32,000 nucleotides of DNA from Calothrix sp. PCC 7103 (lineage in GTDB: Bacteria > Cyanobacteriota > Cyanobacteriia > Cyanobacteriales > Nostocaceae): NCBI GenBank assembly GCA_000331305.1, contig KB217483.1, forward strand, positions 1,071,937 through 1,103,936, given 5' to 3'. Positions 1 to 32,000 of the stretch are shown piece after piece. Position 1 is the first letter of the stretch, and the number at the start of each line of letters is the position of its first letter. A program made the translations under genes and the position numbers. Below the pieces are notes generated by a model. It did no database searches, was not told the DNA's origin, and was given only the letters and a program-made list of their open reading frames with translations.

Positions 1-455
1 TCTACTTTTTCGTCGTTGGCAGCAGAGTGTTCCTGTAGGGTAACTTCTCTTGAAGAGGACTCTTTGTTATCATCTGCTTTTTCTGAGCAGTTCGATGTGT
101 CCAACGTGGGCGCCTCGATGTGTTCATTTTGAAAAAGGGCGTTGAGGGCTTCGTGATTGAGAGTGTACCAATTAGCTTGGTAGTAAGTTTTGGCAGATAA
201 TCTATCGACTATTATGAGGTTAAGTTCTTTAAGGTTGGCTATAACCCGTCTAACTGTACTAACAGAGAGTTGTAATTCCTGCGCCCATTGTTCGTAAGTT
301 TTCCAGAACCATTTAATACCATCAACTACCTTCCCGCCTTTAACACCCATCCAATAATGTATCTGTTGTAAACAAATCGCTTCGTTGCGTCCAATTATTG
401 CGGCTAGTTCAGGTGAATAAAATAAATGTCTGTTAGGTAGTAAAAGCTTACTCAT
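1..455 (-). CDS. Partial CDS (C-terminus lies beyond window start): winged-HTH type DNA-binding protein, possibly plasmid/phage replication-organiser-like
   Basis: Absent from the ORF track because it runs off the window. Reverse-strand ATG at 455, with AAAGGAG (rc of 464-470) 8 nt upstream. My translation MSKLLLPNRHLFYSPELAAIIGRNEAICLQQIHYWMGVKGGKVVDGIKWFWKTYEQWAQELQLSVSTVRRVIANLKELNLIIVDRL... stays open to base 1. The function is by resemblance only (HTH-like LSVSTVRRVIANLKEL). Confidence 0.5.
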   Translation of the reverse strand, partial: MSKLLLPNRHLFYSPELAAIIGRNEAICLQQIHYWMGVKGGKVVDGIKWFWKTYEQWAQELQLSVSTVRRVIANLKELNLIIVDRLSAKTYYQANWYTLNHEALNALFQNEHIEAPTLDTSNCSEKADDNKESSSREVTLQEHSAANDEKV

Positions 456-538
456 GTTTGTAACTCCTTTAAAAAATTAATTAGTCAACCTCGTTACTGT
501 CTGAATGCTTGTAGCAACGAGGTATTAGGCGCCAGTAT

Positions 539-1354
539 TTATTCTTGTGAATTTCTAAATTCCTCTAAAGCCTTTTGTTTAGCGGCTTCTAACCGCTCTT
601 TTTCTTCCTGGGATATTTCTCCGATGGCGGCTTGGATTTCTTGGTTAGCGCGCGCTTTGATTTCTGCTGAGGTAATAATTTTTTCAACCACAGGCTCGAC
701 TGGGTTTACCCCTTGGTCTGATGGTCGGAAGTTACGGCGCCGATACAGGTAACGGAAGTGTCGTTTATCCTGTGGCGGCTGATTGTTCCAAGTTTCCAAA
801 TCCCAACCAGGGGGAATTGTGTTTTTAGGCGCCTGTGGTAGTAAGTTTTGTACTTGAGCTTGAAGTTGAGTGACCGTCTCAATCAGTCCAGGTATTAACG
901 CAATCAAATCTGCTTGCTGTTGAGTTAAAGCACTTGTCGTAGAAGGTGTGTAACCAGTTTGTGACCAAATAAAAACTCTTAACCCTGCCTTCGCTACCAT
1001 CCGATAATTATCTTGTGCTATTTGTTTTCCTTTATACTTACGTGCATCCAGTGCATAGTATTCTAGAATTGCGTGACAAAGTTCGTCTTTTACGTACAAG
1101 CTTTTTTCGTCTTGATTCCCTATTATCCTTTGTTCTATACCAGCAAAGGGTTTCAGGCTAGCAGGAAGATTATTCCCTAGAGTACTGGAATCACGTAACT
1201 TGTTTAATAATTCTGTTATTACAGGTTGGTCAACACCGCAAAATTGAGATAACGCTGTTACATTCATTCCACTTACACCATCCTGGCGCCGAGTATAGAA
1301 ACTTGAATCCTCACGCGCGCTTGAAAGTTCTAGTTCATGTCCATCAGTATTCAT
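539..1354 (-). CDS. Hypothetical protein (271 aa)
   Basis: Long ORF in the same orientation as its neighbours. I recognise no motif. Confidence 0.5.
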   Translation of the reverse strand: MNTDGHELELSSAREDSSFYTRRQDGVSGMNVTALSQFCGVDQPVITELLNKLRDSSTLGNNLPASLKPFAGIEQRIIGNQDEKSLYVKDELCHAILEYYALDARKYKGKQIAQDNYRMVAKAGLRVFIWSQTGYTPSTTSALTQQQADLIALIPGLIETVTQLQAQVQNLLPQAPKNTIPPGWDLETWNNQPPQDKRHFRYLYRRRNFRPSDQGVNPVEPVVEKIITSAEIKARANQEIQAAIGEISQEEKERLEAAKQKALEEFRNSQE

Positions 1355-1435
1355 ATTGCTTAAAAAGATTTACGAGAGTTGGTTATATTCGTTTGAACCC
1401 AACCAACAGGTGCCTGCTGATTGGGTATTGAGTTG

Positions 1436-1711
1436 CTATATCAGCAGTCCGCTTTTGGAAATAATTTCTTGCTGCGCTTCTTCGCATGTATCGAATCGCT
1501 GCTCACTATTAGACAGTGAAGGTTGAGCTACCCATTTGCCCTGTAGGTCTTGATAAAAAGTACCTAACAAGTTCCAACCCCTCCACAAGCGGTAGAGGGC
1601 GCCGAAATCTTTATCCAGCACTCCATCTATCTCGTAATCATCCAAAACCCGAATTTGTGGCAGGACGACTTGATGCTCAAGCGTAATTTGAGTCATAATG
1701 AAAGTCTCCAA
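1436..1711 (-). CDS. Small hypothetical protein; true start probably the second ATG at 1696
   Basis: Track ORF. GGAG (rc of 1705-1708) lies 8 nt upstream of the ATG at 1696 (MTQITLEH...). Confidence 0.45.
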   Translation of the reverse strand: METFIMTQITLEHQVVLPQIRVLDDYEIDGVLDKDFGALYRLWRGWNLLGTFYQDLQGKWVAQPSLSNSEQRFDTCEEAQQEIISKSGLLI

Positions 1712-1726
1712 AATTTATTGGTTTTT

Positions 1727-1769
1727 AGAGAGGGCGCCTCGGTCTGGACAACTTGGAGGCGCCTTCTCT
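1727..1769. repeat. 14-bp inverted repeat (1 mismatch) with GGCGCC in each arm, in a divergent promoter region
   Basis: AGAGAGGGCGCCTC (1727-1740), a 15-nt spacer, then GAGGCGCCTTCTCT (1756-1769). It sits between the starts of the minus-strand gene (1711/1696) and the plus-strand RHH gene (1877). Confidence 0.6.
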
Positions 1770-1816
1770 TGTTATATGGTAACTCCACTTTAGGATGAAA
1801 TCAACTATACCGTAGG

Positions 1817-1846
1817 TTGACAGTAAAGTTACCCTAAGATTATGCT
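1817..1846 (+). promoter_or_regulatory. Candidate sigma70-type promoter for the RHH gene
   Basis: TTGACA (1817-1822), an 18-nt spacer, then TATGCT (1841-1846), about 30 nt upstream of the ATG at 1877. Sequence match only. Confidence 0.3.
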
Positions 1847-1876
1847 AGTAGAGATAGACTTCTAAGGTGGAGTTAC

Positions 1877-2047
1877 ATGTATATGACTTTGGTTACAAGT
1901 AAAAAGAAGGTTTCAACTTATTTGTCTGAAGATTTGAAAGAGGATGCGGAACGTCTCGCAGCTCTTGAAAAACGTAGTTTGAGTAATTTAATTGAGGTGT
2001 TATTACAAGATGCTGTAGACAAAGCTAAAAAACAGGGTCGTTTTTGA
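1877..2047 (+). CDS. Ribbon-helix-helix (CopG/Arc-type) DNA-binding protein, 56 aa
   Basis: Below the track size cut-off. AAGGTGGAG lies just upstream of the ATG. Translation MYMTLVTSKKKVSTYLSEDLKEDAERLAALEKRSLSNLIEVLLQDAVDKAKKQGRF has the beta-strand / helix / helix layout typical of RHH proteins. Confidence 0.6.
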   Translation: MYMTLVTSKKKVSTYLSEDLKEDAERLAALEKRSLSNLIEVLLQDAVDKAKKQGRF

Positions 2048-2348
2048 TGGTTTTAAGTGCTGACCTAACGGTTGGTGTCCTTGTATCATCAAATCCCCTA
2101 ATAAATTAGGATTCAGCATGGTACTTTTACCCTTATGCAGGTACCATGAATTTTTACACTAGCCAAAATTCTCAAAATATAAGTTGCACCTTGTACTGAG
2201 TTCGTCTTAAGTAGCATTTAAGAAAGTATGTGAAGGCAACTAAAATATCTCGTGTTGGTAAATTGTCATGCTTACAGATAAAAAGCATAAGTTTAAATGT
2301 ACTTCAAAAATGAAAAAGCTTTAGGTATAAATTTGGGGGTGCAGTTCA

Positions 2349-2795
2349 ATGATTAACCCTTGTATTTATCTGGTCTTGGATAAGTCGGGTCAGGTTTTGT
2401 ATATTGGGCGAGCAATTAATGGTTCGCAACAACGGGAATCTAATCAAAAGTACAACGCACTTAAGAACTTAGAAGGGGTTAAAATTTCTTACCTAGAAGT
2501 AGACGAACCACTTTTATATTCTGTAGAGAAAGCCTTGATAGCTTGGTTTAAGCCACCACTGAATGAAACTGACAAGCATACTCCCAGAGGTATTGAAGCT
2601 TTACGTAGGCAAAAAGGCCTTACTCAATCTCAAGTGGCTAAGGCATTAGATATTGATGTATCGACTGTTCGTAATTGGGAAAAAGGTCGAGATGGAACCA
2701 AAATGTTTGTCCGTGTTGCAAAGCTTTGCGACTTATTTAATTGCAAGCCATCAGATTTGTATGAGCCGATGGAAGCATCTGAAGATTTTGAATAG
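2349..2795 (+). CDS. GIY-YIG-like N-terminal domain fused to an XRE-family HTH domain
   Basis: N-terminus IYLVLDKSGQVLYIGRA ... EKALIAWFKPPLN resembles GIY-YIG. C-terminus LRRQKGLTQSQVAKALDIDVSTVRNWEKG is a classic HTH_3. Confidence 0.6.
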   Translation: MINPCIYLVLDKSGQVLYIGRAINGSQQRESNQKYNALKNLEGVKISYLEVDEPLLYSVEKALIAWFKPPLNETDKHTPRGIEALRRQKGLTQSQVAKALDIDVSTVRNWEKGRDGTKMFVRVAKLCDLFNCKPSDLYEPMEASEDFE

Positions 2796-3177
2796 TTAAA
2801 AAAGGCGGATATTGATAATTTAGTAAAGCTTGCAAGGATTTGCTCAATCTTATCTGGAGAGAATTTAAGCGTAAATTATATTTTAAAAATTTAATAATAT
2901 TAGTAGTTAAGATGCAGTAAATAAAGCTAAAAAAGATGGACAATTGTAATTTTTTAAATCTTGTTATAAAGCATCATAATTTTAGCTAAGTACTTAAATA
3001 CTCAAGTATCTAGGTATCTGCATAGTATAGACATAGTAAAGCTTTAAGTGCCTTTCGGTGTCAGGACGTACAAGACTTCAATTAATAGGCGCTTGAATTT
3101 TGAGCGCCAATACAATTCAAAAGTTAGATGAACTGTATGTATGTGTTTGTATCAGAAATGGAAAGGCGCCGTACTGT

Positions 3178-3363
3178 TTAAGATTCTGAAGTTGGACGCA
3201 TATTTTTATTAATTTCAGCATCGACTCTACATTTACGAAGCGCTAACTTAGCTGGCAATCCGCGAAGATACCAACGGTAAATAGTAGCTATAAATTTCTC
3301 ATCTTCTCTCTCTGCTGGTAATAGTGTTTCCACAATTGCGTTCTTAACTGTTGTGGCTTGCAA
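3178..3363 (-). CDS. Small ORF of doubtful reality; its first codons lie inside the left inverted arm
   Basis: Track ORF with a TTG start. No recognisable motif. Its 5' end overlaps repeat arm 3349-3645. Confidence 0.2.
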   Translation of the reverse strand: MQATTVKNAIVETLLPAEREDEKFIATIYRWYLRGLPAKLALRKCRVDAEINKNMRPTSES

Positions 3364-3645
3364 TCATAAACCCTTGGGCTTACAAACAAGACAATTCTCG
3401 GCTCACAATAAATGCAACTAGATTTTAAGATATCGGGCGAAGTGCGGGCGGAGCGCAAAGTATCCCAAACTCTTTACAAGTAAGCATTTTAGCTTATTTG
3501 CATTTTTTGTGAATCGAATTTATTTTTGTAAATTTAGTTGCATTTATTGTGGGTTCTTGTCAAGTTTTGGTGAAAGCTTTGGAAACGTTCTTGGCAGAGG
3601 GCAGTAGGCAGAGGGCAGAAGGAAGGAGTAAGGGTGAAGACATTT
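3349..3645. repeat. Left arm of long inverted repeat closing the four-helix-bundle cassette
   Basis: 3552-3645 is a perfect 94/94 reverse complement of 6045-6138. 3349-3411 matches 6139-6201 at roughly 50/63. It contains GGCAGAGGGCAGTAGGCAGAGGGCAGAAGGAAGGAG. Confidence 0.9.
3412..3551. repeat. 140-bp foldback insertion present only in the left arm
   Basis: The right arm reads (rc) CGGCTCACAATAA|GGTTCTTG without interruption. The left arm has 140 bp between these. The inserted region is bracketed by the perfect 17-bp inverted pair CACAATAAATGCAACTA (3404-3420) / TAGTTGCATTTATTGTG (3535-3551). Confidence 0.7.
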
Positions 3646-3717
3646 GACTGTATAATTTTTTAGTTTTAAAATAAAAATAATAAATATTTATACTAGTATA
3701 TTAGATTTCATTATAAT

Positions 3718-5382
3718 ATGGAAGTACTAAAAAGCTTATTACCAGATAAAAATCTTCTCCTGCTTGAAAGTTGTAATATTGACGAGGAGCGAAGGGAGGT
3801 AATCGTGCTTGTTTCTTCAGTACAAACAGCAGTTAAATGTCCAGTCTGCAATGAGGCAACACATAAAATTCATAGCCACTATGAGCGTAAAATAGCTGAT
3901 TTATCATGGGCGAACTATGGTACTTTACTTCAACTGCGTGTGAGGAAATTTTTTGCATCAATACGGAATGTAAAAGACGAATATTTACTGAAAGATTAAC
4001 AGATATTGTGGCTCCGTGGGCACGTCGAACTATGAGATTAGCGTCTCGATTAACTGCGATAGGTTTAGCATCAGGTGGTGCAGCAGGATTCAGATTATCA
4101 CAAAAATTAGGCTTAAACACAAGTCGTAATACGCTATTAAATTTAGTTCGTAGAATACCTTTACCATCACCTGATTCTCTAAAAATTATAGGGGTAGATG
4201 ATTTTTGTTTTCGTAAATGCAAAACTTACGGTACTATCGTTGTTAATTTAGAAAATAATCAACCTGTTACATTATTAAAAGACCGTTCATCTGAAACCTT
4301 AAGCTCATGGTTAAAAGAAAATCCTGGTATTCAGATTGTTTCACGAGACAGAGCGAAAGCTTATGAAAAGGAATTAAAGAAGGCGCACCCGATGCAATTC
4401 AAGTTGCAGACCGCTTTCACTTACTACAAAATTTAGCTCAAACGCTTTATGAAGTGTTTGGGATATATAGTAAAGACTTGAAAGAAGTCGAACAATTACA
4501 AAATCAAGCTTCTGTAATTAGGGATGAAGAAAACATCGTTGTTGTCACTTCTCCAACCGAAGCACCACCACCAGTTAAACAAAACAAAAAGCAGAACAAC
4601 GTCGTGCCAAAAGAAAGAAATCATCAAAAACTTGGGAGCTACATAGTCAAGGAATGAATGCGGGAGTTATTGCTCAAAGGCTTGGTATTAGTCGCACAAC
4701 AGTTTTCCGTAATCTCCGTAATCCGACTTTTGTAGAGCGCCGGGGGCGTAGTGATAAAGGTCGAGGTTTAGTAAAGCCTTATCAAGATTACATCATAAAA
4801 CGATGGAATGAAGGCTGTCGTGAAACTAAAATAATATTTGAAGAAATTAAACAACAAGGATATGTTGGTAGCTATGCTACTTTAACTCGTTACACCGCAC
4901 GTTTACGCGAATGCCAAGGTTTAAAAACGGCAGAGATTGTCAACTGTACGCCTACCAAAAATTGTTAAACCATCAAGAAAACCTCTCACTCCTTATAGCG
5001 TAACATGGCTAATTTTAGGTAGCTCTGATTCTGGTGTTTCAGAGTCTGAGCGAGAAGAATTAGTCGTGTCTTTAAAAGCACAAAGCCCAAGCTTAAGAGA
5101 AGGAATTGAGTTAGCAGAAAATTTTATATCTCTTATCCGTCAACGACAACAAGAAGAATTAGATACTTGGCTGACTGTTGCTTACAACAGCATTTTATCA
5201 CCTTTCCATCGCTTTGCCAAAGCTTGCTTGAAGATTACAACGCGGTCAAAGCTGCTTTGACAACGCCTTGGAGTAATGGACCTGTCGAAGGACAAATTAA
5301 TCGACTTAAAATGCTGAAAAGACAAATGTATGGTCGTGCAAAACTAGACTTGCTAACTAGACGATTTTTGTTACAAATCTAA
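3718..5382 (+). pseudogene. ISL3-family transposase, decayed by at least five frame changes
   Basis: Six consecutive track ORFs in alternating frames together give: zf-ISL3 (CPVCNEATHKIHSHYERKIADL), the DDE region (IGVDDFCFRKCKTYGTIVV...IVSRDRAKAY...ADRFHLLQNL across a shift), and the ISL3 C-terminus (PWSNGPVEGQINRLKMLKRQMYGRAKLDLL). IS ends are not resolved; the element is roughly 3646-5470. Confidence 0.8.
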
Positions 5383-5548
5383 ATTTAAGTTGACTCGATT
5401 TGCTAGGTACAAATATATTTTTGTAAATATTAATAACCAAATAATAACAATCATTAATTAATCTAACTTAGTGAAGACAAACCTAAGTATAAAAACATAT
5501 AATTAGTTCTACTTCAAATCTTCAAATCTTCTGCTTTCCAACTTAACT

Positions 5549-5914
5549 ATGAGTTACCGAAACCAATTTGTATGGAAAAGGGCAGTACAACTAGCTATCC
5601 ATTGCTATAAGTTTACTCAAGCATTTCCAAAACATGAATTATATGGTTTGACAAGTCAAATACGGCGTTCAGCAGTATCAGTAGCGTCTAATATTGCTGA
5701 AGGTTATGGTCGGCAATCAAGGCAAGAATATATAAAATTCTTATATATTGCTTTAGGCTCACTACGAGAATTAGATACCCAATTTATAATTGCTCAAGAG
5801 GTAGATATACTTGACAACAAAAATCGTTTTACGACCATCATGAACGAGGTGGAAGAAATGCAAAGTATATTGGTTGCAACCTTAAACAAACTAACTGCTG
5901 GAGTAAAGAAATAG
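5549..5914 (+). CDS. Four-helix-bundle protein (23S rRNA intervening-sequence protein / Avd-like family)
   Basis: Family signature RRSAVSVASNIAEGYGRQSRQEYIKFLYIALGSLRELDTQ. Size of 121 aa is typical. Confidence 0.85.
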   Translation: MSYRNQFVWKRAVQLAIHCYKFTQAFPKHELYGLTSQIRRSAVSVASNIAEGYGRQSRQEYIKFLYIALGSLRELDTQFIIAQEVDILDNKNRFTTIMNEVEEMQSILVATLNKLTAGVKK

Positions 5915-6044
5915 TCTCAAAAAACTGAATTTTTAGCGTGATGTAATCCAACCTCTAAAAGCTTGTTGGAGCTTTAGTTTTATCTTATTGACTATAAAAT
6001 TTAGTCACCGAGACAAAAATAAAGCTCCAAATTTTAATGTTATT

Positions 6045-6201
6045 AAATGTCTTCACCCTTACTCCTTCCTTCTGCCCTCTGCCTACTGCCCTCTGCCAAG
6101 AACGTTTCCAAAGCTTTCACCAAAACTTGACAAGAACCTTATTGTGAGCCGAAAAGCGCCTTGTTTGTAAGCCGGGTGCTTCTTGATTGCAAGCCACAAC
6201 A
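6045..6201. repeat. Right arm of the long inverted repeat
   Basis: Reverse complement of 3349-3411 plus 3552-3645 (see left arm). It includes the TTG start at 6183 of the 967-aa ORF. Confidence 0.9.
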
Positions 6202-9086
6202 CCTACGGTTACTATGAAGCTATTATAACTAGCTCAAATGAATTACAAAATTTTCTGAACCAAATAGATGATCTTACTTTTGCTCAAGTCGATGAATATA
6301 GCTTAATAACTATCGGTGGACGGAAGATTTTTAAAGATAAAAATAGTCCTAAATCTAAAGTTATTAACCTTGAAGATATTGCAGCGTTGCTTCAGTCAGA
6401 CATTAATAATGAGAATGGTAGTTTATTTTCTCTAGACGAAGAGTATAATTATCCTAGTTTAGCAAAAGCGTTAGACAGTGCAAAACCAATACTCAAAAAA
6501 CTTAAACTAGATGGTCAACCTGTAATAAGTGATAAGGACATTGAACTTGCAAAACAGGAATTATCACGTAAAAACAATAAAGAGTACTTCAATTTAATTG
6601 CTAAGTTGAAAAAGTTTTGGGAGTCAAAAGAACTGGTAAAAAAAGCATTTAATCAAGGAGAGCTTGCAGCAGAACTTCAAAAAGAGCTAAAAGATTTTAA
6701 AGAAAAAGAATATCCAAAAAGTCAAGAAAATATTAAAAAACATAAAGACAAAATTGAAAAAGAGAAAGAGTTAGTAGCATCTAATTCTACTTTATCTCCA
6801 GAAACAATTAGTTCACAATTTATTGACTTAGACAAAAGACAGCAAGAGTATGAAAAAGATTGGGGAAAGTATCTAAAAGCAAAAGAAGAAGAAATTATAT
6901 CTAATAAAAAAAAGCCTATTTATGATTTATTAGAAGCCGAACGAACAAAAGGCTTTATGTTTGCCAGATATGAGGGTAATTTGCGAGGTAAAAAAGTTGG
7001 TTTACAAGGAACAGAAGTTGGAATGACTTTGTTCTATACAGACTTATTGATGAAAATCTGGAATTTCAACTTTCAGCGTGCAACTTTAGATACTGGTATT
7101 GAAGGTTTTAAGCCAACAACTAGAATTCCTGTTTCATCAATTTATAAATCAGAAATGGAGAAATATTGGGATGGTCGCCTATGGTTAGAAGTGGACAGCG
7201 ATTCATATGAAATAGCAAATGAAGGTAGAAATATTATTTTTGCGCCTAATGTAACGCGAATACAGGGTGCAGTATCTGAAGGTCCTCAATCAGATGAAGA
7301 AAGTAATCCACGTCCAAATACCGCTGTTTTTTTGAATTGGTGGAACAATTATTACGGGGAAGTTGCCCGTCACGAACCACAATACGAACGTCTGAATCAA
7401 ATTATGAAATGGAGCTTGTTAATTAACAAGCTGAATCAATTACAACAAACTAATCCTTTAAGTTTTTTAGAAAAAGTAGAAGTAACGAGAACTAATTGGT
7501 TTCCTAATTGGATTCAAAAGCAAGGGAAAAAGTTGGCATTTACAAAGTGGGATAAAATTAAATTTTTTCCTGAAGGATATAACTATCAAGGTCTAAAAAC
7601 AGAAAAATTGGAATTTTTAGATTCAGAAAATTACGGTGAATCTTATTCATCTTTTTATGGAGGAGTATCTTTGGCTAGTAAGAAAAACTTCGATGGTCGT
7701 ATTCCTTTACCTAATAATAATAGCTCGGTAAGTAAACTTAGCCGTCGCTCTAACATCGACTATAGCTCTGTAAAAATTAAAGCCGGAAAAATTGACGAAT
7801 TTACAAATTTAGCTGGAACAGAACATAAATTTATTTATCGGAATAAAAATGTCAGTGAAATTGTAATAACACCAAAAATAGGAACTAAATTTCGTACCCA
7901 CAATTCTGAATTAAAGTCAGAAAATCTAAAATTAATACCCAAGTTTGAGTCAACACCAAACAATGGGCTAAAATTAACAACAAGATTAGAAGATGCCAAA
8001 GGGGTTAGTACTGAGTTTGGCGAAGTCAATATTACCAAAACTAAAAATGGCTTTGGGGTAGGCTTTCAAAGCCGAGATATTGACGCAGCTTATTCGTCAT
8101 TTTCTGATCTGAGTAAGCACAAAGGCGATATCCCTACTTTTCTTGCTTCAAAAGATGATGTTGTCTCTTTCAGATACTCACAATCTCATAAAGATTTCTA
8201 CGTCAAACAATCTAATTCTAATAAATGGTTAAAATTTAGCGAAGGAAGTGGAGGTGGAAACGATTTACCACCCTCACAGCCAACGATGACTGTTGCAGAA
8301 CCAGCTAAAGATGGGCGTATCTTAAACGGGGAATTTGTAGATGAAGCTCAAGTACCAGGATATGCACAAGGGTTTCAAGAGTTTCCAGGTAAAGGAGCAG
8401 GTTCTCCTAAAGAATTTACTCCTCGTCAAAAAGCTCAACAACTTGCTGAAAACCCATTAGCTTTTATTGAGAGTCGTAAAGTAGACTTACAATTGCGAAA
8501 ACAAAATATTGATTCAGCGCTGAAAGATCAAAATTATGCTAAAGCCGAAAAGTTAGTTAACGAATCAATAACGCAACATGGAAAAGACCCAGAATTAATG
8601 CTAAGGAAAGCATCAATAGAGCAACAGTTAGGCAGAGTAAAGATAGAAATTATTACTCAGAAAGGTGCAACACCAATAAAAAAGAATGATTTCTTTGATG
8701 CAATCAAGAGTCGTAATTTCAAACGAATTGAAACTGATACGGAATTTCTGTATGTTCAAGACTCTCCAAGTTTAAATAACTTAGAGCCTACTCAACTAAT
8801 TGAACAAAGTCTTTCTTCAGGTTCAGGAATTAAACGTTACAAATTACAACCCGGAAAAATTGGCGAAGTTCCAATCAGTCATAGTGGGTTTGGTGATGTA
8901 AGTGTTTCTAGCCATCCCTCAACTGAATTTAAAGGTAACAACATTGCTAATTCTCTAAAAAATCGACCTCAAAACTCAGACTCTAATAATGATTGCGAAA
9001 ATCAACAAGTAAAAGTAGAAAATCAAAATCCTAATTGTTCACCAGAAAAGTCAGAAAAACCTGTTTCTGTACTAATTAAATCATAA
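6183..9086 (+). CDS. Large hypothetical protein (967 aa): K/E-rich coiled-coil N-terminal third, Trp-rich central region, TPR-like C-terminal segment
   Basis: An uninterrupted 2.9-kb ORF. There is no in-frame ATG for more than 100 codons and the only start (TTG 6183) lies in the repeat arm, so the 5' end may be remodelled. I recognise no catalytic motif. It contains no GGCGCC sites. Confidence 0.7.
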   Translation: MIASHNTYGYYEAIITSSNELQNFLNQIDDLTFAQVDEYSLITIGGRKIFKDKNSPKSKVINLEDIAALLQSDINNENGSLFSLDEEYNYPSLAKALDSAKPILKKLKLDGQPVISDKDIELAKQELSRKNNKEYFNLIAKLKKFWESKELVKKAFNQGELAAELQKELKDFKEKEYPKSQENIKKHKDKIEKEKELVASNSTLSPETISSQFIDLDKRQQEYEKDWGKYLKAKEEEIISNKKKPIYDLLEAERTKGFMFARYEGNLRGKKVGLQGTEVGMTLFYTDLLMKIWNFNFQRATLDTGIEGFKPTTRIPVSSIYKSEMEKYWDGRLWLEVDSDSYEIANEGRNIIFAPNVTRIQGAVSEGPQSDEESNPRPNTAVFLNWWNNYYGEVARHEPQYERLNQIMKWSLLINKLNQLQQTNPLSFLEKVEVTRTNWFPNWIQKQGKKLAFTKWDKIKFFPEGYNYQGLKTEKLEFLDSENYGESYSSFYGGVSLASKKNFDGRIPLPNNNSSVSKLSRRSNIDYSSVKIKAGKIDEFTNLAGTEHKFIYRNKNVSEIVITPKIGTKFRTHNSELKSENLKLIPKFESTPNNGLKLTTRLEDAKGVSTEFGEVNITKTKNGFGVGFQSRDIDAAYSSFSDLSKHKGDIPTFLASKDDVVSFRYSQSHKDFYVKQSNSNKWLKFSEGSGGGNDLPPSQPTMTVAEPAKDGRILNGEFVDEAQVPGYAQGFQEFPGKGAGSPKEFTPRQKAQQLAENPLAFIESRKVDLQLRKQNIDSALKDQNYAKAEKLVNESITQHGKDPELMLRKASIEQQLGRVKIEIITQKGATPIKKNDFFDAIKSRNFKRIETDTEFLYVQDSPSLNNLEPTQLIEQSLSSGSGIKRYKLQPGKIGEVPISHSGFGDVSVSSHPSTEFKGNNIANSLKNRPQNSDSNNDCENQQVKVENQNPNCSPEKSEKPVSVLIKS

Positions 9087-9104
9087 ATAAAATAAACTGT
9101 TTGA

Positions 9105-9132
9105 ACCCAGCTTTTTATGTAGCTGGGTTTTC
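9105..9132 (+). terminator. Rho-independent terminator candidate after the 967-aa gene
   Basis: ACCCAGCT (9105-9112), an 8-nt loop, AGCTGGGT (9121-9128), then TTTC. Confidence 0.55.
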
Positions 9133-9189
9133 ATATAATCCAACATTTAAAGCGAAAAAACATATACTAAAATTAAATGAGGTAATATT

Positions 9190-12084
9190 TTGTCATACGA
9201 TAACTTTGATGAATTAGAAGCAGCTTTTGAAATAGCCCAGACAAAATGGCAACAAGGCAATTTACTCGCAGCTTATGATGATTTGTCTAAAATTTTTACC
9301 TACCGACTTTTAAATTCTCAATTAATTGATGCAGATTTGAAGGTGATTCAATCCCTCGCTGACTTAGCTGGTATCTTAGGTGAATTTCAAGTTGCAGATG
9401 ACTTACTTTGTGGTGCAGTTGGTTTATACCAACAAGCAAACAGCGAACCCTTAACTGATTATGCAAACCTCAGACGCATTCAATTGTCTTTAGATAAAGG
9501 AGATTTATACCAAGCACAAAAATTATTGCAAGAAATGTCTCCACGCATTGGTGATATTAATGATATAGAGTTTTCTTCCTCCGGATTATTACAGTGGGAG
9601 AATAGTTGTATTTGGCGCCATGCAAATTCAAAAGATAGAACTGTATTATTTGCCGAATTATATCTGGCAATGGGACGACTATCAAGTGCATTAGGGCAAT
9701 ATAGTCAGGCATTAGAAGCCTTACAAAGAGGTATATTTCATGCTCAAGTGGAGACAACACCCGATTTAGCAAAGCAAACATTACTACCATTAAAGCTAGC
9801 AATTGCCGCAGCATATCTCGAAAAAGGCGATTTTGAGCAAGCCGACAATTACCTGTCACTGCTCAAAAAGCCAATAGATAGCTCACAACACCTGGAGTAT
9901 CAAATTCGTTGGCTGGAGCTATCGGGTAAACTCCATCTACTGTGGGGAAATTTGGGTGCAGGATTAAAACGATTTCAGGAAGTTCAAGAAAAATGTACAA
10001 TCATGCGCTCTCAACGGGCAGTTTTGCGCTCTAACCTCAATCTTGCCCATATTTTAATTCTCCTTAACCAAACAAGCACAGCTCAACAATATTTAGTAGA
10101 TACTCAAAACAATGCTTTAGCGATTGGCGATAAAGCTTTAGCAGCAAGGGCAGAATTGTTACTACAGCTTGCTGGCGCCCGTAGCCGTTCTTTGGTAGCA
10201 GAAAGTCCTGTAGGAATGTCAGTAGTGGATATGCGTAATAAACAAAAACACTACAAGCAAACAGTAGAAGAGCTATGGGAATCACCCAATTTCTCAACTC
10301 AATCCCCTAATTATTTAGCTTGGTTTGAAGACCGTGCCCTAGCCTTCCAATGGTATTTAAGTAATCTAGAGTTTAAAAATGCCAACGATTTTCTTCAAAA
10401 AATCAAAAAGGTTTTTAAGTCTACAGACTCCCAATTTATTCAAGTACAAATACAAATATTATCAGGCATATTTTCTTACTATCAAGGAACAGAACGTAAT
10501 GATATTACGAAAATTAACCAAGCCCATCAAATTTTAGAAGCAATTTGCCCCCAACTAGAGGAAATGTCTTTAAAACCCGAACTTTGGCAAGTACAGCGAG
10601 TATTAATTTGGTGTCGCACACGGTTAAATTATCCACTTTCCGAAATTGAAGCTTTAACAACATCAACAAATCTGCTACTTGAACAAATGACATCATCGCT
10701 AACACCAGAAGACCAAGTATTTTATTTGCTCAATAAATGGACAGCAGATGAGGAATACATTGCCGCACAAATAAACCAACTACAGCGCTTGCAACTAAAA
10801 CTCAGCAAGGCTATTTTTTTCCACCGTCCTTGGCTACAATGGCAACTGATACAAAAGCTAAATCCTTTAGTCGAGCATATTGATCGCTATAAAGATGCTT
10901 TAGCCAAGCGTACAATCAAAGGCGAACGCTCTCAAGTGCAACTTCTCCCACCAGGTTCACTTTTATTGCGTATCCTTACTCACCCCAAAAATCGAGTCAC
11001 CCTTTCATTTCTAATTTTACCCGATCGCGTTTTAGTAGTTAAAACTAGTCAATTTTTATTTGATTTTCATGTCATTCCCACTACTCGTTTAGCAGTACGT
11101 AATATCGTTCGACGCTGGTATCAAAACATCGACACTCTTAACGGTGGTCGAGATATGAACCTCGCTGCTAATAACGATTACGAGCAACAAATAACATCCG
11201 CAAATGAAGTCGGGCAACAAATAACCGATAATCTCGCGGACATTTTACAACTACCACAAATACTTGAGTGTATACCCAAACATATCCAAGCATTAACAAT
11301 AATACCTGATGACATCTTACACGGATTCCCCTTTGCCTGCATTACTTACAAAGGAAAGTATTTAATCAAACATTATGCCCTGGCGATCGCATATGAATCT
11401 AAAAATAAACCAATTCAACCTAAACGACCTATCCCCTTGAAAAAACAAGCACTTGTTATTGGTATATCCAATGGCAATAAACATTTTCGTCCCTTACCCG
11501 GAGTCAAAAGAGAATTACAGCATATTAATAAATGGTTAGACCAGCATCAAATTAAGCATTTGCAATTGGAAAATAATAATGCTCATAAAGCCGCTATTGT
11601 AGAAACTATATCCAAAGCAACACTGCTCCACATGGCTTGTCATGGAATTTTTGAGCCAAATCAACCCGATAGCTCAGGACTAGTACTAATTTCCGACTCA
11701 GGAGAACAGGAAGTTCTTAGTCTCAGGGAACTCTCCGAGATTGACTTAACAAAATTACGCCATGCAACTCTCTCCTCCTGTTGGTCTGCTGACCACTTTA
11801 TACTTCCCAGACGTTGGATTATTAGCTTACCAGAAACCCTCTGGCGAGCAGGGACTCAAAGTATTTTAGGTTCTCTGTGGGAGGTAGACGATAAAATAGC
11901 GATATCTTTTATGGCTAGATTTTATGATTACTTGGACAAGTTTCCACGAGATGAAGCCCTGCGTCGTACACAGCTAGATTGTCTTGAAGGTAGCTTACCG
12001 AATTGTGGTGCTGAAACATTTAATCCCAAATTTTGGGCTGGGTTTAATTTGTATGGAGACTACCGACCTTTGATGAAAATTTAA
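9190..12084 (+). CDS. TPR-like repeat protein with C-terminal CHAT (caspase-like) protease domain, 964 aa
   Basis: The C-terminus has the CHAT catalytic dyad context: LLHMACHGIF (His codon 11641-11643) and ATLSSCWSA (Cys codon 11779-11781). The helical-repeat N-terminal ~600 aa is typical of TPR-CHAT proteins. TTG start with GAGG 8 nt upstream. Confidence 0.85.
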   Translation: MSYDNFDELEAAFEIAQTKWQQGNLLAAYDDLSKIFTYRLLNSQLIDADLKVIQSLADLAGILGEFQVADDLLCGAVGLYQQANSEPLTDYANLRRIQLSLDKGDLYQAQKLLQEMSPRIGDINDIEFSSSGLLQWENSCIWRHANSKDRTVLFAELYLAMGRLSSALGQYSQALEALQRGIFHAQVETTPDLAKQTLLPLKLAIAAAYLEKGDFEQADNYLSLLKKPIDSSQHLEYQIRWLELSGKLHLLWGNLGAGLKRFQEVQEKCTIMRSQRAVLRSNLNLAHILILLNQTSTAQQYLVDTQNNALAIGDKALAARAELLLQLAGARSRSLVAESPVGMSVVDMRNKQKHYKQTVEELWESPNFSTQSPNYLAWFEDRALAFQWYLSNLEFKNANDFLQKIKKVFKSTDSQFIQVQIQILSGIFSYYQGTERNDITKINQAHQILEAICPQLEEMSLKPELWQVQRVLIWCRTRLNYPLSEIEALTTSTNLLLEQMTSSLTPEDQVFYLLNKWTADEEYIAAQINQLQRLQLKLSKAIFFHRPWLQWQLIQKLNPLVEHIDRYKDALAKRTIKGERSQVQLLPPGSLLLRILTHPKNRVTLSFLILPDRVLVVKTSQFLFDFHVIPTTRLAVRNIVRRWYQNIDTLNGGRDMNLAANNDYEQQITSANEVGQQITDNLADILQLPQILECIPKHIQALTIIPDDILHGFPFACITYKGKYLIKHYALAIAYESKNKPIQPKRPIPLKKQALVIGISNGNKHFRPLPGVKRELQHINKWLDQHQIKHLQLENNNAHKAAIVETISKATLLHMACHGIFEPNQPDSSGLVLISDSGEQEVLSLRELSEIDLTKLRHATLSSCWSADHFILPRRWIISLPETLWRAGTQSILGSLWEVDDKIAISFMARFYDYLDKFPRDEALRRTQLDCLEGSLPNCGAETFNPKFWAGFNLYGDYRPLMKI

Positions 12085-12202
12085 TTCACGGCGCCTTGTA
12101 GGGTGGCAAACGAGATACGTACAAAATAGGTTATGTAATACAACAACTTTGTAACGTTTACTAGAAAAGCGCTTTTTATTGTTTAGTGTTTAGTGTTTAG
12201 AT

Positions 12203-12679
12203 ATGCAGTTGAATTTATTAGATCAGATATTACCAGGAGTAGCAACAGCTTCTGTAACTATGGCTTTGGCAGTTGCTATTACCACAACCAATCAACCCAC
12301 TTACGCTGGGAATAACAAATTAGTCGCATCTGTGCAGCCAATGCTTACTGCACAAGCTGTTAATAAAACCGTATATGTTATATTGTTCAACCCTCATACT
12401 GACGATGAAGGAATTTACACGATTCTTTTTAATGATCGTAACAATGTATTGATGTTTGAATTAGCCAAAGATGCAAACGATTTTGTCAAAAAGGTAATTG
12501 AAGAAAAACCAAATAATGTGAATATTCCAACACCAGTAGTTAAAGCTATCAATGCTCAAGAAGTTATAACTTTTTGTCAAACAAAAGGTTATGACTACGA
12601 GTTAATTCCTGCTGGAAAGAAAATAACACCACCTTCGACTTGGTTTGACGAGCTTTCCGACCCGTCTATGAATAAATAG
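12203..12679 (+). CDS. DUF3110-like cyanobacterial protein
   Basis: VYVILFNPHTDDEGIYTILFNDRNNVLMFELAKDANDF ... FCQTKGYDYELIPAG matches my memory of the DUF3110 pattern. Confidence 0.55.
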   Translation: MQLNLLDQILPGVATASVTMALAVAITTTNQPTYAGNNKLVASVQPMLTAQAVNKTVYVILFNPHTDDEGIYTILFNDRNNVLMFELAKDANDFVKKVIEEKPNNVNIPTPVVKAINAQEVITFCQTKGYDYELIPAGKKITPPSTWFDELSDPSMNK

Positions 12680-13225
12680 TAGGCTATCAGTCGAGATAAC
12701 GGCAAAATGGAGCATATTGTAAGTATTTGCAAAGCTAATTAGCAAAAACCTTGCTTTGCCGTTGTTTCAGCCTTAACCTAAACTTAACTATTTAGATGAA
12801 GACATTCCCAAAAAGAGTCATTTACGGGCAAGTGTCAGGAACATAAAAGCTTGCGGGGTGCGCGTTGGTGTATAATCTACCATCAAGGCACCTCCGCATT
12901 GGCACGAAGGCTAAATAATTTAATCTAAAAACAAATGTTTTACTCGATACACAAATATTGGTTTTTGTCAATATATTAGTAGACTAACGCTTTAGGTAAA
13001 ATGCACTTGCTGCTTTTATCTCAGATTTTACGCGCTCAGATAAACACTGTACCGAAGTTGCATTTCCGACTGGCGCCTTGCCATATTCCTTGAAAAAATT
13101 AAAACAAATCTTTCACAACCTGCATAAATATACGTAAATCAATTCGTATCTCCTAATGAAGGGGTTCAAACAATATAACTCACTCCAAAAGCAATACCTC
13201 AACATTATTCATAGGAGATAATAAC

Positions 13226-13606
13226 ATGAAAACATGGAAATTGGCACTAACAACTCTAGTGTTAGTAACTTCAACTTGTCTTCCCAAAGCGCAAGCAATT
13301 AGCTTATCAAAAACCGAAGTCAATCAATCTGAATCAACATTATTAGCATCATCTACTCAAATTGCGCTCAATGACACCTACTGGGGACCAGAGAGAGATT
13401 TTTCTATTCAGATGCCTGGTGCTGTACAAGAAAATCAATATAGGAAATTAATCTCATGGAGTGACACAAGCGAAACTGCCTACGTTATTCTCCACAGAGA
13501 CCTGCCAGTTGAAGCAGCTTATTTATCTGCTGACCAAATTCGTGAAACATTACAGACTTCAATGCGAGGAGAAATGACAACTACAGGAAAAATTGTGAAA
13601 TTGTGA
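13226..13606 (+). CDS. Small secreted protein (signal peptide)
   Basis: MKTWKLALTTLVLVTSTCLPKAQA|ISL is a Sec-type signal with an AxA site. AGGAGA lies upstream. The stop overlaps the next gene's GTG (GTGA). Confidence 0.55.
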   Translation: MKTWKLALTTLVLVTSTCLPKAQAISLSKTEVNQSESTLLASSTQIALNDTYWGPERDFSIQMPGAVQENQYRKLISWSDTSETAYVILHRDLPVEAAYLSADQIRETLQTSMRGEMTTTGKIVKL

Positions 13607-15066
13607 AAAATTACCAACATCTATTTCAAAATCAAGAAATACGTAGATTGTTGGATAATCATCTGTTAAATAAAGATATTTGGCATCAGGTTGATGATTT
13701 AGGATTAGAAGTATCCGAACATTTAAGTATATGGACTTTAAATTTTACAGAAATTCATCAAGAGCAGTTAAAAATTCTAGCGAAAGTTTATATTTTGATA
13801 AAATGTAAATTATTAAGAAGCGTAACTCTCAACGGACATTTGACAACGCTCAGAAAATTTTCTAATTTTTTGAGAGTAAAGAACATTGATAAACTAGAAG
13901 AAATTGATAATCTGGTTTTTGATAATTTGGATTCTTATTTATGTTCTCAAGGTTTATCAAAACCTACTATTTGTCAATACTACATAAATCTTTCCAGCTT
14001 TTTTGATACTTGTCGTTTAGAAGGATGGATAAATGTTAATACTTATTGGTTTCAGGGAAGAAAAACATCAATCAGTCTTAATAATGAGAGAATTGATTAT
14101 ATACCTGAAGAAGTTTGGAATCAGCTTGAAGAAAATCTTCACCTTTTACCAGAACAACTGCAAAGAATGGTTTTGATTATTAGAACAACAGGATTAAGAA
14201 TAGGAGAATTAGTAAATTTACCTTTAAATTGTCTTAGGAAACGGAATGAACAATGGCGACTACGACTAAAAGAAACCGAAAAATATGAAATCGAAGATGA
14301 ATTACCAATAAATATACCCGAATTAGTATTAGTAATTCAAGAACAACAAAACTATATTAAACAAACTTTTGGGTCAAGTTATAATCATCTATTTTGTACC
14401 CTTTATAAAGCAAGAGTTGTGAATAAAGATGAAAAATGCCACTTGAAAAAGCCTGTTGCAAAGGTTATGAAGTCAGTAAATTTTAACAGATGGTTAAATT
14501 GGTTAGCAAAAACAGCTCATATTTGCGACTCTTCAGGTATGGTGTGGAAATTTTCTTCACATCAATTTCGTAGGACAATCGCAACTATAATGACTAATGT
14601 CGGCATCCGTGACTTGATTATTCAAAAATATTTAAGGCATCGTTCTCCTGATATGCTTTCTTACTATAAGCATATTATGAAAGAAGTGCTAGAAAAAGAA
14701 TACGAAGAATTAATTAAAGAAAAAAAGTATGTTGATATTACAGGAAAAGTAGTGGATTCTTATAAACCAACAAATCCGATAACAACGCTACTCAGACACA
14801 AAATGTTTCAAATTACAACGCAATATGGTGAGTGTCATCGTCCGACATTAAAAAATCCTTGCCCGACAGTAAATGCTTGTTGGAGATGCAAGGAATGGCG
14901 TGTAAGTAATGAAGATTTAGAAGATTTAAAAGAAGATTTACAGCGAGTAGAAAATGAACTTCAAATTGCAGAAGCACTAGGAATGCTTAGACAACAACAA
15001 GGTTTAGAAAACGACCGAAATATTCTTCGTAAGTGTATTATAGCTTTAGGAAATAATTATGATTGA
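13603..15066 (+). CDS. Tyrosine recombinase (Tn554 TnpA-like), 487 aa
   Basis: Catalytic pattern RTTGLRIGEL ... SSHQFRRT ... YLRHRSPDMLSYY. Cys-rich tail CHRPTLKNPCPTVNACWRC. GTG start. Confidence 0.8.
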   Translation: MKNYQHLFQNQEIRRLLDNHLLNKDIWHQVDDLGLEVSEHLSIWTLNFTEIHQEQLKILAKVYILIKCKLLRSVTLNGHLTTLRKFSNFLRVKNIDKLEEIDNLVFDNLDSYLCSQGLSKPTICQYYINLSSFFDTCRLEGWINVNTYWFQGRKTSISLNNERIDYIPEEVWNQLEENLHLLPEQLQRMVLIIRTTGLRIGELVNLPLNCLRKRNEQWRLRLKETEKYEIEDELPINIPELVLVIQEQQNYIKQTFGSSYNHLFCTLYKARVVNKDEKCHLKKPVAKVMKSVNFNRWLNWLAKTAHICDSSGMVWKFSSHQFRRTIATIMTNVGIRDLIIQKYLRHRSPDMLSYYKHIMKEVLEKEYEELIKEKKYVDITGKVVDSYKPTNPITTLLRHKMFQITTQYGECHRPTLKNPCPTVNACWRCKEWRVSNEDLEDLKEDLQRVENELQIAEALGMLRQQQGLENDRNILRKCIIALGNNYD

Positions 15067-16857
15067 AATTAATTGGAATCAAGATTATAAAAAAGAATTT
15101 ATCTGCCCTAGATGCGATAAATATGGATTAAAGTTGCAAGGTACTAATAAACATGGTAAAAGACGGTTAAAATGTGACAATTGTCGAAGAGTAATTAGTA
15201 TCTGTTGTGATTTAAAGAAAAATAAAATATTTTTTGATTTCAAGACAAACACTACATGGATTTGGGGGCAAAAAGTCAATGAATTTATTTGTCCTACATG
15301 TGGAGATACAAATATATTTTTTTATGGAATGTGTAGTCTTACTGGGAAAAAACGATTTTATTGTAAAACGTGTAAAAAATATACTTATGATGCTATAGAG
15401 CTAGCACGTGGGAATGTGAGTAGAATTAGTCATAAAGATATAGCAATAAAAGCATTTAAATTTGAAGAAGATACGTGGGATTTAAGAAGTATTATTTCTA
15501 GTTGTGATAGTCGTAATATCGATTATATTTTATACTTTAATACTCTGAAACCGCAATGGTTAAAAATGTTAGTTAAAAAATATATTTATCACTTGTGTAA
15601 ATTAGAAATATCACCGAAAAAATTAACGCTAATCATATGGTTAGCTTTCGTTTTTTCTCTCGTTATTTGGTAGAAAAAAATATTGATAGTATCAAACAAA
15701 TAAATCGCAGCGTTGTTCTTGACTTTCTTAGTCACCAATCTACTAGCCAAGCTGTCAGACATAGATTAGGAACTTTAAAAGACTTTTTCTACATAGGAAC
15801 ATCCCAAGGATGGTTTAATTTTGACCAAGATATAATTCGAGATACTGATTACCCCAAATATAGATTAGGAAATCCAGATCCACTAGACGATACAGTTAGA
15901 GAACAAATAGAAAAAAACTTGCATATATTACCTGACTCAATTGCCCGAATGTGGATTATCACATTTTTTGCAGCATTACGTCCTTCAGAACTGGCTTTTT
16001 TAAAGAAAGATTGTTTAGTGCAAGATGGAGCTAGTTGGAAAATTGTTTGGAATAGAAAAAAGGGAAAAAATCAACATGAAGTTCCTGTGACACGAGTAAT
16101 TGCTAAAGTTATTCAAGAGCAGCAGTCATATATTAATAATTTATGGGGCAATGAATGGGAATACTTGTTCTGTCACTATCAAAATATATCTGAGACTGAC
16201 CCAAGCCAACCAAATTTAGAACCAGTAAAAAAAGTAATTCCTAAGAGTTGTAACTCATTTACAAAATCTATTCGTTGCTTAATAAAAGCTCTTAATATTC
16301 GAGATGAAAATAATCAACTAGCAATATTTAGCCATCGTTTAGTTCGCCCAACTCGTTTAACTCAACTTTTTGAACAAGGGCATGACCTTACTGTTGTGAG
16401 TGCATGGGCAGGTCATAAAAAATTAGCAACAACAATTCTTCATTATACAAAAGTTAGTTGTGACTTAATAGAGAAAGAGGCTGGACATATTCAAAAGGCA
16501 CTATTTAATAATGATGGTAAACCTTTATATTATGAGTCTATGCCTCAAACATTTTGGAAAAATCCTCGCACTCATGAGTTGAATTTATCAGGTGACCATA
16601 TTAACACTCCTATCTATGGTTATTGTGGACTTCCTTTAGACCAAAATTGTGATAAGTTTCGTGCCTGTTATACTTGTAGTTGTTTTGCTGCCACACTTGA
16701 AAAATTACCTCTGTACATTAAAACCCGCGATGAGCTTAGAGCCAAAGAGTCTAATGCTTTGGCAAATGGGCATGATGTATTAGTAGAACAATTTGGGCGA
16801 CAAGCTGCCCAATTAGATAAAATTATTGTTAGCTTGCAAGGAGGAAATTACTCATGA
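15059..16857 (+). CDS. Second tyrosine recombinase (Tn554 TnpB-like, ~600 aa) with N-terminal double zinc ribbon; split into two track ORFs by a frameshift at A6 (15617-15622)
   Basis: Zinc ribbons: CPRCDK...CDNCRR and CPTCGD...CKTCKK. Catalytic pattern ALRPSEL ... SHRLVRPTR ... GHKKLATTILHY. Reading ...CKLEISPKK then -1 to INANHMVSFRFFSRYL aligns colinearly with CKLLRSVTLNGHLTTLRKFSNFL of the upstream paralogue. Confidence 0.75.
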
Positions 16858-17708
16858 TACCTGACCAAAAAGAAGCTCGTATTAAAATCCTTACTGACAC
16901 TCAAGCAGCAAGAAAACAAGAGGCTTTAAAGAAAGTTGAGAACGCGATTGAGCGTCTACAAAAAATCGGTGCTAAAATCAATTTTCAAACTATAGCGAAA
17001 GAAGCTTCGGTTAGCGTTCCATATTTATATAAATATCCAGAATTAAAAGCGCATATAGCTCAATTGCGCTCCCAACAATCATCAATGCCATCAGAACCTT
17101 ATATACAACCACCTGTTACAGCGAAAGCTCACTCTCAAGTTGTAGAACGTTTAAAAAAACGTATCCATGAATTAGAAGCTGATTTGAGCGAGTTTAGACG
17201 TAAAAATGAAGCATTAGCAGGACAAGTTTATCGAGTACATTCTTTAATTGAACAAGTTGAACGTCAAAAAGAAATTATAGAAACCTTAGAAAATCGTTTA
17301 AAATCAGCCAATCAGCAAGTAACTGAAAGTAAAGTTATTCCTCTAAATAAAAAGTCAGTAGTTGTAAGTGAGCGTATATTAGCTGAACTGAATGAAATAG
17401 GAATAGAACTCAACAATAATTTAACCAAACTTATTGAAAATGCCACAGAATCGGATATTTTGGCAGCTATTGAATATTATAAATATGAGCAAGAACGAAC
17501 AAATATTCAAAATCCTGGTGGGTGGTTAGCTCGTGCAATTAAAGAGCGTTGGAAGAAACCAGATATACATCAAAACTTAAAGGCTGAAAAATTATCAAAA
17601 GAACCGGAACTATTTTCCAGCAACGCCACGCTATGCAATAGAAAGTTTGTATCTCTTGAAGAACTTGTAAATATTAGTAATATATTTGATAGTGAATCAG
17701 ATGACTGA
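16854..17708 (+). CDS. DUF6262/Tn554 TnpC-like HTH protein with long coiled-coil C-terminal extension (284 aa)
   Basis: The N-terminus KQEALKKVENAIERLQKIGAKINFQTIAKEASVSVPYLYKYPELKAHIAQLR matches the pattern I recall for DUF6262 proteins next to recombinase pairs. ATGA overlap with the upstream gene. C-terminal motif NPGGWLARAIKERW. Confidence 0.6.
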   Translation: MIPDQKEARIKILTDTQAARKQEALKKVENAIERLQKIGAKINFQTIAKEASVSVPYLYKYPELKAHIAQLRSQQSSMPSEPYIQPPVTAKAHSQVVERLKKRIHELEADLSEFRRKNEALAGQVYRVHSLIEQVERQKEIIETLENRLKSANQQVTESKVIPLNKKSVVVSERILAELNEIGIELNNNLTKLIENATESDILAAIEYYKYEQERTNIQNPGGWLARAIKERWKKPDIHQNLKAEKLSKEPELFSSNATLCNRKFVSLEELVNISNIFDSESDD

Positions 17709-19017
17709 CAAAATACCACCTCAAAATCTTGAAGCAGAAGAAAATATACTTGGTGGTTGCTTACTAGACCCCAATGCGATTGGCAGAATTGCTGATATTT
17801 TAACGCCAGAAGCATTTTATTTTTCTGTTCATCAACAAATTTACAAAGCAATATTAGAATTGTATAGTCACTCATTACCAACTGATTTATTAGCAGTTAC
17901 TTCTTGGCTAGCCGACAAGAATCTATTAACTAAAATTGGCGGTAAAAATCAACTAAGTAAATTAGTTGAAACAACAGTATCAGCCATAAATATAGACCAC
18001 ATAGCAAATATTGTTTTAGATAAATATCAGCGTCGGCAGCTAATTAGCATTGGTCATGAAATTGTTGAACTCGGCTATGATGAAACATTTCAAACTAAAC
18101 AAGTATTAGAGCGGTCAGAAAGCCGAATATTTAATTTAAATTCAAATCAACAAGATAAATTTAAACCACAAATAATAAGTGATTGCCTGCGTGAAGTATT
18201 TCAAGAGTTAAAACAAGGATATTCTCCAGGGTATCCAACTGGATTAAAAGATTTAGATGTCCTAATTGGAGGACTAAATAAACAGGATTTAATCGTAATT
18301 GCCGCAAGAGCATCAATGGGTAAAACTTGGTTAGGGTGCTATTTTACTAACTATATTGCTATGCAGCAACTACCTGTTGTTTTCTTCTCCGCCGAAATGT
18401 CTAAATTACAATTAACTAAAAGATTTTTAGCAATGCATTCTGGTATTGATTCTAGTAGGCTAATTCGTAATCAAATATATACTGACGAGATGGATAACTT
18501 AAAACAAGCTTTGGTTATTTTAAACCAACTACCCATTATCATTGATGATACACCTGCACTGTATCAAAATCCATTCAGGATATGTTCTGTTTTACGAAAA
18601 GTTAAGTCCGAACGAGGCAATTTAGGTTTAGTAGTTATGGATTATATCCAAAAACTTGGTGATAGGGCAGCAAGTAATAGAGCGCAATCAGTTGGTCAAT
18701 TCTCTGGCGCCTTTAAAGATATTGCTAAAGAATTTGATGTTCCATTTGTCGCTTTAGCTCAAATTAATAGAGGTGTTGAAAGTCAAACAAATAAACGCCC
18801 AACAATGGCGGATATTAAAGATTCTGGCGATATTGAACAAGATATGGATGTAGGATTACTTCTTTACCGAGACGAATATTATAACCCGAACACAATAGAC
18901 TTGGGATTAATGGAGATAAATGTCGCAAAAAATCGTAATGGCGCAACGGGTATTTGCAAAGTTAAATTTTCTGCTTCTATTGGAACGTTTTGTAATACTG
19001 TAGTTTCTCAAGGCTAA
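17686..19017 (+). CDS. dnaB: Replicative DNA helicase DnaB (probable start ATG 17701)
   Basis: NLEAEENILGGCLLDP N-terminal motif, Walker A AARASMGKTW, DYIQKL, ALAQINRGVE, KNRNGATG. The ATGACTGA overlap with the upstream stop has the same architecture as ATGATTGA at 15059. Confidence 0.9.
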   Translation: MIVNQMTDKIPPQNLEAEENILGGCLLDPNAIGRIADILTPEAFYFSVHQQIYKAILELYSHSLPTDLLAVTSWLADKNLLTKIGGKNQLSKLVETTVSAINIDHIANIVLDKYQRRQLISIGHEIVELGYDETFQTKQVLERSESRIFNLNSNQQDKFKPQIISDCLREVFQELKQGYSPGYPTGLKDLDVLIGGLNKQDLIVIAARASMGKTWLGCYFTNYIAMQQLPVVFFSAEMSKLQLTKRFLAMHSGIDSSRLIRNQIYTDEMDNLKQALVILNQLPIIIDDTPALYQNPFRICSVLRKVKSERGNLGLVVMDYIQKLGDRAASNRAQSVGQFSGAFKDIAKEFDVPFVALAQINRGVESQTNKRPTMADIKDSGDIEQDMDVGLLLYRDEYYNPNTIDLGLMEINVAKNRNGATGICKVKFSASIGTFCNTVVSQG

Positions 19018-19036
19018 CAAAGAATATTATTGTTGA

Positions 19037-19475
19037 AAGCATGTTGTATAAAACATAAACAACAACAAAACCCTTTCTCCAAGCATGTTGTATACATCGT
19101 GTATGGCATAATTATCGAACGGCAACAGTTGCCGTTCGATAATTATGCAATACACAACAGCTGAAAGCTATGTATTGTAGGTATTTCTACGTCATTAATA
19201 CTTTATACAACAAGTAGCAAGTTTTGGTTCTAATAAGCTGCTACCTCAAAAACTGCCCAGAATCTATTCGTCATGAGAAAGTTTACTTGTATGAACTTAT
19301 CTTTAAACAACGATATAAATTGTTGTTGTTGTTTTTGTTATTTAATATATTTTTGTTGTATTACATAACGATGAACCAATGTGGGAACTGTTGTATGTTA
19401 GTTTGCATAAAGTAGTATTTTGACTATATATTTATAAGAGTCGCAGCCCCCTTAACTCGTCTATACAATGCTGAC
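19037..19475. repeat. Iteron-like repeats plus long palindrome (candidate replication origin)
   Basis: AAGCATGTTGTATA x2 (19037-19050, 19081-19094). TGTTGTAT core also at 19354-19361 and 19389-19396, and inverted at 19205-19212. Perfect 43-nt palindrome at 19106-19148 (GCATAATTATCGAACGGCAAC A GTTGCCGTTCGATAATTATGC). The surrounding tracts are AT-rich. Confidence 0.5.
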
Positions 19476-19607
19476 AAAGCAGCACAAAAGTAAATTTATA
19501 TACTAAGCCAAAAAATAAAAATTCGATTTTTTCTCAATATAAATACTTAAATTGGATGTTTTTAGTTACTAAAATTACAGATTAATGTCTGTAGTAAATT
19601 TTAGAGC

Positions 19608-19795
19608 GGCGCCAAAACTCTTATCCACCCTTTGAATTTACACGCCCTGCGCGCAAGCTGATATATATATAGCAGTCCTAAATCATTTGTGAAACCCGTG
19701 CATTGTAGAGACGCGACATGTCGCGTCTCTACATTATTTGGGCATTTTTTACAATTCATCTAGGACTGCTATACCAGCTTGCCTCGCAAGGCGCC
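19608..19795. repeat. MITE-like nested hairpin element bounded by GGCGCC
   Basis: GGCGCC at 19608 and 19790. Outer arms 19654-19690 / 19751-19781. Central perfect 30-nt palindrome TGTAGAGACGCGACATGTCGCGTCTCTACA (19704-19733). Confidence 0.7.
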
Positions 19796-19822
19796 TGTCA
19801 ATTCAAGAACAAAGAAGTGAAA

Positions 19823-20992
19823 TTAGAAATTAGGCACCCGGATTTCTCGACTTTGCCCTGCGTAGTGTCGATAGATAATTTCTGGTGAATTACCTACCAG
19901 TTTCGCTACGTCCTTAACATCCATCCCATTTCTAAGCGCCATCGTGATAAATGTGTGCCTGGTTTGGTAAAGTTTCTTGTACTCAATACCATCTAGCTCT
20001 CCAATAACTGCTTTCCAACCTCTTGTATTCAGGTTGCGTGTATCTATCCAAGTTCCTTCGCGTGAAGGAAATACTTTTGTATCACTACAGGCGCCGCTTG
20101 GTTTAATCGACTTCAACAACGCACCCAACCGCTCATTGACAGGAAAAGCCCGTTTTTTCTGAGTTTTCAAACCTTTCTTACAAACTAGTCCAGACTCAGA
20201 AATTACCACAGCTTGCTCAAACCTCAGAAAACGAAAGTCATTGCTTATATGCTTCCACTGCAAAGCAACAGCTTCGGATGGTCTGCAACCTGTGATAAAT
20301 AAGAACTCAATAAAGGGAGCATAGTATTTGTAACGCGCGCTGTTTTGGAATCCTGTAATAATGCGGTCGCGTTCTTCAATGCTAAAGGGGTTAATATCGT
20401 TATCTTCCCTACTACCCTTTGGCAATTTGATGTCGCTAGCCATATTCTCAAAGGGATTTTCCTTGATTAACTCAGATTTAACAGCCCAGTCACAGCAAGC
20501 AGATAATTGCGTCAGCATTCGTTTCGATGCATCTGGACTTCTGTTTGCGTTTAACCAATTGCGAATTACTACTGCTTTGTCTAATGTATTGACTGGAAGA
20601 TGCACGCTAACACAGCGCGCGACTTTTTTATAATCTTTAGCTAAAGTACTTGGGGATAAACCTGGGCGCCTAAACTCAGTGTAACTTTCCCATAAATCAA
20701 CCAGCGATGGCGCCACTTCCTCCATAACTGGTGTAATTTTTGGTGTAACCTTTTCCACTAAAGGTTCTGGCTTATACTTCGCCAAAGTCGGGTCAAAATT
20801 GCCAGATAAAATATCTAGCTCAATTAGTTGACCCTTTGCCATCGCGACTTTGCGGTTGGCAACGGTATCTATAAACCCAGTAGAGAGATAGTACCGTTTG
20901 CCGCCAACACGAAATACAAGTTGCAGCCAGTCGTGCGAGTTTTTAATTTGGACGGTTCCTTTGGACGATTTAGATTCTTTGGGTTGAGACAT
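19823..20992 (-). CDS. int: Tyrosine-type site-specific integrase with Arm-DNA-binding N-terminal domain
   Basis: N-terminus VQIKNSHDWLQLVFRVGGKRYYLSTGFIDTVANRKVAMAKGQLIELDILSGNFDPTLAKYKP looks like a cyanobacterial DUF3596-type arm-binding domain. C-terminus TGCRPSEAVAL ... TRHTFIT ... GNSPEIIYRHY. Confidence 0.85.
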   Translation of the reverse strand: MSQPKESKSSKGTVQIKNSHDWLQLVFRVGGKRYYLSTGFIDTVANRKVAMAKGQLIELDILSGNFDPTLAKYKPEPLVEKVTPKITPVMEEVAPSLVDLWESYTEFRRPGLSPSTLAKDYKKVARCVSVHLPVNTLDKAVVIRNWLNANRSPDASKRMLTQLSACCDWAVKSELIKENPFENMASDIKLPKGSREDNDINPFSIEERDRIITGFQNSARYKYYAPFIEFLFITGCRPSEAVALQWKHISNDFRFLRFEQAVVISESGLVCKKGLKTQKKRAFPVNERLGALLKSIKPSGACSDTKVFPSREGTWIDTRNLNTRGWKAVIGELDGIEYKKLYQTRHTFITMALRNGMDVKDVAKLVGNSPEIIYRHYAGQSREIRVPNF

Positions 20993-21033
20993 AATCGTAA
21001 AGTCCTATGGTTAGGTTAATCAGGGCGCCTTGA

Positions 21034-21055
21034 TTTACCCCCAATTTACCCCCAA
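21034..21055. repeat. Tandem TTTACCCCCAA x2 just upstream of int
   Basis: 21034-21044 and 21045-21055. The related TACCCCAAT x2 at 21289-21297 and 21300-21308 lies on the other side of the tRNA fragment. Confidence 0.7.
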
Positions 21056-21151
21056 AATTAGTCTAACTACGTCCAAAAACGGCCAACGTGGAATCAAATT
21101 ACACCAAACTTGCACCATTGAGAACGGCTGAAATGGACTTTTTTGGACACT

Positions 21152-21183
21152 AAAAAACCCCGGAAACTCTTGCTTCACGGGGC
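21152..21183 (-). terminator. Rho-independent terminator immediately 3' of the tRNA-Phe fragment
   Basis: The minus strand reads GCCCCGTGAAGCAAGAGTTTCCGGGGTTTTTTA (stem CCCCG/CGGGG followed by a T-run). Confidence 0.6.
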
Positions 21184-21195
21184 TTTCGACGTTTA

Positions 21196-21237
21196 TGCCA
21201 GGAACGAGACTTGAACTCGTGACACGAGGATTTTCAG
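21196..21237 (-). other. 3' 42 nt of tRNA-Phe(GAA), anticodon loop to acceptor end: integrase attachment-site core, not a complete tRNA
   Basis: The minus strand reads CTGAAAATCCTCGTGTCACGAGTTCAAGTCTCGTTCCTGGCA: CUGAAAA anticodon loop, T-arm with GTTCAAGTC, and the acceptor 3' strand. No matching 5' acceptor strand or D-arm lies upstream. Confidence 0.75.
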
Positions 21238-21550
21238 TGTTCCTGTAACATCGATTTCTCAGTACTTTTAGGCTTCTTGTAAACCAATTACCCCAATACT
21301 ACCCCAATTCCTTCAATTCTGCAACTAGTCCTCCAATTACTCCTCTGCTCACCTTTTATTTTGGAAAATTTGTATTACATCAATGTCTGCAATATTCGTT
21401 ACTGGCATTAAAGCTCAATTTATACCTTTTTAGCTTAAAAGTATTGGCATAAGAGCTTAAATTCATAAAATCTGAGTTATTAAACTAGTAGTATTAACAA
21501 CGTAATTATCTAAAATAAGCTATTTATACTTATATAATACAATATGTAGC

Positions 21551-21589
21551 ATTAGTCCTCTGCTCACCTCCATTAGTCCTCTGCTCATC
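21551..21589 (+). repeat. Tandem ATTAGTCCTCTGCTCAYC x2 (21-bp period), third related copy at 21338-21353
   Basis: 21551-21568 and 21572-21589. TACTCCTCTGCTCACC at 21338-21353. All lie in an AT-rich non-coding stretch. Confidence 0.7.
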
Positions 21590-21941
21590 ACCAAGAAACA
21601 CTCAGGTCTTGTTCAAACGAATGTTTATAGCAATCAATCGAATTTAGTATTTTTTATTTCTGTTAATAACGTAAATATACTTAGATACAAATAAATGCTT
21701 ATTTTAAGCTATTGCATGAAACACAGGCACCATTTCTAATTCAACATCATCAGCATGATTTACGTACAATAATTCATCATACCTTTAAAAAAGGCGCCTT
21801 TCCCTAATAAATTGTAACAATAAAAACATGGCTTAATTATCTTCAAGATTTATTAATTAAGCCTTTTATTTCTATTAGCTTTATCAGATAATAAAGGTTG
21901 GGTGATAAAAGAAACCCAGGCTGTGTATCTGTCTAAATTCA

Positions 21942-22850
21942 ATGACGAAAAACCCTTTTGACCAGTTTTCAAAGCAATTCTTCAAAGAATGTCTATCACC
22001 ATTAGGTGAAGTAAAAATCAGCGAGGAAATACCCGGAGAGCCAAGATTTGTTGATATTTGGTTTATCCCATCAACTCAACCACCTGTGGAGGATTTACCA
22101 GATTTGGGTATTTTAACAAGGATTGCTGAAACTCCCTGTTTATTGGAACCGTTTCGTAAGCAACCAACAGAATGGGAAATTCGCAGTTGCTTGGGAAAAT
22201 TAGTTCACTTAGAAGCAGAACTGCGACGCGAAGCAAGACGAGATGAGGATACAGTATCTGAGGATGAACTGCCACGGTTATGGATTATTTCAACAACTTT
22301 TTCTGATGAACTGCTGAGTAAACTGCCTGCTCATAGAGACTCTTCTTGGCCAGAAGGTATTTATTTTGCAGGAGAAGTATTTTTAACTCGAGTTGTTGCT
22401 ATTGACAAATTACAGCGTATTCCCGAAACACTTTGGTTAAGAATTTTGGGTAAAGGCTTGACTCAGAAACAAGCTGTTGATGACGTGGTAGCTTTGCCGA
22501 GAGGTAATCCCAAACGTTCCAAGATTTTATCGCTACTTTACACTTGGAAGATTAACATGGAAATAAGCACAGAGATTAATATTGAAGATAAAGAAGAGTT
22601 ACTTATGAACTTATCACAAGCTTATTTGGAGTGGGAGCAAGAAACTGTAGAGCGCGGTAAGGAGATTGGCAAGGAGCAAGAGCGACGACAAGTTGTAGAA
22701 AACTTGCTCTTGTTTCGCTTTAGTTCGTTAGACCCCGAGCTTCAAGCAATTATTCCATCCATCCTAGCACTGTCTCCAACAGAATTTACTTCTATGTTAA
22801 TGCAATTGTCTCGTGAGGAATTAATTACCAGATTCAATACGCAAAATTAA
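21942..22850 (+). CDS. DUF4351-domain protein (Rpn/PD-(D/E)XK putative-transposase-like family common in cyanobacteria)
   Basis: N-terminus FDQFSKQFFKECL...PRFVDIWFIP. C-terminus QERRQVVENLLLFRFSSLDPELQAIIPSILALSPTEFTSMLMQL matches the DUF4351 pattern as I remember it. Confidence 0.6.
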   Translation: MTKNPFDQFSKQFFKECLSPLGEVKISEEIPGEPRFVDIWFIPSTQPPVEDLPDLGILTRIAETPCLLEPFRKQPTEWEIRSCLGKLVHLEAELRREARRDEDTVSEDELPRLWIISTTFSDELLSKLPAHRDSSWPEGIYFAGEVFLTRVVAIDKLQRIPETLWLRILGKGLTQKQAVDDVVALPRGNPKRSKILSLLYTWKINMEISTEINIEDKEELLMNLSQAYLEWEQETVERGKEIGKEQERRQVVENLLLFRFSSLDPELQAIIPSILALSPTEFTSMLMQLSREELITRFNTQN

Positions 22851-22938
22851 AAAACGCTATTTTTTGTGTTTAGGGTAAGTAAAAATACTCTTACCCTTAT
22901 TTTTTATAATTTTTCATTACACCTGAAAAATGAATATA

Positions 22939-23238
22939 GGAATAAGCACAGAGAATAATAATTAAGAAAAAGAAGAGTAAATAAATGAATTTATCGCAAG
23001 CTTATTTGGAGTGGGAGCAAGAAACCGTAGAGCGCGGTAGGGAGCATTCTTCGGCACCAAGTTGTAGAAAACTTGCTTGCCTGTCGCTTTGGTTCGCTAG
23101 ACTCAGAACTTCAAGCAATTATTCCATCCATCTTAGCGCTGTCTCCATCAGAATTTACTCCTATGTTAATGCAATTGTCTCGTGAGGAATTAATTACCAG
23201 ATTAGCTACGCAAAATTAAAAAATACTATTTTTTGTAA
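22939..23238 (+). pseudogene. Decayed duplicate of the 3' 310 bp of the preceding gene
   Basis: 22939-23238 aligns with 22559-22868, including the post-stop AAAATTAAAAAA..CTATTTTTTGT. An internal deletion and stop codons break the frame. Confidence 0.8.
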
Positions 23239-23244
23239 TAAAAA

Positions 23245-23348
23245 GGCGCCACTCACTTCGTTCAAATTGTTAAGGTCGATGGGGAGTATTATCTCCCCAT
23301 CGACCCTAACAATTAATAATTTTAAATTTGAGCGTAGCGAGTGGCGCC
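23245..23348. repeat. Imperfect ~104-bp hairpin element bounded by GGCGCC
   Basis: GGCGCCACTC...GTTAAGGTCGATGGGGAG tattat CTCCCCATCGACCCTAAC...GAGTGGCGCC. Confidence 0.7.
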
Positions 23349-23383
23349 GTCGTTATCAGGGTGCATCTACCATGACTGCCTGA

Positions 23384-23953
23384 CAGAAGTGTGTTAAACC
23401 CAAGGACAATGCTGAAAAGTTACTAGATAAGATTGCTGAATTTCTAGCTCAAAGGGGATTGAATGTTAAAGCCTCTAAAACTAAGTTAGTTTCCTCGACA
23501 GACGGTTTTGATTTCCTAGGTTGGCATTTTAAAGTGCAACGAAACGGAAAGTTTAGAAGTACTCCCTCAGAGGAAAATTTTAAAACATTCCGTAAGAAAG
23601 TAAAAACTATTGTTAACTGTTCTAACTATGGTGCTGAGACTAAAACTGAAAAGCTGGCTCCGATTGTACGAGGATGGAGAAACTATCATAAATACTGCAA
23701 AATGGATGGCTCACGGTATTCCTTATGGTTCTTAACCCACAGGACTTTTAAAGTCTTTCTTAAAGAAGGAAACATGAACCGATATCAAGCAGAACAGCTA
23801 GTAAAAAATGCTTTCCCGGCAATACCATATTCCGAAAATGCATTTATCAAAGTTAAAGGAGATATATCTCCCTTTGGCGGCGATGTAATTTATGCGCGAC
23901 GTGAAAGTCGTATGAGTAGGGAAACCTACGAACTGAATTGGTCAGCCGTCTGA
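23384..23953 (+). pseudogene. Group II intron reverse transcriptase/maturase fragment (intron A: RT domain 7 + X domain), 5'-truncated
   Basis: AEFLAQRGLNVKASKTKLVSSTDGFDFLGWHF; LAPIVRGWRNYHKYC; VKGDISPFGGDVIY. The frame is open from 23384, and the upstream part of the RT is missing. Confidence 0.8.
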
Positions 23954-24183
23954 CCTCAGAGAGCAGAAATCTGATTCCCACGTAAACAGGTCACTGACCT
24001 GGGGGCGCATCAAGGCTGGTAACGGTACTGATGAAGTGCAAGCCCACGAAAGCCACATGGTATAAATAATACTACGTCCGAAGTCACGGCGACCAAATGA
24101 TGGCAAGGGAAAGGTGTGTAGGGTGAAGGTAACTGAACCATTGTAAGCTTCGTCATAGTCGCATATGGGTGAAACCCACAGCC

Positions 24184-24242
24184 GAATGGCACTAAGAAAA
24201 GGCAGAGGGCAGATGGCAGAGGGCAGAAGGAGGGAGAAGTAA
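24184..24242. repeat. Left inverted arm of second four-helix-bundle cassette
   Basis: 24184-24233 is a perfect 50-nt reverse complement of 25099-25148. It shares the core GGCAGAGGGCAGWWGGCAGAGGGCAGAAGGARGGAG with the 3349/6045 arms. Confidence 0.85.
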
Positions 24243-24401
24243 CAAGGTAAAAGTGCTATCTATCTGAAGTTTTCATCGTCTCACTTAGACATACGATAAC
24301 GCTGGGCAGTTAAAAAAGTAACGATTTGAAAATTTAGCTATGGTATAAAAAGCCTTGCGTGTTAAATCAAATTAGATCAGAACACAGCAAGGCTAAATAA
24401 A

Positions 24402-24977
24402 ATGACTACTTCTACTGTGCCAAATCGTGTTGAAATACTCAAGCAAAAATTTAGGCAAAGTTTGGGTCTACCTTTCCAAGACATATTACCAGAGTCCACA
24501 ATTCAACAATCAATTGATGAATTATCAATCAAATATAAACGACGTTTATTTGACCCATTTGTGACACTATGGACATTTTTATTCTCCTTCGGAGACACTT
24601 CGTGAACACAGGTATTAGATGCTGATAAAAGTTGTCACAATGCAGTTTCAAGAGTAATCGCTTGGTTGTCGGGAGAAAATGTAGAGATACCTTCACCAGA
24701 TACAAGTGCGTATTGCCAAGCACGAAAAAGATTACCAGAAGAATTAGTGAAAAATCTGTTTTATAAAAGTGGAGAAAACTTTTCAGAAAAAATCGAAGCA
24801 TTATTTTTATGGTGTGGTCGCCATGTTAAAGTTATAGACTGTTCAACAGTATCAATGCCAGATACAAAAGAATTGCAACAAGCTTATCCTCAATCAACAA
24901 GCCAACTTGAAGGTTGTGGTTTTCCAATAGCCAAAATTTGTGTTATTTTTAGCCTCATAACTGGTGCTGCAAGCTGA
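24402..24977 (+). pseudogene. IS4-family transposase N-terminal fragment (frameshifted, 3'-truncated)
   Basis: Two track ORFs: ...FDPFVTLWTFL / ...CHNAVSRVIAWLSGENVEIPSPDTSAYCQARKRLPEELV...VKVIDCSTVSMPDT (first DDE Asp context). It ends abruptly where the four-helix-bundle fragment begins. Confidence 0.65.
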
Positions 24978-25062
24978 AAACCAACTATTTGCCTCTCCTC
25001 TTAAAGAAGTTGAAGAAATGCAAAGAATTATGGTTGCTAGCATTAACAAACTTAAAACCTAA
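24976..25062 (+). pseudogene. C-terminal 28 codons of a four-helix-bundle protein gene
   Basis: ENQLFASPLKEVEEMQRIMVASINKLKT* parallels NEVEEMQSILVATLNKLTAGVKK* of the intact copy at 5549-5914. Confidence 0.7.
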
Positions 25063-25090
25063 AACTTAAAACCTAAAACTTAAAACTTTT

Positions 25091-25148
25091 TACTTTCTCC
25101 TCCTTCTGCCCTCTGCCATCTGCCCTCTGCCTTTTCTTAGTGCCATTC
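25091..25148. repeat. Right inverted arm of second cassette
   Basis: See 24184-24242. Confidence 0.85.
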
Positions 25149-25329
25149 AACCCACAGCCTGTGGGATATGACTTGACAACACCCATTACCAAAAGGTAGG
25201 AGGACGGGTTTTAACATGTATATATTAAAACCAACTGCCAAAGTTTCTCCCGGAGTAAAGATGGCACCCGTAACATCGCAAGTTCAGCATACGGAACACG
25301 GTAAGCCCCAATTAGTCTAAGTAATACTT

Positions 25330-25530
25330 TGCCCAATATGTGGCGAACACATCTACTGCTCTGAACCACTACAACTGCACCACATTATTCCAGTTAATAA
25401 AGGTGGCACAGAGAAATTGGAAAATTTGACCTGGATGCACGAAGCCTGTCACAAAATAACACATACCAAGAAGTCCAAAAAGTCAGAATCCTCGCCAACA
25501 ATCGATGATTGGGTAGTTACTGAGGCTTGA
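25330..25530 (+). pseudogene. HNH endonuclease domain belonging to intron A RT
   Basis: CPICGEHIYCSEPLQLHHIIPVNKGGTEKLENLTWMHEACHKITH. Its stop overlaps the start of domain V. Confidence 0.75.
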
Positions 25531-25646
25531 GCCGGATGACGCGAAAGTATCAAGTCCGGTTCTTAGGGGAGGTGTAAAACTTGACAAAAATAATCCGTAA
25601 GGATGACGATAGTCTCGCTGATGGCAACATCAGCGCCTTACCCGAC
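25529..25646 (+). ncRNA. Group II intron A domain V (25529-25562) and domain VI-like 3' end
   Basis: GAGCCGGATGACGCGAAAGTATCAAGTCCGGTTC is a canonical 34-nt D5 (AGC triad, GAAA loop). The following segment parallels the D6 regions at 27073-27131 and ends ...CCCGAC. Confidence 0.75.
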
Positions 25647-25868
25647 TGGTCACAAAGAGAATCTAAACTCTATGATGGGATAACAGCCAGAAAGTTGAAA
25701 AAACAGAAACATGCTTGTGGATATTGTGGCATGAGATTTATGCCCGGTGAAGATATAAACCTACACCATATAGATGGAAACCACAGTAATTGGAAGGATA
25801 AGAACCTGGTAGTCGTACACCAATCTTGCCACCAACATTTCCACATGACGCATAGCCGAAAGACTTAG
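25647..25868 (+). pseudogene. Group II intron B RT C-terminal fragment with HNH domain
   Basis: WSQRESKLYDG...CGYCGMRFMPGEDINLHHIDGNHSNW...CHQHFH. It is the 3' part of track ORF 25581-25868, whose first 22 codons are intron A RNA. Confidence 0.75.
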
Positions 25869-25896
25869 ATTATCAGGAGCGTAGTGCTGGGAAACC

Positions 25897-27202
25897 GTGC
25901 GCCGTGGTACGCACTGATTGAATCGCCAACACAGTTGGCTGGAGTTCGGGGTACGAGACTCCAAGGCGAACAACTTACCTAGACCCGAAAGGGCGAGGGG
26001 ACAAGAGCATGTTCGTAAAGCGGAGAATAACAGAAAACGTGTATGTTATAGCTCTGCAACGCCTGAATGATATGGTTAAAGCGCTTACTGCCTGAACCCT
26101 AATATCCAGTGGTGGAACTGGCACATCCTTCGGTATCACGTTTGTACACCGATGTCCTCGGTAGCCATTAAATCAAGTTTCGTTAATGGTACACCCTGAC
26201 CGAGGAACGATGAGTAATGAACTCATTCAAGGATATGAGTAGGGAACCTAAGTCATTCTTTATACGTTCATCAGCGACGGAACATGGGATTGCCTAACGG
26301 ACGAGAGTCCTATGGTAACGGAGTTCTAATAGTAGTCGTGGGAGTAACGCCCCACCAGGGCAGACGGGAGAGCCGTCTACAGGGCGAAGTAGAACAGGTG
26401 AATTGATGTTTCTGTAAGGTACGCGAGATGCGAATAGCCAATAACAAAAGTAAGCATCAATACACTGGAGAGCGGAGTGACACGGAAACGGTGCGCCGTG
26501 GTACGCACAAAGAGAATCGCCAACTCAGTTGGCTAGAGTTCAAGGCAAATGACTCTAAGGCGAACAACTTACCTCGACTCGAAAGGGAAAGGGAACAAGA
26601 GCATGTTCGTAAAGCGGTAAGTAACAGAAGACGTGTATGTTACTGTCCCGCAATGCCTGAGCAATATGGTTAAAACTAAACTGTTTGAATCCTAATGTCC
26701 AGCGGTGGTTGTCACACCATTCGGTAGCACGTCTGTACACCGATTTTGCCAAGATATACGAGTACCGTTTCTCTCGTAAGTACGCCTTGCTTGGCAAGCA
26801 ATGAGCAGTGAACTCATTTAAGGACATAAGTGGGAAACCTAAGTTGCTCTATAACGTTCTCTAGCGACGGAACACGGGATTGCCTAAAGGACGAGAGTCC
26901 CAAGGTAACGGAGTCCTCATAGTAGTTCGAGGTGGGGAAAGCTCACTACATGGCGAAGGGGGACAGGTTGGTAACATTTTAAAGCGACAGGGTGCGAGAT
27001 GCACAAATCCTAAACCGAGTGAATGTTACTAACTGGAAAGCTGACTGAGATTGAAAAACTCACGGTCAGTTTGGAGGGGGGCTGTTGGAAAAGTGCCAAT
27101 AAAATGGTAACTCGCTGGCTGCCTACCCTACGTCATGCTCCGTTCGGAGGGGGGTGGTTGGAAAAGTGCCAGCAATGGTAACTCGCTGGCTACCTACCCT
27201 AC
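25897..27202 (+). mobile_element. ORF-less group II intron C1 (5' part 25897-26490, 3' part 27132-27202; ~665 nt), interrupted in its domain V by C2
   Basis: Starts GTGCGCCGTGGTACGCA. It has a D3-like GGTAACGGAGTTCTAATAGTAGTC. The D5 halves at 26470-26490 and 27132-27145 reconstitute a 35-nt D5. It ends ...CCCTAC. Confidence 0.8.
26491..27131 (+). mobile_element. ORF-less group II intron C2 (641 nt), apparently complete
   Basis: Starts GTGCGCCGTGGTACGCA and is homologous to C1 throughout. D5 is intact at 27038-27072. The D6-like segment ends ...CCCTAC at 27131. Confidence 0.8.
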
Positions 27203-27716
27203 TGCACGCTACGTTCCCAAGGAGAGGTGCCCCGGATAATACCGGGCATCGACTCCATCAAGAGCCTAAAAAATCAAACATTTCACAGCTTCAAGCTGCG
27301 TAGTTTTTCTGTAAATATACTTGTTTTACTCAGTTAATCTCATAACTGGGATAAAAAACTGCGTCCTTTTTAGTTCACAAACATTGTTCGCAAACAAACA
27401 TTTTTTGTCCAAAGTCCAAATTATTTAATTTACAGTAATTATATTTCAAGTACGGTAAACCGAACATCTTTTTATTTCTGAAGTGGCACCTGTTTTCACT
27501 TGACGAACACAATCACAAGGAAGACGGTAATTGAAAACATAAGTTAAAATTGCTACATATATTATGTATTCCAGTATTTACAAGAGCTTGGAGCAGCTAA
27601 ATTACATACAAAGCGCTGTGTTTCTGTGTATCATTGGTAATTGGCTATTTCAATATATAAAGCGTTATTCTCATCTGTCGAATGGCGCCTGTCGGAAAAT
27701 ACTGAATCGTTTTATA

Positions 27717-28289
27717 ATGGAGAATACTTATATGATTTTTTCTAAAGAAACTACTTTAATTATTGTTGATGTTCAAAAAGGGTTTGATGACCCAAAATGG
27801 GGAAAACGCAATAATCTAGAAGCAGAGGATAATATTGCCAAAATCCTTAGTGCTTGGCGCCAAACTCAACGTCTTGTTTTTCACATTCAGCATCTTTCGC
27901 GCGAACTAAATTCTCCATTAAGACCAGATGTTGTTGGTTGCGAGTTTAAAGAAATTGTAAAACCTTTGCCTCATGAGTTAGTAGTCCAAAAACAAGTCAA
28001 TAGTGGCTTTATTGGTACTAATCTAGAAGCAACGCTCCGAGAGCAAGGATGTACAACTTTAGTGATTGTTGGTTTGACTACTAATCACTGTGTTTCCACT
28101 ACAGCGAGAATGGCGGGTAACTTAGGCTTTGAAACTTACGTAATTTCTGATGCTACAGCTACCTTTGAGCGTACTGGTCATGATGGAAAACACTATCAAG
28201 CAGAAGAAATTCATGCTATTTCTCTGGCTAATTTACATCAAGAGTTTGCTACGATTATTGATACTGCAAGCTTGTTAAGCCAGCTTTGA
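27717..28289 (+). CDS. Isochorismatase-family cysteine hydrolase (track ORF from 27564 is probably over-extended; start 27717 or 27732)
   Basis: TLIIVDVQKGFDDP ... LVIVGLTTNHCVSTTARMAGNLGFETYVISDATATF (Asp / Lys / Cys triad context). Confidence 0.8.
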   Translation: MENTYMIFSKETTLIIVDVQKGFDDPKWGKRNNLEAEDNIAKILSAWRQTQRLVFHIQHLSRELNSPLRPDVVGCEFKEIVKPLPHELVVQKQVNSGFIGTNLEATLREQGCTTLVIVGLTTNHCVSTTARMAGNLGFETYVISDATATFERTGHDGKHYQAEEIHAISLANLHQEFATIIDTASLLSQL

Positions 28290-29394
28290 TTTCTATCAGA
28301 CTATGCCGTCTCTGCCAAAAAGGTGATGTTTTCCATCGTTTTTCCAGTGCATAGTAAGCTGTATGATGGGACAAATAATTAAAATACATCTGCCTAATAA
28401 AGTCTGAATATTCTTTCAAAGCGTTATGCTGACCGTGGAGATAAGAAATAGTGGACGTAGCCGCATGAAAGCCTGTAGCAATAGCAGTAATAATTCCTTG
28501 GGAAGAAAGGGGGTCAAAAGCCGCTGCCGCATCACCAACTGCCAACCAAGATTCACCCATAACCGGGAGCAAACGCGAACTGTTTGCAGATACAATACGC
28601 AATTTATCAAAATAATAATCCTTTAAATTAATACGCTTTTGAATATGCTCAGTCTGCTTCAGGAGCGACAGCCAATTATCAACTTTTTGTAGTTTCTTTG
28701 CACCAACTAAATCTGCATCACTCATGTAAGCAACTACAAGCTTTTTACTAGATAAAAGCGACAAATACCACCATCCTTCTGTTGTTGCTTCTACCACAGT
28801 TGAACAATCACTAATACTAGTACAGGACTGTGGTGTGAGAAGAGCAACAACACCTACAAGGCGGTCATAATCTTGTCTTATCACTCCTTGGCGTTTAGCA
28901 AACCAGCTTGCTCTTCCACTAGCATCAATAACAAAGTCAGCGTTAACCTGGAGCGGTTGTTTGTCAGATAATAAACCCAACTGCCAGCCCCCGCGCTGAT
29001 TTTTTTGGTAACTGACAACCTGTGTGTTGCATTTTCTGACTGCACCAGCTTCAACAGCCGCTGAGGCAAGCATCGCATCAAAACACTGTCGCTCCAAATG
29101 CCAGCCATTACCATTAGGGTCAAAAATGAAGTTGTAATCTCTAAGCCGAGATGAACCCCAAGCTGAACTATTCCCGTAGGAAGGTAAATGACCATCTTCA
29201 ATAAAACGTTCCCAAACTCCTAGTTTTTGAAGCAGGGGTTTCGCTCCTGGAGGTAAACCTTCTCCTATTTTCCAATTACTAGTTTGAGAACAGTCAATTA
29301 ATAGCGTTGAAATTTGCACTTCTGCCAAAATCTTGGCAATAACAGCGCCTGCTGGTCCGGCGCCGATGATTACTACATTATATTGATCAAGCAT
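28255..29394 (-). CDS. FAD-dependent oxidoreductase, LodB-like (alternative GTG start at 29457)
   Basis: Dinucleotide fold YNVVIIGAGPAGAVIAKILAE directly after the ATG at 29394. Later motif WLAVGDAAAAFDPLSSQGI. It lies immediately downstream of, and co-directional with, the LodA-like ORF. Confidence 0.75.
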   Translation of the reverse strand: MLDQYNVVIIGAGPAGAVIAKILAEVQISTLLIDCSQTSNWKIGEGLPPGAKPLLQKLGVWERFIEDGHLPSYGNSSAWGSSRLRDYNFIFDPNGNGWHLERQCFDAMLASAAVEAGAVRKCNTQVVSYQKNQRGGWQLGLLSDKQPLQVNADFVIDASGRASWFAKRQGVIRQDYDRLVGVVALLTPQSCTSISDCSTVVEATTEGWWYLSLLSSKKLVVAYMSDADLVGAKKLQKVDNWLSLLKQTEHIQKRINLKDYYFDKLRIVSANSSRLLPVMGESWLAVGDAAAAFDPLSSQGIITAIATGFHAATSTISYLHGQHNALKEYSDFIRQMYFNYLSHHTAYYALEKRWKTSPFWQRRHSLIEIKAGLTSLQYQ

Positions 29395-29474
29395 TAGTTT
29401 TATTGATTCTAAGAAAAAAGCGCCCGTTCTGCTTATTTTTCCGTAGGCTCCCACCACCTTACAGCCCTGAAATC

Positions 29475-29515
29475 TTTGTAGAGACAGGCGCGTAAAACCG
29501 AAGCGTCTCTACAAA
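29475..29515. repeat. TTTGTAGAGAC ... GTCTCTACAAA hairpin between the two oxidase genes
   Basis: 11-bp perfect stem (29475-29485 / 29505-29515). It uses the same GTAGAGAC/GTCTCTAC stem sequence as the palindrome at 19704-19733. Confidence 0.7.
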
Positions 29516-29535
29516 ATTTCCACGTCTATGTCTAA

Positions 29536-32000
29536 TTAATGAATTGCTCCCTTACCCCAAACTTTACCCTGTGGGTATTTATTAGAAGGTATTACACTCA
29601 ACAGTGGCAACATTGGATTACGATGAGGTAAATGTTCTAACTCCGGTTTGACTTTACCTAAAGACCTAGCCCACTCGTGCCAAAGCGAGATTTCTTCTTC
29701 TGTAAAGACTTTATACATTGGCCCAGTAAAAGACAAATAAGTAAATAAACGGCTTTTCTCTGGTTGTTGGATATCAATATATCCATGTTCCACAAGGGCA
29801 TCTAGGAATTTTTCTGGGTCTTGAAACCAATCATTGATGAGGTTTCCACCAACTTTCTTGGAACCATGATTCAGGCTAGCATACTCTTTTTTACGCTCCA
29901 TCATCTCGACCATTTTTTGCCGTAGCTGCTTGCTTGGGTCATTGGGGTCTGGTTTCTGCTCATTGGCTATCCTCAAAAGGTCATCTCCTAGAGTTCCTGT
30001 AAATGCAAAAGCGATATAACCGCCCCAAATTCGTTTCCAAGCTTCCTGTACCGCTGCTTCTCCTCCTTCGTTACGAACTTTATCAAGGAAGATTTGTATA
30101 GCTTGTTTAGCCATTGCTCCGTGACCAGAAGAAGCGTTATCAATTGCAAGGTGCAATTTGTAGAAATGGGGGTCAATATTGATATCGGGATGGCTGAATA
30201 TCTCAATAATTTGTTTGATTGATAGCACTTCCCATTCCAAATTCAATGTCATTCCCAGAATTTCTGGTAAAAATTCCTCGGAAAATTGAGAGATTACCAA
30301 TTCAAACAGAGGTGATGTATAAGCTGATTCCAGTAAATCTGGATTGTAAGCATAATCGCGCGTGTTGATGTCCGGCAGATAAATACCTACGCTATTTAGT
30401 AAGGTAGTATAAAGATTAGAGTGATTTTGCTCTACTGTCCCACAGCCTACTTCATCCATCCAAATTGAGAAAAGTAATGCGTGAACCTCATCTATTGGCC
30501 CGACTTGAGTCGCGTTGCGAATCCAAGCACCATCAAGTTGGTTAAACGGCGCCATCTGTCTAAGTCTCTCAATGCGAGCTTCACGAGAGATTGCTTTTAC
30601 AGCTTGTGAAAGATTGAAGTTGAGAGCTTGTGAAAGCCAGAAATTATATATTTCGTTTAGTTTCGCTTCAAATGCTTCATCACTGTATTCAAAATAACGA
30701 TACATTTCAGGAAATCCTAAGTCTGGATTATCCTGCATTTTCCATGCTTGGTTCAGGAACTCTTTCACTAAAAAGTGTGCTTTAGGCAAGAAATCAGGAT
30801 GAGCGTCAATGTTCATCATAATGTAAAAATACTCGCGCTGGTTCATTCCCACATAGGGGTCACGCTCAGTCTCGACATAAACAGTTTCACCCAAAATATC
30901 TTTTTTCGGAACTACAAAACCAAGCTCGCTCCACTTGCTCACTAGGTCGTTGTCACCTGCATAATTTCTAAGGATTTCCCATTGTTTTAGTTCGCGTTCT
31001 AAATTTTCTTCTTCTGTTTCACCATCTTTAAGGGGATAATTTGGCTTGTATATTATTTGCCCACCAACTCCTCGCGCCCAAGGTTCACGTTCTTGCAGTT
31101 TTGATGCTAGAGAATCTTCTTTTTCGTACTTCAAAGCATCTTTGAGTACTTTCTTATAGGCAGCTTCCGTAACTACATCATCAGGTCTTTGAGCGGGCCA
31201 CCAATGGGTATTGCATTCATAAAAATCTGCCTGCCAAGGAACTGCCATGTACTTGGTGATATCACCAGGTGGAATGTCTGGCTTTAACCTCAAAGCTTCA
31301 GAATAAATTGATGCTTCGGTAGCAATATAAGTCATCTCGATACCTGGGAAGAAAGGACCACCTACACAAGGTTCGAGTGCCGCTCTATCTAAGGCTGCTG
31401 GTTGGTCTTGGATATCAATTTCTGCCAAGGTTAGATATTTTTGCTCCGAGAGAAAACTACCACTGGCTTGGTCAGGATACCAGTCATTTTCAAAGTCACC
31501 CTCAGCCCATTTCCTTAAAGTTTCGTATTGACCTGGTAGGATAGAAAACCATTTTGTTGGGTCTCCTTGTACAGCATCCCCACCATCACCTGATAGTTGA
31601 GGCATATAGAAGTAATTTGCTTGTTCTGGGTCGAAGGTGTTTGGGTTACGGAAGCGTTCAAAAACGTGTTTTCGTAAGTTTTTAGCTTCAGCATTATCGC
31701 TGTTATCTGCAAGTTGCTTTAACAATTCAGGGTTAGAAAAATCGCCAGGTTTTCCAGGACCGTGACCACGTAGCGATGCAACGTTAACCCATTGATAATT
31801 GGCGCCTCTTGCCAAAATTGGATAGATATCGCGCGTGAAAGATAGGCGTTCGGGAGCGCTTCGCCATTTTTGCTCAATAGCCACCTCTAAAGCCACATCG
31901 TAGAGCGTAACAAGATTATCTATATTAGGGGCAAAATTAGGAGGAGCAACCAATACTCTTGCACCGGAGGTGAGAATTTCTCGGTTACTACCTTTGAGTA
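29536..32000 (-). CDS. Partial CDS (N-terminus beyond window end): LodA-like quinoprotein-oxidase-like region fused to a haem-oxygenase-like di-iron ('iron-containing redox enzyme') domain
   Basis: The frame is open upstream of the track's TTG at 31953 to base 32000 (...LKGSNREILTSGARVLVAPP). N-terminal part: GGPFFPGIEMT, YMAVPWQADFYECNTHWWPAQRPDD, KWSELGFV. C-terminal part: LDGAWIRN, WMDEVGCGTVEQNHSNLY, EILGMTLNLEWE, LHLAIDNASSGHGAMA. Confidence 0.6.
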   Translation of the reverse strand, partial: LKGSNREILTSGARVLVAPPNFAPNIDNLVTLYDVALEVAIEQKWRSAPERLSFTRDIYPILARGANYQWVNVASLRGHGPGKPGDFSNPELLKQLADNSDNAEAKNLRKHVFERFRNPNTFDPEQANYFYMPQLSGDGGDAVQGDPTKWFSILPGQYETLRKWAEGDFENDWYPDQASGSFLSEQKYLTLAEIDIQDQPAALDRAALEPCVGGPFFPGIEMTYIATEASIYSEALRLKPDIPPGDITKYMAVPWQADFYECNTHWWPAQRPDDVVTEAAYKKVLKDALKYEKEDSLASKLQEREPWARGVGGQIIYKPNYPLKDGETEEENLERELKQWEILRNYAGDNDLVSKWSELGFVVPKKDILGETVYVETERDPYVGMNQREYFYIMMNIDAHPDFLPKAHFLVKEFLNQAWKMQDNPDLGFPEMYRYFEYSDEAFEAKLNEIYNFWLSQALNFNLSQAVKAISREARIERLRQMAPFNQLDGAWIRNATQVGPIDEVHALLFSIWMDEVGCGTVEQNHSNLYTTLLNSVGIYLPDINTRDYAYNPDLLESAYTSPLFELVISQFSEEFLPEILGMTLNLEWEVLSIKQIIEIFSHPDINIDPHFYKLHLAIDNASSGHGAMAKQAIQIFLDKVRNEGGEAAVQEAWKRIWGGYIAFAFTGTLGDDLLRIANEQKPDPNDPSKQLRQKMVEMMERKKEYASLNHGSKKVGGNLINDWFQDPEKFLDALVEHGYIDIQQPEKSRLFTYLSFTGPMYKVFTEEEISLWHEWARSLGKVKPELEHLPHRNPMLPLLSVIPSNKYPQGKVWGKGAIH

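Follow-up and report, generated by a model that had tools for sequence, protein, structure and literature searches.

The window analysed here is a 32,000-nucleotide stretch of Calothrix sp. PCC 7103 DNA that forms part of a 1.56-Mb secondary replicon. An earlier note had described in it four consecutive overlapping genes, namely a Tn554-like recombinase trio coupled to a DnaB helicase gene, and all of the sequence features quoted in that note were present where it had placed them. The features now distinguished are as follows.

13226..13606, plus strand: truncated host gene for a signal-peptide protein, outside the element (126 aa here versus ~190 aa in relatives)
13592..13607, no strand: deletion junction at ~13599/13600 with the ATTGTGAA x2 tandem
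13603..15066, plus strand: tnpB1, 487-aa tyrosine recombinase, a TnpB paralogue (Phage_integrase, 3.5e-15)
15059..15673, plus strand: N-terminal part of tnpB2, 204 aa, zinc ribbons (Zn_ribbon_IS1595, 2.4e-7)
15617..15622, plus strand: A6 run, probable position of the tnpB2 frameshift (shift bounded by 15607 and 15634)
15637..16857, plus strand: catalytic part of tnpB2, 406 aa (Phage_integrase, 8e-13)
16854..17708, plus strand: tnpC-long, 284 aa (Pfam DUF6262; alignment; AlphaFold2 model with pLDDT 78.8)
17701..19017, plus strand: dnaB, 438-aa DnaB-family replicative helicase of an element-specific clade (TIGR00665)
19018..19111, plus strand: right end of the element, with two GTTGTATA repeats, a AACAACAA tract and a terminal GTGTATGGCATAA
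19110..19144, no strand: host hairpin repeat, AATTATCGAACGGCAAC A GTTGCCGTTCGATAATT, centred on 19127, with an element right end adjoining each arm
19142..19368, minus strand: miniature gene-less derivative of the element, 227 bp, inverted (right end 19143-19215, left end ~19272-19368)

The start/stop overlaps ATGATTGA (15059-15066), ATGA (16854-16857) and ATGACTGA (17701-17708) were confirmed, as were the GTGA at 13603-13606 and both units of the 8-bp tandem; the dnaB stop codon lies at 19015-19017. The overlaps thus stood but the intact quartet did not, because the "second gene" consists of two ORFs (15059-15673 and 15637-16857) in different frames. The block is present as a single copy in the genome. 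The reported absence of GGCGCC sites was also correct, with 28 sites in the window against ~2 expected and none from 13078 to 18705, but it is weak evidence alone because a second gap of similar length occurs at 3171-9613.

Both recombinases, taken in the earlier note to follow the Tn554 layout, proved to be TnpB paralogues, and the TnpA orthologue is missing. The tnpB1 product exhibited 27% identity (E 2e-26) to the TnpB protein of a Tn554-related operon of Bacillus cereus, with no match listed to the TnpA protein of that operon, and the catalytic part of tnpB2 also matched TnpB (E 3e-15). Residues R199, R323, H346 and Y355 of TnpB1 were invariant in 19 homologues and H320 was kept in 18, while R115, R237, H260 and Y270 of the tnpB2 catalytic part were likewise invariant in 19. 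The N-terminal frame of tnpB2, closed by a TAG at 15671-15673, aligned to residues 4-178 of a single 592-aa Iningainema ORF, and the catalytic part was 75% identical to residues 187-590 of Iningainema TnpB2. This protein alignment stayed in frame +3 as far as 15607 and resumed in frame +2 at 15634. A programmed frameshift was ruled out because the homologues are continuous ORFs and, as in Iningainema, have no A run at this position; the shift could be a homopolymer sequencing error instead of a real mutation.

The third protein has the 284 aa and the NPGGWLARAIKERW sequence reported for it, and an HMM search detected DUF6262 (PF19776) at 41.8 bits against a cut-off of 29. A DUF6262 helix-turn-helix (residues ~1-77) is followed by a coiled coil (90-158), a four-helix domain (173-231) bearing NPGGWL..AI...W, a linker and an acidic tail that terminates in ..LVNISNIFDSESDD. 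Residues 9-127 were 31% identical to the annotated "Tn554-related transposase C" of B. cereus. The length had been regarded as an oddity of this copy; alignment indicated that the long form is the norm for the clade. A genome search followed by hhalign matched the four-helix domain to residues 682-746 of an 827-aa plasmid protein (97%, E 1.7e-11). The family of this protein occurs on small plasmids and contigs of cyanobacteria; among its members, one bears the name "DNA primase" and two have PF22548, and there is a weak NCBIfam primase-polymerase match. No longer proteins with the C-terminal region were returned from a large protein database, profile searches of Pfam and PDB sequences gave no significant match to the C-terminal domain, and Foldseek searches with the full-length model and a C-domain model (pLDDT 83.9) found nothing at an E value of ≤0.001. 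VIA-align gave Z scores of 6.2 or below, with the Enterococcus faecalis DnaD domain (2i5u) placed 12th (Z 4.9, rmsd 2.5 over 57 residues) in a noise band of small helical bundles. A likeness to the lambda P loader in weak matches (E above 1) was rejected as noise, and the placing of the C-terminal domain in a DnaB_2 cluster at 0.80 by a protein atlas is a lead only.

The dnaB product is a full-length replicative helicase, as had been proposed (TIGR00665, 443.9 bits against a cut-off of 385.25), with a DnaB N-terminal domain (PF00772, positions 2-102 of 103), a DnaB_C domain (PF03796, positions 1-254 of 255, 250.9 bits) and a visible Walker A motif, SMGKT.

Left junction, right end and miniature element

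At the left side, positions 13084-13598 of the window were 90% identical to Calothrix PCC 7716 (G405) and 78% identical to a second genome (G420). Host homology stops at 13598, where the ORF of the relatives continues for ~65 codons, and the missing 3' part of the host gene was found nowhere in the Calothrix sp. PCC 7103 genome. The alignment of TnpB1 to its relatives begins at residue 3. The 8-bp tandem, suggested earlier as a junction mark, does lie at a junction, but this is a deletion junction in a truncated host gene and not an element end. No left end was present on the left side of the block, and no tnpA orthologue was detected in the genome, the best tblastn hit being a partial match with an E value of 5e-5. 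The deletion removed the left end and tnpA, also truncating the host gene; because no tnpA orthologue is left in the genome, the copy in the window cannot move.

The region downstream of dnaB, previously described as iteron-like, was found to consist of the conserved right end, followed by the host hairpin repeat and, in inverted orientation, the miniature element. An alignment of four full right ends, and of a fifth whose contig breaks midway, exhibited conservation up to ..CATAA followed by immediate divergence, and this boundary agreed with the ends of two identical Calothrix copies. The GTTGTATA repeats lie at 19043-19050 and 19087-19094. As DNA, the hairpin has a folding energy of -27.9 kcal/mol (z -13). 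Its core was found at no fewer than six further sites on contig C12, none of them beside an element, and on contig C7 one hairpin adjoins another inverted right end. The host hairpin repeat is the probable insertion target. The miniature element is flanked by CGATA (19137-19141) and CGATG (19369-19373). In local alignments, its reverse complement matched the Calothrix left end (z 7.9) and right end (z 7.4), neither score being reached in any of 300 shuffles; the miniature left end also aligned with left ends in a multiple alignment. A second, partial miniature copy is present at C7:8782533-8782830.

Intact relatives and the linkage of dnaB to tnpC

A search for other copies located dnaB inside the ends of near-identical, multicopy elements in three cyanobacteria. 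Calothrix PCC 7716 has two copies of 6,715 bp that are 100% identical. Stanieria PCC 7437 has four of 5,183 bp, on the chromosome and a plasmid, with 99.8 to 99.9% identity among the three compared and the fourth identified by gene matches. Waterburya has two of 6,753 bp and three or more of 8.9 kb. Intact members are 5.2 to 6.8 kb in size, or larger with cargo, and have the order tnpA-tnpB1-tnpB2-tnpC(long)-dnaB. Short imperfect terminal inverted repeats, such as TAAAGYAATACA/TGTATTACATAA and TTATATAAC/GTCATATAA in the Calothrix and Waterburya relatives, enclose an operon of tnpA, tnpB in one or two paralogous versions, the long tnpC and a dnaB of the element's own, with little space and in many cases overlap between the genes. 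A true TnpA orthologue of ~361 aa precedes the recombinases in 32 of the 35 relatives with enough upstream DNA. The two junctions of an element shared an identical 5-nt sequence, which could be either a core or a target duplication; Calothrix had TTTGG, and Waterburya had TACAA or TTAAA. A DNA search for the Stanieria target insertion sequence in uninterrupted form returned the query alone, and a protein search indicated that all four members of this TnpB subfamily are occupied, hence the lack of an empty site in this strain. Ends drawn from a G352/G143 pair were rejected, as the 9.47-kb segment (99.6% identical) is merely inverted between inverted AGCAGAT-type heptamer arrays.

Linkage was then examined in 79 public cyanobacterial loci. 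The dnaB gene lay immediately 3' of a long tnpC in 47, was absent from 19 and could not be placed in the 13 that end at a contig edge; in a 400-genome sample of the order, it followed tnpC in 23 of 29 loci. These counts overstate the number of independent events because they include related genomes. Spacing between the two genes was usually -4 to +23 nt. A tblastn search with the tail-bearing end of the window TnpC gave matches in 43 of the 47 dnaB-linked loci and in none of the 19 dnaB-less loci, whose TnpC has a different C terminus. Coincidental adjacency had been envisaged if relatives were to carry the trio without dnaB and with ends upstream of 17686; this expectation failed for the clade having the window-type TnpC. 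The coupling is real and conserved, and dnaB belongs to the core of the element and evolves together with it, and is not a mere neighbour.

Phylogenetic analysis placed the window DnaB in a clade of element DnaBs (100/100 support) that spans several cyanobacterial families and is sister, on a branch of length 0.69, to host DnaBs sampled from four genomes. The identity of the window protein was 85% with the DnaB of the Calothrix element and 26 to 49% with the other DnaB copies of its own genome. Element DnaBs were 61 to 85% identical to each other and 44 to 47% identical to the host DnaBs of five genomes, all of which retain a host copy.

Comparison with Tn554 and other elements

The kinship to Tn554 proposed in the earlier note was upheld. 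All three proteins are homologous to those of the B. cereus operon (TnpA of the relatives 35 to 38% identical, TnpB paralogues ~27%, TnpC N terminus 31%), and the gene order and overlap of the operon are those of the Tn554 family (tnpA-tnpB-tnpC; Staphylococcus, Enterococcus and Bacillus). Imperfect, short inverted repeats at the termini and a preference for particular insertion sites may be further features in common with Tn554 itself (PMC10214605). Unlike Tn554, members of the cyanobacterial clade have a tnpB that is duplicated in most of them, a TnpC of more than twice the length (284 aa in the window versus ~125 aa) with an added coiled coil, four-helix domain and acidic tail, and a DnaB helicase gene inside their ends; the window copy further lacks the ~360-aa TnpA as first gene. 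The hosts of Tn554-related elements are given as Staphylococcus and Enterococcus only, with no helicase mentioned (PMC10214605). A search of full-text literature, with most subscription journals outside its coverage, did not turn up any account of DnaB in a Tn554-like element or of such elements in cyanobacteria. It is very likely that the window block is a decayed, nonautonomous copy from a cyanobacterial branch of the Tn554 family.

The GInt genomic islands (ginABCD) and SE elements (intA-tfp-intB-srap) have three tandem recombinase-fold genes followed by a TnpC-like small protein (PMC5385486, PMC10214605). The likeness considered here is one of architecture. These elements come from proteobacteria, and no helicase is reported for them. 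Catalytic residues are missing from their middle or third protein, but R, R, H and Y are retained in both of the TnpB paralogues described here. SPI-7/PAPI-1-type integrative conjugative elements, phages and satellites likewise encode a DnaB-family helicase for their own replication; these elements, in contrast, are large, with a single integrase and complete modules for replication and transfer. Dedicated NCBIfam models exist for two types of such helicases, and the window DnaB fell below both the island-type model (NF040583, 319.2 against a cut-off of 655) and the phage-type model (TIGR03600, 364.8 against 498.65); in the tree, it sits beside cyanobacterial host DnaBs.

Possible role of the helicase

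The route of Tn554 movement has not been worked out (PMC10214605), and a replication-requiring, copy-out-like route has been proposed for SEs, which are strand-biased circularizing integrative elements (PMC5385486, PMC10214605). We consider it likely that the locus is a decayed Tn554-branch copy from a dnaB-bearing family, whose movement may be helicase-assisted. In such a family, TnpA and the TnpB proteins would cut the element out and insert it at sites that are gene-specific or associated with hairpins, across a short core present at both junctions. The helix-turn-helix of TnpC would bind the repeat-bearing ends and its coiled coil would oligomerise, while the C-terminal domain and acidic tail may recruit the element's DnaB, which could power a replicative step; the element would be copied out of the donor site, the route proposed for SEs, or replicated as an excised circle. 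That DnaB serves the element's own replication is about as probable as it is doubtful, leaning slightly to doubt. Among the element genes, none was recognisable as an initiator or a primase, or as a helicase loader of a known type. We infer a role for DnaB in a replicative copy-out step, loaded via TnpC, and the fuller proposal of a captured host-type DnaB, with TnpC as its dedicated adaptor or loader and copy-out from the donor site, is put forward tentatively. We know of no identified helicase loader in cyanobacteria. If the proposal is true, the family would represent a new kind of loader in these bacteria and would show in nature the copy-out route that is as yet no more than a proposal for Tn554-like and SE elements.

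The sharing of the TnpC C-terminal domain with the 827-aa family, with its plasmid and contig locations and primase hints, would also suit an integrative episome that is conservatively excised and persists as an autonomous circle, with TnpC-long as initiator and DnaB as helicase, and that integrates without replication. At a circle junction the GTTGTATA and AACAACAA repeats would adjoin, but they also fit recombinase or TnpC sites at transposon ends; structure searches of the TnpC models returned no recognisable initiator fold and free circular copies were not observed in any assembly examined, and we regard an episome as rather unlikely.

Related elements without dnaB exist and the wider Tn554 family therefore does not need a helicase for transposition (PMC10214605, PMC5385486). 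This, together with the varied cargo of the family (an OLD-type ATPase is one example, and the 8.9-kb Waterburya element has 2.1 kb of additional DNA), would allow dnaB to be a passenger, a spare or modified helicase that helps the host or hinders phages and plasmids without a role in transposition. Such a passenger is unlikely, given that dnaB is the sole nonrecombination gene of the minimal 5.2-kb and 6.7-kb elements, is always directly 3' of tnpC and often overlaps it, belongs to one old clade and covaries with the TnpC tail.

A working four-gene variant or plasmid maintenance/resolution module in place of a decayed transposon, to which the long overlapping frames, the intact dnaB and tnpC and the secondary replicon lend some appeal, is highly improbable in view of the tnpA found upstream in nearly all informative relatives, the cut host gene at the upstream boundary, the out-of-frame tnpB2, the lack of a left end, the single copy in the genome and, for a plasmid unit, the multicopy chromosomal insertions with defined ends.

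With a decayed copy from a dnaB-bearing Tn554 branch as the preferred explanation, the window displays the end of an element's life cycle, a stranded remnant beside a gene-less miniature derivative, and provides evidence for the host hairpin repeat as target. The family is widespread in cyanobacteria, and its resident helicase hints at copying by replication during movement. As a replicative helicase is hard-wired into the transposition operon, with the TnpC tail covarying, the family offers an experimental handle on the route of movement, and intact copies that were recently active are present in two strains that can be cultured, Calothrix PCC 7716 and Stanieria PCC 7437. The family also bears on annotation, since an additional "dnaB" in a cyanobacterial genome often belongs to a transposon and is not a replisome paralogue.

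Kinship of the gene block with Tn554

The window is carried by C12, a 1.56-Mb contig of a cyanobacterial genome of 11.6 Mb in 12 contigs, in which the gene block is present once. The following genes were assigned using Pfam and NCBIfam:

13603-15066: tyrosine recombinase (tnpB1)
15059-15673: zinc-ribbon ORF, 204 aa (N-terminal part of tnpB2)
15637-16857: recombinase catalytic ORF, 406 aa, in a different frame from 15059-15673
16854-17708: DUF6262 protein (tnpC), 284 aa
17701-19017: DnaB (TIGR00665, 443.9 bits; cut-off 385)

All of the start/stop overlaps quoted in the earlier note were present in the ORF list and sequence, and its identification of a 284-aa DUF6262 protein and a downstream DnaB was borne out by these models. 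Besides the DnaB of the block, the genome encodes a chromosomal DnaB that bears an intein and four more DnaB paralogues, which share 26 to 49% identity with that of the block.

Kinship was assessed against an operon of Bacillus cereus that is annotated as 'Tn554-related transposase A/B/C'. The 361-aa gene of the intact elements is an orthologue of TnpA (35 to 38% identity; E values of 1e-63 to 1e-73), and the two larger recombinases are TnpB paralogues with about 27% identity, in both of which the catalytic residues (Arg, Arg, His and Tyr) are retained. Residues 1 to about 125 of the 284-aa protein (TnpC-long) correspond to TnpC, with 31% identity. The window block is a member of the Tn554 family, present as a dead copy.

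Tyrosine-recombinase transposons have been divided into five groups, namely ICE/IME, strand-biased circularizing elements (SEs), ginABCD genomic islands (GInt), RIT and Tn554, with Staphylococcus and Enterococcus alone given as hosts of Tn554-related elements (PMC10214605). A helicase is not mentioned in that source. GinD has been likened to TnpC (PMC5385486). Other mobile elements are known to encode a DnaB, and NCBIfam covers them with island-type and phage-type models, but the window DnaB scored below both cut-offs. No description of this element family was found in a literature search; its interest is that of a recombinase transposon with a replicative helicase built in.

Intact elements and dnaB linkage in relatives

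Two copies of a 6715-bp element, 100% identical, were detected in Calothrix sp. PCC 7716, which is of the same genus as the window strain and whose sequence corresponds by coordinates to record AP025018. The genes of this element were as follows:

Xer-like recombinase, 361 aa
recombinase, 485 aa
zinc-ribbon recombinase, 611 aa
TnpC, about 280-287 aa
DnaB, about 440 aa

The element of Stanieria PCC 7437 has a single large recombinase rather than two, and three copies, distributed over the chromosome and a plasmid, were 99.8 to 99.9% identical over 5183 bp. A fourth copy, recognised from tnpC, dnaB and target matches, has a stop codon in tnpC. Waterburya genomes contained 6753-bp and 8.9-kb versions with 99.9% identity. 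In all of these cases, dnaB was inside the repeated unit. The terminal inverted repeats are short and imperfect (TAAAGYAATACA ... TGTATTACATAA in the subfamily of the window copy), and both junctions of a copy share an identical 5-nt core, which was TTTGG in Calothrix and TACAA or TTAAA in Waterburya. The ends of the element and its recent movement in relatives are thus established.

In public records, the Stanieria copies are annotated only as 'tyrosine-type recombinase, DUF6262 family protein, replicative DNA helicase'. One IS200/IS605 TnpB subfamily of this genome has four members (including loci L043 and L135; NC_019765 and the chromosome), and in each of them the 3' end of tnpB is occupied by the element (5.2 kb). 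At the protein level, these TnpB subfamily members share only 54 to 57% identity, yet the elements inserted in them are about 99.8% identical. The 8.9-kb element of three Waterburya MAGs (L080-L084) was 99.9% identical between assemblies with flanks at only about 90%, which points to recent horizontal spread; it occupied the same site in paralogous genes encoding a GANIAEANG-type repeat. An element-bearing 9.5-kb segment was inverted between two further genomes (L048:4327-13797 and L049:4079-13527), and this inversion was bounded by inverted arrays of AGCAGAT-type heptamer repeats.

The linkage of dnaB was examined by searching 400 genomes of the order with TnpC-long. Matches were present in 56 genomes, including the window genome, frequently in multiple copies, and a DnaB 61 to 68% identical to that of the window began directly 3' of tnpC in 23 of 29 fetched loci. 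A second survey, of public genome contigs, yielded 79 loci, almost all cyanobacterial: tnpC was followed by dnaB in 47 and not in 19, and 13 were undecidable as the contig ended too early downstream of tnpC. As related genomes are not independent, there were fewer independent events than such locus counts imply. The TnpC match extended into the C-terminal tail in 43 of the 47 dnaB-linked loci versus none of the 19 dnaB-less loci; at least three of the remaining four linked loci (L062, L063 and L065) had a diverged tail. In a maximum-likelihood tree, 26 element DnaBs formed one clade (support of 100/100; stem length of 0.69), sister to host DnaBs from four of the same genomes. A separate host DnaB, 44 to 47% identical to the element DnaB of the window, was retained in all five genomes searched.

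The earlier note had held that the adjacency of dnaB would be coincidental if relatives lacked this gene and ended upstream of 17686. As dnaB follows tnpC in 47 of 79 loci and the element DnaBs are a single clade, the adjacency is not a coincidence, and dnaB co-evolves with the element.

A complete tnpA-tnpB1-tnpB2-tnpC-dnaB unit was found on a 225-kb contig binned as Verrucomicrobiae (L105, CAWENZ010000018), reflecting either a binning error or transfer beyond the phylum. An uncultured cyanobacterium (L060, CAIVAU010000205) carried two different family members in tandem, with tnpA of the second beginning about 1.6 kb past dnaB of the first. Two dnaB-less relatives, G077 (L052:2786-4918) and a Rivularia MAG (L111:2659-4890), had a RecD2-type helicase gene instead, overlapping the start of the next downstream ORF (tnpA in G077 and an unannotated 373-aa ORF in Rivularia).

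Domains and possible role of TnpC-long

TnpC-long consists of a helix-turn-helix, a 70-residue coiled coil, a four-helix domain bearing NPGGWL..AI...W and a conserved tail (..L..LSNIF...DD) that was observed only among dnaB-linked elements. Searches of Pfam, PDB sequences and folds did not identify the four-helix domain, which may resemble the DnaD-type YxxxIxxxW motif, with supporting hits at noise level only. This domain recurs (hhalign, 97%) near the C terminus of an 827-aa protein:

L053:1080-3563: 'hypothetical' protein cce_5282, Crocosphaera subtropica ATCC 51142, 14.7-kb plasmid NC_010542

The family of this protein occurs on small plasmid-like contigs, includes one member named 'DNA primase' and gave a weak primase-polymerase hit; cce_5282 is probably the primase-type replication protein of its plasmid. 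The N-terminal half of cce_5282 is frequently encountered on cyanobacterial plasmids, and the C-terminal part shares NP.G.L..AI...W with TnpC-long. The TnpC proteins of the RecD2-bearing relatives have another C-terminal domain, likewise shared with this 827-aa plasmid protein.

The dnaB-linked tail and the domain in common with a primase-type plasmid protein suggested that TnpC-long may be an adaptor for DnaB. Strand exchange would be mediated by TnpA and the TnpB proteins, and TnpC-long would recruit DnaB to the ends of the element, where it would serve a replicative step, either copy-out or replication of a circle. Copy-out has been proposed for SEs (PMC10214605).

Decay, ends and probable insertion target of the window copy

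The window provides a decayed state, a miniature derivative and an apparent hairpin target of this family. In close relatives, tnpA lies immediately 5' of the counterpart of 13603-15066; it is missing from this position in the window, and no tnpA orthologue was found in the window genome. The 126-aa ORF upstream of the block is a truncated host gene, whose product is about 190 aa in Calothrix PCC 7716 and another relative and whose remainder is absent from the window genome. Host DNA was 78 to 90% identical to that of two relatives as far as 13598, from where element sequence follows. The ATTGTGAA tandem, suggested earlier as a possible junction at the left edge, thus does mark a junction, but one produced by a deletion in the host gene, and hence the GTGA 'coupling' to the upstream ORF is an accident.

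TnpB2 of Iningainema is one 592-aa ORF that aligned to the window in one frame as far as 15607 and, from 15634 onwards, in a different one. An A6 run (15617-15622) falls between these frames. From this alignment, the tnpB2 frameshift either arose by mutation or reflects a sequencing error in the homopolymer; a conserved programmed frameshift was rejected, as the Iningainema homologue is continuous and has no A run. Both tnpC and dnaB are intact.

The region downstream of dnaB was aligned for five relatives, four of which reached the terminus, the fifth contig breaking off midway. Conservation of the four full right ends through two GTTGTATA repeats to ..GTGTATKRCATAA, with divergence afterwards, placed the right end of the window copy at about 19111.

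Beyond this end, a perfect palindrome (19110-19144) is a host hairpin repeat with a strong computed fold as single-stranded DNA. Its core, CCGAACGGCAAC-N-GTTGCCGTTCGG, was present without an adjoining element at a minimum of six further sites on C12 (near 83593, 102602, 174711, 181939, 201954 and 388345). The far arm adjoins a second right end, inverted, with an inverted left end about 130 bp further on:

19142-19368: miniature element, inverted, 227 bp, gene-less, left and right end only; flanks CGATA and CGATG

Alignment of this element to the Calothrix ends gave z values of 7.9 and 7.4, and a partial second copy on C7, the main chromosome contig (8782533-8782830), was also beside such a hairpin. 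The miniature element cannot be mobilised by any element in the window genome. The 'iteron-like region' of the earlier note is therefore made up of transposon ends with a host hairpin between them. The abutment of three separate element right ends on hairpins suggests that the hairpin is an insertion target, comparable to the targeting of one IS200/IS605 TnpB subfamily in Stanieria.

The palindrome GGCGCC occurred 28 times in the whole window against about 2 expected, indicating strong over-representation in this genome; the element body holds only one.

Follow-up and report, generated by a model that had tools for sequence, protein, structure and literature searches.

Organization of the intron locus

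The window, the whole 32-kb stretch of DNA analysed here, contains between 23.2 and 27.26 kb a three-deep nest of group II introns (Table 1). The innermost intron, C2, lies within domain V (D5) of its relative C1, and C1 lies within D5 of intron B; this arrangement, proposed in the initial annotation of the region, is confirmed here. A fourth, unrelated intron, A, interrupts the open reading frame of the intron-encoded protein (IEP) of B.

Table 1. Components of the nested group II introns and their positions in the window
Feature	Position	Strand	Evidence
B IEP remnant (RT domain end and X/maturase)	23198-23893	+	tblastn, Pfam
Intron A, unrelated and decayed, inside the B IEP ORF	23894-25646	+	RF00029, 53.3 bits
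A: IS4 transposase fragment between 71-nt inverted repeats	24402-24977		NCBIfam
A: HNH remnant	25330-25530		Pfam
A: D5-D6	25527-25646		RF00029, 53.3 bits
B IEP C-terminal HNH part with stop codon	25647-25871	+	
B D5 5' half, GAGCGTAGTGCTGGGAAACC (IBS2/IBS1 target of C1)	25877-25896	+	
C1 5' segment: domains I-IV and D5 5' half (26470-26490)	25897-26490	+	
C1 EBS2 candidate	26119-26124		
C1 EBS1 loop, AUCAAGUUUCG	26172-26182		
C2, complete innermost ORF-less intron, 641 nt	26491-27131	+	
C2 EBS2 candidate	26710-26715		
C2 EBS1/delta, ACCGUUUCU	26764-26772		
C2 intact D5	27038-27072		RF00029; R1 model
C2 D6, 3' terminus CCCUAC	27073-27131		
C1 3' segment: D5 3' half GTCATGCTCCGTTC (27132-27145), then D6	27132-27202	+	
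C1 D6, 3' terminus CCCTAC	27146-27202		
B 3' segment: D5 3' half TGCACGCTACGTTC (27203-27216), then D6	27203-27258	+	
B D6, 3' terminus GACUCCAU	27217-27258		

Neither C1 nor C2 contains an ORF. The two introns share the 18-mer GTGCGCCGTGGTACGCAC, which is found at exactly two sites in the window, 25897 and 26491 (chance expectation, 0), and the 3' motif GGTAACTCGCTGGCTNCCTACCCTAC, the only two copies of which in the window end at 27131 and 27202. Both conform to the group II boundaries GUGYG/AY, with GUGCG at the 5' ends (25897 and 26491) and ...CCCUAC at the 3' ends (27202 and 27131, respectively). When C2 (26491-27131) is excised in silico, the resulting C1 sequence of 665 nt aligns over its full length with the 641 nt of C2, D5 and D6 included, at about 73% identity. 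The layout is that of a twintron: the ends of the inner intron are complete, and its removal restores the D5 hairpin of the outer one followed by D6, at both levels. Hence the claims that two homologous introns start at 25897 and 26491 and are flanked by the halves of split D5s, that the GAAA loop ends 2 nt upstream of each insertion, and that each intron has a 3' end of its own (with B ending at 27258) are all borne out. C1 and C2 are diverged members of one family, not recent duplicates, and C2 is retargeted to the D5 of the family itself.

The outer introns

B is a cyanobacterial intron that encodes a protein resembling the TeI4h type (CL-like) and that has lost its 5' half. The B ORF, when joined across A, aligns over positions 1-235 with the IEPs of introns that host the C1/C2 family in other genomes (62% identity); the remnant comprises GIIM and the C-terminus of RVT_1 (Pfam), and the ORF is degenerate upstream of approximately 23400. 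An intact B-like host IEP (locus L057, 514 aa) has a tblastn match in the window only for residues 204-450, with none anywhere in the window for residues 1-203; accordingly, domains I-III and the RT N-terminus of B are missing from the window. A B-like host IEP has its best match in the T. elongatus maturase-RT 6me0 (E = 1.7e-72), and the D6 of B is homologous to the D6 of B-like hosts at four loci, L006, L009, L057 and L059 (...CGACTCTAC). Being truncated at the 5' end, B cannot splice, and the nest is therefore a fossil.

Intron A is inserted in the B IEP between the sequences ...GGDVIY and WSQRESKLYDG. Its 5' end reads GCGCG, and this mutation together with the truncation of B indicates that the locus is at least partly dead. 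No A-like introns were detected by blastn of the A ends against all loci. The 3' end of B does not interrupt any flanking gene. The region is a graveyard of mobile elements.

Reconstituted and intact domain V hairpins

The two halves of the B D5 (GAGCGUAGUGCUGGGAAACC/UGCACGCUACGUUC) rejoin into a 34-nt hairpin with the canonical fold (-15.9 kcal/mol), which is split by C1 between nucleotides 20 and 21. The 34-nt split D5 predicted for B is thus real, whereas the CG bulge and 8-bp helix originally assigned to it give way to the canonical AC bulge and a 9-bp lower helix that includes a U.G pair. For C1, the predicted 35-nt D5 assembled from 26470-26490 and 27132-27145 (GAGCGGAGUGACACGGAAACG/GUCAUGCUCCGUUC) also adopts the canonical D5 fold on rejoining, and the rejoined D5-D6 region aligns column for column with that of C2 and 22 family members. 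The D5 of C2, correctly predicted to be uninterrupted at 27038-27072, has the 35-nt architecture of the rest of the family, with one extra bulged A and with the structure kept through compensatory changes; the C2 D5-D6 region (27036-27131) scores 47.3 bits against Rfam RF00029 (gathering score 40). In C1 and C2 alike, D5 shows the AGC triad, a 2-nt bulge and a GNRA loop, and the D6 that comes next contains a bulged A.

The same holds across the family. At 22 loci that retain both ends, joining the two flanks yields a D5 and, after it, a D6. Under the canonical D5 structure, 88.2% of the cells in the rejoined flanks pair, compared to 26-43% in a control in which the 3' partners were slid by 1-3 columns. 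Compensatory changes on both sides are seen at 10 of the 14 pairs, and the observed covariation score was reached in none of 500 shuffles. Furthermore, the window was searched with a covariance model, R1, trained only on 20 rejoined host D5s, and the best two matches are the intact D5s verified by Rfam, at 25529-25562 and 27038-27072, with the top scores of 44.7 bits (E = 8.5e-12) and, for the C2 D5, 25.2 bits (E = 1.5e-5). Once rejoined, the halves thus have the properties of a domain V, both in pairing and in the retrieval of intact D5s, a point on which the initial annotation had staked its reading. At loci L002, L044, L015 and L043, the host D5 halves are mismatched across the insert, which indicates that recombination also shapes the family loci.

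The intron family in other genomes

An exact scan of one genome per species for the common 18-nt 5' end yielded approximately 58 family copies beyond the window, mostly in cyanobacteria. The 5' flank could be read in 60 copies, C1 and C2 included. In 54 of these, the insertion point follows a D5 5' half, 2 nt downstream of its GNRA loop, as determined at a fixed offset by the presence of AGC at -19/-20 and GNRA at -6..-3. This signature occurs at 0.12% of random positions and in none of 17 chance matches to the 18-mer, so that the D5 flanks predicted for other copies, the second point on which the reading had been made to depend, are indeed there. In other genomes, the family is represented by independent, recent insertions. 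In particular, one Chamaesiphon MAG carries four copies (L032, L044, L070 and L074) that do not differ anywhere in 2,428 nt (100% identity), with upstream host sequences just 50-66% identical. The hosts span several phyla, and their IEPs form two or more groups, with 44-63% and 25-28% identity to the B IEP. Nesting of the C2-in-C1 type, within the family itself, is rare; the junction GAYACGGAAACG/GTGCGCC revealed one further case, L076, in one metagenome scan.

Members of full length measure about 2.43 kb and carry the gene for an LtrA-like protein with RVT_1, Intron_maturas2 and AI2M-like HNH domains (Pfam; L070 and others), the best PDB match of which is LtrA, over the full length (E = 5e-115). 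The lineage is therefore not ORF-less throughout, as it had been described. The ORF-less members have one D4 deletion junction in common and have four different D5s as hosts (C1, L007, L039 and L057); members such as C1 and C2 retain the beginning of domain IV, including the region of the protein start codon. The family IEP has no tblastn match that would point to an LtrA-like IEP in the 32-kb window. Because the Rfam models for domains I-IV do not match C1 or C2 even at E <= 10, a putative structural class of the family RNA is drawn solely from the protein of the full-length relatives; blastn comparison of C1 and C2 with plasmid-borne group II introns gave only partial coverage (15-61%). Altogether, the original proposal of D5 homing is supported, with the corrections that the family is not just ORF-less, that B is truncated and that a fourth intron, A, is present.

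Target recognition

The motif CGTTTC of C2 (26766-26771), proposed to form an EBS1/IBS1 pair with GAAACG, is located within the hairpin loop TACCGTTTCT (26763-26772), and comparison of C1 with C2 reveals compensatory changes in the stem of this loop. The C2 sequence ACCGUUUCU and its target in C1, GGAAACG/GU, form 9 continuous bp (7 bp without delta), whereas the C1 loop and its flank form 5 bp plus 2, with a mismatch at -1 between the C1 EBS1, AGUUUC, and the B flank, GAAACC. In nearly all family copies, UUUY is found opposite GAAA. Flank position -2 is paired with EBS1 in 20 of 30 copies, compared to 12.8 expected (p about 0.001); at -1, +1 and +2, pairing is no better or weakly better than in permuted controls (p = 0.10, 0.16 and 0.04, respectively). 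EBS1 and IBS1 are thus complementary and covary at -2, and the proposed pair is supported by the loop location, the 7-bp pairing and this covariation. A typical member has an EBS1, ACUUUC, that is mismatched to GAAACG in its own D5. The EBS2 candidate, NNNCAC, forms 6 of 6 pairs with the targets of both C1 and C2; its covariation, assessed by permutation over 25 copies, is not significant (p = 0.09-0.23).

Origin of the nest

It is highly probable that the four group II introns on the + strand between about 23.2 and 27.26 kb make up a fossil pile, produced in part by a family specialized in D5 homing. Under this scenario, C1 would have retrohomed, as an ORF-less representative of a mobile family, into the DNA for domain V of B, and C2 would later have retrohomed into the equivalent position in domain V of C1, the whole family being adapted to home into other group II introns at their domain V. 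In domain I, the EBS1 loop (5'-NNUUUY-3') would pair with the GAAA tetraloop and the next two nucleotides, delta (the nucleotides 5' of EBS1) would pair with +1 and +2 of the target, and the probable partner of the second loop, NNNCAC, is the conserved GUG in the 5' strand of D5. For ORF-less members of the C1/C2 type, both splicing and movement presumably depend in trans on the protein that a full-length member encodes, with reverse splicing and target-primed reverse transcription as the likely route of retrohoming. Identical copies in diverged hosts, and the D4 deletion junction common to ORF-less members in four hosts, speak indirectly for retrohoming. Because each insertion splits the catalytic hairpin of the host, an intact nest would splice inside-out, in the order C2, C1, B; at the present locus, this order would be a logical consequence rather than a working pathway, given that B lacks its 5' half. 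C1 and C2 themselves might still be active.

The 5' parts of C1 and C2 appear as direct repeats spaced by 594 nt, as would be expected of a plain tandem duplication, that is, a head-to-tail repeat of about 600 nt with D5-like flanks arising by coincidence. However, the D5 3' half and D6 of C1 are located after C2 rather than before it, the repeats are only about 73% identical, a D5 is restored from the flanks at either level, and 54 of the 60 copies have a junction of this geometry; the probability of such a duplication is virtually nil, since both the layout and the flanks seen in other genomes refute it. An alternative is that a single ancient insertion into D5 was followed by the spread of the composite twintron, in which case the association would reflect mobility of the hosts instead of homing into D5 by the inner intron. 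Composite mobility has been raised as a possibility for the T. elongatus twintrons (PMC2882425), and many of the hosts identified here are related cyanobacterial introns. Nevertheless, identical inner copies in strongly diverged hosts (50-66% identity), the spread of hosts across several phyla and two or more IEP groups, and the covariation of EBS1 with flank position -2 all make hitch-hiking extremely unlikely, the more so as an outer intron with a split D5 would hardly be able to act as a ribozyme with the passenger aboard.

We also considered the possibility that the nest is functional rather than selfish debris, with the inner introns serving, for example, as a switch that ties host splicing and protein expression to a second maturase. 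It has been argued (PMC4649490) that an inner intron is more readily retained when it occupies a host site essential for splicing, and compensatory changes preserve the D5 structure of C2, but the truncation of the host B, the decay of A, the graveyard of mobile elements in the region and the lack of a flanking gene interrupted by the B 3' end render a functional role very unlikely. Thus, D5 homing by the inner introns remains our preferred reading.

A broader reading, for and against which the scales seem to us evenly balanced, is that this LtrA-type lineage, which ranges over Cyanobacteria, Chloroflexi, Actinobacteria and Proteobacteria, is a specialized parasite of other group II introns that homes into D5, with C2 as a variant retargeted to the D5 of the family. 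The homing site would then be the DNA for the GNRA loop and the AGC strand, the most conserved sequence common to group II introns, and, this site being in the catalytic D5, every invaded intron would depend on splicing of the invader. The mismatch between D5 and EBS1 in typical members would spare them self-invasion, and the D5 of C2 itself would be altered at exactly the retargeted positions.

Implications

To our knowledge, the known homing sites of introns within introns are in non-catalytic regions. Regular targeting of D5 by a family means that the RNA element best conserved among group II introns itself serves as a landing site, one that is present in many copies and travels horizontally. 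Bacterial twintrons have been described as extremely rare (PMC4649490); here, approximately 58 twintrons of a single geometry came out of one exact-word scan covering one genome per species. Invaded introns lose the D5 signature. The Rfam search of the window detects neither B nor C1, and one published pipeline reports missing the outer introns of twintrons (PMC8919778), which points to a blind spot of surveys in which twintron hosts that lack the D5 signature escape detection. The family provides a natural test system for parasite-on-parasite dynamics, obligate ordered splicing, and self/non-self discrimination through EBS1/D5 mismatches, as well as a naturally retargeted LtrA-type intron with a known target of 13-20 nt.

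Comparison with known twintrons

The group II twintron of the Euglena gracilis chloroplast psbF gene reportedly requires sequential splicing, with the inner intron removed first. It is said to be a single organellar locus of degenerate introns without an intron-encoded RT, whereas the C1/C2 family is bacterial, is found in several phyla and includes autonomous members; we know of no evidence from psbF of a lineage with D5 as a regular homing site. The protein of the family matches LtrA, that of the Lactococcus lactis intron Ll.LtrB, over the full length; Ll.LtrB homes into a relaxase gene, in contrast to the D5 target of the C1/C2 family. In IIA introns, recognition follows the EBS1/delta scheme, in which the nucleotides adjacent to EBS1 pair with +1 and +2. 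The EBS1 loop and delta of the family, the RNA class of which is drawn tentatively from its protein, fit this scheme.

Among other nested introns, those of Methanosarcina acetivorans (Dai and Zimmerly, 2003, in PMC4424553) show repeated site-specific homing of introns into introns, with nests up to five deep; they are archaeal, and the targets are intron ORF sequences rather than domain V. The cyanobacterial group II twintron Tr.e.I7/I8 of Trichodesmium erythraeum, which is spliced sequentially in vivo, is a single locus with the inner intron in domain I of the host (Pfreundt and Hess, 2015, PMC4649490). The lycophyte mitochondrial twintron cox1i1149g2, an intron "invading itself" (Zumkeller et al., 2020, PMC7049729), resembles C2 in C1 in that a family member resides inside its own paralogue, but it is from a plant organelle, and its inner intron, a "zombie", no longer splices. 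No description of a bacterial D5-homing lineage was found in the full-text literature searched, although an earlier account might still exist; as far as the search extended, such behaviour at the level of a lineage is undescribed.

Several features are shared with the T. elongatus introns, in which TeI3 (F3) is inserted in TeI4 (F1) (Mohr et al., 2010, PMC2882425). In both cases, ORF-less introns occupy one conserved site of other mobile introns, move in trans by means of the protein of a relative (presumably, for C1 and C2), and are identical as inner copies within diverged outer ones. The T. elongatus site, which lies between two start codons within domain IV, is non-catalytic, and guest and host both belong to IIB1/CL (PMC2882425), whereas here an LtrA-like family invades D5 of other classes.

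Nested introns with split domain V

The nest described in the initial annotation, in which each group II intron interrupts domain V (D5) of the next one out, is confirmed. The 18-mer GTGCGCCGTGGTACGCAC occurs exactly twice in the window (25897 and 26491; 0 expected by chance), as does the 3' motif GGTAACTCGCTGGCTNCCTACCCTAC (ends at 27131 and 27202), and in silico removal of the inner intron C2 restores C1 as a 665-nt intron that aligns end to end with the 641-nt C2, domains V and VI (D6) included. The two are about 73% identical and thus are diverged relatives rather than a fresh duplication. The split D5s of C1 and of the outer intron B rejoin, and the rejoined hairpins place both insertions 2 nt 3' of the GAAA loop, as had been claimed. 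For B, the proposed length of D5 and its GAAA loop hold, but the lower helix consists of 9 rather than 8 bp and the bulge is AC, not CG. The D5 of C1 has one additional bulged A that is common to all members of the family, i.e., group II introns sharing this 5' 18-mer. The D5-D6 of C2 scores 47.3 bits against Rfam RF00029 (gathering score 40).

Features of the intron nest and its surroundings (a slash marks the insertion point)
Feature	Position and strand	Length	Sequence or remark
Two adjacent ORFs	6183-12084	about 965 aa each	
Three Phage_integrase-family ORFs	13603-15066, 15637-16857, 19823-20992 on minus strand		
ORF	21942-22850	302 aa	
Local duplication	22538-22867 and 22917-23236	~330 nt	82-93% identity
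Matches to B-like IEP	23198-23914 and 25638-25847		
Intron A	23894-25646, plus		splits B ORF between ...GGDVIY and WSQRESKLYDG
Inverted repeats in A	24184-24254 and 25078-25148	71 nt	90% complementary
IS4-family transposase fragment	24402-24977		
Heptamer repeats in A	25050-25095		cttaaaac / ctaaaac
D5-D6 of A	25527-25646		Rfam, 53.3 bits
D5 of B (rejoined)	25877-25896 and 27203-27216, plus	34 nt	GAGCGUAGUGCUGGGAAACC/UGCACGCUACGUUC
Intron C1	25897-26490 and 27132-27202, plus	665 nt	
D5 of C1 (rejoined)		35 nt	GAGCGGAGUGACACGGAAACG/GUCAUGCUCCGUUC
Intron C2	26491-27131, plus	641 nt	
D5 of C2 (uninterrupted)	27038-27072	35 nt	

Domain V as the family-wide target

An exact scan for the 18-mer in one genome per species identified 75 loci; 17, from GC-rich genomes, match by chance, and the others run on into family sequence. 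Adding C1, C2 and one metagenome locus gives 60 copies whose 5' flank extends for 22 nt or more, and 54 of these carry AGC at -19/-20 and GNRA at -6 to -3, the 5' half of D5 cut 2 nt past the loop, a pattern present at 0.12% of random positions and in none of the 17 chance matches. Thus, the D5-type flanks predicted for other copies are found, rather than unrelated ones. Among the six exceptions, five have D5 halves in a visible state of decay. The remaining one, L029 from a Roseiflexaceae MAG, is a family relative in an unrelated context outside any D5, with an altered exon-binding site 1 (EBS1; AUGUUC) that perfectly matches its own flank GAACAU, and is either an outgroup or a case of natural retargeting.

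At 22 loci with both intron ends, the 3' flank provides the missing D5 strand, followed by D6. In an alignment of 20 rejoined host D5s, including that of B, 88.2% of the cells of the canonical D5 structure are standard pairs, compared to 26-43% with the 3' partners slid; in 10 of the 14 pairs both sides have changed, and none of 500 shuffles reaches the observed covariation score. When the window was searched, with filters off, using a covariance model built from the rejoined halves alone, the top two matches, 25529-25562 (44.7 bits, E = 8.5e-12) and 27038-27072 (25.2 bits, E = 1.5e-5), were its two uninterrupted, Rfam-verified D5s, and there was no further significant match; the identification of the halves as domain V is borne out accordingly. 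The custom model also gave a weak D5-like match at 21155-21185 on the minus strand (14.5 bits, E about 0.04), probably a GC-rich hairpin with no relation to domain V. At four loci (L002, L044, L015 and L043), the D5 halves flanking the inserted copy come from different host types (for example, GAGCGTAG... at left and ...GCCCAGTTC at right), which suggests recombination between dispersed invader copies.

Family composition, hosts and mobility

Family members fall into two size classes, of about 2,428 nt and about 665 nt. The lineage was originally considered ORF-less, which applies to the short copies only: the long ones encode a protein of roughly 600 aa with RVT_1, Intron_maturas2 and AI2M-like HNH domains, whose best match among solved structures is LtrA of Ll.LtrB (over the full length, E = 5e-115). 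Short copies, including C1, retain domain IV through the first ~11 codons of the ORF and then jump to ~10 nt before D5. Most of them have this deletion junction in common, yet C1 and three other short copies (L007, L039 and L057) occupy four different host D5s, a distribution that argues for mobilization of ORF-less copies in trans.

The hosts are other introns. The B ORF, joined across the unrelated intron A, shares up to 62% identity with some host intron-encoded proteins (IEPs) in an alignment over positions 1-235, but only 25-28% with others. The best match of a B-like host IEP is the T. elongatus maturase-RT (6me0; E = 1.7e-72). Hence an LtrA-type family invades introns of other classes. 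According to sequence-record titles, the hosts belong to many cyanobacterial genera and also to Mycoavidus, Chloroflexi, a Rubrobacteraceae MAG and delta-proteobacterial MAGs.

The association with D5 could be explained by simple hitch-hiking on a mobile host, but this is very improbable and effectively excluded by four copies in one Chamaesiphon MAG (L032, L044, L070 and L074) that are 100% identical over 2,428 nt, whereas the 400 nt upstream of them show mutual identity of only 50-66%. At the sequence level, this is evidence for independent, recent insertions. The proposal that D5 is the homing site is thus supported and, given the flanks and rejoined D5s, extends to the family as a whole and to multiple phyla.

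Target recognition

Every copy contains a domain I hairpin with NNUUUY in the loop, and its stem shows compensatory changes between C1 (CCAUUAA/UUAAUGG) and C2 (UACGAG/CUCGUA). The UUUY lies opposite the GAAA tetraloop in the target. For the adjacent EBS1 position, pairing with -2 is seen in 20 of the 30 distinct copies (permutation p about 0.001, with 12.8 expected); pairing is less consistent at -1, +1 and +2 (p = 0.10, 0.16 and 0.04, respectively). The C2 loop ACCGUUUCU (26764-26772) forms 9 continuous bp with GGAAACG/GU of C1, which, together with the covariation at -2, supports the suggested role of CGTTTC in C2 as EBS1 for the GAAACG flank; AGUUUC of C1 (26176-26181) fits GAAACC of B except at -1. 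A second loop, NNNCAC, is a candidate EBS2: it pairs 6/6 with -13 to -8 in C1 (26119-26124) and 6/6 at -14 to -9, one position further upstream, in C2 (26710-26715), with no significant covariation family-wide.

The D5 of the family itself is almost invariant (GAUACGGAAACG/GUCAU) and is mismatched at -1 and -2 by the commonest EBS1 (ACUUUC). The matching CGUUUC is carried by C2 only, and the D5 of C2 itself is changed to UUGAAAAA/C via compensatory substitutions; this single example suggests possible self-avoidance and retargeting. A metagenome scan for family-in-family junctions yielded one further case, L076 (contig Ga0209751_10221697), a copy in a family-like D5 (AAGCCGGATGACACGGAAACG/GTGCGCC). 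A transposase-like ORF is located just upstream of the invaded D5. These comparisons give good support to a likely mechanism in which pairing of EBS1 with the D5 tetraloop guides retrohoming.

State of the locus

B is not intact. When an intact B-like IEP of 514 aa is compared with the window, matches begin only at aa 204, and no B domain I-III sequence is present upstream in the window. The break adjoins a local duplication, the second copy of which is at the truncation point. The duplication spans the 3' end of the 302-aa ORF, which has no Pfam or NCBIfam match, and sequence just downstream. Intron A interrupts the B ORF exactly where the X/DNA-binding region gives way to the HNH domain; its 5' end is GCGCG instead of GUGCG, and its own ORF is nearly all lost, with only an HNH remnant. 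The inverted repeats of A surround an 823-nt segment containing the IS4-family transposase fragment; this is the remainder of an IS or else a long domain IV stem that has acquired an insertion. The short run of heptamer repeats lies beside one of the arms.

All four introns (A, B, C1 and C2) are on the plus strand, and no LtrA-like protein is encoded in the 32,000-nt window. Several tyrosine recombinase genes and a DnaB-like helicase are found at 13-21 kb; the cluster at 13603-20992, which also includes a DUF6262 ORF and a zinc-ribbon transposase-like ORF, looks like an integrated element or island. Of the two large ORFs farther upstream, the first has no Pfam match and the second contains TPR and CHAT domains. 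Given the truncation of B, the decay of A and the mobile-element surroundings, the nest documents homing events that followed one another in a graveyard of mobile elements; the structure of intact nests would make inside-out splicing obligatory, but here it is no working pathway.

Comparison with known twintrons

Twintrons that require inner-first splicing are classical in Euglena, and in the Euglena psbF twintron the inner intron reportedly resides in domain V. Searches of the openly available full-text literature revealed no bacterial lineage with domain V as its regular target. Intron-into-intron homing at a domain IV site is known in T. elongatus (PMC2882425), and Methanosarcina introns home into intron ORFs (PMC4424553). 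The guest of the Trichodesmium twintron is in domain I, and its authors consider bacterial twintrons "extremely rare" (PMC4649490). The nest is confirmed, its interpretation as the product of D5 homing is supported, and the family can be regarded as a specialised, twintron-forming lineage of group II introns.
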